A stretch of 64,000 bases of DNA, taken from positions 8,637-72,636 of the forward strand of contig JAGBEE010000003.1 of assembly GCA_017937135.1 (NCBI GenBank), given 5' to 3'. The position numbers were made by a program, and so were the translations under genes. The notes beneath the pieces are model-generated. The model did no database searches, was not told the origin of the DNA, and was given only the letters and a program-made list of their open reading frames with translations. How positions within the stretch are numbered: position 1 is the stretch's first letter; every line of letters starts with the position of its first letter. This document shows, in pieces, positions 1 to 64,000 of the stretch. This DNA is from Clostridia bacterium. Its GTDB lineage: Bacteria > Bacillota > Clostridia > Oscillospirales > CAG-272.

Positions 1-94
1 CAAATGCAGTCCATTATTAGTATACCATAGTATTTCATAAATGTCAACATAAAGTTTTATAATAGTATTGTAAAATTTGACTTAGAGGTGTTTT

Positions 95-385
95 ATGATA
101 CTTATACTAAATGAAAACATAAAAAGACTTCGATTGGCGCGAGGACTAAACCAAGTTGAGTTTGCGAAAGCTATGGGTGTTTCCAAGCAATGCATTTCAA
201 ACTGGGAAAATGATAATGTTATGCCGTCAATCGAAATGCTTGTGAAAATCGCAGACTTTTTTAATGTATCAACCGACTATGTTCTTGGAAGAAATGAAAA
301 AACATATATTGATGTTAGTGGTTTGACAGACGAACAGATTAGCCATATCTCGTTAATTGTCAGCGATATGTCAAAGCTTAATTAA
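95..385 (+). CDS. XRE-family helix-turn-helix transcriptional regulator
   Basis: 96-aa ORF with an N-terminal HTH_3-type motif (LARGLNQVEFAKAMGVSKQCISNWENDNVMPSIEMLVKIADFFNVSTDYVLG). GAGGTG lies just upstream of the ATG. Confidence 0.85.
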   Translation: MILILNENIKRLRLARGLNQVEFAKAMGVSKQCISNWENDNVMPSIEMLVKIADFFNVSTDYVLGRNEKTYIDVSGLTDEQISHISLIVSDMSKLN

Positions 386-574
386 ATGTCGTTAAATTCA
401 AAAACCGTAAGTACTTTGTAAAAATATCTTTTTACAACCCTTTCACAGAAAAAACTAAGTTGAACTATCAAGTGAAGTTTTTTGTTCAAATTAGCTACTA
501 CCAACGCACTCAAAAATGTATCGCAAATAAAACTATGCAAATTGAATAATTATCGCGATTTTGCGCTATAACGA

Positions 575-607
575 AAGCAGGCTTAAAAAGGCTTGCTTTT
601 TCATTTT
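575..607 (+). terminator. Rho-independent terminator-like hairpin
   Basis: 8-bp stem AAGCAGGC/GCTTGCTT (one G:U) with an 8-nt loop, followed by TTTCATTTT. Confidence 0.5.
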
Positions 608-642
608 GTCAAACAATGTCGCTTAAAAAACGTGTCGTTTAG

Positions 643-671
643 TTGACAAAATCATTATATTATGATAATAT
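643..671 (+). promoter_or_regulatory. SigA-type promoter for the 723..2204 lipoprotein gene
   Basis: TTGACA (643-648), 17-nt spacer, TAATAT (666-671). Two TGTCG(C/T)TT motifs directly abut the -35. Confidence 0.5.
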
Positions 672-722
672 AAATACAGGGAAAGAATCAAAACCCAAAA
701 ATAAAGAAACGAGGTAAAGATT

Positions 723-2204
723 ATGAAAAAATTACTAACATTGATGCTTCTTATATGCGTGCTCGTTTCAACCTTTATCTTGGCATCGTGCTCTGGTGTC
801 AGCGTAGAGGCTGTAAAGGAAGACCCAGCATCAGCAATTACAGAGGCAACAGCTAATGCTACTACAGGCATTTTCGCTGATGAAACAAATACAGGCAAAG
901 CAGTTATGGAAGCACTTAACAAGGGTGCAATTGTTCTCGAGGTAGAGGGCAAGGACATTCTTGGAGAGGGTAACAAGATTACACAGACAATCTATATTGA
1001 TTCTGAAAACGGAAAATATGCTTCCGACACTAACGTAAAAATGGGCGAGGATGTAATAAGTGCGCTCGTTTACTTAGGACAAAACAAGCTTGCTATCAAC
1101 TCAAACGCTCTTTTAGGAAGCGATGTAACATATTTGATTGACATCACTACATTTATGGAAAAGTTCGCAGATAGCGAGCTTGCTACACTTTTTGAGCTTA
1201 GCGAGAATGATAAGGCAGAGCTTGAGGAAGCATTTGCTCAAATCAAGGATGCTCTTAATAAAGCACCCACAGATGTTCAAGTATCAGAGGATGAAATTTA
1301 CGCACTTCTTAATCAGACAGTAACCGAGGAAACACTCAAGGTTGGTGAGGATGAAATTGACTGCATTGTTATTTCATACACCTTAGATATGACTACACTT
1401 AAAAGCATTATAGCTAAGTATATCGAGGCTTCAGGATACACAGAACAGGAATTAGCTGAGATTAAAAAGAGCTTAGATGACACATTTAAAAAGCTTGAGG
1501 CTGCAGCAAAGATAGAGGTAACAGACAAGACCTATATCAATAAGAGCGAAAACAAGCTTTACAAAACAACAGCTCTTGTAACAATTGAGCCAAATGAAAA
1601 TAGCTCACTCGCACAATATGGAATTAAGGATAAGATTTCCATAAATTTAGAAACAGTATATGGCGAAAATGATGTTGTTCTTACAATGAAGCTTGGTGGA
1701 CTTGGTGGGCTTCTTGGTGGAGTAGCACCTGCGGCAACAGCGCCAAGTGCAAATATGGAATTAACAGCAGTAGTAGCACTTACAAAGAACGTTACAGATA
1801 AAGCGGTTGTATATGATTTAAGCGCAACCTTTAAGATGCCATCAGTTGAAATGGAGCTTTGTAGCTTAAAATACACATACACCAAGGAAAGTGGCGATTT
1901 TGAAATAGAGGCAGAGCTCAATCAATTGCTTATGGGTACAGAAAAGCCATTCAAGGCTACTGTGGGTGGTAAAATAACATCAAGCGCAAGCGAGGCTAAG
2001 TATCAGCTCACCTCAATCAAATATGGTGAAAAAACATATACCTTTAATATCGCACTTACCTTTAAGTCAGTTGATAAAATTCCTGAAATTCCTGCTGATG
2101 CAAAGGACATAGTTGACCTTACAATAAAGGACATTGAGGACTTTATGACAGCATTCCAAAAAACTCCACTTTATGCAATAATAGCTGAAAATATGGAAAA
2201 ATAA
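723..2204 (+). CDS. Putative lipoprotein of unknown function
   Basis: 493 aa. Signal peptide with lipobox (FILASC). Hydrophilic mature part rich in E/K/T. RBS GAGGTAAAG upstream. Confidence 0.8.
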   Translation: MKKLLTLMLLICVLVSTFILASCSGVSVEAVKEDPASAITEATANATTGIFADETNTGKAVMEALNKGAIVLEVEGKDILGEGNKITQTIYIDSENGKYASDTNVKMGEDVISALVYLGQNKLAINSNALLGSDVTYLIDITTFMEKFADSELATLFELSENDKAELEEAFAQIKDALNKAPTDVQVSEDEIYALLNQTVTEETLKVGEDEIDCIVISYTLDMTTLKSIIAKYIEASGYTEQELAEIKKSLDDTFKKLEAAAKIEVTDKTYINKSENKLYKTTALVTIEPNENSSLAQYGIKDKISINLETVYGENDVVLTMKLGGLGGLLGGVAPAATAPSANMELTAVVALTKNVTDKAVVYDLSATFKMPSVEMELCSLKYTYTKESGDFEIEAELNQLLMGTEKPFKATVGGKITSSASEAKYQLTSIKYGEKTYTFNIALTFKSVDKIPEIPADAKDIVDLTIKDIEDFMTAFQKTPLYAIIAENMEK

Positions 2205-2205
2205 A

Positions 2206-2241
2206 TAAAAAAGTGTGTCCCTCGGGACACACTTTTTTTTT
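2206..2241. terminator. Bidirectional rho-independent terminator
   Basis: Perfect inverted repeat AAGTGTGTCCC/GGGACACACTT flanked by an A-run and a 9-T run. It sits between convergent genes. Confidence 0.85.
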
Positions 2242-2246
2242 ACTCA

Positions 2247-2999
2247 CTATCCTAACAAGGCATCGCACACAAGCATAAGGCAAAAGCCGACAAGCAGAGC
2301 ATAGGTTGCGCCACGCTCACTACCGTGGGCGTGTGTTTCGGGAATCATTTCATCACTTATGACGTAGAGCATAGTGCCGCCTGCAAAGGCAAGTGCAAAG
2401 GGCAAAATTGCCGAGGCTATGCTTACTGCAAAATAGCCTATTAACGTTCCAACAACCTCGATAAGCCCTGTTATAGAAGCAATGACAAGCGTCTTTTTTT
2501 TGCTGACTCCTGCTGAGAGCATTGGCGCAATAATTACCATTCCCTCTGGAATATTTTGTAGAGCAATACCGCCTGCAATAAATAGAGCCTGAGAGCTATT
2601 TCCTGTGCCAAAGCTCACTCCTGCTGCAATTCCCTCTGGCAGATTATGAATAGCGATAGCAGTTACAAATAGGAGCACCTTGCTTAAATTTGTGCTTTTG
2701 TGTGGCTCAATGTCCTCGCCAACCATTTTGTGAAGGTGAGGGACTAATTTATCTATAAGATTAAGGCAAATTGCGCCTACAAAAATTCCTGCAATAGTAA
2801 TTATTATACCATATTTGCCACCGTACTCCAAGGATGGCACAATAAGTCCTAAAACAGCAGCACAGAGCATAACCCCTGCAGCAAAAGAAAGAACAATATC
2901 GGAAAATTTATGCGACAGATTTTTAAATGCAAAGCCGATAAGCGCGCCAATAATAGTTGCCCCACCAACTCCAAGCGCAGTCAATAAAACAATCTCCAT
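2247..2999 (-). CDS. ZIP-family divalent metal (zinc) transporter
   Basis: 250-aa polytopic membrane protein with the ZIP signatures HNLPEGIAAG and LQNIPEGM and a His-rich loop (HLHKMVGEDIEPH). Confidence 0.85.
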   Translation of the reverse strand: MEIVLLTALGVGGATIIGALIGFAFKNLSHKFSDIVLSFAAGVMLCAAVLGLIVPSLEYGGKYGIIITIAGIFVGAICLNLIDKLVPHLHKMVGEDIEPHKSTNLSKVLLFVTAIAIHNLPEGIAAGVSFGTGNSSQALFIAGGIALQNIPEGMVIIAPMLSAGVSKKKTLVIASITGLIEVVGTLIGYFAVSIASAILPFALAFAGGTMLYVISDEMIPETHAHGSERGATYALLVGFCLMLVCDALLG

Positions 3000-3107
3000 A
3001 AAATCCCCCTTTTCCTTTGTTTTCTTTATTGTACCATAAAAATTGACTTATTAAAATAGCAAAATAAAAAAATATACCTCATAGGGGTATAAATACTCAA
3101 TGAAAAA

Positions 3108-3137
3108 TAAAAAGTGTCTTTCAAAGACACTTTTTTA
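3108..3137 (-). terminator. Rho-independent terminator after trxB
   Basis: Hairpin AAGTGTCTTT-CAA-AGACACTT flanked by A/T runs, immediately 3' of the trxB stop. Confidence 0.8.
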
Positions 3138-3139
3138 AT

Positions 3140-4033
3140 TTATTTTTGCTCATCAACAAAGTCGCAAGCAGCCAAGGCGGCAGTTGCGCCGTCTGCACAA
3201 GCAGTTACTACTTGACGTATTTTCTTCGAGCGACAGTCACCTGCTACAAAAATGCCCTTTTTATTTGTTAAGCATTTTTCGTCAGCATCAACGTATCCAT
3301 AGCTATTTAGATTTATTAAATCCTTAAAGATTTCATTTTGAGGAACAAGTCCAACAGCTACAAACATACCATCAAGCTCTAAGGTTTTATCGTCATTTAC
3401 AACTATTCCTGTTAGCTCGTTTTCGCCAAGGAGCTTAGTTACCTTAGCGCCGAGGATAATTTCAACATTATTTTTTGCTTCAAGCATATTAACAAGCTTC
3501 TTTTCGCCTGTAAAATAATCAAGATTTTGTACAACATAAACCTTTTTGCAAAGCTCGGTAAGCATAAGCGCCTCTTGCAACGCGGAGTTGCCACCACCAA
3601 TTACTGCAACGGTTTTGTTTTCGTAAAACGCGCCATCGCAAACAGCGCAGAAGGAAATACCATTTCCAATTAAATTTTCCTCGTTTTCAAGACCTAACAA
3701 GCGATGCTTTGCACCTGTTGCGATAATAACGCTTTTACCCTCAAAATTACCACTATCGGTTACTACCGTTTTAATATCGCCATCAGTTATACTAAGAACC
3801 TCGGTGCACTCAACGTCAGCGCCCTGCTCCATAACCTGTTCAACCATTTTCTCGGCAAATTCATTACCCGAGAGGGAAACAAAGCCTGGAATATTTTCAA
3901 CGTTTGGAGAGTAGGTAATTTGCCCACCAAAGGTAGCCTTTTCAATAACCAACACGGTTTTATTAGCCCTACGAGCATATAGGGCGGCGGTAAGCCCACC
4001 AGGGCCACCGCCAACAACTATAATATCATACAT
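3140..4033 (-). CDS. trxB: Thioredoxin-disulfide reductase
   Basis: FAD motif DIIVVGGGPGG, redox-active CAVCDG, NADPH motif GGGNSA. The ATG at 4033 (AGGTG 9 nt upstream) is preferred over the GTG at 4045. It starts 4 nt after the nrdD stop. Confidence 0.9.
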   Translation of the reverse strand: MYDIIVVGGGPGGLTAALYARRANKTVLVIEKATFGGQITYSPNVENIPGFVSLSGNEFAEKMVEQVMEQGADVECTEVLSITDGDIKTVVTDSGNFEGKSVIIATGAKHRLLGLENEENLIGNGISFCAVCDGAFYENKTVAVIGGGNSALQEALMLTELCKKVYVVQNLDYFTGEKKLVNMLEAKNNVEIILGAKVTKLLGENELTGIVVNDDKTLELDGMFVAVGLVPQNEIFKDLINLNSYGYVDADEKCLTNKKGIFVAGDCRSKKIRQVVTACADGATAALAACDFVDEQK

Positions 4034-4037
4034 ATTT

Positions 4038-6410
4038 TTATGCACCTAAATATTTTTTAATATCAGAAACGCCTGTGTATTTATTAGCTTGTCCGTTTTT
4101 AACAACTACAAGTGTAGGAGCCTGCTTAATAGAGAACTCCTCTACCAAATCAGCGTGCTCATTTGCTAAGAGCTTTTCATACTTAACGCCTGCCTTGTCA
4201 AGGAAGGAGCAAGCAATTTTACAGTTAGGGCAGGTTGCAGTTGTGAAAAGATAGATAGCATCATTATTTGCTTCTACCTCGCAAGCGCAAGCTTCCTCCT
4301 TTGCCTCAGGTGGTCTGCCATCGCGTGTAAGCTTAGATGTTTCAATGTTGTAAACAAGTCTGTCCTTGTATTCTTGGCTCTTACCATCGTTCCAGTTTTG
4401 AACAGGACGGTAGTAGCCTGTAATACGGCTATATACCTCAGTTCTTGAGCCACACTCAGGACAATGATACTCCTCGCCTGCGATATATCCGTGATTTTTA
4501 CATACAGAATATGTCGGGGAAAGAGTATAGTAAGGCAAACGATAGTTTTCTGCAATTTTTCTTACGAGATTTGCAGCAGCCTTCCAGCTTGGCAATTTCT
4601 CGCCAAGGAATGCGTGGAATACTGTACCTGATGTGTAAAGTGTTTGGAGCTCGTCTTGAATATCAAGAGCTGTAAAGATATCCTCTGTGTAGCCAACAGG
4701 CAAGTGTGAGGAGTTGGTGTAGTAAGGAGTATCGTCCTCTGTCTTTGCAGCAGTGATGATGTCGGGATAGTGCTTCTTGTCGTGCTTAGCAAGACGGAAC
4801 GAGGTTGATTCAGCAGGAGTAGCCTCAAGGTTGTAAAGGTCGCCATATTTTTCTTGATAGTCGGAAAGACGCTCTCTCATATGGTTAAGAACATCCTGTG
4901 TGAATTTTTGAGCCTTTTCGTTTGTAAGGTCCTTTTTAATCCAGCTTGCGTTCAAGCACGCCTCGTTCATACCAACAAGACCAATTGTTGAGAAGTGGTT
5001 ATTGAATGTACCAAGGTATCTCTTTGTGTATGGGTAAAGTCCTGAATCAAGGAGCTTTGTTATAACTGTACGCTTAACCTTAAGTGAACGGGCAGAAATG
5101 TCCATAAGTCTGTCAAGACGATTATAGAAGTCCTTTTCGTCCTTTGCAAGATAAGCAATTCTTGGCATATTGATGGTAACAACACCAACTGAGCCTGTAG
5201 ATTCACCACTACCGAAGAAGCCACCGGACTTCTTTCTAAGCTCACGAAGGTCGAGTCTCAAACGACAGCACATGGAACGAACGTCGCTTGGCTCCATATC
5301 ACTATTGATATAGTTAGAGAAGTAAGGAGTACCGTATTTTGAGGTCATCTCGAAAAGAAGCTTGTTGTTTTCTGTTTCTGACCAGTCAAAATTGCGAGTA
5401 ATTGAATAGGTTGGAATAGGATATTGGAAGCCTCTGCCATTAGCATCGCCCTCAATCATAACCTCGATAAATGCCTTATTTACCATATCCATTTCCTTTT
5501 GGCAGTCCTTGTACTTGAAGTCAACCTCTTTACCACCAATAATACAGTTAAGCTCAGCTAAGTCGTTAGGAACAACCCAGTCAAGAGTGATGTTTGAGAA
5601 TGGAGCCTGTGTACCCCAACGAGATGGAGTATTAACACCATAAATAAAGGACTCAATGCATTTTTTAACCTGTCCATAGGAAAGGTTGTCAATTTTTACA
5701 AATGGAGCAAGATATGTGTCGAATGATGAGAACGCCTGAGCGCCTGCCCATTCGTTTTGCATAATGCCAAGGAAGTTAACCATTTGGTTGCAAAGTGTAG
5801 CTAAGTGCTTAGCAGGAGCAGATGTAATCTTACCTGTAACTCCACCCAAGCCCTCTTGAATTAGCTGCTTAAGTGACCAACCAGCACAATAGCCTGTGAG
5901 CATTGAAAGGTCGTGGATATGAATGTCAGCGTTTCTATGAGCATTTCCGATTTCATCATCGTAAATCTCGGAAAGCCAGTAGTTTGCTGTTACAGCGCCG
6001 GAGTTGGAAAGAATAAGACCACCAACAGAGTAGGTAACGGTTGAGTTTTCCTTAACTCTCCAGTCGTTAATGTCAAGGTAGTTATCTACAATAGCCTTGT
6101 AGTCAACCATTGTTGCGCTCAAATTACGAATTTTTTCTCTTTGGCGACGGTAAATGATGTAAGCCTTAGCAACATCATCATAGCCAGCCTTAATAAGAAC
6201 AGATTCAACACTGTCCTGAATGTGCTCAACGGAAATCTTTCCGTCCTCAATTTTTGGCTCGAATTCTGCAGTTACCTTAAGTGCCAAGAAGTCGATAATA
6301 TCTTGGTTAAATTGCTTTTGACAAGCATCAAATGCTTGTGTGATGGCATCGCTGATTTTTTTAATGTTAAAATCAACAATCTTGCCGTCTCTTTTTACTA
6401 CTGTGTACAT
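4038..6410 (-). CDS. nrdD: Anaerobic (class III) ribonucleoside-triphosphate reductase with a C-terminal glutaredoxin/NrdH-like domain
   Basis: N-terminal ATP-cone (MYTVVKRDGKIVDFNIKKI), Zn-ribbon CKNHGY...CPECG, glycyl-radical motif SRITGYYRPV. A ~100-aa extension follows with CPNC and a thioredoxin-fold pattern (QAPTLVVV). Start moved to the ATG at 6410, which has AAGGAG 8 nt upstream. Confidence 0.92.
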   Translation of the reverse strand: MYTVVKRDGKIVDFNIKKISDAITQAFDACQKQFNQDIIDFLALKVTAEFEPKIEDGKISVEHIQDSVESVLIKAGYDDVAKAYIIYRRQREKIRNLSATMVDYKAIVDNYLDINDWRVKENSTVTYSVGGLILSNSGAVTANYWLSEIYDDEIGNAHRNADIHIHDLSMLTGYCAGWSLKQLIQEGLGGVTGKITSAPAKHLATLCNQMVNFLGIMQNEWAGAQAFSSFDTYLAPFVKIDNLSYGQVKKCIESFIYGVNTPSRWGTQAPFSNITLDWVVPNDLAELNCIIGGKEVDFKYKDCQKEMDMVNKAFIEVMIEGDANGRGFQYPIPTYSITRNFDWSETENNKLLFEMTSKYGTPYFSNYINSDMEPSDVRSMCCRLRLDLRELRKKSGGFFGSGESTGSVGVVTINMPRIAYLAKDEKDFYNRLDRLMDISARSLKVKRTVITKLLDSGLYPYTKRYLGTFNNHFSTIGLVGMNEACLNASWIKKDLTNEKAQKFTQDVLNHMRERLSDYQEKYGDLYNLEATPAESTSFRLAKHDKKHYPDIITAAKTEDDTPYYTNSSHLPVGYTEDIFTALDIQDELQTLYTSGTVFHAFLGEKLPSWKAAANLVRKIAENYRLPYYTLSPTYSVCKNHGYIAGEEYHCPECGSRTEVYSRITGYYRPVQNWNDGKSQEYKDRLVYNIETSKLTRDGRPPEAKEEACACEVEANNDAIYLFTTATCPNCKIACSFLDKAGVKYEKLLANEHADLVEEFSIKQAPTLVVVKNGQANKYTGVSDIKKYLGA

Positions 6411-6543
6411 TGTGAAATCTCCTTTTCTGTCAATTTTTTGGCGCACATCTTTTGTATTTCACTAAAGAAGCGCGCCGTATGCTCAAAAATATAAAATGTG
6501 GTATAAAATCACCCCTTATTTTGTGGGGGAGTGATACTATTAT

Positions 6544-6559
6544 ACCACATATATAGTGT
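6544..6559 (-). promoter_or_regulatory. Candidate NrdR box upstream of nrdD
   Basis: ACCACATATATAGTGT. The right half matches the NrdR consensus half-site TATAGTGT and the left half is offset by 1 nt. A weaker AT-rich candidate (CATTATATATATTG, 7311-7324) lies upstream of nrdG. Confidence 0.4.
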
Positions 6560-6597
6560 TAAGTCAACATGTATTTTAACAATATCTTGTGTTTTTG

Positions 6598-7290
6598 TCA
6601 AATTCCGCGAATTTCGGCATTTGGCACAAATTGGGTGGCGATTTCACCCATTTTTTTGAGTTTTTCGGGGCAAATGGCACAAAGACCACTTGAAATAATG
6701 TCGCCTGAGTCAACAAAATTCTGCAAATAATATTTTTTTGCGCCCCAAATAACCTTGCATATATTTTCTATATCCTCCTCGGTGTGAAATTGGCTTACAA
6801 TTGTCGTTCTAAATTCATAATCTATTTTGCCCGAAAGAAGATAATTTATGCTTCTTTTTAATGGCTCAATATCAAGATTTTCTATTCCTGTGGTGAGTGG
6901 GTATTTTTCAAACGAATTTTTTATATCCATAGCGACATAATCAACAAGACCGTTTTCGATAAGATCTATCATTTTTTCAGGGAAAAAGCCATTTGTGTCA
7001 AGCTTGATAGAGTAGCCAAGAGCCTTAACCCTTTTTAGAAAATCAGTAAGGTTATCTCTTAAAAGAGGTTCACCACCTGTAATAACAACGCCCTCTAAAA
7101 TTCCCTGACGCTTTTTTAGGTACGAAATAATCTCGTCCTCGGCAATTGTATATTCATTATCTATATGTGTAACTAATGATGCATTATGGCAAAAGGGACA
7201 GCGTAAATTGCATCCGCCAAGAAATAAAATACATGCCACCTTACCTGGAAAATCAAGCAGAGTGAGCTTTTGAAAACCGTTAAATACCAT
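6598..7290 (-). CDS. nrdG: Anaerobic ribonucleotide reductase activating protein (radical SAM)
   Basis: 230 aa with radical-SAM cluster motif CNLRCPFCHN and the glycine-rich SAM motif GVVITGGEPL. RBS AAGGAG. Confidence 0.9.
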   Translation of the reverse strand: MVFNGFQKLTLLDFPGKVACILFLGGCNLRCPFCHNASLVTHIDNEYTIAEDEIISYLKKRQGILEGVVITGGEPLLRDNLTDFLKRVKALGYSIKLDTNGFFPEKMIDLIENGLVDYVAMDIKNSFEKYPLTTGIENLDIEPLKRSINYLLSGKIDYEFRTTIVSQFHTEEDIENICKVIWGAKKYYLQNFVDSGDIISSGLCAICPEKLKKMGEIATQFVPNAEIRGI

Positions 7291-7474
7291 AACATCTCCT
7301 TAAAAAACTTCATTATATATATTGTAGCATATAAGGGAGCGAAAAACAACAAGTAAAAATTAAGGTAAAAAAATTTAACAATTTAAAAAAATATGTGTAC
7401 ATTTATTATTTTTTATGTTAAAATAAATATAGGTCAAGAAACCTTGGCTGAATCTAATTTTGGAGGTACAAAAA

Positions 7475-7699
7475 ATGACTTGGTTCAATAAGCAAAGCCG
7501 TCTTGTACAAATTCTTCTTCTTTTGATTCCTGTTGTAAACTGGATTACAGAAATTGTTGTAAGATGGACCACATTCCTTAAAAAGCCCGGACTTATAAGA
7601 CTTATCGTATGTATTATCGTAACAGTTGGTGGTGGCTTTATATTTGGTTGGCTTGACCTTATCTGGATATTACTATTTAAACACTTCTTCCTTCAATAA
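7475..7699 (+). CDS. Small two-TM membrane protein, unknown function
   Basis: 74 aa from the ATG at 7475 (GGAGG 8 nt upstream; the TTG at 7460 is rejected). Two hydrophobic helices. Followed by a strong terminator. Confidence 0.55.
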   Translation: MTWFNKQSRLVQILLLLIPVVNWITEIVVRWTTFLKKPGLIRLIVCIIVTVGGGFIFGWLDLIWILLFKHFFLQ

Positions 7700-7707
7700 A
7701 TACATAA

Positions 7708-7740
7708 GGGGCTGTCGCATTAAGCGACGCCCCTTTTTTT
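7708..7740. terminator. Bidirectional terminator (outer hairpin of the left repeat)
   Basis: GGGGCTGTCGC-ATTAA-GCGACGCCCC followed by 8 T. It terminates the 7475..7699 gene on the + strand. Confidence 0.8.
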
Positions 7741-7834
7741 GGGGATAGTGAAATATGTGCAGAAGGGGTGAACTCGTACACGTAGGCGTACTTCGTACGG
7801 TAGAGTGCGAGGTCGCGCCTAAAAAACAGATGTT

Positions 7835-7871
7835 AAAATGAAGAGAGCTTGCAACAAAACCACAAGCTCTC
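7835..7871 (-). terminator. Inner terminator-like hairpin of the left repeat
   Basis: On the minus strand: GAGAGCTTGT...GCAAGCTCTC (one G:U) followed by TTCATTTT. Confidence 0.5.
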
Positions 7872-7972
7872 AACCTTTAAATTTTACTAAAATAAATGTT
7901 TATACTTAATTTCAAGAGGGAATGTGTCCTTATTTGGTCTGTGCTTATTGCAACATCCCCTTTTTGCTTGTA

Positions 7973-9934
7973 TTATTTTTCAATAACGAACACAGGCTTT
8001 TCACTAACGTTAATAGCTACAAAGCCATTTTCATTTTCAAGGTCCGTACGAAGACCATTATAGCGCTCGAATTCAAGCTCGGAGAGAATAAATTCGCCAT
8101 TTCCAACATTAAGCCTGTAGCCATCAACCTTGGTTGAATTGGAGGTTGGGCACCATACAGCATATCTTGCCTTGGAATCCTTTGTTAAGTATTTGAATAT
8201 CTTTACGTTTTCATTTCCAGAGTCAACCTCACACTCAAATGAAGTATTACCGATAATCTCCTTTGTTGTGTAAACGTAGTAGAAGGAGTCCTTTTTGTTA
8301 CCTTGAATTACGTTATTTGCGCTGATTTCGATAGGATGACGAACCAAGCCTGATGAGCCATATTTACCAACAGCAGTTTCCTCAGGACCACAGTCGCGTG
8401 ACATATACATAGCTGCGCGCTCAACGCCTATTGAGCTAAGGAGCAAATATTCACGAACAAGCCACATACCCTGTACCATACGTCCTGTATATTCACCGTA
8501 TGCGTGAGCAGATGTAGATGTTTTGTATGATTGGTTAGTATCCCAGCCAAATTCGGTAAGCCAAATTTCAAGGTTAGGATGATATCTGTCGCGCCAGTCC
8601 ATAATCTCCTCAAATGCGCCAACGATATTTCCTTCCTCGGGGCTAATACCGACGTAAATCTTATCTCCCTGGTCGCCTCTGTCCTCAATATTTATATCAA
8701 CTATCTTTTCGATTTCAGACTTGTCGTAGCACTTGCCACAGTATCTGTGCGCGTTGATTACGTCAAATGGGAGCTTGCCGTCTGGACGATTATGCTTTGC
8801 CCAAAACTCCATAGCACGTAGGTAGTTAGGGTTAAGACCTGCGCCACCCGACATAGACATAATAAAGTTAGGGTCAGCCTGCTTTACGCCGACATTTTTA
8901 TATTTTCCACAGTGTCCGTCGTAGCACATGCTTAAAAATGCTGCAAGCTCAAATGGTGAGAAGTACTGCTCACGACCTGACCACGTTCCGTCAGGCTCGT
9001 TAAGAGGCTCAAGAGCGTTAAGATATCCAAGACCTATCTTCTTTTCCTGTCCCTCATCAATCTGAATAAGCTCTGGGTCGATATTCTTGTTATGTCCGTA
9101 GCGCGCTACAAATTGGAAGAGCATAGTAGCATAGGACATATAGTTGTATGGGTCTGTTGAATCACAGGTTCCGTCCTTTGGAGTCCTTTTATGGTGAGTT
9201 GAAATAGTAGGGCAAACGTTTATTCCATATTCGTGCATACGCTTGTAATAATCGTCAAAGTCCCACATTTTATTTAAGCTTGGATTCATAGCTATAGTAG
9301 TAGCCTCACCGTTAGGAACGGTAGTCCACATCCAAGGGTGATACTCACGAATGTAGTTTACAGCACGGTTAATATCGTCAGCATCATTTATAAATGCATT
9401 CATACCAACAAAGCTGCCCAAATCCTTTTTCTTGTGTGGCTTTTTTGGCGGTGGAGTCAAATCAATATCCTCAACCTTATAGCCGTAAATTAAAATTTCA
9501 CTTGGCGCTTGGTTGTTGTTAAAGCTAAAGCTGATGTATCGAGTCTTGAAGCTCGTTTCAAAACCTGTCCACTTTCTTTGCTCGGGAGCAAGCACCTCGT
9601 TATATTCCCAGCTAAATGGAGTACCCATCTTAACTCTAACCTTACGAACACCGTAGTCAGCCTTGTCCTTTTCAGGCTTATAAGCGTCGTAGTCGTTGTA
9701 AATATACATATTAGTAATTTGGTAGATACCATCTAACTCAACAGTGAATGCAAGGTCGGTTTGACCAATCCACCAGTGGTCATGTCTTGGGTGAACCTGT
9801 GGAATTGCGCCCGGTGTGCCGTATAGTGGGTCACCATCGTTATCAAATTCGCAGAAAAAGTTAGAAACCCTTTCAATACCCATATCGTTGATAATCATTT
9901 CGGGTGTAATTCTGATTTTTTGTGAAGCTGCCAT
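7973..9934 (-). CDS. Clan GH-A-like glycoside hydrolase with an N-terminal beta-sandwich module; no signal peptide
   Basis: 653 aa. Acid/base-type LNEPDGTW and nucleophile-type WLTEFGWDTN motifs typical of (beta/alpha)8 clan A hydrolases. Paralog of 9968..11923. RBS AAGGAGAA. Confidence 0.75.
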   Translation of the reverse strand: MAASQKIRITPEMIINDMGIERVSNFFCEFDNDGDPLYGTPGAIPQVHPRHDHWWIGQTDLAFTVELDGIYQITNMYIYNDYDAYKPEKDKADYGVRKVRVKMGTPFSWEYNEVLAPEQRKWTGFETSFKTRYISFSFNNNQAPSEILIYGYKVEDIDLTPPPKKPHKKKDLGSFVGMNAFINDADDINRAVNYIREYHPWMWTTVPNGEATTIAMNPSLNKMWDFDDYYKRMHEYGINVCPTISTHHKRTPKDGTCDSTDPYNYMSYATMLFQFVARYGHNKNIDPELIQIDEGQEKKIGLGYLNALEPLNEPDGTWSGREQYFSPFELAAFLSMCYDGHCGKYKNVGVKQADPNFIMSMSGGAGLNPNYLRAMEFWAKHNRPDGKLPFDVINAHRYCGKCYDKSEIEKIVDINIEDRGDQGDKIYVGISPEEGNIVGAFEEIMDWRDRYHPNLEIWLTEFGWDTNQSYKTSTSAHAYGEYTGRMVQGMWLVREYLLLSSIGVERAAMYMSRDCGPEETAVGKYGSSGLVRHPIEISANNVIQGNKKDSFYYVYTTKEIIGNTSFECEVDSGNENVKIFKYLTKDSKARYAVWCPTSNSTKVDGYRLNVGNGEFILSELEFERYNGLRTDLENENGFVAINVSEKPVFVIEK

Positions 9935-9967
9935 CTTGTTTTCTCCTTGTTTTGTAGTAAGTAGTCT

Positions 9968-11923
9968 TTACTCACTAAATATAAGAATAGGTTTTTCGCT
10001 GACGTTTACTGTAACAATGCCATCCTTTACAGTAAGAGAAGAGGAAACACCGTCTGTATCTCCATTTTCAAACTGTGTAAGAGTAGCCTTAGTTCCATCT
10101 ATATTAAGCTTAAAGCCGTCAACCTTGATATCGTCCATGGTTGGACACCATAGAGCATAGCAGGATTTTCCCTCGCCGTTTTCAAAGCGATAAATCCAAA
10201 CGTTTTCATTTCCCGAATCGATAATCTCGGCAAAATGCATATCATTCATAGTCGCCTTTAGGGTGCTTATGTAATAATATGAGTCCTTGTATTCGCCATT
10301 AACCGTTACAACACCACTTGTGCCATATTTTCCAATGCCGGTTGCCTCATCACCCTCATCGCGTATCATATACATCGCAGCACGGTCAACACCAACAGAT
10401 GCGAACATAAAGTATGCACGCACAAGCCACATAGCTTGAAGCTGTCTTGCTGTGAAATTTGCGTATGGGTGGCACGCATTTTCGGTTTCATAGCTTGTAT
10501 TAGTATCCCAACCAAATTCAGTAACCCAAACCTCAATATCGGGATAATACTTATCTCTGTATTCGCAGAGCTTTTTAACCTCGTCGGTTATACCACCGAT
10601 TTCGGGGCAAACACCAACATAAACCCTGTATCCATTAAAGCTAATTAGCTTTTTACAATATGTATGAACATTAAATGCATCCATAGCAACCTTGCCATCG
10701 GAGCGATTATTTTCCATCCAGAAAACCATAGATTTTATGTATCTTGTCTGTATTCCCGCAAGACCTGCCATAGCAAGCTTCATATTTGGGTCTGCATTTT
10801 TGATGCCGATGCCACTCTTGCTCTCAGTCTTAACAGTGTTTACGTGTCCGTCATAAGCGCAGGAGGTGAGCGCTGCAAGCTCATATGGGGTAAAGCCGTC
10901 ATTTCCCTCACCATTTGGTTCATTTCCAGCCTCTATCCACGTAATGTAGCCAAGATTCATTCGTGTTCCACCTGATACGGTGTAAATTAAATCCTCGGTA
11001 TTTAACGGGTTGTTACCAAATCTAAGCGCTGTTTGATAAATAAGCTCGGAATACATAACGTATGCGCTCGGATCTGTTTTATCCTTGCCCTCAAGAGCAG
11101 GAGAAACGTTTGGGAACATAAAGCAGGGAACACACTGTACACCATGCCTTTTTGTTAATGAGCTATACGCGCTTGTGTATGTAGAGGTAACATTATCACC
11201 AAAGCTTACAGCCTCGTTTGGATATTTTGATTTATCATAAAGCCAAGCCCAGTTTATATAATCCCTAAAATAGCTTGCACATTTTATGTTCTTTTTGCCA
11301 TCTGAGTCTATTCTATTACCGTTCGCGCCAAGGAAATAGCTAAAATCCTTGTAATTGTGCGCCTCGGTATTGACAGGCTCATATTTTGATGTAGCATAGC
11401 CATAGAAAAGAATTTCCCAAGGAGCGTGCTCATTATCAAACAAAAGATTTACATATCTTGTTTCATAGTCAATCTCAATTTTGTGCCAGCCCTTGCCTAA
11501 GCCCTTCGCTTCATATTTTTCTTCATACTTAAAGGGAGTGCCAGCCTCGGCAGTAATTGATGAGGAGTCAGAGCCAAAATAAACGTAAAAGCATTCAACA
11601 TAGCATTTAAGTCCAAAATCAACAGTTACCTCGAAAATGTGTGTTTTGTCCTTGTCGGTTAAATCACCGTCATTATCTGCATCAAGCAGCTCAAGTGCGC
11701 TTTTTGGCGCTTGGTGCTTGGAAATATCTGGGGTGAGATGAATATTGCCAATGCTTGTTTGCTCATCAAACATAGGTGAGAAGTCCTTTAAGGACGTGCC
11801 TACATATGTCATATTCTCATAATCAATTGGTAGTAGCTTCGTGTCCTCTGAGCAAGCAGAGAAGGCTAATATAGCGCATAAAACCAAAGCGCAAAGGCAA
11901 ATCTTTAAAAACTTAGTCTTCAT
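9968..11923 (-). CDS. Clan GH-A-like glycoside hydrolase lipoprotein
   Basis: 651 aa. Lipobox signal peptide (LAFSAC). Motifs GNEPNGEG and WVTEFGWDTN. Same architecture as 7973..9934. Confidence 0.75.
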   Translation of the reverse strand: MKTKFLKICLCALVLCAILAFSACSEDTKLLPIDYENMTYVGTSLKDFSPMFDEQTSIGNIHLTPDISKHQAPKSALELLDADNDGDLTDKDKTHIFEVTVDFGLKCYVECFYVYFGSDSSSITAEAGTPFKYEEKYEAKGLGKGWHKIEIDYETRYVNLLFDNEHAPWEILFYGYATSKYEPVNTEAHNYKDFSYFLGANGNRIDSDGKKNIKCASYFRDYINWAWLYDKSKYPNEAVSFGDNVTSTYTSAYSSLTKRHGVQCVPCFMFPNVSPALEGKDKTDPSAYVMYSELIYQTALRFGNNPLNTEDLIYTVSGGTRMNLGYITWIEAGNEPNGEGNDGFTPYELAALTSCAYDGHVNTVKTESKSGIGIKNADPNMKLAMAGLAGIQTRYIKSMVFWMENNRSDGKVAMDAFNVHTYCKKLISFNGYRVYVGVCPEIGGITDEVKKLCEYRDKYYPDIEVWVTEFGWDTNTSYETENACHPYANFTARQLQAMWLVRAYFMFASVGVDRAAMYMIRDEGDEATGIGKYGTSGVVTVNGEYKDSYYYISTLKATMNDMHFAEIIDSGNENVWIYRFENGEGKSCYALWCPTMDDIKVDGFKLNIDGTKATLTQFENGDTDGVSSSLTVKDGIVTVNVSEKPILIFSE

Positions 11924-12109
11924 TTTATTTCATTAATATTCCATTCAAATTATCAATATAGAAAAATGCTACTTTAAGTATAATATAACATAGCGAAAAA
12001 GTCAATAAAATGTGCATTTTTTCCAAAAATAAATTCGGCTCAAATGTTATTTTTGCTTAAAGAGCACAAATATGCAAAATGCATCACATTAAGACAAAGA
12101 AAATATAGC

Positions 12110-12133
12110 TTTTTCAACAGTTGCGTTGAAAAA
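12110..12133. promoter_or_regulatory. Perfect 9-bp inverted repeat in the divergent control region
   Basis: TTTTTCAAC-AGTTGC-GTTGAAAAA, in the middle of the 453-bp spacer between the two divergent operons. Confidence 0.35.
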
Positions 12134-12300
12134 TACCCAACCCAGTGTTTAAAAAAGCATAAAAGATTACATTTTTTAAAAGCAAGATGCTTTGTTAATT
12201 TTTTTTGAACATACTACAAATAAAAAATGTTTTATCGACACTCCTTGACACTTTTTGCTTGATAACGCTCTTATATGGTAGCTTGTACCACTTGACAGAC

Positions 12301-12329
12301 TTGACTTTTTATATATTTTATGATATTAT
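12301..12329 (+). promoter_or_regulatory. Candidate SigA-type promoter of the lipoprotein operon
   Basis: TTGACT, 17-nt spacer, TATTAT. About 48 nt upstream of the ATG at 12377. Confidence 0.45.
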
Positions 12330-12376
12330 ATATTTCGGCTATAATATTAGTTAATAATTTATATAGGAGATAAAAT

Positions 12377-15300
12377 ATGAAGAAGATGAAAAAGGCGCTT
12401 ACCCTATTCTTAGCGCTCCTTATGCTCGCAACGGTTGTTTTGCAAATGGTTGCTTGCGGTGTGACAGAGGACCCTGTGGATACAGGCTCTGAGAATAATG
12501 TTGGTAATGCAACCTACACAGTGAAGATTAAAACACTTGGTAATATGCCACTTAGTGATGTTACTGTGTACTTAATCGACAAGGACGGAAATATCGTCGG
12601 CCGTCCAGGTGTAACCGATTTAGAGGGAGTTGTTTCCTTTACTGCACCTAAATCAAACGATTATTCTATTGAAATTTCTGACGGAGTGCCCGAGGGATAC
12701 TTAGTGGCAGACTCATATAAGCTAAGCGAGGTTGGAAATGAAATAATCCTTACATCAAAGGTAATTGATGATGAAAAAACCGACTCAAATTTTTATGAGA
12801 CGGGAGACATTATGTACGACTTTACCGTTACTGACGTTAATGGCAATGAGGTAAAGCTATCAAAGCTCCTTGAAAAGAACAAGGCAGTTTTATTAAACTT
12901 CTGGTATGTTGACTGCTCCTGGTGTCAAAAGGAATTCCCTGATATGAACGCAGTTTATAAGGACTATAAGGACAAGGGAATAGAAATTGTAGCTCTTAAT
13001 GCAGTTGATACAAATGCTGATATTCTTTCCTATAACAAGCCTTCATCAGGCTATCTTAAGGAGCCACTTGAATTTATTCTTGCTCGCGATACAGCAGGAA
13101 TTACATCTATGTTCAACGTTCAAGGCTTCCCAACAAGCGTAGTTGTTGACCGTTATGGTATGATTAGCGTTATTGAGTCTGGAGCTATAATAGGCGAATC
13201 ATATTTCAAAAATGCCTTTGACCACTTTATATCTCCTGTTTATGAGCAGGGCATTTATCAAAGCTTAAAGGAATTTACCCCTGTAATTAAGCCAAATGTT
13301 GATACTCCTACCTCAGAGGCTGTTAAGGATGCTGTACAAAATGGTGACTTTAACGCAACCTATTCAAATGATGAAAATGAGTACTCATGGCCATTTGTAA
13401 TTGGCGAATATGATGGCAAGAAGGTAATTTATCCTTCTAACAAGAAATACGACAACTCATATGCTACATTGTATATTGACATAGAGCTTCAAGCGGGTCA
13501 GGCATTTATGTTTGATTACTTCTCATCAACAGACCTTGGCTACGACGTTCTTACTATTTCTGCAACAGCAGACGGAATTACAAATGAAATTTATTCAATT
13601 TCAGGTATAGGCGAAGAGTGGGAGAAGTGCTGTGCATATGTTGCTAAGGAAACGGGAACATATCGCATTGCAATGTTCTATGTTAAGGATGAATCCGATT
13701 CCGAGGGCGATGATACAGTATATCTTACAAATCTAAGAGTTGTAGATAGCGAAGAGGTTGATGTTGAAACCTATATTACACGTCCGGCAGTATCAAAGCC
13801 AAACAGCACAGGCTCTGACTTTGAAAGCTATGTAGAAATTGTTCTTGGCGACGACGGATATTACCACGTTGGAACAAAGGACGGCCCAATTCTTCTTGCA
13901 AGACTTATGGGCGTAACACCATTTACTGATAAGTTCACAGACAGATACACAGTTAACGATACTCTTTATAAGAATTTTGTTACAACTGATGAAAACACAG
14001 GAATCTCTAAGTATGGTGAGTTCCTTATTGACGGTGAAAACTGCTTGACAGCATTTATTAGATATTGTAACTATGCATCAAATGCTTCTGTTACAGGCTT
14101 CTGTAGTGTAACACCTGAGCTCAAGACATATCTTGACGCATTTGCAAAGAAGTTCGGCACAGGCTATCACGAAAATCAATGGCTCCAAATGTGCTTCTAT
14201 CTTGATTCCTATGGAACAGACAAGGAATACGAGGACCCAATTAAGGGACTTACCTCATTTAGCGCATACGAGGCAGTAATGGGCGAGCCTAACTCTGTTT
14301 CATACAGTAAGATTCTTCTTCCAAGAGGAAAGCTTTATAGATTCGTTCCAACAGAATCTGGCGTATATAGATTCAGAACAAACTCTAAGCAAGAGGTTCT
14401 TGGCTGGATATTCATTAACGACCACGATTATTGGATAGCTAATGGCGATGATAGAACAATGTATGAGCAAAGTGATCAAGGCTCAAGAGAACCATACTAT
14501 ACAAATCTCGTTGACACAGGTAGAGTTGACCCTGAAACAAAGGAGCCAATTTACGAGGTTGATAACACAAATGCAGAAATCACTGCATACTTAGAGGCAG
14601 GTAAGGAATACTACGTATCCTTTGCATACTATGACCTCTATGGTGTAGGCACATTCACATTTGATATAAGCTACCTTGGTAGCACATACGACTTCTTTGT
14701 AGCTGCATCCTCTGGCGCATTTACAACAGAGCTTCTTCCAGGTGATATATTGGGTGATACTATCTCAGGTGGTGTTGATATTTATCTATCAGCTGACGGA
14801 TATTTCCATCACTTAATTAAGACCTACACAACAGAAGAAGAGGCGCAGGAGGCAGGATTAACTCTTGTACCAAGCGACGTATTACCTGATGATATGGGCA
14901 AATACTACGAGCTTTGTACCTATGATAAATGTACAGTATGTCCTAAGCATGCAAAGGAGCAAGGAGCAGACCTCTCAACAAAGTATTACCACTACCGTGG
15001 CTCAGTGCTTTATGCAGACTTTAAGTTCCCAACAAACATCTTCCAGACAGACCTTATTACTAACCTAATAGACAAGGGTGCGTTCAACTTCACAAGAACG
15101 GAAACAGATGAGGATGCGATTAAGAACGGCTATGTAACAAAGACCGATGACGAGCTCAAGAAGCTGTGGGGAGACAGCTATGAATATGCAATGGATTACT
15201 ATCAGATAGATGATTTAAGAAAAGGCATTTATCACGGAAAGGGTGAAGATAGAACGGAGGAAATTCGTTCTTACCTTGAAAGGATGATACCTGAAACAGT

Positions 15301-15466
15301 AGAAAATCCTGAGCTTCAGGGCTGTGTAATGGTTGATGAGGAGCTGGCTGACCTTCTCCAAAGCCTTATGGATAAGTACAGCTTGACAAACGAGGGCTAT
15401 TCAATAACACACTCATTTGCAAAGCTTTGCTACTACTACAAGCAGCTTGGCACAGTAATTGACTAA
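12377..15466 (+). CDS. Large surface lipoprotein with a prealbumin-like domain, a TlpA/ResA-like thioredoxin domain (CSWC) and uncharacterised C-terminal domains
   Basis: 1029 aa. Lipobox (QMVAC) then GVTEDPVDTGS. Carboxypeptidase-regulatory-like segment (YTVKIKT...VSFTAP). AhpC/TSA-type thioredoxin fold LLNFWYVDCSWCQKEFP...GFPTSVVVD. Confidence 0.85.
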   Translation: MKKMKKALTLFLALLMLATVVLQMVACGVTEDPVDTGSENNVGNATYTVKIKTLGNMPLSDVTVYLIDKDGNIVGRPGVTDLEGVVSFTAPKSNDYSIEISDGVPEGYLVADSYKLSEVGNEIILTSKVIDDEKTDSNFYETGDIMYDFTVTDVNGNEVKLSKLLEKNKAVLLNFWYVDCSWCQKEFPDMNAVYKDYKDKGIEIVALNAVDTNADILSYNKPSSGYLKEPLEFILARDTAGITSMFNVQGFPTSVVVDRYGMISVIESGAIIGESYFKNAFDHFISPVYEQGIYQSLKEFTPVIKPNVDTPTSEAVKDAVQNGDFNATYSNDENEYSWPFVIGEYDGKKVIYPSNKKYDNSYATLYIDIELQAGQAFMFDYFSSTDLGYDVLTISATADGITNEIYSISGIGEEWEKCCAYVAKETGTYRIAMFYVKDESDSEGDDTVYLTNLRVVDSEEVDVETYITRPAVSKPNSTGSDFESYVEIVLGDDGYYHVGTKDGPILLARLMGVTPFTDKFTDRYTVNDTLYKNFVTTDENTGISKYGEFLIDGENCLTAFIRYCNYASNASVTGFCSVTPELKTYLDAFAKKFGTGYHENQWLQMCFYLDSYGTDKEYEDPIKGLTSFSAYEAVMGEPNSVSYSKILLPRGKLYRFVPTESGVYRFRTNSKQEVLGWIFINDHDYWIANGDDRTMYEQSDQGSREPYYTNLVDTGRVDPETKEPIYEVDNTNAEITAYLEAGKEYYVSFAYYDLYGVGTFTFDISYLGSTYDFFVAASSGAFTTELLPGDILGDTISGGVDIYLSADGYFHHLIKTYTTEEEAQEAGLTLVPSDVLPDDMGKYYELCTYDKCTVCPKHAKEQGADLSTKYYHYRGSVLYADFKFPTNIFQTDLITNLIDKGAFNFTRTETDEDAIKNGYVTKTDDELKKLWGDSYEYAMDYYQIDDLRKGIYHGKGEDRTEEIRSYLERMIPETVENPELQGCVMVDEELADLLQSLMDKYSLTNEGYSITHSFAKLCYYYKQLGTVID

Positions 15467-15480
15467 TCAATAAGCTGATA

Positions 15481-15504
15481 TGCCACACGCACACGCGTGT
15501 GGCA
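15481..15504 (+). other. Intercistronic GC-rich hairpin
   Basis: TGCCACACGC-ACAC-GCGTGTGGCA (10 bp), with no T-run. It lies between the first and second lipoprotein genes. Confidence 0.5.
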
Positions 15505-15537
15505 TTGGCTCTTATGATAGTGAAATTTGGAGTAAAA

Positions 15538-17208
15538 ATGAAGAAATCAAAGATACTTTTAATAATAAGCGTGCTCGTTTGCTTTATGCTCCTTGTGTGC
15601 TCCTGTGGAGAGGGTGATCCCGTAGATACATCGAGTGGCACAAATGACGAAACGACACAGACATATACCGTAAAGGTAGTAAACTATAAGGGTGAAGCGC
15701 CGGATAAGGACATTATAGTTGACTTTATGAAGGGCGAACAAATAGTAACTACAAAAAGAACAAATGACAAGGGCGAGGTAAGCGTAGCTCTTGAAAAGGG
15801 CGAATACAAAATAGTGCTTTCATATGCAAAGGGCGCGCCCTATTATGACGCAAGCAAGGCAATATTGACACCAGAGAATAACTCAGTTGAAATTATGCTT
15901 TACGACCTTCCTTTACAGGATAAAATTACAATTTCTCCTGCATATTGGAATGACGAAACGCTTGAATATGACCGTAAGGTATATAATGCAGTTCTTATCA
16001 ACGAGGGTGCAACCCTTGTAAATATAGATGACAAAAACGGTTCATATTACGTATTTACCCCAACGCGAGGCGGTATTTATAAAATTGGCTGTATTGCAAG
16101 CGCCGACGTTAAATTCGGATATTTCGGTGATGCAAACTACGTTCAAGCCGAGAGCCTTGAGCATTTATACAAGGACGGATATTTTGAAATTGAAATTAAG
16201 GACAGTGGTATAAACATAGGAGAGGGAGGAACAACACGCTTGGTATTTGGTGTTACCTCTAAAAAATCAACCGACTGTGTTATTACTATTGAGCGTACAG
16301 GTAATCCTAAGGCAGACCCGCTAAGAATTGACGAAATGCCAAGAGAGGTCTCAGATACAGAATACAAATACGACTATCTTAATTACTTAATAACCGACTT
16401 TGATATTACAAATAAGGAGCTGAAAATCGTATTTAACGAAAACGATGGCTTCTATCATTTGAATACACAAGACGGACCTGTTATTTTTGTAAGAGTAGCA
16501 AGCGATAATGCTTATTCAATATCCTTCTATGATATATGTCAGCTCACATCGCTTCATATGTATGAATATGATGAGGACGGCGCACCTATAAAATACCATA
16601 ATTACAACCCAATTTTTGAGGCATATGCAGAAAAATGCGATGGTGCAGGAATTTGTCCTCTTACAAGCGAGCTTATGAATGCTATCAAAAATGCAGGCGA
16701 GGAAAAGAATTGGTGGAACTTTGAAAATGAGGAAACACCAATGCTTTCAATGACAATTGAAGGCTTGGAATCTGGCGTAACAAAGGAAAACATCTGCCTT
16801 GAAAATGCGTGGGCGTTTGCTTGCTGTTACGTGGATTTTGATGCATTTGGCTCGGAAAGCAGTCCAATCAAATTAGAAATTGGCGACCCTTACGAGAGTA
16901 ACGTAAATGGTACATCTGTTACAAGCTATATAAAATACAACGCCTTAGTAGGCACAGAGGCAACATACCTTAAGCCAGCAACCTTAGGTGGTTATTTAAC
17001 TATTGAGGGCGCAAAAAATATTACAGTAGTATATGATGGCGTAACATACGTAGCTGATAGTGAGGGCAATATAACCGTTGATGGTGTAGAATTTGAGGGC
17101 GAGAATATAGTAGTTCATATCAGTGACCCGGAAAAGACAGCCACAATCACAGCGACAGAAAATGAAAGCGAAATTCGCTTCCAATTTACAACAAGCGAAT
17201 TAAGCTAA
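15538..17208 (+). CDS. Surface lipoprotein with a prealbumin-like domain and a domain shared with 12377..15466
   Basis: Start moved to the ATG at 15538 (GGAG upstream). Lipobox LLVCSC then GEGDPVDTSSG. Segment NDGFYHLNTQDGPVIFVRV...CPLTSELMNAIK aligns with DDGYYHVGTKDGPILLARL...CSVTPELKTYLD of the upstream protein. Confidence 0.8.
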   Translation: MKKSKILLIISVLVCFMLLVCSCGEGDPVDTSSGTNDETTQTYTVKVVNYKGEAPDKDIIVDFMKGEQIVTTKRTNDKGEVSVALEKGEYKIVLSYAKGAPYYDASKAILTPENNSVEIMLYDLPLQDKITISPAYWNDETLEYDRKVYNAVLINEGATLVNIDDKNGSYYVFTPTRGGIYKIGCIASADVKFGYFGDANYVQAESLEHLYKDGYFEIEIKDSGINIGEGGTTRLVFGVTSKKSTDCVITIERTGNPKADPLRIDEMPREVSDTEYKYDYLNYLITDFDITNKELKIVFNENDGFYHLNTQDGPVIFVRVASDNAYSISFYDICQLTSLHMYEYDEDGAPIKYHNYNPIFEAYAEKCDGAGICPLTSELMNAIKNAGEEKNWWNFENEETPMLSMTIEGLESGVTKENICLENAWAFACCYVDFDAFGSESSPIKLEIGDPYESNVNGTSVTSYIKYNALVGTEATYLKPATLGGYLTIEGAKNITVVYDGVTYVADSEGNITVDGVEFEGENIVVHISDPEKTATITATENESEIRFQFTTSELS

Positions 17209-17222
17209 TATAGGAGGAAAAT

Positions 17223-19589
17223 ATGGCAAATATCAAAAAAATGCCCCTTATTTTACTTGTGCTTTGTATTCTTATGAGTGCACTTTTAGTTATCACATCA
17301 TGTGGTGGCACAGAGGACCCGGTTGATACAAGCTCAGGCACAGAATCGGGCAATGGTGGTACAAACACAGACCAAACACCAAAATACGTGATTACCGTGC
17401 TTGATGAATACGAGCTTGGCGTTGAGGGCGTTACAGTTCAGCTTTGCATTGGCGAAAACTGCTTAATGCCTGTAAAAACAGATGCAAACGGTAATGCAAC
17501 CTTTGAAAGCGAGCTTACAGGAACAGCATATGTAACAATAAATAGCGTTCCCGATGGCTACGAAAAGCCAAGCGAGAAGGTTTATCTTGAGGACGGACAA
17601 ACAACCGTAACAATTGAGCTGAATTCAATTGTTGAATACAGCGTAAAGGCTAAGCTTGCGCTTTTTGATAAAAATCTTGTTAATGTAGTTGCAGAGCTAA
17701 GAAGGGTTAGCGATAACTCAGTAGTTAATACACAGGTAACAAACGAATATGGTGTAGCAAAATTCTTAGCGCCAAATGGTGAATATTACGTTTCATTCTC
17801 ACACAAAAACCCAGCCTTCAAGCTCTCAAACCCCGATAAGGAGGGCGAGGCAACAAAGGCATATGGCACATCAAGGCTCATAAATGCAGAATTTATCGAA
17901 ACCTTTGACACACTTGACTACAAGCTCAACATAAAAAATGTAGCTGGCAAGGCAGAGTATGGCATTGTGGTTGAGCTTTACGATGAAAGCTTTACGCTCA
18001 TTGATACATATTATTCCAATGAAAATGGCGACATAGAATTTAGCGCACAAAACGGAAAATATATTGCAGTTGCAAGCTTTAAGAATACACAAACAGTGTA
18101 TGCTTTCAGCCAATATGATTCAATCAGTGGCGAAATGGTGCTTAACACTGAGGATAAGGGCTCAAGCGAAAGCTATGCAGAGCTTGTTCTTAGTATGTTC
18201 GGACATAACGCAACAAGTGGAAAATGGTATTACACATTGAATACCGAAAAGAAAATGATAGTTGTATATAGCGAAACAGCAACAGTTGTATATAACGGAA
18301 AAACCTATACCCCTGATAACGAGGGCAAAATCAGTGTAGTATTTGAAAATGGTAATGGAGTATATCAGATTAACGGTGCAGATGCATACGTTGAATATAT
18401 GGGCGCACCGGGAACTGAATCAAATCCAATTATTATTGACTCAGCAAGCATAAACGGCTATGAAATAACCCTCGATCTTTTAGAGGGTGAGAGCTACTAT
18501 TATGCCTTCAACGCAAATGACGATGCTACAATTACTGTAACAACCAATGATAGCATTCAAATAGTAATAAATGAGGTTTTAAAAAGCTCTTTACCTGTAA
18601 TAAAAGGTGACTACGTTGTAATTCGCCTTTCATCTGATGGAGGCAAAATTGAGGGCGCAAAGGTTAATTTTGCATTTGCAAAGACATATGCAGATTATCA
18701 GATAACCGTTAATAAGGATGGCCAGAGCGCACCTGATGGCACAGCCGTTGAGCTTTACAAGTATGACACAAGCACATGGGAATATCAATTAGTTACAAGC
18801 ACTACAACTAAAAATGGTATTGCAGCCTTTGAAAATGTTGAGGTTTATGCATTTTACTATGTAAAGGTAGTTGCACCTGCTGATTACGAGACTGAAAATG
18901 AGTATGAGCCATTCTTCAATGGCGCAACAAGCACAACAATAGAGCTTAGCCACGTAAGAGATGGTTCACTTGAATATCCATTCTTAATTGATGATTCATA
19001 TGCAGGCGGACTCTTATATGATTATGATTTTACCATAGGCGCAGGTGAAACACTCTACTTTGAGGCAGCACCAAATAACTGTGTGCTCAGCGTAAGCATA
19101 AGTGGCATTATTGTTCAGATATTAGAGGATAAGAATAGCGACGGAATTTACGAAACAGTAACAGATGTTGATTCAAGCTACGTATTTGAGGACAAAATGA
19201 ACCCACCAACAATTCTTATTTCTATAAAGAATGAGGGCGAGGCTGCAGAGGGATCAATTTCCTTTGGCGCTAATAATGGCGAGGTAGGCTCATCCTATGA
19301 TAACGCAATTGAGCTTGACGAGGCAGGAGCATATATAGCTGAAATTACAGAGGGCAAAAATGTTTATTATCTGTACAATGGCGACTATACAGGAAGCACC
19401 TTAAAAATCACAGTAACAGATGCAAACGGAAAGCTCATTTCCGTTACAGCAACTCTTGCTGGCACAAGCGAGTCAGTAGAGACAGACAATGAAATAACCT
19501 CTGATTCAGGCGCATCACTAATATTTGCAATCTCATCACAGGATGCTGATTTTACAGGAAATATTAGCTTTACTATAACAGTTGAATAA
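17223..19589 (+). CDS. Surface lipoprotein with repeated prealbumin-like and PPC-like beta-sandwich modules
   Basis: 788 aa. Lipobox VITSC then GGTEDPVDTSSG. About 4 carboxypeptidase-regulatory-like segments and about 3 segments of the G(S/T)ExxP(I/F)xI...YY type. RBS AGGAGG. Confidence 0.8.
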   Translation: MANIKKMPLILLVLCILMSALLVITSCGGTEDPVDTSSGTESGNGGTNTDQTPKYVITVLDEYELGVEGVTVQLCIGENCLMPVKTDANGNATFESELTGTAYVTINSVPDGYEKPSEKVYLEDGQTTVTIELNSIVEYSVKAKLALFDKNLVNVVAELRRVSDNSVVNTQVTNEYGVAKFLAPNGEYYVSFSHKNPAFKLSNPDKEGEATKAYGTSRLINAEFIETFDTLDYKLNIKNVAGKAEYGIVVELYDESFTLIDTYYSNENGDIEFSAQNGKYIAVASFKNTQTVYAFSQYDSISGEMVLNTEDKGSSESYAELVLSMFGHNATSGKWYYTLNTEKKMIVVYSETATVVYNGKTYTPDNEGKISVVFENGNGVYQINGADAYVEYMGAPGTESNPIIIDSASINGYEITLDLLEGESYYYAFNANDDATITVTTNDSIQIVINEVLKSSLPVIKGDYVVIRLSSDGGKIEGAKVNFAFAKTYADYQITVNKDGQSAPDGTAVELYKYDTSTWEYQLVTSTTTKNGIAAFENVEVYAFYYVKVVAPADYETENEYEPFFNGATSTTIELSHVRDGSLEYPFLIDDSYAGGLLYDYDFTIGAGETLYFEAAPNNCVLSVSISGIIVQILEDKNSDGIYETVTDVDSSYVFEDKMNPPTILISIKNEGEAAEGSISFGANNGEVGSSYDNAIELDEAGAYIAEITEGKNVYYLYNGDYTGSTLKITVTDANGKLISVTATLAGTSESVETDNEITSDSGASLIFAISSQDADFTGNISFTITVE

Positions 19590-19690
19590 ACAACATAAAA
19601 AGGGGATGTTGCAATAAGTTTAGACCAAATAAGGACACATTCCCTCTTGAAATTAAGTATAAACATTTACTTTAGTAAAATTTTAAGGTT

Positions 19691-19727
19691 GAGAGCTTGC
19701 GGTTTTGTTGCAAGCTCTCTTCATTTT
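19691..19727 (+). terminator. Inner terminator-like hairpin of the right repeat
   Basis: GAGAGCTTGC-GGTTTTGTT-GCAAGCTCTC followed by TTCATTTT. Confidence 0.55.
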
Positions 19728-19820
19728 AACACCTGTTTTTTAGGCGCGACCTCGCACTCTACCGTACGAAGTACGCCTACGTGTACGAATCTCGCCTTGG
19801 GCACACATTTCACTATCCCT

Positions 19821-19858
19821 AAAAAAGGGGCGTCGCTTCAATGCGACAGCCCCTTTTG
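19821..19858. terminator. Bidirectional terminator (outer hairpin of the right repeat)
   Basis: A-run, GGGGCGTCGC-TTCAAT-GCGACAGCCCC, T-run. It serves both the + strand operon and the convergent gene 19914..20177. Confidence 0.8.
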
Positions 19859-19913
19859 TTATAATATCAAACCAAATAGCATAAATTTTATAAAACAATA
19901 ACATATGTGTGAA

Positions 19914-20177
19914 CTATTTTAATGCTTCTATCGCTAATTTATGACCTATTTCAAAGCCCTTTGTAAAATATTCCTCGTAAAAAAGCATGTTTAATTCACA
20001 TAGCAGGTCCTCGTATTGCTCTACTATTTCATTATTTTCCTTGTCAAGTAATGATAAAATTTTATCATATGCATCGTTAACTTGCTTGGTTAATCGAATT
20101 ATATTTCCGTTTTCAATTCCACATTTTTCGTAATAAAACAAATTACCTCTAAAAATTTTCTTAATTGTTCCTTTCAT
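19914..20177 (-). CDS. Small helical protein of unknown function
   Basis: 87 aa, predicted all-helical, ending FTKGFEIGHKLAIEALK. Resembles small proteins often paired with XRE regulators in Firmicutes accessory DNA (from memory, unverified). RBS AAAGGAG. Confidence 0.6.
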   Translation of the reverse strand: MKGTIKKIFRGNLFYYEKCGIENGNIIRLTKQVNDAYDKILSLLDKENNEIVEQYEDLLCELNMLFYEEYFTKGFEIGHKLAIEALK

Positions 20178-20189
20178 AGCTGCTCCTTT

Positions 20190-20207
20190 TGCAACTTAAA
20201 TGTTGCA
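20190..20207. promoter_or_regulatory. Perfect palindrome at the 5' end of the 19914..20177 gene
   Basis: TGCAAC-TTAAAT-GTTGCA, located immediately upstream of that gene's RBS within the divergent spacer. Confidence 0.35.
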
Positions 20208-20287
20208 TTTTTAACTATTATAGCAAATAATAATGTAAAATTCAAGTGCAATTTATAATTTGTAATTCAAAAATGAGAGGGACATTT

Positions 20288-20506
20288 ATGTATTTGTATG
20301 AAAGAATGCGCCATTTGAGAGAAGATAACGATAAAAATCAAGAGCAAATAGCAAGCATTTTAGGCATAAAGCGTCAACAGTATGCTCGATATGAAAAAGG
20401 ATTGCATGAAATACCCTTGCATTATATAATCACTCTTGCAAAATATTATAATGTCAGTCTTGATTATCTTACAGGGCTAATTGATACACCTAGAAATTTG
20501 TATTAA
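20288..20506 (+). CDS. XRE-family HTH transcriptional regulator
   Basis: 72 aa from the ATG at 20288 (GAGAGGGA upstream). HTH motif QEQIASILGIKRQQYARYEKGLHEIPLHYIITLAKYYNVSLDYLTG. Confidence 0.8.
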   Translation: MYLYERMRHLREDNDKNQEQIASILGIKRQQYARYEKGLHEIPLHYIITLAKYYNVSLDYLTGLIDTPRNLY

Positions 20507-20511
20507 ATAAA

Positions 20512-20545
20512 AAAATCTCAACGAGCCTTCGTTGAGATTTTTTAT
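20512..20545. terminator. Bidirectional rho-independent terminator
   Basis: AAATCTCAACG-AGCCTT-CGTTGAGATTT flanked by A and T runs, between convergent genes. Confidence 0.85.
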
Positions 20546-20546
20546 T

Positions 20547-22493
20547 TTATTTTTCTGTTTTTTGTAGCTGCTCCTTAACAACAGCCTCAAGCTCTGCCAA
20601 TTTTACAGCATATGGCCAATGCTCAATGATAACTCCGTTTTCATCAAGAATAACAGTCATTGGATAGGTGCTGTTTTTTCCACCCATTGTTGTATAATAC
20701 ATATCCTTGTTGCTTCCTTCCTCTAAAGGAATGTCACGCACAAAGACCATTTCGGTATTTGGATATTTTTCACTTATCCATCCCGATGGCTCGTGTAAGT
20801 AATAAACCGTATGTACTGCAACAACCGTTACATTGTCCTTATATTTGCTTGCAATTTCATCAAAGTAGGGTAGCTCCTCAACACAAGGCGTGCACCATGT
20901 GCCCCAGAAGTTTATAATAGTAATTTTTCCCTTATTATTGGCAGGATTAAACTTAACTCCGGTTGGACCATTTGCATCAAATATCTCAAGCTCAAAGTCG
21001 GGGGCAAGGTTACCAACCTCGTTTCCTACAACTAATTCATCTCCCTCGCCGTTGCCGTTGTCATCAACAACGGGTGGTTCCTCGGTGGGAGTGTCGATAA
21101 AGTTGTAATATACGAGTGCGCCAATCAAAAGAGCACTCATAAGAACACCGGCTACGATTTTGAAAATAAGCTTGCGTCTTTCAACCCTTTTTTTCTTTTT
21201 TGTAGCATCGTCTGAGCCTTGTGTATTTTGCTCAGCGTTGTTATTGTTATTATTTGCAGCTGTATCAATTTCATCAGGAGCTAAGAAAATCTTAGAGCCC
21301 TTCCAGCTAATAGCCTTTGTAGGACAAACGTCAATACATTCGCCACAGCTGATACATTCGTGGTCTCCAACGTGCTTAATATCCATTTTACACTTGGTTA
21401 CACAAAGTCCACAGTTAGTGCATTTTGGCTTTTCAAGCTTTATTCCAAATAGTGAAATCTTATTGAAAATACCATAAATTGCGCCGAGTGGACATATGAA
21501 ACGGCAGAATATTCTGTAAATGAATATTGAGCCGACTACAAAGCTAACAAGTAATAGGAATTTCCAAGTAAATAACGGACCAAGCATTGGGAACATCCAT
21601 TCGTTTGCCGCATTGGATAAAAGTCCAAGCGCGCCACCAATAGTGCCGGCAGGACATATGTAAGCGCAGAATGCAGGAAGCGCAACGTCCTTTAGTCCAT
21701 ATAATATCGGTACAATAACAACAAAGAATATTAAAATTACATATTTAAAGTAGGAAAGAACACGTGTAACACGATTTTTCTTTAGCTTAGGAGTCTTTAT
21801 CTTGAAGAAAAGCTCCTGTACAAGACCAAACGGACATAAGAAGCCACAGATAAATCTGCCCAAAAGCATACCATAAAGGAGTAAAATTCCCAAAACGTAC
21901 ATAGGCGTTTTCTTGGATGCCTTATTTAACTCACCCTGCAAGGAGCCAAGAGGACAAGCAGTTGTCGCACCGGGGCAGGAATAACAGTTAAGACCGGGCG
22001 TGCAAAGATTTTTTGTAGCGCCGTCGAAAATGTTGCCTGTAATATAGCCCTTTATGTTTGCATTGAACAAAAGAGCAGAGTAAAGCTGAATAATTCTACG
22101 TCTTGAAGGTATTAGTGATTTTAATCTCTCTTTAAATGACCTTTTTGCCTTTTTTTGTGGGGGAGTGTCTGTTTTTTCGCTATTTTTCTCGGAAGCATCA
22201 TCTTCCTTTGGCTCGTCATTTACATCGCCTTGCTCGGAATATTCCTCGTTTTGTTCGTTTTTTTCTACATATTCCTGCTCATATTGAGTATCAACATCAA
22301 ATTCTTGATTTTCTTCGGTATAGTCGCTATTATTTTCTATCTCATCAATTTCTTCATTTGATTCATACTTATCGTATTCAAGCTCCTTTTCCTTATAGGT
22401 GTCGGAGTAGAGTGGATTAGTAGTATAGACAAAGCCTCTTTCGGAGGAATAAAAATTCAAAACTACTCTTTTAAATTGTCGTTCTTTTGCCAT
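20547..22493 (-). CDS. NapH-like membrane polyferredoxin fused to a C-terminal extracytoplasmic TlpA-like thioredoxin domain
   Basis: Start at the ATG at 22493 (AGGAGG 8 nt upstream). The features, in order: an acidic ~130-aa N-terminus; CYSCPGATTACPLG plus three CxxxCPxG motifs (CGFLCPFG, CAYICPAG, CRFICPLG) in TM regions; two ferredoxin motifs CTNCGLCVTKC and CISCGECIDVCP; KKKKRVERRK followed by a TM helix; and a thioredoxin fold INFWGTWCTPCVEELP. Confidence 0.85.
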   Translation of the reverse strand: MAKERQFKRVVLNFYSSERGFVYTTNPLYSDTYKEKELEYDKYESNEEIDEIENNSDYTEENQEFDVDTQYEQEYVEKNEQNEEYSEQGDVNDEPKEDDASEKNSEKTDTPPQKKAKRSFKERLKSLIPSRRRIIQLYSALLFNANIKGYITGNIFDGATKNLCTPGLNCYSCPGATTACPLGSLQGELNKASKKTPMYVLGILLLYGMLLGRFICGFLCPFGLVQELFFKIKTPKLKKNRVTRVLSYFKYVILIFFVVIVPILYGLKDVALPAFCAYICPAGTIGGALGLLSNAANEWMFPMLGPLFTWKFLLLVSFVVGSIFIYRIFCRFICPLGAIYGIFNKISLFGIKLEKPKCTNCGLCVTKCKMDIKHVGDHECISCGECIDVCPTKAISWKGSKIFLAPDEIDTAANNNNNNAEQNTQGSDDATKKKKRVERRKLIFKIVAGVLMSALLIGALVYYNFIDTPTEEPPVVDDNGNGEGDELVVGNEVGNLAPDFELEIFDANGPTGVKFNPANNKGKITIINFWGTWCTPCVEELPYFDEIASKYKDNVTVVAVHTVYYLHEPSGWISEKYPNTEMVFVRDIPLEEGSNKDMYYTTMGGKNSTYPMTVILDENGVIIEHWPYAVKLAELEAVVKEQLQKTEK

Positions 22494-22538
22494 TAAAATT
22501 CCTCCTTTCAAAAGAATTTAAAATAAATATGGCATATA

Positions 22539-23363
22539 TCAGCCAAGACCGATACATTCTGTACAAATATTAATTGCCTTTTGTAAAACATCCTCCATAC
22601 CACCCGTTACAATACCAACTACAATAAATGTAACGCTAAGGGCGATAAGCAAGCAGCGTGCTATTATCAAAATAGCTTTTTTGTGGTTTTTAAAGAATGA
22701 AACAAATTTACCTTCTTCAGCCTCTTGCTCGGAAATAACGTCCACAGGGTCGCCCCTTTGTATATTCTTAGCAATCGATTTCTTTACTAAGTCAATTTCC
22801 TTCCTAAGAGTATATTTGTTGAAATAAGTGAGCACAAGTCCTAATACAAAAGCAACGACAGCATATCGTAAAAGAACTAAAACAGCATTTCTTACATCTA
22901 TCATCGCGCTATGACCTGCAAAGGTTTCACTATCAAAGATATGAACAAGCGCCATAGCGATATTGATGGCAAAATTAAAGAATACAGCAATTGATAAAAC
23001 AAATCTAAAGGTTCTTTGAGTTTTAATCTGCGCTTGATATTGACTCGGGCAATATTCAAGGCTGATTTTCTTGTAAAGATTTTGTAGTGTTGTTCTTTCA
23101 TCTGGCTTGCTTGCCTTTTTCTTTTCCTCGTTCGGTAAAAAGAGATTTAAGAAGAAAGCTCCAAGAATAAATATGAGGCAAATGTACACTGGTACAGCGA
23201 TTTTTGCAAACGCTTCGCCAATAGCCTCGGGCGAGAAGGGTCTATCTCCACTATTGTAGATGCTTACACATCCAACTATTAAGCAAATGCCTGCGACAAC
23301 GCACAGAACAGAAAGCACAATAGAATAGACCAAGTGTATAATTTTTACCTTGTCCTTTGTCAT
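22539..23363 (-). CDS. Five-TM membrane protein ending in a C-terminal CxxC motif
   Basis: 274 aa. About 5 hydrophobic helices with K/R-rich loops on alternating sides. Extreme C-terminus INICTECIGLG. Lies 27 nt upstream of the polyferredoxin-thioredoxin gene on the same strand. Confidence 0.7.
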   Translation of the reverse strand: MTKDKVKIIHLVYSIVLSVLCVVAGICLIVGCVSIYNSGDRPFSPEAIGEAFAKIAVPVYICLIFILGAFFLNLFLPNEEKKKASKPDERTTLQNLYKKISLEYCPSQYQAQIKTQRTFRFVLSIAVFFNFAINIAMALVHIFDSETFAGHSAMIDVRNAVLVLLRYAVVAFVLGLVLTYFNKYTLRKEIDLVKKSIAKNIQRGDPVDVISEQEAEEGKFVSFFKNHKKAILIIARCLLIALSVTFIVVGIVTGGMEDVLQKAINICTECIGLG

Positions 23364-23781
23364 AGCGCCAAGTACATTCCTTTCATAAGACTTTATTAAA
23401 ATATTTTAACACAAACCAAGTATAAAGTCAAGCACTCGAAAAAGAAAAAAGAGTCTTTGACCTTTTTAAGAAGAGGGGCTGTTTTGAAATTCGTGAAATA
23501 AAAGTTGCCAAATTGTAAATTTTTTAAGACGAATGTGCAAAGCAAAACGTAAAAAATAAATAAATTCAGACCCGAAATATCCTTGTATTTACAAGTACTT
23601 TAGCGCTTTTTCGATTTAATGTGATAAACTAAAAAAGAAAAGTCCTCATTATTGTAACTTTTATATATAAAATAATATTTTTTAAAAAATCTTGTTTTTT
23701 ATTCTATATTGTGGTAAAATAGTATCCGTATGCTAACATTCTTATATATTCACACGTAAATAAAGAAAGGAAATAAAATAA

Positions 23782-26700
23782 ATGAGAAAGAAAGCACTTA
23801 CAAGGATAACGACTGCTGTCGTAGCTGTAATAATGCTTGTCGCGATTTTACTCTCTGTTACAATGTCCGTGTTTGGAAATGGCAGTGTGTACGACCCTTC
23901 GTTTATGAAGCAAGGTCAGCTTAACTTCGACCCAAGCAAGTATTTTGATGGCTCAGTTGTTTATCAATTACCAAGCGGAGTTAAGGACGATGACGAAATT
24001 TCAGTAATCGTTCAGCTCGGCAATGAAGCGCTCTTGGACGCGTACAACAAAACCGATAAGGAAATTACCTTCTCAGAGTTTGTTTACACAAAAGAGGCAG
24101 AGGCTATTAAGCAAGAGATAGCAAGCGAGAAAAACAGTATTCTTGCAACACTTAAGGAAAAGGAAATTGCCTACAAGGCAGGCGCTGATTATTCAGCAGT
24201 TATGAGTGGCTTTGAAATTGTAATCACAGCCAAGGACTTCAAGGATGTATGTCTTTCCTTAGGTGATGGTGCAAGCGCAATTCTCGGTGAGGTTTACAAG
24301 GTTGCCGAAACTGAGCTTGTAGAAAACAAGGTTAATGTTTATGAAACGGGTATTTTTAATAGCGCAGGCTATAAATACGACGGCTCAGGAATGGTTGTTG
24401 CAGTTCTTGATACAGGTCTTGACTACACGCACAGCGCATTCTCAGTAAACAACTTTACATCAAATAAGCTCGGTCTTAATAAGGCTGACGTTGCAAAGCT
24501 TATCGCAAGCACAAAGGCAAGCACCTTGGTAGAGGGACTTGGCGTTGACGACGTTTTTGTTAACAACAAGGTTCCATTCTCATTTGACTATGCTGATAAT
24601 GACTCCGATGTTTACTCCTTGCATAACAACCACGGTACACACGTTTCAGGTGTAATAGTTGGTAAGGACGATACAATTACAGGTGTTGCGCCAAACGCAC
24701 AGCTTGTTTCAATGAAGATATTCTCCGACACACAGGATTCTGCTCGCTCAGCGTGGATTCTTTCTGCGCTTGAGGACTGCGTAATTCTTGGCGTTGACGT
24801 AATCAATATGTCACTCGGTACAGCCTGTGGCTTCAGCCGTGAGAGCGACGAGGAGAAGATTACAGGAGTTTATGATAAAATTCGCGCACAGGGCATTAGC
24901 TTAATAGTTGCTGCATCAAACAGCTTCTCATCTGCTTATGGCTCTGAAAAGAATGGTAACTTAGGTCTTACCTCTAACCCTGATACATCAACAGTTGGCT
25001 CACCATCAACCTATGAGGGAGCTATGTCTGTTGCATCAATCAGCGGTGTAAAGACTCCATACCTTCTCTATAACGGAAAGATAGTTTACTTCCTCGAATC
25101 AACAGATAGCTCAACAGAGGAAAAGAAATTCGTTGAGGAAATCTTGCCAGAGGGAGTAACCGAAAAGGAATTTGAATATGTTGTTATTCCTGGTGTTGGT
25201 AGAGAAGCAGACTACGCCGGAATAGACATAAAGGGCAAAATCGCTCTTGTAAGACGTGGCTCAAACACATTTGAGGAAAAGGCAAACGCAGCCTTGGCAA
25301 GTGGCGCTATCGGTCTTATCGTTTACAACAACATCTCTGGTGATATCAGAATGAATGTTGGAACAACCAAGCTTCCCGTAATCTCCATTTCACAGGTTGA
25401 CGGTGAGGAGCTTGCAAAGGCAGGAAACGGAAAAATCAAAATAAGCACAGAGCAGTCATCAGGACCATTCATGTCTGACTTCTCATCGTGGGGACCATCT
25501 CCAAGCCTTGGCATTAAGCCGGAAATCACAGCGCACGGTGGAAACATACTTTCCTCGGTAACTGGTGGTGGCTATGACCGTCTTTCGGGTACATCAATGG
25601 CTTGTCCTAATCTTGCAGGCGTAGTAATACTTCTTCGTCAGCACGTTATGGATAAGTATCCTAACATTAAAAACGATCCGGTTAAGGTTAATGCATTAGT
25701 TAACAACCTTCTTATGTCAACAGCTGACATAATATTTAACAAAAATGGCTTGCCCTACGCAGTCAGAAAGCAGGGCGCAGGTCTTGCAAATCTTGTAAGT
25801 GCTACAAATACTCCTGCATATATTCTTACATACAACAGAGAAGATAACTCCGTTATGGATAAAACCAAGATAGAGCTTGGTGATGACCCAACAAAGAGTG
25901 GTGTATATACGCTTAATTTCTCAGTAGTAAATACAGGCAACGAAAGCCTTACATATGCTCTTGGAGCATACGTAATGACCGAGGGCGTTAGTGACGTTAA
26001 AACCCATAAGGGTGATACAACCGTAACCGAGGAGGGCTATATTCTTGATGGCGCAGAGATTACCTTCGAGGTGACAAACGCAACCAAGGACGGCGATGAA
26101 ATCATCGTTGAGGCTGGTAAGAGCGCAAATGTTAAGGTAACAATTAAGCTAACTGATGAAAACAAGAAATATCTTGATACATCCTTTGCAAACGGTATGT
26201 ATGTTGAGGGCTTTGTAACCCTTAAGGCAGAAAGCGGAACAGATATCGACCTAAACGTTCCTTATCTTGCATTCTATGGTGACTGGGCACAGGCTCCAAT
26301 GTTAGACCTTGACTATTTTGAAACAAACAAGGACGAGCTCAATGATTCAATAGAAACGCTTGACAAAACCTTGCCTGATGCATATGCAACACGTCCTATT
26401 GGTGGTATTTATGATGACTATGTAAGCTATCTTGGCTCATATTACTTTATGCAAAACCCCAATAACAAGGTTATTTCAGCAAACAGAGATTATATTGCTC
26501 TTTCTAATCAGGAGGGCACAGTCCACTCACTTAGATTTGTATGGGCAGGTATGCTACGTAACGCATCTAAAATTGAGATTTCAATTACAGACGACGCAAC
26601 AGGAGAGGTAATATTCACCTGTGTTGATGAGGATGTAAGAAAATCCTATGGCGACGGTGGCTCATATCTTTACCCTGCAAACGTTGAAATCGAATTTGAC

Positions 26701-29700
26701 ACACAGGATTACAATTTAAAGAACAATACAGAGTACACAGTTAAGCTCGTTGGCTATCTTGACTACGAGGACGGTGGACTTGACAGCAACCTAAAGAACA
26801 CCTTTAAGTTCCCGCTTGTTGCCGACTTCGAGGCTCCATCTGTAACAGACTGCGAATTCTATACAGAATACGACAGCGACCTTGATAAAACACGTCTTTT
26901 TGTAAGACTTGCAGTGTACGATAACCATTATTCAATGGGTATGCAAATCGGTTATATTTCAAATGAAAAGGAATTTTTACCATTTGAAACATATATGGTT
27001 CCAATTTACTCCGAGCGTAATGGTACAACATACGTTGAGTATGAAATTACTGACTTTATCTACGATATAAAGAATAATTCCTTTGAAAACGACTTTTCAG
27101 GTAAGCATATGTTTAATTCTATTGCAGTTGTAGCGTACGACTATGCGCTCAACCTTGCAACCTACGAAATAGGCTTGCCAGATGAGTTCCAAAGATTCTA
27201 TTTTGAAAGCACAGAAATTACACTTAGCAAAAACGAGGTTCACACCTTAAAGCCACTTGCTTATCCAAGCACAGAATGGCCAGAGCTTCTTCAGTTTACA
27301 AGCTCCAACACCAACGTTGCTAAGGTAGTAAACAATAAGGTAATTGCAATTGCCAAGGGTATGGCTGAGATTACAGCAAAGGATCCAAGGACAGGACAAG
27401 AGGAGAAAATGACCATCACCGTCTTAGACCAAGGGGACGAGGGCTGGGTAGAGTACGACAAGCCAATTGCCGACGTGTTCAAGGTAACACAGTACACAAC
27501 TCTAAAGGCATACTTTATTTTGGACAATAACGAAAGAGAAATAGGAACAACAGGCGACGTAACAATATTCGGTAGTGGCAAGGGCTATCACTTAACCCTT
27601 TACCCATCAGAATCCGTTGACCTTGATTACAAGCTTGATGCATACTTCCCAGGCACGAAGGTGACCTTCGAGTCAGGTGATGAGGACATCGTTACAGTTG
27701 ATGAAAACGGTGTTGTAGTTGCTAAGGGAGAGGGCTCATCAGTAATTATGGTAACAGTAAGCCTTGAGGACTCCTACGAAACACTTTCACAAGCAATAAG
27801 CGTTGAGGTTAAGGACCCGTTCGTTACAACTGCACCTCAGCTTACACACTACTATGGTAATGGTGGCTTTGTAGAAATTCCTAAAGAGCTTCTACTTACC
27901 GAAATCGGACAATTTGCATTCTCTAACTTCGATTATGTAATGAAGACACCCGAGGAGCTATTAGAGGACGACCAGTCACTTACAAAGATGGCACCTATTG
28001 GTGATAACACAATTACAAAGGTAGTAATTCCAGAGGGCGTCAAGAAAATAGGCCCGTACGCCTTCGCAAAGCTCACAGCACTTAAGGAGGTAGTTCTTCC
28101 ATCAACCCTTGAGGCTATTGAGTACAATGCATTTGAGGGCTGTACAGCATTAAAGACAGTTAAGGGCTTAGAAAACGTTAAGCTCATTAACAGCTCAGCC
28201 TTCTATAACTGTAATCTCACAGGTACAATTTCTCTTGACTCAGCATGCGCAGTTGGAGATTTTGCATTTGCAGGCAACAAAAAGCTTGAGGGCGTTGTGG
28301 TTTCCTCAACCCTTCAATCAATAGGTGGATATGCCTTTGCAAACGACGAAGCGCTTAAAAATGTAACAGTTAACGCAGAAATAGTTAAGTATGGTCCATA
28401 CGTATTTAGTGGCTGTACTTCACTTGAAAAGATAACAATGAACGCAAACGTAATTCCTGAGGGCGCGTTCTATGGTGCAACCAAGCTAAGCGACGTAACA
28501 ATAGGTAAGGATGTTACCTCAATTGGAGAGTTTGCATTTGCAGGCACTAAGGTTAGTGAATTTAAGCTTGAAAAGGGCAACACAGCATACAAGGTATCAG
28601 CTGACAAGAAATATCTTGTTACAAGCGATGGTAAGACACTTGTTTTAGTTGTTCCAACCTATACGGGCGAGTTTAAGCTTGCTGACAAGAATATTACAAC
28701 AATAGGTAAGGGCGCATTTATTGACAATGCAGAAATTACCTTAATAGAAATACCAAGCGTAACTAAGGTTGAAGCCTATGCCTTTGCATATTGTGACAAT
28801 CTCACAAGCGTTAAGCTTGGTGAGCTTGACTACATCGGTGAATACGCATACTTTGATAGTGCTATAACCGAGCTTCCTTCCTTAAATAAGATAAAGAGCA
28901 TTAGTAAATACGCATTCGGCTTTACTGATATTACCTCTGTACAAATTGCAAACGGAGTAGTTATAGCAGAGGGAGCCTTCTGCGAGTGCGCTAAGCTCGC
29001 AAGCATAGTAATAGGCGACGATGTGGTTATTGGCGATAGCGCATTTATGCTTTCAAGAAATAACAACTCACAGCTTGTTCTTGACGAAACAAGTCCTGTT
29101 GATAAGTTCTACTACTATGATTACACATCAGCACTAACAAGCCTTAAAATAGGAAAAAATGTAGTTATTGGCAGTAGCGCATTTATGGGCGCTTCAAAGC
29201 TTACAGTACTTGAGCTTGGAGAGGGCGCAAAAATAGGAGATAAAGCATTCTTTAGTGCTTGTAGCCTTGAAAGCGTTGACCTTTCTAAGGTAATATCTAT
29301 TGGCGAGGATGCATTCTCTGGCGACGTTGGATATACATATCTTAACGTGGACCGTACTGTAATCAGAACGGATGATGAGGGATATCCAATTTATTACTAC
29401 TACACACCTAAGCTTGAGGTAATCGACCTATCAAGCCTCGAAAGCATCGGAAATACAGCATTCCGTTACTGCTTGAGCTTGAAAGAGGTTAAATTCGGCG
29501 ATAAGCTTGAAAAGATTTCAAATGAAGCCTTCTACTACTGTACATCACTTGAAAAGGTTGATTTTGGCGCAGTTAACAAAATAGGCGAAAGCGTATTCGC
29601 ACTTAGCGCTCTTAAGAAAATAGACCTTTCAAGCGTTATAGAAATTGGCAAGTATGCATTCGTTGAAAGCTATGAGCTTGAAGAGGTGACACTTAATCAA

Positions 29701-31011
29701 AACGGAACAAGCGTAATTGGCGAGGGTGCATTTGGATATTGTAAAAAGCTCTCAAAGGTAAATAATCTTAATAAGGTACAGAATTTTGATGCATATGCAT
29801 TTGCATATACAGAAATCACGTCAGCCAACTTAGAGGAAGCTGTAAGCATTGGCGACCACGTATTTATGAAGGAAAATCTTACCGACTTTGATATTAAGCT
29901 TGGAAATAAGCTTGTAGCACTTGGTGACAACCCATTTGCTAACTGCAAGCTTCAACCATTCTTTATTGAGGAGAAGGAAACCTTTAGGGACGAGGTAGTA
30001 AATACAATAAAGATTTACACCTACGATATAAGCGACACAGTTCACGTAATTGATGGCTCACTTTACTGCGAGGTGCCAAGAGGCTTAGAGCTTATAGCCT
30101 ATGCAGGAATTGACCCAACAAACGTAATAGTAGCTGATAACACAGTAAGAGTAACTGCATACGCCTTTGCTGGCTCTGATGTAGTAAGAGTAACACTTCC
30201 GCACACTCTAAGAGGCGTTGGACATATGGCGTTTATCGACTGCGACAAGCTCCAAATGGTAGCGTTTAAGAGCTTTTTTGCTCCTAACCTTGAGGAGGAG
30301 TTCGACCCAACCTACTATGATACCTACGAAAACTTTGCAGGTACAGGTGATTTCGTAATCGAATTTACAAACGGATACAAGGTAGAGAGTGACGGTCTTG
30401 GCATAGTTCCTTACTATATGTGGAACCTTACTGATACAACCTACTCAAATGTATTCTATGGAGCTAACTTTGTAAACAGAATAGGTCACGGTAATCCTGA
30501 GCTTCTTATGATAAGACCGGTTAACGGAAAATACTATGACTCATTCATTTACGACCAATACTTCGGTATGACCTTTGATGGTATAGTAGCGCCTGATGAT
30601 ATTACAATGGCAGCAATAGATGCTATTAACAAAATACCTGATATGGCTTCATTGACTCTTGAGCACAAGCCGTTAGTTGAGGCTGCAAGAGCAGCATACA
30701 ACAAAATAGCAACCTACGACCAAATGGCGCTTGTCACAAACTATCAAAAGCTTATAGATGCTGAGGGTGTTATGTTGGCGCTTGAGGGAGAAAAGCCTAC
30801 TGAGCCAACACCAGAGGAGCCATTCGACCCAACACCGCTTCTAATTACCTTAGTAGTAGTTCTTGGAGTAATGGTTGTTGGTGGCACAGTATGTGCAATA
30901 TTTGCAGTACGCTACGTGCTTAAAAGAAAGAAATTGACCTTAGGTCAAGCTATAAAAAAGGTTTTTAGTAAAATCTTTAAGAAAAAGAAAAAACAAGAGG
31001 TAAACGAATAA
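23782..31011 (+). CDS. Giant cell-envelope subtilisin-like (S8) serine protease fused to BspA-type leucine-rich repeats, with a C-terminal TM anchor
   Basis: 2409 aa. The features, in order: a signal/anchor; an I9-like propeptide; catalytic VAVLDTGLDYTH (Asp), HNNHGTHVSG (His) and SGTSMACPNLAG (Ser); a PA-domain insert (GKIALVRRGSNTFEEKA...IGLIVYNN); Big_2-like segments; about 800 aa of LRR_5-type repeats (IGxxAFxxCxxLxxV); and a terminal TM helix with a KRKK tail. Confidence 0.9.
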   Translation: MRKKALTRITTAVVAVIMLVAILLSVTMSVFGNGSVYDPSFMKQGQLNFDPSKYFDGSVVYQLPSGVKDDDEISVIVQLGNEALLDAYNKTDKEITFSEFVYTKEAEAIKQEIASEKNSILATLKEKEIAYKAGADYSAVMSGFEIVITAKDFKDVCLSLGDGASAILGEVYKVAETELVENKVNVYETGIFNSAGYKYDGSGMVVAVLDTGLDYTHSAFSVNNFTSNKLGLNKADVAKLIASTKASTLVEGLGVDDVFVNNKVPFSFDYADNDSDVYSLHNNHGTHVSGVIVGKDDTITGVAPNAQLVSMKIFSDTQDSARSAWILSALEDCVILGVDVINMSLGTACGFSRESDEEKITGVYDKIRAQGISLIVAASNSFSSAYGSEKNGNLGLTSNPDTSTVGSPSTYEGAMSVASISGVKTPYLLYNGKIVYFLESTDSSTEEKKFVEEILPEGVTEKEFEYVVIPGVGREADYAGIDIKGKIALVRRGSNTFEEKANAALASGAIGLIVYNNISGDIRMNVGTTKLPVISISQVDGEELAKAGNGKIKISTEQSSGPFMSDFSSWGPSPSLGIKPEITAHGGNILSSVTGGGYDRLSGTSMACPNLAGVVILLRQHVMDKYPNIKNDPVKVNALVNNLLMSTADIIFNKNGLPYAVRKQGAGLANLVSATNTPAYILTYNREDNSVMDKTKIELGDDPTKSGVYTLNFSVVNTGNESLTYALGAYVMTEGVSDVKTHKGDTTVTEEGYILDGAEITFEVTNATKDGDEIIVEAGKSANVKVTIKLTDENKKYLDTSFANGMYVEGFVTLKAESGTDIDLNVPYLAFYGDWAQAPMLDLDYFETNKDELNDSIETLDKTLPDAYATRPIGGIYDDYVSYLGSYYFMQNPNNKVISANRDYIALSNQEGTVHSLRFVWAGMLRNASKIEISITDDATGEVIFTCVDEDVRKSYGDGGSYLYPANVEIEFDTQDYNLKNNTEYTVKLVGYLDYEDGGLDSNLKNTFKFPLVADFEAPSVTDCEFYTEYDSDLDKTRLFVRLAVYDNHYSMGMQIGYISNEKEFLPFETYMVPIYSERNGTTYVEYEITDFIYDIKNNSFENDFSGKHMFNSIAVVAYDYALNLATYEIGLPDEFQRFYFESTEITLSKNEVHTLKPLAYPSTEWPELLQFTSSNTNVAKVVNNKVIAIAKGMAEITAKDPRTGQEEKMTITVLDQGDEGWVEYDKPIADVFKVTQYTTLKAYFILDNNEREIGTTGDVTIFGSGKGYHLTLYPSESVDLDYKLDAYFPGTKVTFESGDEDIVTVDENGVVVAKGEGSSVIMVTVSLEDSYETLSQAISVEVKDPFVTTAPQLTHYYGNGGFVEIPKELLLTEIGQFAFSNFDYVMKTPEELLEDDQSLTKMAPIGDNTITKVVIPEGVKKIGPYAFAKLTALKEVVLPSTLEAIEYNAFEGCTALKTVKGLENVKLINSSAFYNCNLTGTISLDSACAVGDFAFAGNKKLEGVVVSSTLQSIGGYAFANDEALKNVTVNAEIVKYGPYVFSGCTSLEKITMNANVIPEGAFYGATKLSDVTIGKDVTSIGEFAFAGTKVSEFKLEKGNTAYKVSADKKYLVTSDGKTLVLVVPTYTGEFKLADKNITTIGKGAFIDNAEITLIEIPSVTKVEAYAFAYCDNLTSVKLGELDYIGEYAYFDSAITELPSLNKIKSISKYAFGFTDITSVQIANGVVIAEGAFCECAKLASIVIGDDVVIGDSAFMLSRNNNSQLVLDETSPVDKFYYYDYTSALTSLKIGKNVVIGSSAFMGASKLTVLELGEGAKIGDKAFFSACSLESVDLSKVISIGEDAFSGDVGYTYLNVDRTVIRTDDEGYPIYYYYTPKLEVIDLSSLESIGNTAFRYCLSLKEVKFGDKLEKISNEAFYYCTSLEKVDFGAVNKIGESVFALSALKKIDLSSVIEIGKYAFVESYELEEVTLNQNGTSVIGEGAFGYCKKLSKVNNLNKVQNFDAYAFAYTEITSANLEEAVSIGDHVFMKENLTDFDIKLGNKLVALGDNPFANCKLQPFFIEEKETFRDEVVNTIKIYTYDISDTVHVIDGSLYCEVPRGLELIAYAGIDPTNVIVADNTVRVTAYAFAGSDVVRVTLPHTLRGVGHMAFIDCDKLQMVAFKSFFAPNLEEEFDPTYYDTYENFAGTGDFVIEFTNGYKVESDGLGIVPYYMWNLTDTTYSNVFYGANFVNRIGHGNPELLMIRPVNGKYYDSFIYDQYFGMTFDGIVAPDDITMAAIDAINKIPDMASLTLEHKPLVEAARAAYNKIATYDQMALVTNYQKLIDAEGVMLALEGEKPTEPTPEEPFDPTPLLITLVVVLGVMVVGGTVCAIFAVRYVLKRKKLTLGQAIKKVFSKIFKKKKKQEVNE

Positions 31012-31082
31012 TTATGGGCAAAAATGTCGAGGTGCAATAGCGCCTCGGCACTCCCCAGAAGAAGGAGGATGCGAATACAAAA

Positions 31083-32432
31083 ATGAATAGAAAAATAAAA
31101 ATACTCATAGTAGCGCTTATGATTTTGCTCGTAGCGGTATTCGTTGCTTCTTGCTCGGATAATCCATACGAGAATAATGATGAAAACGGATACACGGTAA
31201 GCGTGAAATTTGACGCAAACGGTGGTGCATTCACTACAAACACAACAAGAATTACATATTCTTATGATATTTCTAAATTAAAGACAAACAAAAATGGCAA
31301 GAAGGAAATATCACTTATCGCTCCCGAGGATGAGGATAACGGTAAATCAGGAACATTTACCGCATCAAACCCAGGCTATTTCTTGGCAGGCTGGTACACA
31401 GAAAGAACACCTCTTACCGACGAAAATGGCAAGGAAATAGAGGGAGCATACAAATATTCGGGCAGATGGGACTTTGAAAATGGCAAGCTTGAAATTGACC
31501 CAAATAAGACCCACACCTCAAGCGAGTCCGTAATTACACTCTACGCAGGCTGGATTCCCGAATTTGCATACGAGTTTTATGATGTTGACAGTGGGGAGAA
31601 GGTTGGAGACTACAAGTTTAACCCTGTCCTAACCGACTCGACACTTGTAGTTCCTACATGGGATGCCGAAACAGGAACGCTTACAATGGGCAAATTCCCC
31701 AAGGTAACAGGAAAGACCCTTGAAAAGATTTATTTTGACAAGGCAGGGGAAAATAACGTAAGCGACAAGGTTACCCATCACGGAACATACGACCTTGACA
31801 ATCTCACATCCGAAAATGGTATAATGAAGCTTTACATTGACTACAAGGATGGCGAGTGGTACAAGATTTATAATTTATCGCAATTTTTAACAAACGCAAG
31901 CACAAATGGCTCATACGAAATTTATGCCGACCTTGATTTTAATGAGGTTGTTTGGCCATCAGTATTCACAAGTGGCACATACACAGGAAAAATCATAGGT
32001 AACGGACATACAATTTCAAACGTTTCAATTGAGCAGACAGACAAGAGCAATATCTATTTTGGTATGTTCGGTCAGCTTGCCTCAAGGGCTTCAATAGAAA
32101 ACCTTAATATCACGGGTGCTAAGCTTACAATAGCAGGCGGTAGCCGTTTCCACGATGCTGGATTTGGTCTTTTAGCAGGTAGCATTGCAAGCGAAGCAAC
32201 GTTAACTGGTGTTACAGTTACCGAGTCTAAGGTAGTTATAGACCCAGCCGACCTCGGCTTCCTATATGACGACTACTCACTTGGCTTGCTCTGTGGCGTT
32301 GGCTATGAAAACACAAATATAGATGTTTCTGGCATTACCTGTGAGGCTTTGGCAGATAAGTATGAAATTACAATTGCCACAGTTACAGTAAACGGTAACG
32401 AAATAAAGGTTACACTTGAAAGCGCATATTAA
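31083..32432 (+). CDS. Lipoprotein with a Listeria-Bacteroides-type repeat and a GLUG/beta-helix-like C-terminal region
   Basis: 449 aa. Lipobox FVASC. YTVSVKFDANGGAF repeat signature. C-terminal GNGHTISNVSI...FGLLAGSI pattern. Confidence 0.7.
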   Translation: MNRKIKILIVALMILLVAVFVASCSDNPYENNDENGYTVSVKFDANGGAFTTNTTRITYSYDISKLKTNKNGKKEISLIAPEDEDNGKSGTFTASNPGYFLAGWYTERTPLTDENGKEIEGAYKYSGRWDFENGKLEIDPNKTHTSSESVITLYAGWIPEFAYEFYDVDSGEKVGDYKFNPVLTDSTLVVPTWDAETGTLTMGKFPKVTGKTLEKIYFDKAGENNVSDKVTHHGTYDLDNLTSENGIMKLYIDYKDGEWYKIYNLSQFLTNASTNGSYEIYADLDFNEVVWPSVFTSGTYTGKIIGNGHTISNVSIEQTDKSNIYFGMFGQLASRASIENLNITGAKLTIAGGSRFHDAGFGLLAGSIASEATLTGVTVTESKVVIDPADLGFLYDDYSLGLLCGVGYENTNIDVSGITCEALADKYEITIATVTVNGNEIKVTLESAY

Positions 32433-32475
32433 ATTGCTTATTAAATTAAGATAAATAGATTAAGGAGAAAACAAA

Positions 32476-35076
32476 ATGAAAAAGAGAATTCTTGCTTTGA
32501 TACTCTGCATAGTAATGTGCATGGGTACGGTTGCACTCTTCTCAAGCTGCGGTGGTGATAGCGATGCGTTCGTTATTATGTCCGAGGAGCTTGACGGACT
32601 TTTTAATCCGTTCTACGCAACCACAGGTCCTGACAATACTATCGTATCAATGACACAAATCGGTATGGTTACATCTAAGTATGTAAACGGTAAGGTTGAG
32701 GTAGCCTATGGTGATAACGAGGCAGTTGTTACTAAGGATTATCAATCCAAATACGACGCAACAGCAGGAACAGACGGAAAGGGACAAACAACCTTTACCT
32801 ATGTTCTTAAAAACGGAATTAAGTTTTCCGACGGAAAGCCCCTTACAATGAAGGACGTGCTTTTCAACCTTTACGTATATCTTGACCCTGTATATACAGG
32901 CTCATCAACAATGTATTCAACTGCAATTGTAGGTCTTAACGAATACAGAACACAAACAAAGGGTGGCACAAGCGGTGACGAGCAAATCACTAACCAAGCA
33001 ACAGGTCTTGCAAAGAACCGTATTAACGAGCTTAAAAACCTCTTTAACACCTTTGAAACAAAGCCTGGCTCAGGTACATACAAGGCAGACTATGAAACAA
33101 TGAAGGCTGCTATTCTTAAGCACAATCTTTCAAAGCTTTATATGCAAGCAGTTTCTGGCGAAAACATAACAAACGAACAGCTTCTTAAGGATTACGACTA
33201 CACATTGAAGCTCTTTAGAGAGGAGCTTGAAAGAGACTACGTAACAGCTCAAAGCTCATACACAGAGGAGCCATACAAGTCACACGAGGAGTTTAAGGAC
33301 GAGATAACCTGCTTTATGACACTCGAGGGCTATGTAGAAATCACATGGGGCGCAGACAAAAATGGCGTTCCTAACAAGGACAAGTCAAAGATAGAGAGCA
33401 TTAAGCTCGGCTATAACCCTGACACAATAAAGACAAAGGAAGATGCTATTAACCACGTTTATAACGACATAGTATCTACAAAGCTCAATCAAATTCTTGA
33501 ATACTGGGCAACAGCTACAACACTCTTGACAGAGTACACAGCAGAGGCTAAGGAGGTTATCCTTCATAACAAGGCAGGCGCTGACGGAAAATTAAATGTT
33601 GAAAGCATTTCAGGTATCGTTTCACTTGGTCACCACACAGACGTAAAAGAGGTTGAGGTAAACGGTAAGAAATATAAGGTTGCAAGAGAATTCAATGCAG
33701 ACGGCACACCTAAGAATGCAGATGAGTATGAGGTATTACAAATTACCATTTCTGGTAAGGACCCTAAGGCTCAATGGAACTTTGCATTCTCAGTAGCACC
33801 TCAGCACTACTATGGTGAGGGTAGCTCAGTTGGAATTAACCTTGCTAAGCACCAATATGGCGTTGAGTTTGGTAAATATTCCTTTATGACAAAGATTGTA
33901 CAATCTCCAAGAAACATTAAGGTACCTGTAGGTGCAGGTGCTTACAAGGCAACAGACCGTGAAAACAACGACAATCCAGCAGGTGACGCATTCTACTCAG
34001 ATAAGGTAGTTTACTTCAAGGCAAACGACCAATTCTATACAGTAGGAAGCGGACTTCACAACGCAAAAATTGAAAAAATTCGTTATCAGGTAATTCCTGC
34101 AAACGATGCAATACAAATGCTCGAAAAGGGCTCTGTTCACTACATCACTCCACAGCTTACAACAGAGAACTACAAAAAGCTCAAGGACATGGACGGTAAT
34201 GGATATAGCTATATCCTTGAGGATCAGCTCGGCTATGGTTATATCGGTATTAACGCAAGCGAAATACCAAACATCAATATTCGTAAGGCTATTATGAGCG
34301 CAATGAATACAACTCTTGCTCTCAACTACTACTCAGCGGGTACAGCATCACAGATTTACTATCCAATGTCAACAGTAAGCTGGGCGCACCCTGTTGATGA
34401 TAAGGGTAACCCACTCACAAAAAACGGAGCAGGCTATCCACAGGTAAATAATAAATTTATCGAATCAGTAGCAATAAACAAAATCAAGGAATATATGAAG
34501 GCAGCAGGAGTTAGCGAGGGAGATCCATCACTTGAAATCACATTTACAATTGCAGGCTCTAACCTTCAAGACCACCCAACCTACGAAACCTTCAGAGACG
34601 CAGCAGCGCTTCTTAACAGCCTTGGCTGGCAGGTAACAGTAGTTCCAGATACACAAGCACTCACAAAGCTTGCAACAGGCTCACTTGCAGTTTGGGCAGC
34701 AGCTTGGGGCTCAACAATAGACCCTGATATGTATCAGGTTTACCACAAGAACTCATCAGCAACAAGCACACTTGCATGGGGCTATCCTTCAATCAAGACA
34801 AGTGGTAGCGCAGAGGAAAAGAAAATCCTTAACGAGCTTAGTAAGCTAATTGACGATGCAAGAAAGGTTCTTAACGAGGAGGAGCGTGCACCTATTTACA
34901 AGCAAGCAATGGAAAAGGTGCTTGAGCTTGCTATTGAGCTTCCTGTATATCAACGTAGCGTAGTTTACGCATACAATTCAGATGTAATTAACTCATCATC
35001 CTTGCCAGAGGCAAGAAACCCATACTCATCACCACTTGATAGAATTTGGGAAATTGAATTTGTAAACGCGGAGTAA
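32476..35076 (+). CDS. Oversized family-5 (peptide/nickel, OppA/DppA-like) ABC substrate-binding lipoprotein
   Basis: 866 aa. Lipobox LFSSC. SBP_bac_5-type segments (FKFSDGKPLTMKDVLFN..., GYGYIGINA..., DPDMYQVYH). Confidence 0.8.
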   Translation: MKKRILALILCIVMCMGTVALFSSCGGDSDAFVIMSEELDGLFNPFYATTGPDNTIVSMTQIGMVTSKYVNGKVEVAYGDNEAVVTKDYQSKYDATAGTDGKGQTTFTYVLKNGIKFSDGKPLTMKDVLFNLYVYLDPVYTGSSTMYSTAIVGLNEYRTQTKGGTSGDEQITNQATGLAKNRINELKNLFNTFETKPGSGTYKADYETMKAAILKHNLSKLYMQAVSGENITNEQLLKDYDYTLKLFREELERDYVTAQSSYTEEPYKSHEEFKDEITCFMTLEGYVEITWGADKNGVPNKDKSKIESIKLGYNPDTIKTKEDAINHVYNDIVSTKLNQILEYWATATTLLTEYTAEAKEVILHNKAGADGKLNVESISGIVSLGHHTDVKEVEVNGKKYKVAREFNADGTPKNADEYEVLQITISGKDPKAQWNFAFSVAPQHYYGEGSSVGINLAKHQYGVEFGKYSFMTKIVQSPRNIKVPVGAGAYKATDRENNDNPAGDAFYSDKVVYFKANDQFYTVGSGLHNAKIEKIRYQVIPANDAIQMLEKGSVHYITPQLTTENYKKLKDMDGNGYSYILEDQLGYGYIGINASEIPNINIRKAIMSAMNTTLALNYYSAGTASQIYYPMSTVSWAHPVDDKGNPLTKNGAGYPQVNNKFIESVAINKIKEYMKAAGVSEGDPSLEITFTIAGSNLQDHPTYETFRDAAALLNSLGWQVTVVPDTQALTKLATGSLAVWAAAWGSTIDPDMYQVYHKNSSATSTLAWGYPSIKTSGSAEEKKILNELSKLIDDARKVLNEEERAPIYKQAMEKVLELAIELPVYQRSVVYAYNSDVINSSSLPEARNPYSSPLDRIWEIEFVNAE

Positions 35077-35082
35077 TAACCT

Positions 35083-36075
35083 ATGCTAAAATATATACTG
35101 AAAAGATTATTGCTTTCAGTTCTTATTTTGCTCGGTGTATCACTTATAATCTACTTCCTTATTCGTTTGATGCCTACAAGCTTCATTGACCAAAAGATTA
35201 ACGCAATGAACCAAGGTGGCGCAATAGTTACTGATGAAATGAAGCAGGCGCTATATGACACCTATGGTCTTGGCGACAATAGCTTTGGTGGCATTATTAA
35301 GGGATATGGAGAATGGCTGCTCAATATTTGTAAGTTTGACTTCGGTACAAGCTTTAAATATGGCCTTCCTGTAAACGAAGTAATCGTAAAGCATATGGGC
35401 ATATCCTTTATAGTCGCCCTTATTGCAACAATCTTTGAGTTTATGATAGCAATTCCGCTTGGTATCACAGCGGCAACGCATCAATACTCAATAAGAGACT
35501 ACGTTGTTACAATTCTTGTAATGATCGGTATTTCCTTGCCCTCATTCTTCTTCGGGCAAGCATTAAAGGGTATATTCTCGTATAATCTCGGCTGGTTCCC
35601 CGTTTCGGGAACCGTCGAGGCGGGAAGCTCGACGACGGGTATAGCCCTATTACTTGAATATGCTCACCATATGGTATTGCCGATTCTTACAATTATCATT
35701 CTTAGCATAGGACCAAGAATGAGAATGACAAGAACAAATATGCTTGAGGTGCTTAATGCAGATTATATTCGCACAGCACGTGCAAAGGGACTTAAAGAAA
35801 GTAAAGTAATAAACAAACACGCATTTCGTAATACACTAATTCCAATAGTTACTACTCTTGCAGGACTTTTACCATCACTATTCTCAGGTGCGATAATCAC
35901 TGAGCAGGTATTCGGTCTTGACGGTATTGGTAATATAGCTCTTAACGCGATGAACTCAGGAGATATTCCGTTTATAATGGGATACAATATGTTCTTAGCG
36001 CTTCTTAGCGTTGTCGGAGTACTATTATCAGACCTTATGTACGCAGTAGTTGACCCACGAGTTAAGCTTAGTTAG
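35083..36075 (+). CDS. ABC transporter permease (OppB/DppB-like)
   Basis: 330 aa, 6 TM, with the EAA-type loop YIRTARAKGLKESKVINKHAFRN. Confidence 0.9.
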   Translation: MLKYILKRLLLSVLILLGVSLIIYFLIRLMPTSFIDQKINAMNQGGAIVTDEMKQALYDTYGLGDNSFGGIIKGYGEWLLNICKFDFGTSFKYGLPVNEVIVKHMGISFIVALIATIFEFMIAIPLGITAATHQYSIRDYVVTILVMIGISLPSFFFGQALKGIFSYNLGWFPVSGTVEAGSSTTGIALLLEYAHHMVLPILTIIILSIGPRMRMTRTNMLEVLNADYIRTARAKGLKESKVINKHAFRNTLIPIVTTLAGLLPSLFSGAIITEQVFGLDGIGNIALNAMNSGDIPFIMGYNMFLALLSVVGVLLSDLMYAVVDPRVKLS

Positions 36076-36085
36076 GAGGGAGAAA

Positions 36086-37366
36086 ATGAACAATAATCAA
36101 AAGAAAAAATCAGTTCGTTTAACCTTTGCTCCATCTGATAAAAGTGGTGAATACGGCGTAAGACTTCCCAAAAGAGAAGTAATAGACGAGGAATATGAGG
36201 TTAACGAAAAGCTTCTTTATGAAAACACAGCAAAGGAAGCTGACAAAATAGAAAAGGAGCTCCCAATTGAAGAAAAGGAGCTTCAAAATGAGGAAACAGC
36301 GACTCAAGGTGAGGAAAAAGAGACTCAATACGAGGATGACTCACTAAAAAATCAAGGCACGCAGGATACAGAGGAGCCACTTGAGAAGAACGTAAGACTT
36401 ATGTCTCCTACAAGAATGGTAATAAGACGTTTCTTCCGTTCAAAGCTTAGTATTGTTGGTCTTATAATGGTAATAGGACTATTCTTATTCAGCTTTTTAG
36501 GTCCTGTTGTTTATACCCGTTGGGGAGAAACCGACCTTGATGACTCAGGAAAAATAGACTATTCAGCAACACAAATCATCTATACAAGAGACGGACAGGA
36601 ATATACCGTACAGCAGGTTGTAGAAACTGACCGTAAATACAACTCACTTGACGGAATTTCAGCTGACCACCTTCTTGGCACAGACAAGGAGGGCTATGAT
36701 ACCTTTGTAAGACTTATGTATGGTGGACGTATTTCACTTACAGTAAGCTTCTTAGCAGTATTTGTAATTACCATCTTAGGTGTTGTAATGGGTGGTATAG
36801 CAGGATATTTCGGTGGAGCAATAGATAATATAATAATGAGAATATGTGATATTCTTATATGCCTACCGGGTATTCCGATTTTGCTTATTATTGGTCTTAT
36901 TCTTGATAACGCACAGGTCGATGGCTCACAAAGAATTTACTGGCTTATGATTTACTTGACCTTGTTCTCATGGCCAGGAACAGCGCGCCTTGTAAGAGGA
37001 CAAATTCTTTCACTTCGTGAGCAGGAGTATATGGTTGCCGCAGAGGCGATGGGATACTCAGTTCCAAGAAAAATATTCAAGCACTTAGTGCCAAACGTAA
37101 TGCCACAGCTTATAGTTCAAATGAGCCTTAGCCTTGGTAGTATGATTCTTTATGAGGCAACGCTTTCATACTTGAACCTCGGTGTACGTGCACCATACGC
37201 AGCGTGGGGTACTATGATAAACGTTATTTCAACTGACTCAAACATTCTACAAAATCACCCGCTTGTATGGCTACCGGCAGGTATTTGTATAGTAATTGCA
37301 GTTTTGGGCTTCAACTTCGTTGGTGATGGCTTGCGCGATGCGCTTGACCCGAAGATGAGGAGGTAA
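36086..37366 (+). CDS. ABC transporter permease (OppC/DppC-like) with a ~110-aa acidic N-terminal extension
   Basis: Start at the ATG at 36086 (GGAGGGAG upstream). BPD_transp_1 core (EYMVAAEAMGYSVPRKIFKHLVPN). The N-terminus is rich in E/K/Q. Confidence 0.85.
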   Translation: MNNNQKKKSVRLTFAPSDKSGEYGVRLPKREVIDEEYEVNEKLLYENTAKEADKIEKELPIEEKELQNEETATQGEEKETQYEDDSLKNQGTQDTEEPLEKNVRLMSPTRMVIRRFFRSKLSIVGLIMVIGLFLFSFLGPVVYTRWGETDLDDSGKIDYSATQIIYTRDGQEYTVQQVVETDRKYNSLDGISADHLLGTDKEGYDTFVRLMYGGRISLTVSFLAVFVITILGVVMGGIAGYFGGAIDNIIMRICDILICLPGIPILLIIGLILDNAQVDGSQRIYWLMIYLTLFSWPGTARLVRGQILSLREQEYMVAAEAMGYSVPRKIFKHLVPNVMPQLIVQMSLSLGSMILYEATLSYLNLGVRAPYAAWGTMINVISTDSNILQNHPLVWLPAGICIVIAVLGFNFVGDGLRDALDPKMRR

Positions 37367-37368
37367 TT

Positions 37369-38721
37369 ATGGGACTTTTTGGACTTTTTAAGAAAAAAGA
37401 AAAGAATACGAATTACCTTTCAGGCAAGGAAATCCGTCAAATAGCAAAAGAAAATAAAAAAATAATGAATGAGCTCGAAAGATATAAATATCGCAAGGCA
37501 AGTGAGGACGAGTTCACAACCGAAATGAAGGATAACAAAAATATTTTGGAAATTGACGACCTTCACACCTACTTCTTTACAGAGCAGGGCGTTGTTAAGG
37601 CGGTAAACGGAGTTTCATTCGACATTCCCAAAAACGCAACAGTTGGCGTAGTTGGAGAAAGTGGCTGTGGAAAGAGCGTAACAAGCATGTCAGTTATGCG
37701 TCTTTTACAAGGGCCACAGGGACAAATCTATTCTGGTAGCATTCGCTTTAAGGCTTATGACTACGTAAAGGATGAAAACGGTAATCCAAAGCCCGTTTAT
37801 GAAACAGACGAGCTTGGCAACATTGTTTACAAGGATTTGACTGACAAAAAAGGCAACAAAAAGCTCGATAAAGAGGGCAAGACAATTAAGGTGCCTGTAC
37901 AAAAAACAGATGCACAGGGAGTTTTGCAATACGAAAACGAGGAAAAAATTTACGATATTGCAAAAATGCCAATAAATGAAATCCACCGTATTCGTGGTAA
38001 GCAAATAGCAATGATTTTCCAAGAGCCAATGACCTCACTCAACCCAATTTTCACAATTGGAGAGCAGCTTGACGAGGTAACCTTTATCCACGTCCCAGGC
38101 GCAACTAAGGAAATGGCAAAGGCAAAATCAATTGAAATGCTTAATCTTGTTGGTATCGCAATGCCCGAGCGCGTATATAATTCATATCCACACGAGCTTT
38201 CGGGTGGTATGAGACAGCGTGTAATGATTTCAATGGCGCTTGCTTGTAATCCAAGGCTAATCATAGCTGACGAGCCAACAACAGCGCTCGACGTTACAAT
38301 TCAAGCACAGATACTTGACCTATTAAGAGACCTCAAAACAAAGATTGATGGCTCAATACTTCTAATCACTCATGACCTTGGTATAATTGCCGAAATGGCT
38401 GACTACGTGGTTGTAATGTATGCGGGCAGAGTAATTGAAAAGGGTACAGTACAGGAAATTTTCCATAACCCCTTGCATCCATATACAATAGGACTTCAAA
38501 AGTCTAAGCCTACGCTTGATTCAGATAGCGACACGCTATTTAATATTCCGGGCAACGTGCCTAACCCTGTAAATATGCCTAATTTCTGCTATTTCAAGGA
38601 GAGATGCTCCAGGTGCGTAGCAAAATGCTCAGGCGATTATCCGGGTATGGTACAGGTTAGTCCAACGCACTTTGTTGCGTGTCATTTGTATAATAACGAA
38701 AAGGAGATCGAAAATGGCTGA
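37369..38721 (+). CDS. ABC transporter ATP-binding protein (OppD-like) with an N-terminal extension and an insert after Walker A
   Basis: Walker A GESGCGKS, signature LSGGMRQR, Walker B LIIADEPT. A ~60-aa K/E-rich insert (YDYVKDENGNPKP...QYENEEKIYD). Cys-rich C-terminal tail. Confidence 0.9.
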   Translation: MGLFGLFKKKEKNTNYLSGKEIRQIAKENKKIMNELERYKYRKASEDEFTTEMKDNKNILEIDDLHTYFFTEQGVVKAVNGVSFDIPKNATVGVVGESGCGKSVTSMSVMRLLQGPQGQIYSGSIRFKAYDYVKDENGNPKPVYETDELGNIVYKDLTDKKGNKKLDKEGKTIKVPVQKTDAQGVLQYENEEKIYDIAKMPINEIHRIRGKQIAMIFQEPMTSLNPIFTIGEQLDEVTFIHVPGATKEMAKAKSIEMLNLVGIAMPERVYNSYPHELSGGMRQRVMISMALACNPRLIIADEPTTALDVTIQAQILDLLRDLKTKIDGSILLITHDLGIIAEMADYVVVMYAGRVIEKGTVQEIFHNPLHPYTIGLQKSKPTLDSDSDTLFNIPGNVPNPVNMPNFCYFKERCSRCVAKCSGDYPGMVQVSPTHFVACHLYNNEKEIENG

Positions 38722-39835
38722 AGAAAAGTTTAACGACTTGGCGCAAGACGCACCAATCGAAGAAGATACCTCGGCACAACAAGCTCTCCAATATGACGAC
38801 GCAGCCGAAGAAGCAAAATATCTTGAGGCAAAAAAGCAAAAAATAGAAGAGGACTCCAAAAAGCCCTTCGACCCCGAGGCACTTTTAGAGGTGCGCCACC
38901 TTCGTAAGAGCTTCCCGATAAAGAAGTCAATTACAGGTAAGGTTTTACAGGAGCTTGTTGCAGTTGACGACGTTTCCTTCACCTTAAAGCCAGGTGAAAC
39001 GCTTGGTATAGTTGGAGAAAGTGGCTGTGGTAAAACTACAATGGGTAGAACTATTTTGAAGCTTCATCCCTCAAACGGTGGTCAAATAATCTTTGACGGA
39101 CAGGATATAACAAATTACAAATCCTCGCAAATGCGAGAAATACGCAAAAAAATGCAAATCATTTTCCAAGACCCATACTCATCCTTACCGCCTCGTAGCA
39201 CGGTTGGTGGAATACTTTCCGAGCCTGTAAAGGTGCACAAAATAGTGCCTAAAAACGAGATTAAGGACTACGTTTTGGAGCTTATGGACAAATGTGGCTT
39301 GCGTGATTATTACTACGAGAGATATCCACACGAGTTTTCAGGAGGTCAGCGCCAAAGAATATGTATTGCGCGTGCACTTTCAGTAAACCCTAAGCTTGTT
39401 ATTTGTGATGAGCCCGTTTCAGCGCTCGACGTATCGATTCAGGCGCAAATAATCAACCTTTTAAAGAATTTACAGGAGTCTATGGGACTTACATATCTAT
39501 TTATTTCGCACGACTTGTCCGTTGTAAAGTTCATTTCCGACAAAATCGGTGTAATGTATCTTGGCTCAATGGTTGAGTTCGGTGCAAAGAAGGATATTTT
39601 CTCAAATCCATTACACCCTTATACAAAGGCGCTTTTCTCGGCGATTCCACATCCAAATCCCGATATAAAGATGAACCGTATGGTTTTGACAGGCGATATT
39701 CCATCACCAGCAAATCCACCAAAGGGATGCAGATTCCACACGCGTTGCCCATACGCTAAGGAAATATGCAAGCACATAACCCCCGAGTATAAGGAATACG
39801 AGGCAGGACACTTTGCTGCGTGTCACCTTTTATAA
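38714..39835 (+). CDS. ABC transporter ATP-binding protein (OppF-like) with an acidic N-terminal extension
   Basis: Start at the ATG at 38714 (AAGGAG upstream), overlapping the previous gene by 8 nt. Walker A GESGCGKT, signature FSGGQRQR, Walker B LVICDEPV. Confidence 0.9.
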   Translation: MAEEKFNDLAQDAPIEEDTSAQQALQYDDAAEEAKYLEAKKQKIEEDSKKPFDPEALLEVRHLRKSFPIKKSITGKVLQELVAVDDVSFTLKPGETLGIVGESGCGKTTMGRTILKLHPSNGGQIIFDGQDITNYKSSQMREIRKKMQIIFQDPYSSLPPRSTVGGILSEPVKVHKIVPKNEIKDYVLELMDKCGLRDYYYERYPHEFSGGQRQRICIARALSVNPKLVICDEPVSALDVSIQAQIINLLKNLQESMGLTYLFISHDLSVVKFISDKIGVMYLGSMVEFGAKKDIFSNPLHPYTKALFSAIPHPNPDIKMNRMVLTGDIPSPANPPKGCRFHTRCPYAKEICKHITPEYKEYEAGHFAACHLL

Positions 39836-39849
39836 TAGGAGTAAAAAAT

Positions 39850-40110
39850 ATGAGCGAGAATAAGAACGAAAAAAAGGAAAAGAAGGAAAAGGTTAAATAT
39901 ATTGACGATGGCAGAACCATTGCTGATATGTCAAGTGTCGGTGGTGGAAAGAAGAGAAGCAACAACACACCCCTTCGCCCTCGTGCGAGTGCAAAGGAGC
40001 AGTGGCAAACCTATTGGAGCGCTGTAAAAATGATGTTTCTCCCAATGCTTGTCGTAATTGGCATACTTTGCGTAACCTTTTTAGTAGCTTATCTTGCTTT
40101 CTCTCTTTAA
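39850..40110 (+). CDS. Small single-TM protein with a basic N-terminus
   Basis: 86 aa from the ATG at 39850 (AGGAG upstream). K/E-rich N-terminus and one C-terminal TM helix. Last gene before a terminator-like hairpin near 40121-40170. Confidence 0.55.
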   Translation: MSENKNEKKEKKEKVKYIDDGRTIADMSSVGGGKKRSNNTPLRPRASAKEQWQTYWSAVKMMFLPMLVVIGILCVTFLVAYLAFSL

Positions 40111-40237
40111 TCTAACAAAATAAGAAAAGAGCAAATATAGAGAAAAATCTCTGTACTTGCCCTTTTTTGTTGTTCAAATATTGTAAATTTACATTTTAAA
40201 TTTCAAATTAGCTGAGTGAAAAGTGCCAAGAAAAATG

Positions 40238-40933
40238 TTATTTTTCTTTATCACCTGATAATTTTTCAACTCCAACAACACTTAGTGTTTTATCTTGAAC
40301 CTTAAATTTTATCTCATAGCTATCAAGCTCAAAGCCAAAAACACGCTCAGGAGTGTCGATATAGGAGGGACGAGGGTCGTTTTCTAAGATTTCCTTAAGG
40401 CAGGGGATAATTGAGGCTGGAAGTAGCCTTTCAAGCTCTGGTGGAATAACCACATTTAAAATATAGTCCTCTAATTCCTCGGTAAAGCCACATACAGCAT
40501 CAGGTATAGAGTCTGAAAATGCAAGATATGGCTTTATATCATAAACAGGCGAGCCATTCATCATATCAGCACCAAGTAGTCTTAAAACATAACCATTTTC
40601 CTTGGTATATTCGATTTTTTCGAGCTTCATAGCCGACATAGCAAGAGAATTGGGCCTATATGGGGAGCGAGTAGCGAAAACCCCCATTCGCGTATTGCCA
40701 CCTAAGCGAGGTGGGCGTACGGTTGGAGAAAATTTTTCGTATTTTGCCTCGGAAAAGCCCCAAATTACCCACACGTGCGAATAATTTTCAAGACCTCTTA
40801 ATGCTTCTTTTGACCTAAATTCCTCGTCAAAAATCAAGGTTGCAGGCGAGCATTTTGCAACGCCACCTTGTCGTGGCGCACCAAATTTAGTTTTATATAG
40901 CGTATTTAAGTAGCCAATTCTTTTTATTTCCAT
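40238..40933 (-). CDS. trmO: tRNA (N6-threonylcarbamoyladenosine(37)-N6)-methyltransferase TrmO (TsaA/YaeB family)
   Basis: Start at MEIKRIGY. Family motifs KFGAPRQGG, HVWVIWGF, RPPRLGGNTRMGVFATRSPYRPN. Confidence 0.85.
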   Translation of the reverse strand: MEIKRIGYLNTLYKTKFGAPRQGGVAKCSPATLIFDEEFRSKEALRGLENYSHVWVIWGFSEAKYEKFSPTVRPPRLGGNTRMGVFATRSPYRPNSLAMSAMKLEKIEYTKENGYVLRLLGADMMNGSPVYDIKPYLAFSDSIPDAVCGFTEELEDYILNVVIPPELERLLPASIIPCLKEILENDPRPSYIDTPERVFGFELDSYEIKFKVQDKTLSVVGVEKLSGDKEK

Positions 40934-41045
40934 TATATTACTCCATAGTCTGCCATTTATCACAAGTATATAGTGGCAATTTATCACAAAATGCGACACC
41001 TGGTAGGGCGTTTTAATAAAATCACAGAAGCCCTTTACATAAAAG

Positions 41046-42278
41046 CTATTTTTTCATAGCGCCTGGCAGAGTAATGCTTTTATCAGTGTGTGATGGCATT
41101 TTTCTTTCATCAAGCACAGTTGCAGGCTGAATAGAGCGCTTGCCATATGCATTATTTATTTCATCGATAGTAGAATTTAATCTTTTTAATTTGTCCTGCT
41201 TTTCATAATCGAAAAACATCATTGACTGTACAGGCGCATCCTCTGACTGCAAATCTATTGCAGTAACACTTAGCGCACGCACCTTGAATTTCCAATTGTA
41301 GTTCTTTTTTAATATAGAAATTGCAACCCTTGCAATTTCTGCTTGGTCCTGAGTTGCAACCTCAAGCTTCGTTTGAAATGAGAAAACACAAAGGTTTTCA
41401 TCCTTTACACTGAGGCTAACCCCCATGCACGACATCTTGTGCGCCCTTAATTTATAGCCAATATCTTGACATAGCGCAACTATGACCTTTGATGCCTCTT
41501 CTGTGTTTTCCAAGTTTTCAATACAGGTAATTCCGTGCCCGATAGATTTTGGTGGAGTATAGTCATTCATATGAGCCACACGGGAGTCGTCCTCACCGTT
41601 AGCAAAAACCCACAGGGCGTGTCCGTTTTTTCCGAATTTAGACACTAAATAATTTTCTGGCATACGAGCAAGAGCACCAATTGTAGTAATGCCAAGACGC
41701 ATTAGCCTTTCACTCGTATGTCTTCCACAATAAAGAAGGTCACTAACAGGCAAGGGCCACACAAGCTCCTTGAAATTTTCCCTTGTTATAAGCGTTTGTG
41801 CATCAGGCTTTTTCATATCGCTACCAAGCTTAGCAAATACCTTGTTAAAGGATATTCCAACGCTAACGCTAAGTCCAAGCTCGTCCTTAACTGCTTGTCT
41901 TATTTCGCTTGCGATTTCCTCACCACTTTTTAAGGAGTCAGAAACATCAAGCCAACATTCATCAAGCCCATATGGCTCTATATAGTCAGTATATCTTTCG
42001 TAAATTTTGTGCAGAAGAAGTGAAAATTTTTGATAATACTCAAATCTTGGTGGCACTATAACCAAGTCAGGGCAAAGTGATAGTGCCTCACGATTAGTCA
42101 TTCCTGTTTTTACACCACATTTTTTGGCTTTTTCTGATTTTGCTAAAACTATTCCGTGTCGTTCATTTTCCGAGCCACAAACAGCAACAGCCTTATCTCT
42201 TAGGCTTGGATTCAATACCATCTCGCACGATGCGTAAAAGCAATTTGCATCGCTGTGTAAAATAACTCGTTCCTTCAT
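41046..42278 (-). CDS. Y-family translesion DNA polymerase (UmuC-like)
   Basis: 410 aa. N-terminal HSDANCFYASCE motif (UmuC/ImpB type), then EPYGLDECWLDVS and the palm/finger/little-finger order. Confidence 0.85.
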   Translation of the reverse strand: MKERVILHSDANCFYASCEMVLNPSLRDKAVAVCGSENERHGIVLAKSEKAKKCGVKTGMTNREALSLCPDLVIVPPRFEYYQKFSLLLHKIYERYTDYIEPYGLDECWLDVSDSLKSGEEIASEIRQAVKDELGLSVSVGISFNKVFAKLGSDMKKPDAQTLITRENFKELVWPLPVSDLLYCGRHTSERLMRLGITTIGALARMPENYLVSKFGKNGHALWVFANGEDDSRVAHMNDYTPPKSIGHGITCIENLENTEEASKVIVALCQDIGYKLRAHKMSCMGVSLSVKDENLCVFSFQTKLEVATQDQAEIARVAISILKKNYNWKFKVRALSVTAIDLQSEDAPVQSMMFFDYEKQDKLKRLNSTIDEINNAYGKRSIQPATVLDERKMPSHTDKSITLPGAMKK

Positions 42279-42291
42279 TTAAAATACACTC

Positions 42292-42588
42292 TTAAATATT
42301 TTGTGATTTTTGTAATGATGACTTGGGCTGGGAGAAAACCTCCTTAATGGAGAACCACATATTTGTATCTGCCTCGAAATAAATGTATTTTTCCTTGCCG
42401 TCAATAATTACCGTATATTCAATAGGTGCGATGCAGGGCACAGACCTGGGACAATAATTTCGTTTTCTTAACACCCTCGTTATTTCAAAGGCTTGGTCAC
42501 CAAAAACTATTTTTTTAGGATATAACGAGCCATCGGGTGTGAAAAAGCTTTCCACACCCAAGGAAATTCGTTTATATGCTTTTGCCAT
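42292..42588 (-). CDS. Small protein of unknown function in the YolD-like position upstream of the Y-family polymerase
   Basis: 98 aa, 13 nt upstream of the polymerase gene on the same strand. No motif recognised. The call rests on position only. Confidence 0.55.
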   Translation of the reverse strand: MAKAYKRISLGVESFFTPDGSLYPKKIVFGDQAFEITRVLRKRNYCPRSVPCIAPIEYTVIIDGKEKYIYFEADTNMWFSIKEVFSQPKSSLQKSQNI

Positions 42589-42597
42589 TTTATAACC

Positions 42598-43197
42598 TTA
42601 TAGGCTCTTAATTACCTTTGTTGCAATGCCTTGAATTTGACATTCATCAACAAAAATATCTTCCATTTCGGAGTTTTCGGGATGCAAGCGAATTTTCTTC
42701 ATGCTTGGCTCAGGGAAATATCTTTTAAGAGTATTTTGACCGTTAGCCAACGCAACAACAATATCACCAGGCTTAGCAAATTCCTGCTTTTTGATTATAA
42801 CCATATCACCGTCGTCAATTCCTGCCTCTATCATAGATTCACCCGAGGCTGTAAGAATATAAAATTTACCCTTGCCAACAAAGGAAGCCGGGAGCTTAAC
42901 ATATCCCTCAATATATTCCTCCTTTTCATCAAGAGGACCACAGGGAATACGTCCGATTTTAGCAACGCTAACCATTTCCTTTTCAGTTTTAGAAATATAG
43001 TCAGTTTCAATTCCGTAATCACCACGGAATATAATTCCAACTCTTTCCATAATATCAAGGTATCTTTGAACGGTGCTTTTGCTGATGTTTGTAATAGTTG
43101 CAATCTCACGCACAGATGGCGAGCGCATATATGTATCAAAATATTCCTCAACGCACCTTTTAATAATTATAATAGTATCTGCACTAACGTTTCTCAT
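42598..43197 (-). CDS. LexA-like repressor (winged HTH plus S24 peptidase) with a Cys-Gly autocleavage-site motif
   Basis: 199 aa. N-terminal SVREIATITNISKSTVQRYLDIMERVG. S24 Ser/Lys dyad context ASGESMIEAG ... NTLKRY. The cleavage-site position reads GRIPCGPL. Confidence 0.8.
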   Translation of the reverse strand: MRNVSADTIIIIKRCVEEYFDTYMRSPSVREIATITNISKSTVQRYLDIMERVGIIFRGDYGIETDYISKTEKEMVSVAKIGRIPCGPLDEKEEYIEGYVKLPASFVGKGKFYILTASGESMIEAGIDDGDMVIIKKQEFAKPGDIVVALANGQNTLKRYFPEPSMKKIRLHPENSEMEDIFVDECQIQGIATKVIKSL

Positions 43198-43271
43198 AAT
43201 ATCTCTCCTTTAATAAATAATATTTGGGACAATTGACGCTCCAATGTGGGACGATGGAGCGAGTTTATTTA

Positions 43272-43284
43272 GGACATCTTGTCC
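43272..43284. promoter_or_regulatory. Candidate operator palindrome just downstream of the -10 of the lexA-like promoter
   Basis: GGACA-TCT-TGTCC with perfect 5-bp arms. Two further GGGAC/GTCCC motifs lie between it and the RBS. Confidence 0.45.
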
Positions 43285-43289
43285 CATTT

Positions 43290-43318
43290 ATTATAACACC
43301 AAAATTCGACATTGTCAA
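43290..43318 (-). promoter_or_regulatory. Consensus SigA promoter of the lexA-like operon
   Basis: On the minus strand: TTGACA (43318-43313), 17-nt spacer, TATAAT (43295-43290). Confidence 0.7.
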
Positions 43319-43365
43319 TAGGAGTGATAAATTTTTTTTGAAAAATCCGATTAAAGCTCCACCAC

Positions 43366-43398
43366 TAAAAAATACCCAAGCTCAATAAAGCTTGGGTA
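43366..43398 (-). terminator. Rho-independent terminator after the PII-like gene
   Basis: TACCCAAGCT-loop-AGCTTGGGTA with a T-run on the minus strand. Confidence 0.8.
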
Positions 43399-43402
43399 AA
43401 TT

Positions 43403-44092
43403 TTATATTTTAAATACCTTATCAACAGGAACGGATAGAACCACACCCTGCGCCTCGGATTTAAGACCAAATTCACGATTTACATCCTCAAGAATTTGAT
43501 TTCTTACGCTATCAGGTGCAAGAATAGTAACTATTTCCTTTTCCTCGTTTAACTTTGTATTGGCGTAAGCCTCAATGATTTGTCCCTCAGCTAAACGCGC
43601 CTTGATAACAGTACCACCCGTTGCGCCTGCCTTTTTGGCAGTTTGCATAACGCTATCTGTAAATCCACGGTTTACCGAGATTAAAATCAAGCTATATTTA
43701 TATTCGCTGTGCATACTACTGCTACCTCCGTTTCCCTTATCCTCGTTTTCATCTCTGTTTCGACGAATAATTTGCTCACTTATACGGCTGACTGCATTAA
43801 GTGAAATAACCATACTAAGGCCACCCATGCCCATACCTGCGCCGACATTCTTTCCAAGCTCGTTTGAAAGAGATGTAATTGTTTTATAGTCAGCTAAGCT
43901 AATAAGAATATCCTTGTCGTTGTTACCAAGACCTAAAATATCCATCATCTCACTTGAAGCAGTACCGGCACCGATAAATTGGAAATGCATAATTACATTT
44001 CTTGCTTCAAGCGTTTTTATAAATTGTGCACCCTTACCACGTTGAATAATGGAGAAGAGGGCAACTATTTTATCTGCTTTTTTATTTAGCAT
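43403..44092 (-). CDS. Tandem P-II-like (GlnB-fold) domain protein
   Basis: 229 aa. Two ~100-aa halves with PII-like beta-alpha-beta patterns (KIVALFSIIQRGKG..., YSLILISVNRGFTDSVMQTAKKAGATGGTVIKAR), joined by a G/S/N-rich linker. Confidence 0.65.
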   Translation of the reverse strand: MLNKKADKIVALFSIIQRGKGAQFIKTLEARNVIMHFQFIGAGTASSEMMDILGLGNNDKDILISLADYKTITSLSNELGKNVGAGMGMGGLSMVISLNAVSRISEQIIRRNRDENEDKGNGGSSSMHSEYKYSLILISVNRGFTDSVMQTAKKAGATGGTVIKARLAEGQIIEAYANTKLNEEKEIVTILAPDSVRNQILEDVNREFGLKSEAQGVVLSVPVDKVFKI

Positions 44093-44103
44093 AATCCCCC
44101 TCC

Positions 44104-45630
44104 TTAATCATAATAAACGATACCGTCCTCAATGCTATCAATTTCACTATGAATTCTTTGAAGCCTACGGTCCTGCTTGATTTTACCAATAAGACCTAAA
44201 ACCTGAATAGTAATAAGAGGAGTCATAGCTATCATAGCAACGATACCGAAGGCGTCAGTCAGAATATTTCCTCCGGGAATTACCGAGCAAGCGCCGATAG
44301 CAAATGGCAAAATAAATGTTGTAGCCATAGGACCGCTTGCAACTCCACCTGAGTCGAAGGCGATACCTGTATAAATAGGTGGAACAAAGAATGTAATAAC
44401 AAGAGGGATAATATAGCCCACAATCAAAACAGGCCATATTGGCATACCTGTAAGCACACGCACCATCGAGATACCAACAGAGGCGGCAACACCGACAGAT
44501 AAGGCAATACCAATTGATTTTTGAGAAATAGCACCGTTTGTAACCTCTTCAACCTGCTTTTTAAGAGTATGGACAGCAGGCTCGGCAGAAACTACAAAGT
44601 AGCCAAGAAGCATACCAATAGGCACAAGCAGCCATCTCATAGTCTCATTAGAGGCAAGCTCCTTGCCAATAAGCTGACCAGCAGGCATAAAGCCAACGTT
44701 AGCGCCTGTTAGGAAAAGAACAAGACCAACATATGTGTACATAAAGCCGATACAAATTCTTAATACCTCATGCTTGTTAAAGCGCTTGAATATTACTTGG
44801 AAAATAACAAACATAAAAACAAGAGGTAAGAAGGCTATTAAAACCTCGTGTATGTATTTAGGGAAGCCATTTTCTGCATCGAAAAACGCCATAAATGCTT
44901 CCTTAGTAGTAGCAACATCGCTTGGGTCAACTGGAGGAGCCGAGTCTGCACTTGGACCTTTTATAATACTAAGAATAAGAACTGATAAAATAGGACCAAC
45001 ACTACAAAGAGCAACTATACCAAAGCTGTCCTCTGCCGAGTGCTTATCCTTTCTTGTAAGGGCAAGACCTGCGCCAAGTGCCATTATAAATGGAACTGTA
45101 ATAGGACCTGTTGTAACTCCACCAGAGTCAAATGCAGTTGGCACGAAATCATCTGGAGCAAAGAACATAAGCACCAATATTACAAGGTAAAGAGGCACTA
45201 AGAGATATGCTAACGGAATTTTCTTTCTTGTTCTAATAAACGCAAGCGCTAAAAAGACACCAACGCCAAGAGCGACAAGCAAAATAAGCACCATATTTTC
45301 AATAGACGGCACCTTTTCTGCCAGCACCTGTAAATCAGGCTCTGCAATAGTGATAAGCACACCTACAACAAAGCAAACAAGCACAGGCAAAATCCATCTT
45401 TTCGATTTGCTTATTTGCAAACCAACGCCCTCACCAAGAGGCTGCATCGAAACGTTTGAGCCTATTGTAAAGATGCTCATACCAAAAATCAGCAAAAGAG
45501 CACCAAACATAAACATTACTAAAATTCCCGAGTTAATAGGAGAGAGGGAAACACATAAAACAAGCACTATAGCGCAAATCGGCAATACTGATTTAAGCGA
45601 TTCACTAAGTGAGGCATTTAAAAGTCGCAT
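44104..45630 (-). CDS. Polytopic membrane protein, apparent fusion of two DUF1538-like halves
   Basis: Start at the ATG at 45630 (GGGAGAG upstream). About 508 aa with an internal duplication: FDSGGVTTGPITVPFIMALG in the first half and FDSGGVASGPMATTFILPFAIG in the second. Family name recalled from memory. Confidence 0.7.
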   Translation of the reverse strand: MRLLNASLSESLKSVLPICAIVLVLCVSLSPINSGILVMFMFGALLLIFGMSIFTIGSNVSMQPLGEGVGLQISKSKRWILPVLVCFVVGVLITIAEPDLQVLAEKVPSIENMVLILLVALGVGVFLALAFIRTRKKIPLAYLLVPLYLVILVLMFFAPDDFVPTAFDSGGVTTGPITVPFIMALGAGLALTRKDKHSAEDSFGIVALCSVGPILSVLILSIIKGPSADSAPPVDPSDVATTKEAFMAFFDAENGFPKYIHEVLIAFLPLVFMFVIFQVIFKRFNKHEVLRICIGFMYTYVGLVLFLTGANVGFMPAGQLIGKELASNETMRWLLVPIGMLLGYFVVSAEPAVHTLKKQVEEVTNGAISQKSIGIALSVGVAASVGISMVRVLTGMPIWPVLIVGYIIPLVITFFVPPIYTGIAFDSGGVASGPMATTFILPFAIGACSVIPGGNILTDAFGIVAMIAMTPLITIQVLGLIGKIKQDRRLQRIHSEIDSIEDGIVYYD

Positions 45631-45721
45631 AATTTCTCTCCCTTCAAAACATACTATAAAAATTATAACAAATAAAAACTGAAAAAGCAATATATAATAA
45701 ACTAAATTTATAAATAAAATA

Positions 45722-45750
45722 TTGACTTTATAAGAAAATAGTGTTAAACT
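45722..45750 (+). promoter_or_regulatory. Candidate SigA promoter of the HMA-domain gene
   Basis: TTGACT, 17-nt spacer, TAAACT. Followed 3 nt later by the palindrome GTTAGT-CCGA-ACTAAC (45754-45769). Confidence 0.45.
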
Positions 45751-45788
45751 ATAGTTAGTCCGAACTAACCGAAAGAAGGAGAGTTAAA

Positions 45789-46049
45789 ATGATTAGAATA
45801 ACACTTAAAATAGAAGGAATGATGTGTGGCATGTGTGAGTCGCATATTAATGATACAATACGTAGAGAATTAAATGTAGATAAGGTAACGTCCTCTCGCT
45901 CAAAAAAAGAGAGTGTAATTATAGCAAAGGACGACATAGAAAACGAAAAAATAAGAGCCTGTGTCGCTAAAACAGGCTATGAGCTTATAAATATTACGAA
46001 GGAACCGTACGAAAAGAGGTCGTTTTTTGGTTTCTTAAAAAGAAAATAA
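45789..46049 (+). CDS. Heavy-metal-associated (HMA) domain protein, CopZ-like
   Basis: 86 aa. GMMCGMCE metal-binding motif in a beta-alpha-beta-beta-alpha-beta pattern. RBS GAAGGAGAG. Confidence 0.8.
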   Translation: MIRITLKIEGMMCGMCESHINDTIRRELNVDKVTSSRSKKESVIIAKDDIENEKIRACVAKTGYELINITKEPYEKRSFFGFLKRK

Positions 46050-46247
46050 TCAAATTAGCTCCATACTTAATTTAATTGCTTTATTGTATCTTGGGATTTG
46101 CTCAGCAAAAAAGTGCAAATCAAACGCATTGTGAATAAAACGTGCGCGATTTAAAAGCTCACCTTTTAAATCATTGTCGAGAGAAAGAAAAAACCTACGT
46201 GAGCTTGAGCTGTTTTTTAGTAGCTCACCTAAATTCAAATAATCCAT
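46050..46247 (-). CDS. Hypothetical small protein (doubtful)
   Basis: 65 aa from the ATG at 46247 (GGGGGTGA upstream). No motif. It abuts the HMA gene stop with zero spacing and has no obvious promoter after the upstream terminator. Confidence 0.3.
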   Translation of the reverse strand: MDYLNLGELLKNSSSSRRFFLSLDNDLKGELLNRARFIHNAFDLHFFAEQIPRYNKAIKLSMELI

Positions 46248-46293
46248 AAAATCACCCCCAATAAAATAAATGCAAAAGTTCATCTAAATATGA

Positions 46294-46322
46294 AAAGTCC
46301 CGAGAAAATCTCGGGACTTTTT
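46294..46322. terminator. Rho-independent terminator after the 46327..49248 gene
   Basis: AAAGTCCCGAG-AAAAT-CTCGGGACTTT flanked by A/T runs. Confidence 0.8.
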
Positions 46323-46326
46323 AATA

Positions 46327-49248
46327 TTAGTAGGGCATTGTCTGTCCCCACAATACTGTTAGGTTCATTAGCATGCCACCATTCCAGCTGCTATCCCAGC
46401 CTGATGGTTTACTGCTTGCCTCGCAATAAACGGTTAATCCATCTGTGCCGTCAATTATATACATTCCAATTGTCTTAACGCTTTTTGAAATATATAGTTT
46501 TGTCATACTAGTATTTTGGAAGGCCCTCATACCAATAGAGGTTACGTTTTTACCAACAACAAATTCTTTAATGCTTGTAAATTCAAAGGAAGCATTTCCA
46601 ATGGTTGTTACGCTTTCAGGTAGTGTAATTTCGACAAGACCTGTGCAATTAGAGAAGGCTCTGTCTCCAATTGTAAGAAGTCCACCCTCCTCAAATTCAA
46701 CACTTGCAAGGCTCCGAACCTCATAAAACGCACAATTACCTATAGCAGTAACAGTGCTTGGCACATTAACGCTTGTAACATCTGTACCATAGAAGGCGTA
46801 ATCGCCAATAGCATAATTTTGACCATAGTAGCCTTGGGGCAGAGTAATTTCGGTATTATCTGCATAATAGCACGCTAAATAATTTACTCCGTCTAAGGTG
46901 TAGAAAACATAAGGTGTATACGATGAGTAGTCCATTATGCTCTCCTCACTCTTGTCTGTGTGTATCACCTTTATTTTGTCCATGCTTGAAAGGTCAATGC
47001 TTGAAAAGTTATAAACCTCTGTTAATTTGTAGCAATAGCCAATTTCCAGGTGCTGAACATTTTGTCCGACAGTCAATCCCACAAGGTCTCTGCCTGGAAC
47101 TAAGCCTGTTACAGTAGTAACGGTATCTGGTATTGATATGCTTACAACGGGAGCGCCATTCCAACTAGAGTAGGTAGTAAAGTCAATCTCGGTAACATCC
47201 TTGCCCTCGTAGCTCATTGGGAATACAAGGTGTATATCAGGACAGCTTCCCCTGCCTGTTATTTTGTATGTGCCATCGCTCTTTAGCTCGTAAACAAGAC
47301 CTTCGCTGTAATATTCATCATTACAGTAATAGCATTTTTCGTTTATGTATCTGTGCTTGCTTTGCGCAATTTCGCTCATTCCCGAAAGAACGGTTTTGCA
47401 ATTAGAGCATCTTGTGCCCGATGTATGTCCTTTACTTGTACACGTCGCATTGAGCTTGCTAACAGCCTCGGGAGTATGATCAAGCATAGGAATAACAACC
47501 TGCGCTGATAAAATTTTATCACACACGGAGCAAATTTCTCCGTCACTTAATCCAGCTTCCTTACAGGTTGCCGCCTTACCGGTAACTGTTTTAGGAGTAT
47601 GTACATCCGACTTTGGTATTTCTGTCTGCTTCGTTATCACTGCGTCACAAACAGAGCACACGCATCCGTCAGTAAGCCCCGTTTCTTTACAGGTTGCTTC
47701 CCTACCTGGCACTATTTGTTCTGTGTGGGGAAGGAGCTTTATAGTTTCCTGCGCAACTGTAATAGTACCACAAACAGAGCATTTTTCACCGTCAGTCAAG
47801 CCTGTTTGGGTACAGGTAGCATCCTTGCCTTCAATGGCTACAGGCGTATGGGGGATAGTTGGTGTTGCTTGTTGCTCAGCAAGCACCTTGTCGCAAACAG
47901 AGCATTTTTGCCCATCAGTAAGCCCCGTTTCCTTACAGGTAGCCTCTTTACCCTTAATGGTTACAGGTGTGTGTACATCTGAAATTGGTATTACTGTCTG
48001 CTCAGTTAGCACCTTGTTACAAACAGAGCACACGCATCCGTCAGTAAGTCCTGCTTCCTTACACGTTGCTTTCTTACCAGCTACTATTTGTTCTGTATGA
48101 GGAAGGAGCTTTATAGTTTCCTGTGCAACTGTAATAGTACCACAAACAGAGCATTTTTTACCATCTGTCAGGCCTGTTTGCGTACAGCTTGCGCTTGTAC
48201 CCTTTATTGTTTGTTCGGTGTGCCCTAATGCGTTAATTGGCTTTTGCTCCTCTGAAAATGTATGGCATACGGAGCATTTTTGACCGTCAGTGAGTCCTGG
48301 CTCAGTACATGTAGGAGCCTTGCCATCAACCTTGATATAACTACAGCTTGCCTTTGGAATACTTGCTTGCTCAACTAAAACCGTATGACAGCTTGTGCAC
48401 TCAATTCCGTCAGTTTTTCCCTCAGTCTGACAGGTGGAAGCATAGCCCTTTAGTACACCCTGTGTATGATTTTCGGGATTTATAGCAAGAGGCAGACCCT
48501 CTTCAAGCACCTCGTTACACATAGAGCATTTTTTGCCATCTGTCATACCAACCAAGGTGCACGTTGGCTCATAGCCTGGAATAACTACCTCTGTATGTTC
48601 AATTTTTGCAATATCTCTTGTTACCTCGTGCTTGCAGAGTGAGCAAACCTTTTTTTCAGAGCCAAGCTCAGTACAGCTTGGCATTTTAATAAGCGTCCAG
48701 TCGCTATAAGCGTGCGTATGTATGCCTGTTCCATCGTTGTTTTGTCCGTTGTTATCATCGTTGTCTGGCTTTTCTTCATTTAGATTTTTAACTAAGAAGA
48801 ATATACCAACAGATAAAACAGCCACAGCAAGAGTAATGCTTAAAATAATGATAAGTATCTTTTTAAGAGACATTTTACCAGCAGTAGTAACATCATTATT
48901 TACATTAACGTCTATATTGATATTCTTATCATCAATGTTTTTCTCATCATTTTTATTAGCCATATTTTTTTCTGGCTTGTCCTCATCAGCCACCATTTCC
49001 TTTGGCTCATTTTGTGGCGTAGGGGTAGGGGACTTTTTCTCTTGTGGATTTAATTCATCATTTAATAAATCATCAAAGCTAACCTCAAATATCTCGGCAA
49101 GCCTTTTGATTTTTTCAAGCTCGGGAACGCTCATTCCTGCTTCCCATTTGTAAATTGCCTGTCTTGAAATGTCGAGCTTGTCAGCAAGCTGCTCTTGGCT
49201 CATTGAATGCTTTTTTCTAAGATAGGCTATCTTATCACTAAGCTGCAT
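46327..49248 (-). CDS. Membrane-tethered XRE-family regulator with extracellular His/Cys-rich repeats and BspA-type LRRs
   Basis: 973 aa. N-terminal HTH (MSQEQLADKLDISRQAIYKWEAGMSVPELEKIKRLAEIF). One TM helix (aa ~127-153). About 11 repeats of ~41 aa (HTxxxxxGKxATCxxxGLTDGxKCSVC). C-terminal LRR_5-type repeats. Confidence 0.85.
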   Translation of the reverse strand: MQLSDKIAYLRKKHSMSQEQLADKLDISRQAIYKWEAGMSVPELEKIKRLAEIFEVSFDDLLNDELNPQEKKSPTPTPQNEPKEMVADEDKPEKNMANKNDEKNIDDKNINIDVNVNNDVTTAGKMSLKKILIIILSITLAVAVLSVGIFFLVKNLNEEKPDNDDNNGQNNDGTGIHTHAYSDWTLIKMPSCTELGSEKKVCSLCKHEVTRDIAKIEHTEVVIPGYEPTCTLVGMTDGKKCSMCNEVLEEGLPLAINPENHTQGVLKGYASTCQTEGKTDGIECTSCHTVLVEQASIPKASCSYIKVDGKAPTCTEPGLTDGQKCSVCHTFSEEQKPINALGHTEQTIKGTSASCTQTGLTDGKKCSVCGTITVAQETIKLLPHTEQIVAGKKATCKEAGLTDGCVCSVCNKVLTEQTVIPISDVHTPVTIKGKEATCKETGLTDGQKCSVCDKVLAEQQATPTIPHTPVAIEGKDATCTQTGLTDGEKCSVCGTITVAQETIKLLPHTEQIVPGREATCKETGLTDGCVCSVCDAVITKQTEIPKSDVHTPKTVTGKAATCKEAGLSDGEICSVCDKILSAQVVIPMLDHTPEAVSKLNATCTSKGHTSGTRCSNCKTVLSGMSEIAQSKHRYINEKCYYCNDEYYSEGLVYELKSDGTYKITGRGSCPDIHLVFPMSYEGKDVTEIDFTTYSSWNGAPVVSISIPDTVTTVTGLVPGRDLVGLTVGQNVQHLEIGYCYKLTEVYNFSSIDLSSMDKIKVIHTDKSEESIMDYSSYTPYVFYTLDGVNYLACYYADNTEITLPQGYYGQNYAIGDYAFYGTDVTSVNVPSTVTAIGNCAFYEVRSLASVEFEEGGLLTIGDRAFSNCTGLVEITLPESVTTIGNASFEFTSIKEFVVGKNVTSIGMRAFQNTSMTKLYISKSVKTIGMYIIDGTDGLTVYCEASSKPSGWDSSWNGGMLMNLTVLWGQTMPY
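47314..48720 (-). repeat. Tandem coding repeats (~123-126 bp units) in the sensor ectodomain
   Basis: About 11 consecutive ~41-42-aa units. Blocks 47647-47811 and 48019-48183 are near-identical (5 of 55 aa differ), 372 bp apart. Confidence 0.85.
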
Positions 49249-49516
49249 GTTTTTCTCCTTGTCGTTTATTTACCGAATTGTTAATTGCCTCGGTTACATG
49301 TTAGAATTATATCACTATGTGGGTTAGAGCGCAAGAAATCAACGGTAGCAAGTTGTCAACTGGTGGTTGCATTTTGTTAAATTCTAATATTCTTATATCA
49401 ACTTTAGTTATATAAATATAATTATACTCAATATCTGAGTAAATGTCAACAATTATAATTGACAATAAATAGAAGGCTGTGGTAACATATAATTAGAAAA
49501 AATTAAGGAGAGATTT

Positions 49517-50941
49517 ATGAAAAAATTTATATTTTTATTAATTTCACTTTTGTTGATTATATCATTACTTGCATCCTGTGGAGAAGGTAGCGACCCAATA
49601 GACACCTCTTCACAATTGGAAACGGGTAGTGAGGAAAACAAAAACCCCGAGCCCAAACCCGAACCCGAACCTATGCCCGACCCCGAGCCCGAGCCTGAGC
49701 CTGACCCAGAACCAAACCCCGACCCAGAACCTAAACCCGAGCCCGAGCCTGAGCCCGAAATTACAAGCATTGAAATTGCCAAGGATGGTATTAGCAATTA
49801 TGTAATAGTTTACTCACTTAATAACAAGGTGGTAAAGGAAAATGCGCTTTTATTTCAGTCATATTTAAAGGATACATATTCAATAGAGCTTGACTGTATA
49901 AAGACAAGCGAGGCACAGGCATCACAGGACAAGAGGATAATTTTCGGCGCATATAAGGGCGACGAGGCGCAAAGACTCACAAGTGGAGATTTTGGAGTGT
50001 TTATGGATGGAGATGACCTCGTTATAACTGCTACAACAAACAACCTATATCCCTACCTTATGGACATATTAAGAGATGATATTTTAAAAGACATTCAAAA
50101 CGGTAGCTGGACAGTAAACAAGGAAGATGATTTTATATACACAAATTCATCATATAAGGATATTGGCTATGTAGAATATATGGTTAGTAAGAATGGTAGC
50201 TTCTCCGAGACACTTTACGAGAAAATTCTAACCTACCAAACTTTTACGTCTGAGGATGGAACAGTATTGCCATACAGAATGTACGTTCCATATGAATATG
50301 ATAAGGATAAGAGCTACCCTGTGTTTGTTTTCTTGCACGGAGCAGGTGAGCGTGGAACTGACAATGTATCACAGCTAAAGAATTTGATAAAGCCATTATT
50401 TGCATTTGAAGGCTCACCGCTTCTTGATGCGATAGTTATTTGTCCTCAATGCCCTTCAGCTAATGACAACAAATGGGTAGATACACCTTGGGAAAACGGA
50501 AACTATCGCGTTGACAAGGTGGCACAGTCAAACGAATTAAAGGCAGTAATGGAGCTGTTTGAAAAAATTGAAAATACCTATTCAACAGATTTGAATAGAT
50601 ACTATGCAATGGGGCTTTCAATGGGTGGCTTTGGCGCGTGGGATTTACTTATGCGCGCGCCCGAAAGATTTTGTGCAATAGTTGCCCTTTGTGCAGGTGC
50701 AGACCCATCTATGGCAGAGGCGCTTAAAAATAAGCCGATTTACACCTTGCACGGAACTAATGATAACGTTGTTCCAATTACAGGCACACAGGAAATGGTA
50801 GATGCATTAAAGAAGGCGGGAAGCACCTCTATAATATACGAGGAAATGCAAGACTATGGGCACAACGTATGGGGATACGTATCCACAAAGCCTGAGATTT
50901 TAGAGTGGCTATTTTCACAAGGGGTGAGCGAAAATGAGTAG
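49517..50941 (+). CDS. Lipoprotein esterase (alpha/beta hydrolase) with a Pro-Glu-rich linker
   Basis: 474 aa. Lipobox LLASC then [13 protein letters not shown] linker. C-terminal hydrolase motifs [20 protein letters not shown] (GxSxG), [16 protein letters not shown]. Confidence 0.8.
49643..49759 (+). repeat. Low-complexity (P-E/D/K)n coding repeat
   Basis: [39 protein letters not shown], with 6-nt periodic CCNGAN DNA. The antisense frame gives a spurious GS-rich ORF. Confidence 0.9.
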
Positions 50942-51617
50942 CGAATGCCTAATTTGTTCACAAGCATTAAAATACCTTGATAGTGAAGAAATGATGAAAT
51001 GCGCTATTTGTGGAAAAACAGAAAAAAGCGCGACCGCGTGTATAAATAAGCATTATGTATGTAATGAATGTCATACACAGGGTATAGATTTAATTTTTAA
51101 TGCTTTAGGTAGCGAAAATAGCAAAAATCCAATAAAGATTTTTAAAATGCTTATATCATTACCATTTTGCCATATGCACGGATCCGAGCACCATATATTA
51201 GTTGGCGCAGCACTTTTATGTGCTTACAAAAACGCAGGTGGTAAAATTGATTTGACAAAAAGCCTTGTTCAGTTAATCGAGAGGGCAAAAAAGGTCCCTG
51301 GTGGTGCGTGTGGCTTTTGGGGAGCGTGCGGAGCAGGAATAAGTAGCGGAATGTTTATCTCCATTGTAACAGGCTCAACACCTCTAAAAAATGAGGAGTG
51401 GGGACTAAGCAACAAAATGACCTCATTATCACTTGGTAAAATTGGAGAAATAGGTGGACCAAGATGCTGCAAGCGCAATTCATACACAGCGATTATATCA
51501 GCTGTTGAATTTGCAAGGGAGAACCTTAAGGTTCAAATGGAGCTCCCAATCATAAAATGCGAGCACCAATCCCAAAACAACCAATGCATTGGCACAAGAT
51601 GCCCATATTTCAGTTAA
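50934..51617 (+). CDS. Cys/His-rich protein of unknown function with an N-terminal zinc-ribbon-like motif
   Basis: 227 aa. CLICS...CAICG...CNECH, then [23 protein letters not shown] and PRCCKRN. Overlaps the esterase gene by 8 nt. Confidence 0.7.
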
Positions 51618-51623
51618 ACAAAA

Positions 51624-51677
51624 AACAGACACTTATGAGGTGAACCCCATTTAGTTCACATTAGTGTCTGTTTTTTA
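51624..51677. terminator. Nested-hairpin bidirectional terminator
   Basis: Outer stem AACAGACACT/AGTGTCTGTT, inner hairpin GTGAAC-CCCATTTA-GTTCAC, then a T-run. Lies between convergent genes. Confidence 0.8.
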
Positions 51678-51679
51678 AA

Positions 51680-52360
51680 TTATTGCGCTTGTCTTTTTTG
51701 CATTTTGCGCCAATTTATAAAGCCATATAAATCGTTTATAAAAAACACAATAAAGCAAATAATCATAGGAATGTAAGAGGGCGACTCGATTGATGCAAGC
51801 ACCCAAAGCACAATAAGAACAATATCGTTTGCCATATAACCAAGAGCGTAATATGGCGAGCGAAGATAGGTTAAATATACTGCCAAAAACGAGGTTGTAA
51901 TTGAAATTGTGCTAAAGATAATATTATTAGTATTGAAGAAGTCTAAAATAAAATAAAAGGCAAATGTAACTATGGCGCATAATATAAGCATTATAGAAAC
52001 ACTTTTTTTGCTCACTCGGCTAACTTCAACCTCGTGCGTGCCCTTGTAAGGATGCTTGACCCAAGAAATCAAGGAGACAAGTGCCATAGGCGCGCTCATT
52101 CCAACGTAAGTGATTAACTCACCATAATATTTAAAAAAGAATGAAATAATCCCATAAAAAATTGCAAAAACAATGCAAAGCACCTGTCCAAGCGCCTCAC
52201 CCTTGGCAACGAAAATTAGAGCAGTAACTCCTATAAGCGAGGCAATAAGAGTTAAAAAGTCCTTGTTTTCTGGAATTAAAAATGAAACAATAACGCTAAC
52301 GAGCGAAAAAATCCAAAGGCAAAGCTCAAATTTATTAAGACGCTTAAACGCACTAAACAT
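51680..52360 (-). CDS. pnuC: Nicotinamide riboside (PnuC-family) transporter
   Basis: Start at the ATG at 52360 (GGGAGG upstream). Polytopic membrane protein with PnuC-type motifs (WVKHPYKG, NDLYGFINWRKM). Confidence 0.8.
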   Translation of the reverse strand: MFSAFKRLNKFELCLWIFSLVSVIVSFLIPENKDFLTLIASLIGVTALIFVAKGEALGQVLCIVFAIFYGIISFFFKYYGELITYVGMSAPMALVSLISWVKHPYKGTHEVEVSRVSKKSVSIMLILCAIVTFAFYFILDFFNTNNIIFSTISITTSFLAVYLTYLRSPYYALGYMANDIVLIVLWVLASIESPSYIPMIICFIVFFINDLYGFINWRKMQKRQAQ

Positions 52361-52382
52361 AAAAAGCTGACCTCCCTTCAAC

Positions 52383-52436
52383 AAAAAAGCATTCGCAGGC
52401 ACATCTTCAAAGACCTAACGATGTGCAAACGAATGC
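52383..52436 (-). terminator. Leader terminator (attenuator) upstream of pnuC
   Basis: On the minus strand: GCATTCG-TTT-GCACATC ... GATGTGC-CTG-CGAATGC (7+7 bp with a 3x3 internal loop) then TTTTTT. It ends 22 nt before the pnuC start codon, just upstream of its RBS. Confidence 0.6.
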
Positions 52437-52477
52437 AAAGCATTACACTACCCGGTGGCAGTAATTATTACGAAAGC

Positions 52478-52506
52478 ATTTTAACATACATACGCCCAAA
52501 AGTCAA
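52478..52506 (-). promoter_or_regulatory. Candidate SigA promoter of the pnuC leader
   Basis: On the minus strand: TTGACT, 17-nt spacer, TAAAAT. Confidence 0.5.
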
Positions 52507-52528
52507 TAACTAAAAGATAAAAAAGCTA

Positions 52529-52557
52529 TTGCAAATCAAATACTTTTGTGCTATACT
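52529..52557 (+). promoter_or_regulatory. Candidate promoter of tRNA-Ser
   Basis: TTGCAA, 17-nt spacer, TATACT. Ends 14 nt before the tRNA 5' end. Confidence 0.5.
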
Positions 52558-52571
52558 GTTAAAGCAAATAT

Positions 52572-52663
52572 GGAGAAGTACTCAAGTGGTTGAAGAGGCG
52601 TGACTCGAAATCTCGTAGGACGTTAATCGCGTTGCGTGGGTTCAAATCCCACCTTCTCCGCCA
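52572..52663 (+). tRNA. tRNA-Ser (anticodon CGA), CCA encoded
   Basis: Manual cloverleaf: acceptor GGAGAAG/CTTCTCC, D-arm CTC-AAGTGGTTGAA-GAG, anticodon loop CTCGAAA, long variable arm, T-arm GTGGG-TTCAAAT-CCCAC, then GCCA. One U:U mismatch in the anticodon stem. Confidence 0.85.
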
Positions 52664-52667
52664 AGAA

Positions 52668-52704
52668 AAACCCAAATCGAACTTATGTTCGATTTGGGTT
52701 TTTC
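52668..52704 (+). terminator. Rho-independent terminator after tRNA-Ser
   Basis: AAACCCAAATCGAAC-TTAT-GTTCGATTTGGGTTT followed by T residues. Confidence 0.85.
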
Positions 52705-52854
52705 AGTTCTATTTGCTTCGCAAGTTCTATTGAGCAAGCTCAGTGATATTACTGCGTAGTGATAGGGGGTCCCCGAAGCGAGCTTGCCGAGGTTTGGGGG
52801 CTTGAGTGTATTGCCTTCGGCAGCTTTAGGTTACAATAGCAAATAGAATATCAC

Positions 52855-52870
52855 TGTGAATTTATTCACA
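52855..52870. promoter_or_regulatory. Perfect CRP/FNR-type palindrome
   Basis: TGTGA-ATTTAT-TCACA, flanked on both sides by direct AATATCAC repeats. Confidence 0.4.
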
Positions 52871-53007
52871 ATATCACTTTTACATACACGGTTAGAAACA
52901 ATATATTTATATAAAATACGAAAATATTTAAAAACAGCACTATTTTTCAAATAATATGTTATAATGAATTTAACATAAATGCTATGCAAATTATAAAGGA
53001 GAAAATT

Positions 53008-53583
53008 ATGAGAAAGAAAATATTAAGCTTTATTTTAGCAATTTGTTTGATTATACCTTGCGCTTTTATGTTTTCGTCTTGTGGGGAAGATGATGTTGTT
53101 TTGCCGAATGGTGCTTTTACAGTTAAGGGAAAAACATTTGAAATTACAGATGAAGTTAGAATTATTTGGGACGAGGGTCTTTCTGACACTCTAAAATCAA
53201 CCTTCCTTCAGTTTCAAAACAATGGTGTGCCAATAAGTGAAGCGGACTTTGTTGCAAGGGTTAAGAAGGTTGCAATAGAAATGAAAAACAAACACACAGA
53301 GCTTGAATTTTCTAAAGAATATGACGATGATAAAAAGGGCTATAAAATTATTATAAGTAACGATGAAAAATCTGATAGCTCTGAAACATATTATCAGCCT
53401 GATGATTGTTCATATGTAGGTTATGGCATGGGAGCTGTAACGTTTGATGGTGATTGTGGAACGATAATGTATGTTGGTGATGGAAAATATGGCTTGGTGT
53501 ATGGTGGCTATCGCCCAGGTGACAATCCTTCTCCTCATATGATGAACACAAATATAGTTATTATTTTGAAGGTAAAACAATAG
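53008..53583 (+). CDS. Small lipoprotein of unknown function
   Basis: 191 aa from the ATG at 53008 (AAAGGAG upstream). Lipobox MFSSC. Confidence 0.7.
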   Translation: MRKKILSFILAICLIIPCAFMFSSCGEDDVVLPNGAFTVKGKTFEITDEVRIIWDEGLSDTLKSTFLQFQNNGVPISEADFVARVKKVAIEMKNKHTELEFSKEYDDDKKGYKIIISNDEKSDSSETYYQPDDCSYVGYGMGAVTFDGDCGTIMYVGDGKYGLVYGGYRPGDNPSPHMMNTNIVIILKVKQ

Positions 53584-53606
53584 CAACAAGCATAATACGA
53601 ATAAAA

Positions 53607-53660
53607 GACCTAATAATGACGTGAACCGTTTTAGTTTGCTTCATTATTAGGTCGTTTTTT
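53607..53660 (+). terminator. Long-stem terminator with the conserved GTGAACC...TTTAGTT loop
   Basis: Perfect 13-bp stem GACCTAATAATGA/TCATTATTAGGTC, 21-nt loop, then GTTTTTT. Confidence 0.8.
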
Positions 53661-53828
53661 ATTCAAGTTACACACTTGGCATATAATCATGCGTATTCTG
53701 TGATTTATAATGCATTGGTTCAAGCATTAACAAAAGAGAACGAAGGCTCTTCTTAATACCTACATTTATATAACATATGAACATATGCAAATATAATCAA
53801 TATTGCATATAATATATAAGAAATAAAG

Positions 53829-53856
53829 AAAAACCGCGTAAAAACGCGGATTTTTG
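53829..53856 (-). terminator. Short GC hairpin terminator after the ADP-ribosylglycohydrolase gene
   Basis: CCGCG-TAAAAA-CGCGG flanked by A/T runs. Confidence 0.45.
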
Positions 53857-53858
53857 CT

Positions 53859-55232
53859 TTATTTATCAAATTTTTCAATGTGTATAAGAGTTTTCTTTAC
53901 AAGCTCATCGATTTTAACCTTTTCGTGACCAAGGATTTGTGTTTGCAACATTCCTTTTAAAGGAGCTTTCCATTCCTCACTAATAGAATCAATACCATTT
54001 ATCATTCCTAAAATTGAGCCAACGGTTGCTCCGTTGCAGTCTGTGTCAAATCCTGTTTCAACAGCCATGCAAATTGATTTGCCAAAATCACCATTTCCAT
54101 ATAGGAGTGAGGCAATAACTATAAGTGCATTTGAAATAGTATGGCACCAGTCGTGAGATGACTTATAATTATAAATGGTGTGAATTTTCTTAAATGCCTC
54201 ATCCTTCTTAACGCCGTTTTTATAATCGTCAATAAGCTCAATAGCTTGCGCATATAATCTTGACTTTTGAGGAATTTGAGAAAGGCCAATATAAATTACA
54301 TCTAAAATGTTACTATTCGTATGCGCACCTGCAAGCATAGCAGAAATAAGCATTTCACCATATATTCCATTTTTGATATGAGAAATAGAAGCGTCACGCC
54401 AAGCAAGCTCAGCAGCCTTTTCGGGATTTTTAGTTATGTAACCGTAGTAGTCGCCTCTTATTTGCGCGCCAATCCATTCTCTGTAAGGATTTTGATAGGT
54501 TGCAGTCTGTGGTGGCATAAAATGCTTCATATAATTTATATAAGCAACTCTTTCAGCTGAGCAATAAGCGTTTCTGCCTTGATATTTAACCCACGTTTCA
54601 AGCACGTCGCGTGGAGTAAAGGTGTCACCATAATCATCAAGCATACATTGTGCCATAACAGTGTAGTTAGTGTCATCATCAAATGGCGCACATTCAATTA
54701 TATCAGGATATGAATTTCTATCCTTGAGCCACATAGCGTCGTTTGCCTCCAAAACGTCCATTTTTAAATCAGATGCTTTTATATATCTATGCATTGGGAG
54801 GTTGTCACTTGATTTTAACACAGCATGAATAGCTGAAGTCCAAGCGCACTCAACTGGCTTTCCAAGCAAGCAGCCAATAATTCTGCCATACCAAGCGCCC
54901 TGTATCTTTTTTTCAAGAGGAACAGCTGTGCCAGTGCAAGGCTTAAGCAAATCAAGATTTCTCTTAGCTTTGATTTCTTCAAGCTCGCTTGGCTCGTCGT
55001 ATTCATAATCAGCACGCATATCCATATTCAAAACAAGTCTTGAAATAATGTCTGCCATTTCCTCCTTGTATTGGCTGTGTGGCATTTGATTAACGGATTC
55101 GAAAAGCGACTTGTATTTTTCACAGTCAAGTCCCTCCTCGACGCATTGTTGATATTCAACCATTAGCTCTCTTGCATAATGCTCCCAAATGTGAAACTCA
55201 CAGGGGCAGGGGGATGGTGTTATATTTTTCAT
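53859..55232 (-). CDS. ADP-ribosylglycohydrolase family protein
   Basis: 457 aa. Family-typical motifs GAWYGRIIGCLLGKPVE, DDDTNYTVMA, GFDTDCNGATVGSILG. RBS AAGGAG. Confidence 0.8.
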   Translation of the reverse strand: MKNITPSPCPCEFHIWEHYARELMVEYQQCVEEGLDCEKYKSLFESVNQMPHSQYKEEMADIISRLVLNMDMRADYEYDEPSELEEIKAKRNLDLLKPCTGTAVPLEKKIQGAWYGRIIGCLLGKPVECAWTSAIHAVLKSSDNLPMHRYIKASDLKMDVLEANDAMWLKDRNSYPDIIECAPFDDDTNYTVMAQCMLDDYGDTFTPRDVLETWVKYQGRNAYCSAERVAYINYMKHFMPPQTATYQNPYREWIGAQIRGDYYGYITKNPEKAAELAWRDASISHIKNGIYGEMLISAMLAGAHTNSNILDVIYIGLSQIPQKSRLYAQAIELIDDYKNGVKKDEAFKKIHTIYNYKSSHDWCHTISNALIVIASLLYGNGDFGKSICMAVETGFDTDCNGATVGSILGMINGIDSISEEWKAPLKGMLQTQILGHEKVKIDELVKKTLIHIEKFDK

Positions 55233-55332
55233 AATAGACTCCTTGTTAATTTGTAAAAGTTTGCTAAGGTAATTTTATCATAACTAAAATATATATTCAA
55301 TACCCAAATTAAAAGTCTTATTAAAATAAGCA

Positions 55333-55360
55333 GCAAAAAACAGGCACAAAATGCGCCTGT
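55333..55360 (-). terminator. Rho-independent terminator closing the 55361-55627 noncoding segment
   Basis: On the minus strand: ACAGGC-GCATTTTGT-GCCTGT followed by TTTTTTG. Confidence 0.6.
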
Positions 55361-55627
55361 TCTACGATGTATATAATAATTAACTAAAGAAATTATATGT
55401 AAGACCCGCGTAGCCGTGTAAAGCAACTTTCAGAACCTTTGTTTTAAACAAGGGTGGTGTCCTCATAATATCTTTGTTGCTTCCAACGTCCACATTCTTC
55501 CAGTCCGGCAAAAGCCTCATTAAGAGGGAAGGTGTGGGAGGCCTGCATCCCGATATTGGATATTGGACTCCGTTTTATAAGTGTCGCTCGAATATATCGC
55601 CTTATCACGCACTAAGCAGGAAAAACA
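55361..55627 (-). ncRNA. Candidate structured RNA or long 3' UTR of unknown class
   Basis: About 265 nt without a credible ORF, richer in G+C than neighbouring spacers by eye. Several mutually exclusive helices (for example CCACAccTTCC/GGAAgaaTGTGG and AGTCC/GGACT). Bounded by a gene stop and a terminator. No promoter was identified. Confidence 0.3.
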
Positions 55628-55879
55628 CTATTTTTTGTCGTGGTCAACCACGTTGATTCTTGCATCAAAAACACCGAAAACCTTATCAAGCTCCTTGCCC
55701 TCAACGGGTACGTATAAATCTTCTTTTTTATCGGATTTTATCTTTTTAAGAACGTAATATTCCGTTGGCGCAATAGCAACATAGGTGCTCCCGTCAACAA
55801 CGCACTCGTCGATAAGCTCATAAACGCTTTCAGTTCCGTCATCATTTGTGAAGGTAAGAAAATTTTTATCGTTATTCAT
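55628..55879 (-). CDS. DUF1292-like small acidic protein
   Basis: 83 aa. Pattern LTFTNDDGTESVYELIDECVVDGSTYVAIAP typical of the family (recalled from memory). Confidence 0.7.
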   Translation of the reverse strand: MNNDKNFLTFTNDDGTESVYELIDECVVDGSTYVAIAPTEYYVLKKIKSDKKEDLYVPVEGKELDKVFGVFDARINVVDHDKK

Positions 55880-55962
55880 ATTCTACGTCCTTTCTTACGA
55901 TTTTATTCTAACATAATTACATACACATGTCAAGGCATTTTGCCCAGTGGCAAAAATTTACA

Positions 55963-57168
55963 TTATTTGCCCTCGTACTTATTCTCGCCAAACGCTTTTA
56001 CGACAATTATCTCCTTTGTTTCATACGCCTCGTTGCAAAGCGACTCAAAATCAAGTCTATTTTGCTCCTCAATTACCTTGTCAAGCTCTGGCCTTGTTTT
56101 GGGGTGTCTTGGAGTGAACACAGTACAACAGTCCTCATAGGGAAGCACAGAGGTTTCAAACGTTCCAATTTTTCTCGAAATAGTAATTATTTCATCCTTA
56201 TCCATACCAATAAGAGGACGGTAAATTGGAATATCAGACATAGAGTTAGTCACGTGAATTGCCTTCATAGTCTGGCTTGCAACCTGACCTAAGCTCTCGC
56301 CTGTAATAATAGCCTCGCAGTTATTTTGGTGAGCTATTCTTAATGAAATTGCCATCATATATCTGCGAAGCAAAAGCGTAAAATATTCCTCCTCGCAGTT
56401 ATCTCGTAAAAGCTCTTGGATTTTAGTGAGTGAAACAACGTGAACTCTCATTCTCATTGTGTAATTTGTAATTAGCTTAGCAAGCTCCAAAACCTTTTCC
56501 TTAGCGCGCTCTGAGGTGTATGGAAAGCTCTCAAAGTGAACAGCCTCAATCTCAACGCCACGCTTAGCCATCATATACCCAGCAACAGGTGAGTCAATTC
56601 CGCCTGAAAGGAGCAAAAGTCCCTTTCCACTTGTCGCATAGGGAATACCACCAGCACCCTTTTCCTGTCCTGCGTGAACATACGCTTCCTTTTCACGTAT
56701 TTCAACACGCACAACAATTTCGGGGTTATATAAATCAACCTTGATTTTAGGGACTGATTCTAAAACAGCACCACCAACCTCGCCGGCAATTTCAGGAGAC
56801 GACATAGGGAACTTCTTGTCAGAGCGCTTCGCTTCAGCCTTAAAGGTCTTATACCCATTTAATCTTTCAGGCAAATAGGTTTTGACCACCTCTAAAATTT
56901 CATTTATATCCTTTTTGCAAGCAAATGCGCGCGTAACGCCTGAAAAGCCAAAAACGTGCTTAGCCTGATATGTCATTTCGTCAATTTTTTCATAGCTTTC
57001 CTCGTCAAGTGGTTCAATATAAACTGTGCTTTGAGAGTAGAAAACACTAAAATTACCGACACGTCTCGCCCTTTGCTTTAGTTGCTTTATCATTTTGGCT
57101 TCAAATTCAGAACGGTTTCCACCCTTCAAAATAAGCTCGCCATATTTACATAAAATAACTTCCTTCAT
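55963..57168 (-). CDS. thiI: tRNA 4-thiouridine(8) synthase ThiI
   Basis: 401 aa. THUMP-type N-terminus and PP-loop LLLSGGIDSPVAGYMMAKRG. Confidence 0.9.
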   Translation of the reverse strand: MKEVILCKYGELILKGGNRSEFEAKMIKQLKQRARRVGNFSVFYSQSTVYIEPLDEESYEKIDEMTYQAKHVFGFSGVTRAFACKKDINEILEVVKTYLPERLNGYKTFKAEAKRSDKKFPMSSPEIAGEVGGAVLESVPKIKVDLYNPEIVVRVEIREKEAYVHAGQEKGAGGIPYATSGKGLLLLSGGIDSPVAGYMMAKRGVEIEAVHFESFPYTSERAKEKVLELAKLITNYTMRMRVHVVSLTKIQELLRDNCEEEYFTLLLRRYMMAISLRIAHQNNCEAIITGESLGQVASQTMKAIHVTNSMSDIPIYRPLIGMDKDEIITISRKIGTFETSVLPYEDCCTVFTPRHPKTRPELDKVIEEQNRLDFESLCNEAYETKEIIVVKAFGENKYEGK

Positions 57169-58415
57169 CTAACCTGTCCGTTACCCTTTATAATGTATTT
57201 TTCGCTTGTCAAGGCGCTAAGACCCATAGGACCTCTTACGTGTAGCTTTTGTGTTGAAATTCCTATTTCTGCGCCTAAGCCAAACTCGCCGCCATCTGTA
57301 AAGCGTGTAGATGCGTTTACATAAAGCGCGCAGGAGTCTATTGCCTTTGTAAAGTATTCAGCATTATTTTCATCATTTGTCATTATAGCCTCACTGTGAG
57401 CAGTAGAGTATTTTCTAATATGCTCCACAGCCTCATAAACATCGGAAACAACCTTAACGTTTATTACGTAATCATCGTATTCAGTATTGAAATTTTCCTC
57501 GGTAGCAGGAGTAATATCATCTAAAATTTTGCACGCCTTATCGCACCCAAAGAATTTCAAATTATATTTTTTTGTCGCATTATAAAATGCTTTTAAAAAC
57601 TCGTTTGCAACGTCCTTGTGTACAAGTAATGTTTCGATGGCATTACATACAGAAGGACGGGAACACTTCGCATTTACAGCCACGTCAAGGGACATTTCTA
57701 AATCAGCAGAGTAGTCAACATAAAGATGACAGTTGCCGGCTCCGGTCTCGATTACAGGCACCTTGGCATTCTCAACAACATTCTTAATAAGACCCTTTCC
57801 ACCACGAGGAATTAAAACGTCAATATATGAGCGCATAGACATAAGCACATTTGCGCTTTCACGTGTCGTATTTTCGATAAGATTTACACAGTTCTCATCA
57901 AAACCGCATTTTTTAAGGCTTTGACGGATTATACCTACAATGCACTTATTTGAGTTAATCGCTTCCTTACCACCACGTAAAACTACTGCGTTACCGCTTT
58001 TAAGACATAGCGTAGCGCCATCGGGGGTAACGTTTGGACGCGCCTCGTATATCATTGCGACAACGCCAAGTGGAACCCTTACCTTTTTAATTTTTAGCCC
58101 ATTAGGACGTACAAATTCTTGACTTCCACATAATGGGTCTGGCAAATCAACAATTTGACAAATTGCGCTTGATATAGCAAAAATTCTGTCCTTATTAAGC
58201 ATAAGACGATCAAGCATTGCATCAGCAATACCATTTTCCTTCGCATTTTCTAAGTCAACTTTATTTGCTTCTATTATTTTTTCGTAATTATCCTTAATAT
58301 CCTTGCTTATTTCAAGAAGCAAGCTATTTCTTTTTTCAAGGCTTGCCATAGAAAGAGAAAGACTTGCTTTTCTCGCTCCTATACATAGCTCCTTGATTTC
58401 GTCGTAAAGCTCCAT
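57165..58415 (-). CDS. proA: Glutamate-5-semialdehyde dehydrogenase
   Basis: 416 aa. Aldehyde-dehydrogenase-type fold with ProA motifs (VIYEARPNVT, catalytic Cys context PSVCNAIETLLVH). 4-nt overlap with thiI. Confidence 0.9.
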   Translation of the reverse strand: MELYDEIKELCIGARKASLSLSMASLEKRNSLLLEISKDIKDNYEKIIEANKVDLENAKENGIADAMLDRLMLNKDRIFAISSAICQIVDLPDPLCGSQEFVRPNGLKIKKVRVPLGVVAMIYEARPNVTPDGATLCLKSGNAVVLRGGKEAINSNKCIVGIIRQSLKKCGFDENCVNLIENTTRESANVLMSMRSYIDVLIPRGGKGLIKNVVENAKVPVIETGAGNCHLYVDYSADLEMSLDVAVNAKCSRPSVCNAIETLLVHKDVANEFLKAFYNATKKYNLKFFGCDKACKILDDITPATEENFNTEYDDYVINVKVVSDVYEAVEHIRKYSTAHSEAIMTNDENNAEYFTKAIDSCALYVNASTRFTDGGEFGLGAEIGISTQKLHVRGPMGLSALTSEKYIIKGNGQVR

Positions 58416-59209
58416 TATTTTCTCCCTTTAGCTGCAAAATATGTACCGATATGCTTACCGTCTAAAATATCATAAAGACGTCTTGGGTCCTCACCGTTTA
58501 TGATTATCATAGGAATACCATATTCGGTAGCAATTTGTGCCGCATTGATTTTAGTAATCATTCCACCTGTTCCACGTGCAGTGCCTGCACCACCTGCACA
58601 GGCAAGAACTTCGTCTGTAATTTCATCAACCCTGTCGATTAAAACAGCATCGTCAAATTTCCTTGGGTCTTTATTATATAAACCATCAATGTCACTTAAA
58701 TTTATAATAATATCGGCATCGCAAGCAACCCCAACGTAAGCAGAAAGAGTATCGTTTCCACCAAAGCGAAGCCCTTCGCAAGAAACTGAGTCGTTTTCGT
58801 TAACGATAGGAATACAGCCCATTTGAAGAAGGGTGTTAAACGTATTCTTTACAAGCTCAAGACGATGAGGGTCATCAACAACATCCTTCGTCATAAGGAT
58901 TTGCGCAACCGTGTGTGAATAATTTGCAAAGAAGTGCTCGTAAATCTTCATAAGCTGGCTTTGTCCAACAGCAGCGCATGCCTGCTTTTTCTCAAGCGTG
59001 TCGGGATATTCAGAAAGAGCGAGCTTTGCAAAGCCTGCACCAACAGCGCCCGAGCTTACCACAACAACCTCGTGTCCTGCATTTTTAAAATCTGATATTG
59101 TTTGAACTAAAACCTCAATTCTTCTAAGGTTAAGTGAGCCATTAGGATAGGTCAAGGTTGACGTACCAATTTTTATAACTATTCTTTTGCAATTACTAAT
59201 CATTGTCAA
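58415..59209 (-). CDS. proB: Glutamate 5-kinase (short form without a PUA domain)
   Basis: 264 aa. Amino-acid kinase fold (RIVIKIGTSTLT, VVVVSSGAVGAG, GGNDTLSA). Overlaps the proA start by 1 nt. Confidence 0.9.
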   Translation of the reverse strand: MTMISNCKRIVIKIGTSTLTYPNGSLNLRRIEVLVQTISDFKNAGHEVVVVSSGAVGAGFAKLALSEYPDTLEKKQACAAVGQSQLMKIYEHFFANYSHTVAQILMTKDVVDDPHRLELVKNTFNTLLQMGCIPIVNENDSVSCEGLRFGGNDTLSAYVGVACDADIIINLSDIDGLYNKDPRKFDDAVLIDRVDEITDEVLACAGGAGTARGTGGMITKINAAQIATEYGIPMIIINGEDPRRLYDILDGKHIGTYFAAKGRK

Positions 59210-59348
59210 ACTCCAAAATTTTTTAAAATTTACTTGATAAACCTCTTTTGATAATATATAATAAATATAGAAGTTATTTATATACAGTATTTTTTATATT
59301 ATAGCCTCTGTTTGTCAAAATTGCAAGAGGTTTAGAAAGGAAAAGGGT

Positions 59349-59654
59349 ATGAAAGAAAAAATTTATGTTGAAATATCGGGGATAAAGCTTGGCATCATCA
59401 CCGAGGACGGTGGAGAATACGTTAAAAAAATCGCTTCAACCGTAGAAGAACAAATAAAGTCAATGCTAAGAGCGCAAAGAAGCTGCTCTTTGGTTGAGGC
59501 TGCGCTTTTTTCTGCTATGAATTATTGTAGCAAGGGTGAACAGGATGCGAAAAAGGTAAAGAATCTTGAGGCTCAAATTGCCCTTTACCAAGCAAATGTA
59601 AACAGACTCAAAAAGGAAAACGAGGAGCTTCGCTCGAAGCTTGCAGGAATATGA
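59349..59654 (+). CDS. zapA: Cell division protein ZapA-like
   Basis: 101 aa. N-terminal beta region plus a C-terminal coiled coil. SLVEAALFSAMNY-type motif. Confidence 0.7.
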   Translation: MKEKIYVEISGIKLGIITEDGGEYVKKIASTVEEQIKSMLRAQRSCSLVEAALFSAMNYCSKGEQDAKKVKNLEAQIALYQANVNRLKKENEELRSKLAGI

Positions 59655-61633
59655 ATAAAAAAATAGAAATATTAGCTCCCTGTGGAGACCACGAGGCGTT
59701 AGTCGGCGCGCTCTGTGCAGGGGCAGATGCCGTTTATCTTGGTATTGGCGATTTTAATGCAAGATTAAGGGCAAAAAACTTTACTCTTGAAAATATAGAA
59801 GATGAAATAAGGCTTGCTCACGCACACGGAGCAAAGGTGTATATTACTATTAACACAGCTCTTTACGACAAAGAGCTTGGTTCAGCTCTTAATGTGGTTA
59901 GAGAGCTGTGGAACAAGGGCGCAGATGCCTTTATAGTTGCCGATTTAGGTGTTACAAGAGTGATAAAGAGCTACTATCGTGAAATTGAACTACACGCAAG
60001 CACACAATGCACCGTACACAACCTTGACGGTGCTGATTTTTTGCACGATACCCTTGGCTTTTCGAGGGTAGTTTTAGCGCGCGAGCTTGATAAAGGCAAC
60101 ATAGAATACATATCTAAAAAATCAAAGGCAGAAACGGAAATTTTTATTCACGGTGCGCACTGTATGTCCGTTTCTGGACAATGTCTAATGAGCTACTTTA
60201 TGGGTGGCAGAAGCGGCAACCGTGGTATGTGCGCGCAGCCCTGTCGCTTATCTTACAAAATAGGAAATAATAGTGGCTATCATCTTAGCTTAAAGGATAT
60301 GTCACTTTCAAATAATATCCCTGAGATTTTATCAAGTGGCGCTGCGTCGCTTAAAATCGAGGGCAGAATGAAGAACAGCCAATATGTAAAGGGCACAACC
60401 GAAATTTATAAGCGTTTAATTAGCGAAAAAAGAAACGCAACAAAGAGCGAATTATCGACACTTACCGCACTTTTTTCACGTGGTGGCTTTACAAATGGCT
60501 ATTTTAATGGCAAAATAAGCTCCTCTATGCTTGGAGTTCGTTCCCAAGATGATAAGGATAAAACAAACGAGCTTGAAAATCAAAAAATTGAGCTTGAAAA
60601 GCCAAAGGCGGATATATATGCCGAGCTTTACCAAGGACAAAGAGCAAAAATAACTCTTACAGTAGGCAAGAAAAGCGTTACTGAATATGGCGAGGTCGTA
60701 AATAGTGCGATAAATGCGCCAACCTCAAAAGAGGACATAATTAAAAATCTATCCAAGCTTGGAAGCACTCCGTTTGCCCTTGGCAAAATAGAGGTTGAAA
60801 AGTCAGAAAACATAATGGTGCCTCTCTCCTTAGTAAACGCGCTTAGAAGAAAAGCAATAGATGCTTTTTTTGATACTCAAAGGAATCTTAACGAGGTAGA
60901 ATACAAGATACAAAAAATAAAATTACCGAGCAAGAAAATAAGAACTGCGTTTTTTGTTAACGAGGAGCAAATACCACAAAATAGAGATTATTTCGACATA
61001 GTATTTATCTATGCCGACAAATATAAAAAGGGCTCATTAGCAAACGGAATAATGCTCCCACCTGTCATTTTTGATAGCGAATGGGAAGAAGTTAAGAAAT
61101 ATATGTCCTTAGCTAAGGAATCAGGAGTTGAATATGCGCTCCTTACGAATATAGGGCAGATAAAGGTAGCGAAAAAATTTGGCTTTAAAATTATAGCAGA
61201 CTATCGCTTTAACATTTTCAACGCCCCCTGTGTCGATTATTTAATGGAGCAGGGTATGGAAAATGTGATTTTATCACCCGAAATTTCACTTGCTCAGGCA
61301 AGAGCATATAAGAATGTAGGACTTATAGCTTATGGAAAAATTCCTGCTATGACTACGCATAAATGTGTAATAAAGGACACCGAGGGCTGTGATAAGTGCG
61401 AGGCATATATAAAGGATAGACAGGGCGCTTGTATGTACACTCACGGAATTTTCGGACACAGAAATATAATTTATAATAGCGTGCCTATTTATATGGCAGA
61501 CAAGCAAAATGATATTTTGCCATTTTCTCAGCATTTCATTTTCTCAAATGAAAAAAGGGACGAGTGCTTCAGAATTATAGAGGCATACAAAGCCAGCAAG
61601 GGCGCAAGTGGCAATTTCAAAAGAATTAAATGA
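59651..61633 (+). CDS. U32-family peptidase-like protein
   Basis: 660 aa. N-terminal TIM-barrel-type U32 motifs (EILAPCGDHEAL, GADAVYLG, E-x-F-x-HGA-x-C-x-S-x-SG-x-C). Confidence 0.85.
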   Translation: MNKKIEILAPCGDHEALVGALCAGADAVYLGIGDFNARLRAKNFTLENIEDEIRLAHAHGAKVYITINTALYDKELGSALNVVRELWNKGADAFIVADLGVTRVIKSYYREIELHASTQCTVHNLDGADFLHDTLGFSRVVLARELDKGNIEYISKKSKAETEIFIHGAHCMSVSGQCLMSYFMGGRSGNRGMCAQPCRLSYKIGNNSGYHLSLKDMSLSNNIPEILSSGAASLKIEGRMKNSQYVKGTTEIYKRLISEKRNATKSELSTLTALFSRGGFTNGYFNGKISSSMLGVRSQDDKDKTNELENQKIELEKPKADIYAELYQGQRAKITLTVGKKSVTEYGEVVNSAINAPTSKEDIIKNLSKLGSTPFALGKIEVEKSENIMVPLSLVNALRRKAIDAFFDTQRNLNEVEYKIQKIKLPSKKIRTAFFVNEEQIPQNRDYFDIVFIYADKYKKGSLANGIMLPPVIFDSEWEEVKKYMSLAKESGVEYALLTNIGQIKVAKKFGFKIIADYRFNIFNAPCVDYLMEQGMENVILSPEISLAQARAYKNVGLIAYGKIPAMTTHKCVIKDTEGCDKCEAYIKDRQGACMYTHGIFGHRNIIYNSVPIYMADKQNDILPFSQHFIFSNEKRDECFRIIEAYKASKGASGNFKRIK

Positions 61634-61640
61634 GGTAGAA

Positions 61641-62204
61641 ATGAAAATAGTTTTAGCATCTAAATCCCCACGCCGAAGAGAAATACTTTCAATGGTATTA
61701 CCCGACTTTGAAATTAGAGTTAGTGATGCAGATGAAGGCATATCTAATATAGACATAATGGACGTGCCAAGGGTGCTATCAATACGCAAGGCACAGGCAG
61801 TCGAAATAAAGGAAAATGAAATAATTATTGGTTGCGATACAGTAGTTATACACAATGGCGAGATTTTAGGAAAGCCAAAGGATGATAACGAAGCAATAGA
61901 TATGTTAAAAAAGCTATCTGACACTACACACTTAGTAGTAAGTGGCATATGTGTAAAAAGCAAGGACAAGGAATATTCAACCTCCTGTACAACAAGCGTT
62001 AAAATGCGTGCTCTTACGGATAGTGAGATGAATAGCTATGTAAATCGTTTCCACCCAACCGATAAGGCAGGGGCATATGGTATTCAAGAAATGGCAGGGG
62101 CGTTTGTTGAGAAAATCGACGGTGACTTTTATAACGTTGTTGGCTTACCACTTTGCATGCTTTGCCAAATATTGAAAAATGAGTTTAATGTAGATATTTT
62201 TTAA
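61641..62204 (+). CDS. maf: Maf-family nucleoside triphosphate pyrophosphatase
   Basis: Start at the ATG at 61641 (GAGGT upstream). KIVLASKSPRRREIL, GCDTVV, GAYGIQE motifs. Confidence 0.9.
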   Translation: MKIVLASKSPRRREILSMVLPDFEIRVSDADEGISNIDIMDVPRVLSIRKAQAVEIKENEIIIGCDTVVIHNGEILGKPKDDNEAIDMLKKLSDTTHLVVSGICVKSKDKEYSTSCTTSVKMRALTDSEMNSYVNRFHPTDKAGAYGIQEMAGAFVEKIDGDFYNVVGLPLCMLCQILKNEFNVDIF

Positions 62205-62228
62205 AAAAGGAAAGGGGAGTGTCTTATT

Positions 62229-63302
62229 TTGCTCACAAAAGGCGAGAAAAAGGAAAAAATATTAAGAGTGGTAGAGGCACTCAAAAAAATATATCCCGAG
62301 GCGCTTTGCTCACTAAATTACGAGGGCGACGGATATAAGCTTCTTGTGATGGGAAGATTAAGCGCTCAATGCACAGATGAGCGTGTTAATATCGTTTGTA
62401 AGGACCTATTTAAAAAATATCCAAGCGCAAAAAGCTTAGCCGATGCTAAGCTTGAGGATATAGAGGTAATTATAAAGCCCTGTGGCTTATATAAAATGAA
62501 GGCTAAAAACATCAAGGAGGAAGCAAGGAAGCTTCACTACGAATATAATGGAATAGTACCAAATACTATGGACAAGCTCCTTGAATTTGAGGGTGTTGGT
62601 AGAAAAATAGCAAATTTGTTGCTGGGTGATTTATACGGGCTTCCTGCAGTGGTTGCAGATACACATTGTATGCGAATTTGTGGCAGACTTGGTATGTATA
62701 AGGAGGGGCAAAAGGACCCACTTAAAACAGAGATTATAATGTCAGAGCTGCTCCCACCGAATGAGCAAAGCGATTTTTGTCACAGAATGGTGCTTTTTGG
62801 CAGAGAATTTTGCACAGCAAAATCTCCAAAATGCGACACGTGTCCCATAAAAAGCATATGCAAGGATGAAATAACGGTAAAAAAGCTTTCCAAATCGTAC
62901 AACTCGGTAGCACTTGACCTTGTTTGGCAGGTTTTCTCTGAATTTGAGGTGCCTGTTTTCCCCAAAGAGGGCGCAACAGAGTACAAAAGAATAATTGAAG
63001 AAACAAGAGAAAAGAATAATATAATCTTCTATGGCGCGTTTGACAAAAAACGTCTTGTTGGAGTCCTTGGTATGCGTGAAAATAATCATATTGGATATTT
63101 TTACGTTGATTCAGCCTATCACAAAAGAGGGATAGGCAAGCGTCTTTTCAATCTTATGAGAGGCGACTATGAAAAAAAGACCTTTACTGTAAATGCAGCA
63201 CCCTATGGTATTCCAATTTATACACGTCTTGGCTTCTTACCAACCGACACTCAACAAAATGTAAATGGTGTAATTTTCACTCCAATGAAATATGAGGAAT
63301 AA
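62229..63302 (+). CDS. Endonuclease III-like DNA glycosylase fused to a C-terminal GNAT acetyltransferase domain
   Basis: 357 aa with a TTG start (AGGGGAG upstream). HhH-GPD region (LEFEGVGRKIANLLL). 4Fe-4S loop CTAKSPKCDTCPIKSIC. Then a GNAT core (IGYFYVDSAYHKRGIGKRLF). Confidence 0.8.
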   Translation: MLTKGEKKEKILRVVEALKKIYPEALCSLNYEGDGYKLLVMGRLSAQCTDERVNIVCKDLFKKYPSAKSLADAKLEDIEVIIKPCGLYKMKAKNIKEEARKLHYEYNGIVPNTMDKLLEFEGVGRKIANLLLGDLYGLPAVVADTHCMRICGRLGMYKEGQKDPLKTEIIMSELLPPNEQSDFCHRMVLFGREFCTAKSPKCDTCPIKSICKDEITVKKLSKSYNSVALDLVWQVFSEFEVPVFPKEGATEYKRIIEETREKNNIIFYGAFDKKRLVGVLGMRENNHIGYFYVDSAYHKRGIGKRLFNLMRGDYEKKTFTVNAAPYGIPIYTRLGFLPTDTQQNVNGVIFTPMKYEE

Positions 63303-63334
63303 AAAAACAGGATTTTCAAAATCCTGTTTTTTTA
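63302..63334. terminator. Bidirectional rho-independent terminator
   Basis: A-run, CAGGATTT-TCA-AAATCCTG, T-run, between convergent genes. Confidence 0.85.
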
Positions 63335-63346
63335 TTCATATAGTAT

Positions 63347-63568
63347 TTATCCATTGAATGTCGTTGGTGTATCGCTAAGTCCGATTAAATAATCGGCTGA
63401 AAGGTTGTAAAATTTACATAGAAGAATTAAGTCCTCGATTTTTAATTCAGCGCGCCCCATTTCAATATGGTTGTAGCCCTGTTGAGATTTGCAAATAACG
63501 CGACCTATTTCGGCCTGCGTAAAATCACGGTCCTCACGCACATTTTTAATTCTCGTTCTATAATCCAA
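63347..63568 (-). CDS. XRE-family HTH transcriptional regulator
   Basis: 73 aa with a TTG start and GGAG 8 nt upstream. HTH FTQAEIGRVICKSQQGYNHIEMGRAELKIEDLILLCKFYNLSADYLIG. Confidence 0.8.
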   Translation of the reverse strand: MDYRTRIKNVREDRDFTQAEIGRVICKSQQGYNHIEMGRAELKIEDLILLCKFYNLSADYLIGLSDTPTTFNG

Positions 63569-63611
63569 AGGTGCATCTCCTTTTATATACTATATCTAAT
63601 AAGATACTACA

Positions 63612-63658
63612 ATACTCACAATTTGAGTATTGACATTTACTCAAACATTGAGTATAAT
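63612..63658 (+). promoter_or_regulatory. Consensus promoter with two ACTCA-N5-TGAGT operators
   Basis: O1 is ATACTCA-CAATT-TGAGTAT (63612-63630). Promoter is TTGACA (63630-63635), 17-nt spacer, TATAAT (63653-63658). O2 is TACTCA-AACAT-TGAGTA (63638-63654), inside the spacer. Confidence 0.7.
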
Positions 63659-63828
63659 ATATATAAATATTTTTAAAACAAAAGTCATATAAATTTAAAA
63701 ATTTTATAAATTGCAACCAGCAGTTGACAAAAAGCAACCGCTGATTGCTTGCAATATGGCTTTTGGTACGATAGAATACAAGCAAAGAAGCGAGTTAAGC
63801 TTGCAAGATAAGATTAAAGGAGAAGGCA

Positions 63829-64000
63829 AATGAAAAAATTTTTACTTGGAATTGTGTTAGTAATCTCAATTCTATTTGTATTTTCAAGCTGTATAACATC
63901 AGTTGAATTTGATGTTAATTTTATGGTTGAGGGTGAGGTTTATTACACCATTTCAACAAGTGGAACAGAGGCACTTAAAATGCCAGAAAACCCAACTAAG
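63829..64000 (+). CDS. Lipoprotein, 5' fragment (runs off the window)
   Basis: ATG at 63829 with AAAGGAGAAGG upstream. Lipobox VFSSC. Continues FDVNFMVEGEVYYT (Listeria-Bacteroides-repeat-like). Not in the ORF track because it is truncated by the window end. Confidence 0.7.

Follow-up and report, generated by a model that had tools for sequence, protein, structure and literature searches.

Two operons of this 64,000-nt stretch of DNA (referred to here, at its full length, as the window) are each followed by a copy of the same sequence. This raises the question of what the sequence is and on which strand, and whether as RNA or as DNA, it acts. The initial annotation had placed a repeat downstream of both operons. 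It is a genuine repeat of approximately 260 nt that occurs twice in the window in inverted orientation. A repeat search of the window finds inverted arms at 7774-7965/19597-19788 (192 nt, 96% identity) and 7731-7771/19790-19830 (41 nt, 83% identity), and the terminal G+C-rich hairpin of the two copies is the same again except for small indels. Pairwise alignment sets the borders common to both copies at AAAAAGGGG and GCGACAGCCCCTT and shows a 1-nt indel between the copies. They flank two divergent operons, 7973-11923 (minus strand) and 12377-19589 (plus strand), and each has the sense of the last gene of its own operon. The right copy begins 7 nt past the TAA (positions 19587-19589) of a 788-aa gene and the left copy 7 nt past the TAA (positions 7975-7973) of a 653-aa gene. 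Outside the right copy is a convergent DUF6809 gene (19914-20177, minus strand), and outside the left copy a convergent ORF for a membrane protein of 74/79 aa (7460-7699, plus strand). The pair is not a by-product of gene duplication, since the 788-aa and 653-aa terminal genes are unrelated (best BLASTP E = 2.2). A 29-mer from the core occurs twice in the window, compared with 0.00 expected in shuffled sequences. These are the only two copies in the window; with the covariance model described below, run with filters off, the next best match scores 16 bits. Six public short-read assemblies have the same 788-aa protein, and their contigs end 37-62 nt past its stop codon, inside the repeat.

The four parts named in the initial annotation, i.e., a first hairpin, a 10-bp hairpin (hairpin B below), a CGTACG-rich core and an outer terminator, are all present, and the multi-hairpin module reads in the sense of both operons. 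The features are as follows:

19597-19857, plus strand: right copy of the repeat, 7 nt downstream of the TAA that ends the 788-aa gene.
7706-7965, minus strand: left copy of the repeat, 7 nt downstream of the TAA that ends the 653-aa gene.
19602-19654, plus strand: hairpin 1, GGGGATGT/ACATTCCC, 8 pairs including one G.U, with a 37-nt loop.
19685-19727, plus strand: hairpin B of the right copy, AAGGTT followed by GAGAGCTTGC (19691-19700), GCAAGCTCTC (19710-19719) and TTCATTTT.
7835-7877, minus strand: hairpin B of the left copy, GAGAGCTTGT/GCAAGCTCTC, with a single G.U.
19742-19797, plus strand: P1-core hairpin of the right copy, with P1 arms AGGCGCGA (19742-19749) and TCTCGCCT (19790-19797).
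19757-19787, plus strand: tip (core) CTCTACCGTACGAAGTACGCCTACGTGTACG of the right copy, reading CTCTACC-GTAC-GAA-GTAC-GCCTACG...
19763-19767 and 19771-19775, plus strand: P2 of the right copy, CGTAC/GTACG.
7765-7820, minus strand: P1-core hairpin of the left copy, with an identical tip (7805-7775).
19804-19820, plus strand: pyrimidine-rich tract CACATTTCACTATCCCT, which corresponds to the A(A)UUUCUC..CCC tract of related copies.
19821-19857, plus strand: predicted outer bidirectional terminator of the right copy, A6-GGGGCGTCGC-TTCAAT-GCGACAGCCCC-T4, with the hairpin at 19827-19857.
7706-7741, minus strand: predicted outer bidirectional terminator of the left copy.

Secondary structure modeling shows that the two window copies fold far better than shuffled sequences (z = -5.5 and -5.3), and the opposite strand folds as well (z = -5.4). 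In the minimum-energy fold the 5' arm of hairpin 1 has an alternative pairing with the downstream CACTATCCC tract. P1 of the right copy has 7 of 8 positions paired; that of the left copy is weakened, with the 3' arm changed to TTCACCCCT and 6 of 8 positions paired. A terminator scan reports hairpin B in both copies, at 19691-19719 and at 7871-7843 (13 pairs, tail TTCATTTTAA), and, for the opposite strand, the outer hairpins. Both hairpin B and the outer hairpin of the window have a G+C-containing stem of at least 5 bp, a short loop and a U-run, and are predicted to be intrinsic terminators. By fold and terminator scan the unit is predicted to end in a strong terminator. On the minus strand, the right outer terminator is predicted to end the convergent DUF6809 gene, and on the plus strand the left one is predicted to end the convergent membrane-protein ORF. 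The approximately 100 nt between the two terminators, to which the initial annotation had drawn attention, do contain the part that is conserved in related sequences.

Related copies of the unit are found in other genomes (the loci are designated by L numbers). Among GTDB genomes, the core 20-mer finds a single one, a Clostridia MAG from sheep colon (L001). Here a stretch of 31 nt is identical to the window and lies in sense in the 5' leader of rimP-nusA-ylxR-L7Ae-infB, and three further units follow in tandem directly after infB, in sense and with a period of ~245-275 nt. The exact 20-mer of the window has 0 matches in the JGI metagenomes because most family members have A and not G in the loop. 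A degenerate pattern with two variable positions allowed retrieves 12 loci from these metagenomes. Seven are chance or coding matches that have no P1 stem and were set aside, and five are true family members:

L019: a tandem pair in the spacer from ychF to an ABC-F gene.
L020: 3' of a BspA-LRR gene, accompanied by additional diverged units and half units.
L023: after an RlmKL-like methyltransferase gene.
L025: in the leader of a gene, following its bona fide T-box (RF00230, 125 bits) and preceding the gene start.
L027: after a DUF2179 gene.

RimP-anchored look-ups show the unit in the rimP leader of L001, L012, L013, L031 and L035; this leader has no unit in L008-L011 and L014-L016, and in L029 it has a different repeat. 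Further units are present after infB in L029, L031 and L033, and also upstream of rimP in L033. In Clostridia MAGs and metagenomes of the ruminant gut the known family, a small sample in which several members are orthologous, amounts to ~22 related copies from 10 independent sites. With a covariance model trained on 13 copies, 14 score between 70 and 90 bits and ~9 that have diverged score 18-55 bits; alignments made with this model lean towards its structure. Contigs that have the nearly invariant tip range in G+C from 0.41 to 0.55, and the window is at 0.39.

Copies in 3' trailers follow infB, the RlmKL-like methyltransferase gene, the DUF2179 gene and the BspA-LRR genes; copies in 5' leaders precede rimP-nusA-infB and the one gene downstream of a T-box. 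The tandem arrays, three units after infB and two between ychF and the ABC-F gene, consist of direct copies. The description of the unit as specifically a 3' module must thus be given up, as it is also found in 5' leaders (rimP, and downstream of the T-box) and in tandem arrays. The tandem arrays, together with presence or absence of the unit at orthologous sites, show that it multiplies within genomes. As a separate observation, the multi-copy, tandem and presence/absence behavior fits a selfish repeat that has no host function equally well.

A common layout is seen across the family: hairpin B, then ~15-30 nt downstream, past a U-rich linker, stem P1 with its tip, and a pyrimidine tract. Hairpin B consists of an A-tract, a GC stem and a U-tract, with AUUUAAGGUU before it and UUC(C)UU after it, which is the form of a two-way intrinsic terminator. 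The 16 copies analyzed have 10 different hairpin B stems, among them GAGAGCUUGC, GAAAACAGGC, GAAAAAC, GAAAAGCC, GAAAUUC, GAUAUUUUGC, AAGAGGUC and GAAAAGCGCAC, yet 136 of the 137 pairs are Watson-Crick, one is G.U and there are 0 mismatches. In 3' trailers hairpin B passes the terminator consensus; its counterparts in 5' leaders have either no GC stem or no U-tail.

P1 is a stem of 12-16 bp whose sequence differs in nearly every copy while complementarity is kept (compare AGGCGCGA/UCUCGCCU in the window, UUUGACGAAAACG/CGUUUUCGUCAAA in L020 and AACCGCGUUCGCACG/CGUGUGAACGCGGUU in L027). In the aligned copies 13 of the 15 P1 pairs change on both sides, and 81.5% of P1 cells are paired compared with 26-47% when partners are slid. 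Shuffles score 0.126 for covariation and the real alignment 0.336, a value attained by 0 of 500 shuffles. P1 and P2 are also found, independently, by RNAalifold. At the end of P1 is a nearly invariant tip of ~25 nt, CUCUACC-GUAC-(3-4 nt loop)-GUAC-GCCNACG. The GUAC/GUAC pairs of the tip never vary, the loop is AAA, GAA, GCAA, ACCA, ACAA or UCA, and the small tip helix is longer in one sub-family (GCUGUAC/GUACAGC). The CGTACG-rich core noted earlier in the window is this family-defining tip. On the 3' side of P1 all members have the pyrimidine tract A(A)UUUCUC..CCC. The orthologous units in the rimP leader and the infB trailer have diverged in sequence and both hairpins are kept. Compensatory changes thus maintain P1 and hairpin B in the homologs, as is characteristic of a structured RNA motif. 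The initial annotation had proposed covariation among homologs as a check of its RNA reading and absence of covariation as a refutation; since the homologs covary, with two-sided changes in P1 and Watson-Crick pairing kept through the different hairpin B stems, RNA structure is not refuted.

Two further relationships were considered and rejected. A long-range pairing of AAGGU.GA with the CUCUACC of the tip or with the CU tract has mismatches at a variable position, shows no covariation in L013 and is not predicted by RNAalifold; local pairing of the AAGG with the UUCC/CUUU that follows hairpin B is the better explanation. A homology of the first ~90 nt of the window unit to a 'module A' (GAC..AAAUA.AGAGGCAUAACCAAAAUUAAAAG) of rimP leaders depends on an ambiguous alignment. 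Hairpin 1 and the outer terminator, which had been counted as parts of the element, are not clearly conserved in other family members and appear to be specific to this genome. In all, those parts of the earlier reading that concern RNA structure, covariation and absence from Rfam are upheld; those that concern a dedicated 3' module, the G:U pair (discussed below) and conservation of hairpin 1 and the outer terminator are not.

The unit does not correspond to a known RNA family. Rfam 15, searched at the gathering threshold over the whole window, gives only a tRNA and 6S RNA, both elsewhere, so the search recommended at the outset places the repeat in no Rfam family. Permissive Rfam scans of 19500-19950 and of the leader and the array of L001 give sub-threshold chance matches only, e.g., RsaE at 25 bits against 79, and a match to the splice-donor family HIV-1_SD (E = 0.08) is likewise ascribed to chance. 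An Rfam scan of nine related loci finds nothing except the T-box in L025. A possible mimicry of 16S rRNA (AAGGUUGAAA, the GCAA loop, an anti-SD-like tract) or of a tRNA D-arm was set aside; Rfam gives no rRNA or tRNA signal. The core sequence is not found in the literature. A phage or plasmid origin was rejected, as blastn against phages and plasmids gives no match to the repeat and three scans of viral contigs give 0 matches. The sequences form a family of multi-hairpin repeats, not described before, that occupy transcribed non-coding regions in uncultured Clostridia of the ruminant gut. The initial annotation had allowed that the sequence might match a known repeat or an IS remnant: a multi-copy repeat family it is, a known repeat or IS remnant it is not.

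The inverted pair brackets exactly the two divergent operons and the tip contains a 13-bp palindrome, so that a role at the level of DNA has to be weighed. The 260-bp inverted repeats could be substrates for recombination or inversion around the 11.6-kb two-operon segment, or the palindromic tip (CGTAC-N3-GTACG) could be a protein-binding site; the wobble statistics given below would also fit a strand-neutral palindrome. We consider either role extremely unlikely. Other family members are single, in direct tandem or in leaders, and do not bracket cassettes, and a duplex binding site would not need covariation in P1 and hairpin B. The segment 7966-19596 has the same G+C as its flanks (0.398) and has no recombinase nearby, and a genomic island or inversion cassette was rejected on these grounds. 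The gene order of the window is also kept in all six public contigs with the 788-aa gene, as far as each reaches: the L002 contig crosses the left copy to a radical-SAM gene with the arrangement of the window, and the L003 contig extends to the start of the left copy.

The orientation of the copies is relevant to the strand. At all 10 independent sites the unit is co-oriented with the adjoining gene (binomial p = 0.002), and because the two window copies point in opposite directions although they are within 12 kb of each other, this bias follows transcription and not replication. One leader copy is downstream of a conserved rimP promoter, TTGCAA-N17-TATAAT, and the L025 copy is between the T-box and its gene. 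From these upstream signals we infer that the leader copies must be transcribed in sense as part of the mRNA. The pairing itself does not indicate a strand. The C-to-T change in the 10-bp stem of the left copy is real (19700 compared with 7862) and gives G:U in the transcript sense, the sole non-Watson-Crick pair of hairpin B, and it had been offered as a hint of selection on RNA. At the level of the family this hint is lost, with 4 sense-only against 8 antisense-only wobbles in P1, and a strand call from wobble pairs was rejected as not informative. As the wobbles show no preference for sense and the opposite strand folds equally well, the structure alone could also represent an antisense RNA or single-stranded DNA.

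If the opposite strand were the functional one, its product would be a convergent antisense RNA beginning close to a purine-rich tract, the reverse complement of the CU tract, and running through the P1-core to hairpin B as a shared bidirectional terminator. The order of parts on that strand, body and then terminator, is typical of an sRNA gene, hairpin B is two-way with its A-tract and U-tract, and both the fold of the antisense strand and the excess of antisense-only wobbles would suit it. As a variant, an SD-like sequence and an ATG precede the P1 3' arm in both window copies, with short antisense ORFs of 22 and 28 aa. The antisense reading is nevertheless very unlikely: a conserved antisense promoter was not found, hairpin B in leaders is too weak to terminate in either direction, and the leader copies, by the evidence of promoter and T-box, would certainly be transcribed in sense. 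A small protein gene on either strand was rejected, as frames differ between the window copies (by the 1-nt indel) and among members. These inconsistent frames and a tip invariant at all three codon positions exclude coding. This applies also to the antisense small ORF of the right copy (MCAQGEIRTRRRTSYGRVRGRA), whose frame is absent from the left copy and from other members.

A trans-acting small RNA could be produced on the sense strand, by derivation from the 3' UTR or by transcription from a promoter of its own. Pairing with the Shine-Dalgarno regions of target mRNAs would then fall to the pyrimidine tract (UCCC/CUCC), with the P1-core as a body that is structural or binds protein and the outer hairpin as the terminator. 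A CU-rich tract is indeed present 3' of P1 in every member, e.g., AAUCUCCCCCUUCUCC in L020 and CUCCACCUCCC in L001 unit B, the tandem arrays look like multi-copy sRNA loci and the window unit is closed by a strong predicted terminator. There is, however, no consistent sigma-70 -35/-10 pair upstream of hairpin B or P1 from which an independent sRNA would be transcribed, many members have no terminator after the tract, the tract is far less conserved in sequence than the tip, and the leader copies are embedded in mRNAs. To this possibility we therefore assign little probability.

We tentatively favor, at somewhat less than an even chance, a reading in which the window repeat is the two-copy case of a family of undescribed modular structured repeats that act as RNA on the strand of the adjoining gene, as a putative co-transcribed cassette of terminator and docking hairpin. 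We infer both the cassette function and its strand from comparison of sequences. Hairpin B would be the intrinsic terminator of the window operons, and the outer G+C-rich hairpin a bidirectional back-stop that would also end the convergent gene. Transcripts that read through hairpin B would display the P1-core hairpin. Its invariant tip, on a stem that is free to vary, would most probably be the docking site of a conserved trans-acting factor, probably a protein and less likely an RNA, and the docked factor would decide the fate of the RNA, i.e., processing, 3'-end protection or decay. In the leader copies, where hairpin B has lost its GC stem or U-tail, the cassette is proposed to be read through.

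The main competitor to this cassette reading is a selfish, non-autonomous repeat, similar to BOX, REP or MITE elements, that spreads between terminator-proximal sites; its hairpins would serve only its own propagation as RNA or single-stranded DNA, and the host would tolerate the repeat or use the terminators. Several copies are found within a few kb (four in 8 kb in L001, three in 13 kb in L033, two in the window), tandem arrays occur, the unit is present or absent at the orthologous rimP leader, the window copies are 96% identical and short-read contigs break at the unit. In addition, the ends of a window copy are alike in inverted orientation at 13 of 15 positions (AAAAGGGGATGTTGC compared with the reverse complement AAAAGGGGCTGTCGC), as in the terminal inverted repeats of MITE and Correia-type elements, but other members share neither end. 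The arrangement of variable arms and an invariant center is the reverse of terminal repeats recognized by a transposase. No family-wide terminal repeats are seen, and no target-site duplication is visible in a comparison of rimP leaders with and without the unit, where divergence has blurred the borders. The five large ORFs of the 11.6-kb segment encode neither a transposase nor a RAYT or reverse transcriptase, and no RAYT or transposase is seen among the Pfam-scanned ORFs near copies in the 64 kb and the short loci. The unit is retained at orthologous sites with compensatory changes, and it is strictly co-oriented with genes, including in the leaders of essential genes. On balance a purely selfish repeat is rather unlikely. 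A target of a diversity-generating retroelement (VR/IMH) was also considered and rejected, as differences between copies are not adenine-specific and the ORFs of the segment contain no reverse transcriptase domain.

Several sites are translation-related: the rimP-nusA-infB leader and trailer, the ychF/ABC-F spacer, the T-box-controlled gene and the RlmKL-like methyltransferase gene. A bolder and quite unlikely reading is that the tip is a candidate recognition site of dedicated trans-acting machinery, either a regulator that ties together transcripts of translation-related operons or a copying system, working at the level of RNA, by which the cassette would be carried in sense to sites near terminators. 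Such a tip-recognizing regulator or copying system, if real, would be a new kind of bacterial cis-RNA system. If the cassette reading itself is right, little-studied gut Clostridia carry a conserved RNA hairpin cassette in the UTRs of many operons, including those of core translation genes, with a 25-nt tip as conserved as a riboswitch core. The covariance model, the defined tip and the natural leader variants with and without the unit would then provide a handle on a new RNA-binding factor or processing pathway. On that reading the repeat would also explain the breaks in short-read assemblies after certain genes in these genomes, and the family would add a type with variable stem, invariant tip and constant sense orientation to the bacterial intergenic repeats. 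Should the unit prove to be no more than a selfish repeat, its use would lie in annotation and assembly, and it would be biologically ordinary.

Among known systems, intrinsic (Rho-independent) terminators have the consensus of stem and U-run that hairpin B and the outer hairpin of the window fit. The P1-core hairpin, however, is left unexplained by termination, and hairpin B in leaders has lost either its GC stem or its U-tail. The antitermination sites of rrn operons and phage lambda (nut) combine a boxB hairpin with a boxA, UGCUCUUUAACAA, on its 3' side. A hairpin with ...UUUCUGCUCUU... within a few nt after it is likewise present in the rimP-leader, infB-trailer and L019 members, L012 has UGCUCUUUA, and some copies are in the nusA operon. 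A nut-like site (boxA GCUCUUUA(A)CAA) was nevertheless rejected, as only a partial match (UGCUCUU) is present and only in the rimP/infB/L019 sub-family, and neither the window copies nor L020, L023, L025 and L027 have the boxA-like string.

REP/BIME sequences of Enterobacteria and Pseudomonas are imperfect palindromes of ~35-40 nt with a GTAG foot, usually alternate in orientation and are tied to RAYT. Like the unit described here they form hairpins in 3' UTRs near stop codons, are transcribed with the upstream gene in many copies, and may have a part in 3'-end protection or termination. The present unit differs in its length of 150-260 nt, its two distinct hairpins, the invariant 25-nt tip and the direct tandem copies, and its CTAC is inside the tip and not at the foot of a stem as the GTAG/CTAC of REP would be. 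The Correia elements of Neisseria, the enterobacterial ERIC sequences and bcr1 of the Bacillus cereus group have a stem formed from conserved terminal inverted repeats, and target duplications. They too are short, non-coding, co-transcribed repeats with long stems, possible RNase substrates with an effect on mRNA stability; conserved terminal inverted repeats and target duplications are, in contrast, absent from the present family.

BOX elements of Streptococcus pneumoniae are modular intergenic repeats (boxA-boxB-boxC) in which the conserved end modules pair together. As in the present family, they are modular, multi-hairpin, multi-copy, non-coding and in transcribed intergenic regions, their route of mobilization is obscure, and they can influence neighboring genes through RNA structure. 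There is no sequence similarity between the two, the present family has variable stem arms with an invariant tip and another host clade, and all 10 of its sites are in sense to the adjoining gene. In its manner of working the unit comes closest to BOX, REP/BIME, Correia/ERIC and bcr1, all of them structured intergenic repeats that are co-transcribed, yet it is without their defining features. As judged from the aligned copies, the family reverses the logic of these known repeats: the arms are variable and the center is invariant.

The two window copies of the repeat, a multi-hairpin unit of about 260 nt, bracket positions 7966–19596 as inverted repeats. This segment consists of two divergent operons that encode large proteins, and its G+C content is the same as that of its flanks. 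Pfam matches are weak or partial and fall in the three proteins listed here; two proteins of the segment have none.

Within 7966–19596 of the window: 651-aa protein, Glyco_hydro_cc-like (weak or partial match)
Within 7966–19596 of the window: 1029-aa protein, AhpC/TSA-redoxin domain (weak or partial match)
Within 7966–19596 of the window: 788-aa protein, SdrD_B/SpaA-type domains (weak or partial match)

Assemblies are broken by the repeat: all six public short-read contigs with the 788-aa gene (L002–L007) end inside it, 37–62 nt past the stop codon of that gene.

The rimP promoter, TTGCAA-N17-TATAAT, is kept in L001, a sheep-colon Clostridia MAG with one unit in the rimP leader and three tandem units after infB, and in relatives found via RimP (L008, L012, L013, L014, L029, L031 and L035).

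L001 6040–6090 (−), upstream of rimP: promoter and the hairpin after it

Directly 3' of this promoter is a conserved hairpin, GGCGAGAGAGGGC...GUCCUCUCUC, followed by a U-run. The hairpin is found in every rimP leader, with or without the repeat; with its U-run, it probably serves the rimP-nusA operon as its native attenuator. In the L029 leader, at approximately 6300–6480 (+), about five short hairpins with the string UAUGGAAUC between them replace the repeat; they represent another repetitive structured insert, distinct from it. At the other end of the operon in L001, a palindromic repeat of another kind (…GTCATTCTGGAACGAAACGCAGTGAAGTGATAGAATCTC… / …ATCGCTAACGCTYCAGRRTGACAA…) occurs in multiple copies at positions 1–190 (−), past the tandem array. 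The infB trailer is a hot spot where several repeat families concentrate.

Related but rearranged modules form an array at positions 1200–2180 (+) of L020, a metagenome locus with the unit after a BspA-LRR gene. The array has one full unit, one diverged unit, whose tip reads GAGUAC-UCA-GUAC, and a pair of "half" units, each beginning with GGTACGCCTACGCTC directly 3' of a hairpin and TTTAATATAAT. TACGCCTACGG is also present inside the loop of one terminator of this locus.

Other features of the window are as follows.

20510–20543: perfectly symmetric two-way terminator, AAAAAATCTCAACGA..TCGTTGAGATTTTTT, between convergent ORFs
52572–52660 (+): tRNA gene, 89 nt
55399–55625 (−): 6S RNA gene (RF00013, 53.9 bits)

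At window positions 49634–49759 and 47516–48187, CCNGAN codons follow one another as a Pro-Glu/Pro-Lys linker, and a direct repeat of 300 nt has 82% identity and a spacing of 372 nt. Both probably represent repeated domains of a large surface protein.

In L025, where the unit lies between a T-box and its gene, the gene 3' of both (positions 1–55, −) starts with MKELAKTYAPQEFEERIY. This start looks ValRS-like and may mark the N-terminal end of an aminoacyl-tRNA synthetase.

Follow-up and report, generated by a model that had tools for sequence, protein, structure and literature searches.

One gene of the Clostridia bacterium (CAG-272) assembly GCA_017937135.1 encodes a 973-aa protein that we read, with a probability of roughly 0.55, as a single-pass transmembrane transcription regulator with its N-terminus inside and its C-terminus outside the cell; its helix-turn-helix (HTH) domain would bind as a dimer to a palindrome upstream of the gene, with autoregulation and a readout that depends on the ectodomain. 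The gene lies in the window, that is, the whole stretch of 64,000 nt analysed here (JAGBEE010000003.1, positions 8,637 to 72,636), the features of which are collected in Table 1. What is new is the architectural variant, the class itself being known: a transmembrane transcription regulator (TTR) is a single polypeptide with both a predicted DNA-binding domain and one or more predicted TM regions (PMC10269533), and here an HTH_3 domain and a helix at residues 127-156 are found in the same chain. The published census comprised 4523 TTRs with HTH_3, and BcrR of Enterococcus faecalis is among the known ones (PMC10269533).

Table 1. Features of the regulator gene, its upstream region and the duplicated module (window positions)
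Feature	Position	Strand	Basis or remark
Complete CDS: HTH, linker, TM helix, rod and LRR head	46327..49248	-	973 aa, ATG start
XRE/Cro-C1 helix-turn-helix domain, predicted cytoplasmic, aa 1-66	49051..49248	-	Pfam HTH_3, AlphaFold, superposition
K/N/D/E/P-rich linker, disordered, predicted cytoplasmic, aa 67-126	48871..49050	-	pLDDT below 30
Single TM helix, aa 127-153, K/R residues before (N-in)	48790..48870	-	Kyte-Doolittle and model helix
Juxtamembrane N/D-rich spacer, aa 154-176	48721..48789	-	homologue comparison
Rod, 11 His-Cys3 units (aa 179-631) and degenerate 12th element	47314..48720	-	repeat analysis, unit HMM
C-terminal head, BspA-type leucine-rich repeats, aa 646-973	46330..47313	-	Pfam LRR_5, Foldseek
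Spacer to divergent esterase gene	49249-49516		268 bp
P1, conserved proximal promoter: -35 TTGCGC (49334-49329), 17-nt spacer, extended -10 TGATATAAT (49314-49306)	49306..49334	-	seven-locus alignment
O1, candidate operator, TGCAACC-ACC-AGTTGACAA	49353..49371	-	species variant of family palindrome
P2, distal promoter TTGACA-17-TATAAT, 12/12 match	49421..49449	-	promoter consensus
Inverted repeat TGTCAA-N9-TTGACA (TGTCAACAATTATAATTGACA)	49444..49464		left arm, -35 of P2; right arm, -35 of the esterase promoter
Second P2-O1-P1 module, O1' at 63712-63730	63630..63834	+	duplicate; ends at ATG 63832

Conservation of the HTH above all other domains, a near-invariant recognition helix and a conserved palindrome upstream of the gene make it very probable that the protein truly is a DNA-binding regulator. 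Residues 7-61 matched HTH_3 with an E of 5e-16 (58.9 bits, against a Pfam gathering cutoff of 23), and the closest solved structure was a PbsX-family regulator (9k3w, E 3e-9). In the AlphaFold model the domain folds into five helices (residues 3-13, 18-25, 29-36, 44-54 and 58-62; pLDDT ~80) that superposed on DNA-bound SinR (3zkc_B) with a TM score of 0.86 and an rmsd of 1.3 Å, and on which DdrO and C.AhdI superposed at 1.2-1.3 Å. Identity to distant family members was 59-67% in the HTH against 26-38% in the LRR head. The recognition helix reads SRQA[IV]YKWE in ten family members, the I/V alternation being the only variation; S28, R29, Q30, A31, Y33, K34, W35 and E36 were invariant in these ten sequences. 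Compared with the 78%-identical orthologue P0001, the HTH showed six synonymous codon differences and one non-synonymous, against 107 and 105, respectively, in the rod, and the TM helix was 100% identical. That the 5' module has diverged less at synonymous sites between the window and the orthologous locus (L001) could reflect gene conversion and not selection alone.

The only strongly hydrophobic stretch of the protein lies at residues ~127-153 (Kyte-Doolittle maximum 2.9) and is a helix at residues 128-156 in the full-length AlphaFold model; K/R residues before it and acidic residues after it, as read in the sequence, fit an N-in topology. The preceding linker had a pLDDT below 30 at residues 68-134 of the same model and is 30 to 75 aa long across homologues; its coding region contains an A7 run (48965-48971) that is A6 in another assembly (L004), where the gene is split. 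The N/D-rich juxtamembrane spacer is missing from most homologues, the rod of which begins 1-5 residues past the TM helix. The C-terminal head belongs to the BspA-type LRR proteins by both sequence and fold: residues 814-935 (nt 46444-46809) matched LRR_5 with an E of 4.8e-32 (111 bits, against a Pfam gathering cutoff of 27.7), the AlphaFold model showed periodic strands at pLDDT 80-90, and Foldseek recovered the LRR structures 4gt6, 4fd0, PcpA 4cp6, 4fs7, 4h09 and TpLRR 6mlx (E 5e-8 to 1e-4). While the head is a member of this group, to which Tannerella BspA also belongs, none of these named proteins is fused to a cytoplasmic HTH, and they are secreted or lipid- or wall-anchored. Across the intergenic spacer lies a divergent gene encoding an esterase with a lipobox (LLASC), a PE-repeat linker and alpha/beta-hydrolase Pfam matches. 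A previous reading of the sequence only, made by a model (the sequence-only reading), had already proposed an HTH, a K/N/D/E-rich linker, a single TM helix at the position in Table 1, an ectodomain of ~820 aa with BspA-type LRRs after its repeats, and a 268-bp spacer to a PE-linker esterase lipoprotein gene; Pfam, Kyte-Doolittle, AlphaFold and Foldseek analyses and the measured spacer agree with it on all these points.

The same layout, HTH(1-66)-linker-TM-rod(9-11 units)-LRR_5, was found in nine of the 120 best matches, and five more members were identified in reference genomes, so far as sequence comparison goes a recurrent and Clostridia-specific family. At seven family loci, which were chosen by protein, so that the operator test was unbiased by the motif, a 19-bp palindrome TGTAAACC-N3-GGTTGACA was present in every case upstream of the family gene, 99-130 nt 5' of the ATG and followed by a conserved -35 and an extended -10. 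Across the seven it takes the form AAAATGTAAACC-N3-GGTTGACA, or has TGCAACC or AGCAACC in place of TGTAAACC; conservation is confined to the arms, with the 3 nt between them free to vary. In the window, O1 has a left arm that falls one base short of the family consensus. The half-site centres of the palindrome are 11 bp apart, as is usual for HTH dimers (Cro/CI/SinR-type operators). A scan of 596 Gb with the exact pattern AAATGTAAACCNNNRGTTRWCA gave 51 sites, against ~35 expected by chance by our own arithmetic with equal base frequencies. An ORF for a homologous HTH followed in the right orientation, 68-200 nt downstream, at 21 of the 27 sites in Clostridia and at none of the 24 sites elsewhere. 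The proteins linked to these sites differ in the parts that follow their HTH (rod and LRR, Flg_new and LRR_5, ectodomains of no recognised type, multi-TM or soluble), which suggests that HTH and site move as one module. The genes behind the site in L018 and L049 are a lipoprotein gene and a membrane-protein gene. The exact pattern of the species variant occurs twice in the window, where 0.15 occurrences are expected. Together, these results led us to propose that the palindrome at O1 is likely the operator of the HTH. A different regulator could bind the palindrome instead, and many paralogues share both recognition helix and site, so cross-talk is to be expected.

The proximal promoter P1, the hexamers of which were assigned by eye from the alignment, is conserved over the seven loci as TCTTGC/ATTGTC ... 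TGTGnTAnAAT. With the promoter placed in this way by us, the palindrome is centred near -64, outside the promoter core, and since it does not overlap the core, repression is not an obvious outcome; weaker second palindromes beside the -35 were seen at some loci only. The distal promoter P2 carries in its spacer a further palindrome, TACTCA-N5-TGAGTA (49425-49441), and was not present in the orthologous region of L001. P2 is duplicated at 63630-63658, as part of the second module, and the gene behind that module is a lipoprotein gene that extends beyond the window.

Based on these findings we propose the following model. The cytoplasmic part would be only a phage-repressor-like XRE HTH on a disordered tether of ~60 aa, while eleven 41-aa His-Cys3 mini-domains would form an outer stalk that bears the BspA-type LRR head and probably carries it clear of the membrane and across the cell wall. 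The HTH would most likely bind as a dimer to TGTAAACC-N3-GGTTGACA, here TGCAACC-N3-AGTTGACAA. The gene is probably autoregulated, since O1 lies just upstream of its own conserved promoter, and the lipoprotein gene at 63832 would place at least one more surface-protein gene behind the site. With no dimerisation domain in the cytoplasmic part, binding to DNA should depend on the pairing of two chains by the TM helix and the ectodomain; transcription would then change on contact of the LRR head with a ligand or a surface, or once the ectodomain is lost or cleaved off. We saw no protease gene linked to the locus among the ORFs of the window, and release of the cytoplasmic domain by site-1 and site-2 proteolysis, as in RIP-controlled regulators of the RsiV, RsiW and RsgI type, is kept as a possible mechanism only. 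Because the shared upstream palindrome of the family is probably the binding site of the switch itself, cell-surface contact may directly control surface-protein genes.

Several known systems share parts of this layout. BcrR, a one-component regulator of a Firmicute, also joins an N-terminal HTH of the XRE family directly to membrane segments, but these are four TM helices without any ectodomain, and bacitracin is sensed within the membrane; as described, this sets it apart from the protein studied here, in which a single TM helix leads to an ectodomain of 820 aa. ToxR, CadC and TcpP show the same order of cytoplasmic DNA-binding domain, disordered linker, single TM helix and external sensor, and their DNA binding depends on oligomerisation driven from outside; however, these are Gram-negative proteins with OmpR-type winged helices and small periplasmic domains, whereas an XRE HTH and a rod with an LRR head, such as surface proteins carry, are found here. 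The RsgI anti-sigma-I factors of Clostridium thermocellum are single-pass N-in proteins whose external carbohydrate-binding modules, borrowed from secreted proteins, report to transcription, with an RsgI_N domain that sequesters the sigma factor. In contrast to RsgI, which holds a sigma factor, here the regulator itself is tethered; neither RsgI_N, by Pfam analysis of the protein, nor a sigma-I gene, among the genes of the window, was seen.

The rod of the ectodomain consists of units with a period of 41-43 aa, each of the form [H/C]-x12-C-x10-C-x2-C, and the degenerate element after unit 11 retains H632, C639 and C642 (C639xxC642). An HMM of the unit detected exactly 11 copies in the ORF and none in any other ORF of the window; at DNA level the units have diverged, and Tandem Repeats Finder was silent over the rod. 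The unit is not a chance pattern, as all of the 120 best homologues contain it, in 6-24 copies each. It had no match in Pfam or NCBIfam, when the protein was used as query, or in the PDB by sequence search. A three-unit AlphaFold model (pLDDT 96.9), with three short strands a unit, had no structural match by Foldseek at E <= 0.001; its top matches, which were not significant (E 0.02-0.06, TM 0.2), were the G5-E rods of staphylococcal SasG and Aap, which are likewise stalks of surface proteins built from elongated tandem modules of thin beta-sheet but share no sequence similarity and have no His-Cys3 site, so the likeness is an analogy only. The repeat is found in >36,000 clusters (50% identity) of secreted proteins, up to about 7,200 aa long, that also carry SLH, dockerin, cohesin, Big_2, Flg_new or LRR_5; this distribution suggests that it is a generic structural stalk and not a sensor. 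The sequence-only reading was accurate in counting about 11 tandem units at 47314-48720, in recognising no named domain and in noting a zinc-knuckle-like spacing of one His and three Cys; its view of the repeats as a sensory region is not borne out by so generic a module, which occurs without HTH-TM in 94 of the 120 closest relatives.

This generic design leads to an alternative that we consider rather unlikely, namely that the protein is mainly a BspA-like surface adhesin in which the HTH-TM part serves as an anchor and exerts simple dosage feedback, occupancy of its own promoter rising with the amount of protein, with no outside signal. In those 94 relatives the HTH-TM is replaced by an N-terminal hydrophobic stretch that we read as a signal peptide or anchor, and the paralogue adjoining P0001 is a lipoprotein with a rod and LRR_5; since ordinary secreted and lipoprotein paralogues use an identical ectodomain design, a sensory role is not required of the ectodomain. 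The head is similar to adhesins and surface proteins, PcpA among them, and the ectodomain evolves fast, with about as many non-synonymous as synonymous changes, as expected of exposed surface proteins. However, a TM helix or a lipobox would suffice as an anchor, and the retention of a highly conserved DNA-binding domain and a conserved site in many lineages, with ectodomains of several types, speaks for regulation as the function under selection; moreover, given the lack of a cytoplasmic dimerisation domain, DNA binding would depend on the state of the ectodomain. This alternative overlaps with the model of a membrane-spanning regulator and differs from it only in whether a signal is sensed.

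The cysteines bear on how the rod is held together. The His is kept in 1701 of 1710 units and exactly three Cys in 1669 of them; over 1508 units, C13 was conserved at 99% and C24 and C27 at 100%, as was G17, which is not a ligand. The units thus present four conserved Cys/His ligands that include a CxxC knuckle, as zinc ribbons or knuckles do; no significant match to a described zinc-finger family was found in Pfam, NCBIfam, the PDB or Foldseek, and the CxxC knuckles of homologues gave faint, sub-threshold matches to zinc-finger Pfam families. These data point to a rod that is probably zinc-stabilised, most likely with one zinc ion per mini-domain. That the cysteines form disulfides instead, within or between units, appears to us quite unlikely. 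The rod is extracellular, where disulfides are common, and C405 and C529 give two units of this protein a fourth Cys; but three Cys a unit is an odd number that leaves one of them unpaired within the unit, an invariant His stands alongside them and is replaced by Cys in unit 4, the knuckle weakly resembles zinc fingers, and the hosts, MAGs of gut and rumen Clostridia, are presumably strict anaerobes in which thiols would be reduced.

It is very unlikely, in our judgement, that the HTH is a cytoplasmic protein-interaction module and that another factor, such as a soluble XRE paralogue or BirA, binds the palindrome. RodZ, which resembles the protein described here in having an XRE-type HTH followed by a linker, one TM helix and an external domain, binds the protein MreB instead of DNA and is marked by HTH_25 and DUF4115; both of these were missing from our Pfam matches at E <= 1, and we rejected identity with RodZ. 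The site also precedes genes without an HTH, and soluble family members with the same site exist; against this, the fold superposes on DNA-bound SinR and C-proteins, and the orientation-specific link between site and HTH gene in Clostridia is what autoregulation predicts. The BirA box, TTGTAAACC-N14/15-GGTTTACAA (PMC545781), has the same 8-bp half-sites as the family palindrome (PMC545781), but its spacer is 14-15 nt, one helical turn longer, and it goes with biotin genes, whereas the family site goes with XRE and surface-protein genes. In spite of the matching half-sites TGTAAACC and GGTTTACA, we rejected a BirA box, as the spacer is 3 nt at all loci and biotin genes are absent.

Finally, the sequence-only reading had the HTH bind TGTCAA-N9-TTGACA and control the divergent esterase lipoprotein gene, which is highly improbable: the inverted repeat does exist, its arms share the TGTCAA/TTGACA core with the family half-site (best profile score 11.8, spacer 5) and divergent control from O1 is possible, as O1 is only about 90 bp from the esterase promoter, but the arms are the -35 boxes of two back-to-back promoters, the perfect P2 on the left and the plus-strand esterase promoter (TTGACA-18-TAACAT with TG) on the right, the repeat lacks the inner AACC/GGTT core, real sites score 21.7-30.2, the duplicated module at 63.6 kb keeps only the TTGACA arm, and neither the repeat nor the adjacency is found at L001 (the closest other species), which has a different gene upstream, nor does any other family locus have an esterase in that position.

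The 41-aa His-Cys3 unit is among the larger unannotated repeat families that we have seen here. Once described, it would make for better annotation of cellulosomal, S-layer and adhesin proteins throughout Clostridia, and the repertoire of known stalk modules would gain one that is extracellular and probably zinc-dependent. It is tempting to speculate, although we hold it doubtful, that gut and rumen Clostridia possess a "sensor-adhesin" class in which LRR_5, Flg_new and other surface-protein ectodomains are carried on a hitherto undescribed extracellular zinc-rod repeat by a tethered XRE repressor with one shared operator, TGTAAACC-N3-GGTTGACA, and in which physical contact with a host, a particle or a neighbour reprograms the surface proteome through a cross-talking regulon, without a kinase or a sigma factor. 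Although gut bacteria commonly have transmembrane one-component regulators, very few of these are understood, and almost none of those in Clostridia; this family offers a concrete test case in which the DNA site and the promoter layout are defined and the ectodomains can be swapped. If the model is true, surface proteins of the adhesin type would also act as receptors, signalling contact directly to transcription.

The best-supported reading of the regulator protein is that of a transmembrane transcription regulator. Pfam placed an HTH_3 domain at residues 7-61 (E 5e-16) and BspA-type LRR_5 repeats at residues 814-935 (E 4.8e-32), and neither Pfam nor NCBIfam matched residues ~177-645. The ORF, the single transmembrane (TM) helix and the roughly 11 tandem His/Cys units put forward in a sequence-only reading were all borne out: residues 127-153 are the sole strongly hydrophobic stretch, and eleven units of 41-43 aa with the pattern [H/C]-x12-C-x10-C-x2-C span residues 179-631, followed by a degenerate twelfth element. 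As Lys/Arg residues precede the helix, acidic residues follow it and the protein is without an N-terminal signal peptide, the HTH is placed in the cytoplasm, with ~820 residues outside. In the full-length AlphaFold model the HTH has five helices (3-62) and is followed by a linker lacking structure (68-134, pLDDT < 30) and a single long helix at 128-156; a three-strand unit then occurs eleven times, ahead of a head made of periodic beta-strands (pLDDT 80-90). The exact protein was absent from a collection of 15 billion sequences, a protein-based scan of reference genomes returned no close relatives, and a search with the N-terminal 175 aa, whose yield is limited by the word index, gave 6 matches only. 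Rfam had no match in the 5' leader or in the gene.

Features of the window, by position
Feature	Position	Strand	Remarks
2409-aa protein	23782-31011	+	Subtilase S8, PA, Fn3-like, Big_2 and seven LRR_5 stretches
HMA (heavy-metal-associated) protein, small	45789-46049	+
77-aa ORF	46050-46283	-	Directly downstream of regulator gene; no Pfam match
Regulator gene	46327-49248	-	973 aa
A7 run in linker codons	48965-48971		A6 in the 98.4%-identical assembly L004 (L004 8001-10921)
Palindrome O1, candidate operator	49353-49371
Esterase lipoprotein gene	49517-50941	+	474 aa; called as 428 aa in L004, owing to 1-nt deletion
Small XRE protein	63347-63568	-	73 aa; divergent from lipoprotein gene at 63832
Duplicated regulatory region	63630-63834	+	~190 bp; distal promoter, O1-like site, proximal promoter
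O1-like site	63712-63730	+
Lipoprotein gene (MKKFLLGIVLVISILFVFSSC...)	Starts 63832	+	Runs off window; no HTH

Seven family loci (the window, L001, which carries the orthologue P0001 from the closest other species, L002, L005, L007, L009 and L010) were retrieved by protein, with no DNA motif used, and all seven have the same arrangement of elements upstream, 99-130 nt from the start codon. It consists of an A-tract (7/7), a 19-bp imperfect palindrome, TGTAAACC-N3-GGTTGACA, whose arms are conserved and whose spacer is free to vary (7/7), a -35 box (TCTTGC or ATTGTC) ~18 nt past the palindrome and an extended -10 element, TGTGnTAnAAT. The left arm is one base shorter in the window (TGCAACC) and in L001 (AGCAACC), and between these two the conservation of the upstream region is limited to its proximal ~125 bp. 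The half-site centres lie 11 bp apart, a distance usual for HTH dimers, and some family loci carry a weaker second palindrome beside the -35 box.

In the reverse test, the exact pattern AAATGTAAACCNNNRGTTRWCA was scanned against 596 Gb of reference genomes, yielding 51 sites in 50 loci, where our own arithmetic with equal base frequencies gives ~35 by chance. Twenty-seven sites fell in genomes of Clostridia, Oscillospiraceae, Lachnospiraceae or Eubacteriales. In 20 of these cases a correctly oriented ORF with a homologous HTH (phmmer E 1e-14 to 1e-29) lies 68-200 nt past the site; a 21st, in L048, is followed by a decayed HTH copy. No such ORF follows any of the 24 sites from other phyla. This distribution speaks against the rival explanation in which the palindrome is bound by another factor. 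Two scan loci coincide with the protein-retrieved set, L035 being the contig of homologue P0083 and L024 being similar to P0038; all the others are new. Behind the HTH, the C-terminal part may be TM+rod+LRR, TM+Flg_new+LRR_5, TM plus an unknown ectodomain, three TM helices, or soluble. As the proteins encoded downstream of the site differ after the HTH, the HTH and the site make up a conserved module in which the C-terminal part can be exchanged, and such a pattern would be expected if this HTH subfamily autoregulates.

The idea that the palindrome is a promoter for an alternative sigma factor, of ECF or sigma-I type, was weakly rejected: inspection of the alignments found no conserved CGTC/CGAA-type -10 at the right distance, and an ordinary extended -10 promoter follows the palindrome. 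A BirA box was ruled out by spacing. A pair of BirA-box-like half-sites with roughly BirA-like spacing, TTTTTAACC-N13-GGTTGTCAA, does occur at 5662-5692, within a coding region (ORF 4038-6446, minus strand), and is probably due to chance.

The full design, with the HTH at residues 1-66, a linker of 30-75 aa, one TM helix, 9-11 units and LRR_5 repeats, was found in 9 of the 120 best matches. The HTH is the best-conserved part, family members being 59-67% identical to the window protein there and 26-38% in the LRR head, and in the recognition helix, SRQA[IV]YKWE, eight residues are invariant and Ile32 is nearly so (Val in one member). Codon changes between the window gene and that of P0001, the 78%-identical orthologue, numbered 6 synonymous and 1 non-synonymous in the HTH, against 107 and 105 in the rod. 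Compared with a distant member, identity of the HTH is 67% at the protein level and 69% at the DNA level, which is consistent with long-term purifying selection; gene conversion could be a further source of the lower synonymous divergence of the 5' module between the window and P0001. The modelled domain superposes at ~1.3 Å on DNA-bound SinR, DdrO and restriction-modification controller proteins, and its closest solved relative by sequence is a PbsX-family regulator.

The sequence-only reading had proposed the inverted repeat TGTCAA-N9-TTGACA as the operator and the divergent esterase gene as a plausible target. The repeat (49444-49464), the 268-bp spacer and the esterase lipoprotein with its PE linker are all present; neither regulatory proposal was supported. 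A promoter scan identified the arms of the repeat as the -35 boxes of two promoters, the left belonging to a perfect minus-strand promoter, TTGACA-17-TATAAT (49449-49421), and the right to the esterase promoter, TTGACA-18-TAACAT with TG. The repeat is without the AACC/GGTT core, scores 11.8 with the half-site profile versus 21.7-30.2 in real sites, and is not kept in L001; the duplicated module at 63.6 kb keeps the TTGACA arm only. Adjacency to the esterase is restricted to one species (the window and L004); a lipoprotein gene with rod and LRR takes its place in L001, and other lineages have unrelated neighbours. The (PE/PD/PK)n linker of the esterase is encoded by an imperfect 6-nt tandem repeat of ~19 copies (49646-49758).

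Even with two mismatches allowed, the species variant of the palindrome, TGCAACC-N3-RGTTGACAA, occurs exactly twice in the window (0.15 expected). The second occurrence makes the lipoprotein gene behind the duplicated regulatory region a candidate second target of the regulator. The palindrome also stands upstream of a lipoprotein gene in scan locus L018 and of a small membrane-protein gene in L049. Two palindromes of another kind, TACTCA-N5-TGAGTA, flank the distal-promoter -35 box at 63613-63652, and a third (49425-49441) lies in the distal-promoter spacer of the HTH gene; they probably represent the operator of the 73-aa XRE protein, in which case a second layer of control would be added.

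The claim that the repeat belongs to no named domain stood, the unit being outside every domain or structure library searched; that of a sensory region was not supported. The unit HMM found 6-24 copies in each of the 120 best database matches. In an alignment of 1508 units, conservation is 100% at Gly17, Cys24 and Cys27 and reaches 99% at Cys13; exactly three Cys occur in 1669 of 1710 units, and a His 10-16 residues N-terminal of the first Cys in 1701, with Cys alone there in 4. Unit 4 of the regulator has Cys in place of His. The odd number of Cys, the invariant His and the interchange of His and Cys argue for a metal site, most likely for zinc, and against the rival explanation that the cysteines form disulfides. 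A three-unit model built from 50 sequences (pLDDT 96.9) had no significant PDB match by sequence or by Foldseek, the top Foldseek matches being non-significant ones to SasG/Aap rods. At E <= 1e-3 the three-unit profile matched 36,164 cluster representatives, of which 9,045 remained at E <= 1e-30; the matched proteins reach ~7,200 aa, and their other domains include SLH, dockerin, cohesin, Big_2, Flg_new, FN3 and LRR_5; an N-terminal hydrophobic stretch, read as signal peptide or anchor, was present in 94 of the 120 closest relatives. This distribution among secreted-type proteins marks the unit as an abundant undescribed extracellular building block of Clostridia and argues for a structural stalk rather than a sensory module. 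Over the 3.7 kb compared, the window and L004 show 59 differences, 26 of them within a 200-bp part of the rod (48000-48200), and units 5-6 and 8-9 (residues 343-425 and 467-549) are near-duplicates, which suggests gene conversion between repeat units.

In L004 the shorter A6 run splits the regulator gene into ORFs of 111 and 878 aa. Because the esterase gene of L004 has also lost 1 nt, and other split homologues are broken at unrelated positions (P0263/P0265 within the LRR region), a sequencing or assembly error is likelier than phase variation; the A7 run is a potential slippage site. Beside the orthologue, L001 (1-5778) carries a decayed HTH gene of 195 aa, its HTH 97% identical before out-of-frame sequence, upstream of a 1761-aa lipoprotein with rod units and LRR_5, and in L048 a truncated HTH runs out of frame into an LRR C-terminus. 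Decay or recombination seems to turn family members into ordinary surface proteins; past these decay products, no support was found for a shufflon or cassette system.

Comparison of the family loci revealed no gene neighbourhood conserved across lineages. The loci of P0018, P0038 and P0059 have in common an upstream Mbeg1-like gene and a downstream MutS2-L28, but this reflects only synteny within a lineage; in L005, L007 and L009, of one lineage, the gene always lies between an Mbeg1-like/phospholipase-like gene (upstream) and MutS2-L28-DUF6873-CdaA (downstream). A hydrolase gene recurs near family members (the esterase in the window, Hydrolase_4 in L010), which may be coincidence. The 77-aa ORF is conserved (65 aa in L001, 77 aa in L004), and past it lie the small HMA gene and a DUF1538 membrane protein; a tie to the supply of metal for the rod would be pure speculation. 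The 2409-aa protein has no His-Cys3 units and shows that the organism invests heavily in BspA-type surface proteins.

For the transmembrane regulator, we propose that the tethered XRE domain would autoregulate via O1, whose centre lies near -64 relative to the proximal promoter P1 as we placed it, and would probably control further surface-protein genes. Because the protein has no more than a flexibly tethered HTH in the cytoplasm, the TM helix and the ectodomain would determine dimerisation and hence operator occupancy. The input would be contact of the LRR head with a ligand or a surface, or else cleavage of the ectodomain. A less likely rival explanation is an adhesin with simple feedback. 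In the literature we found no paper on HTH+LRR_5 proteins, on Firmicute XRE regulators that are tethered to the membrane and have extracellular domains, or on the His-Cys3 repeat. Transmembrane transcription regulators are an already known class, with 4523 HTH_3 members in census work (PMC10269533); what is new is the coupling of an XRE HTH to a surface ectodomain of rod plus LRR, together with a candidate operator shared family-wide.
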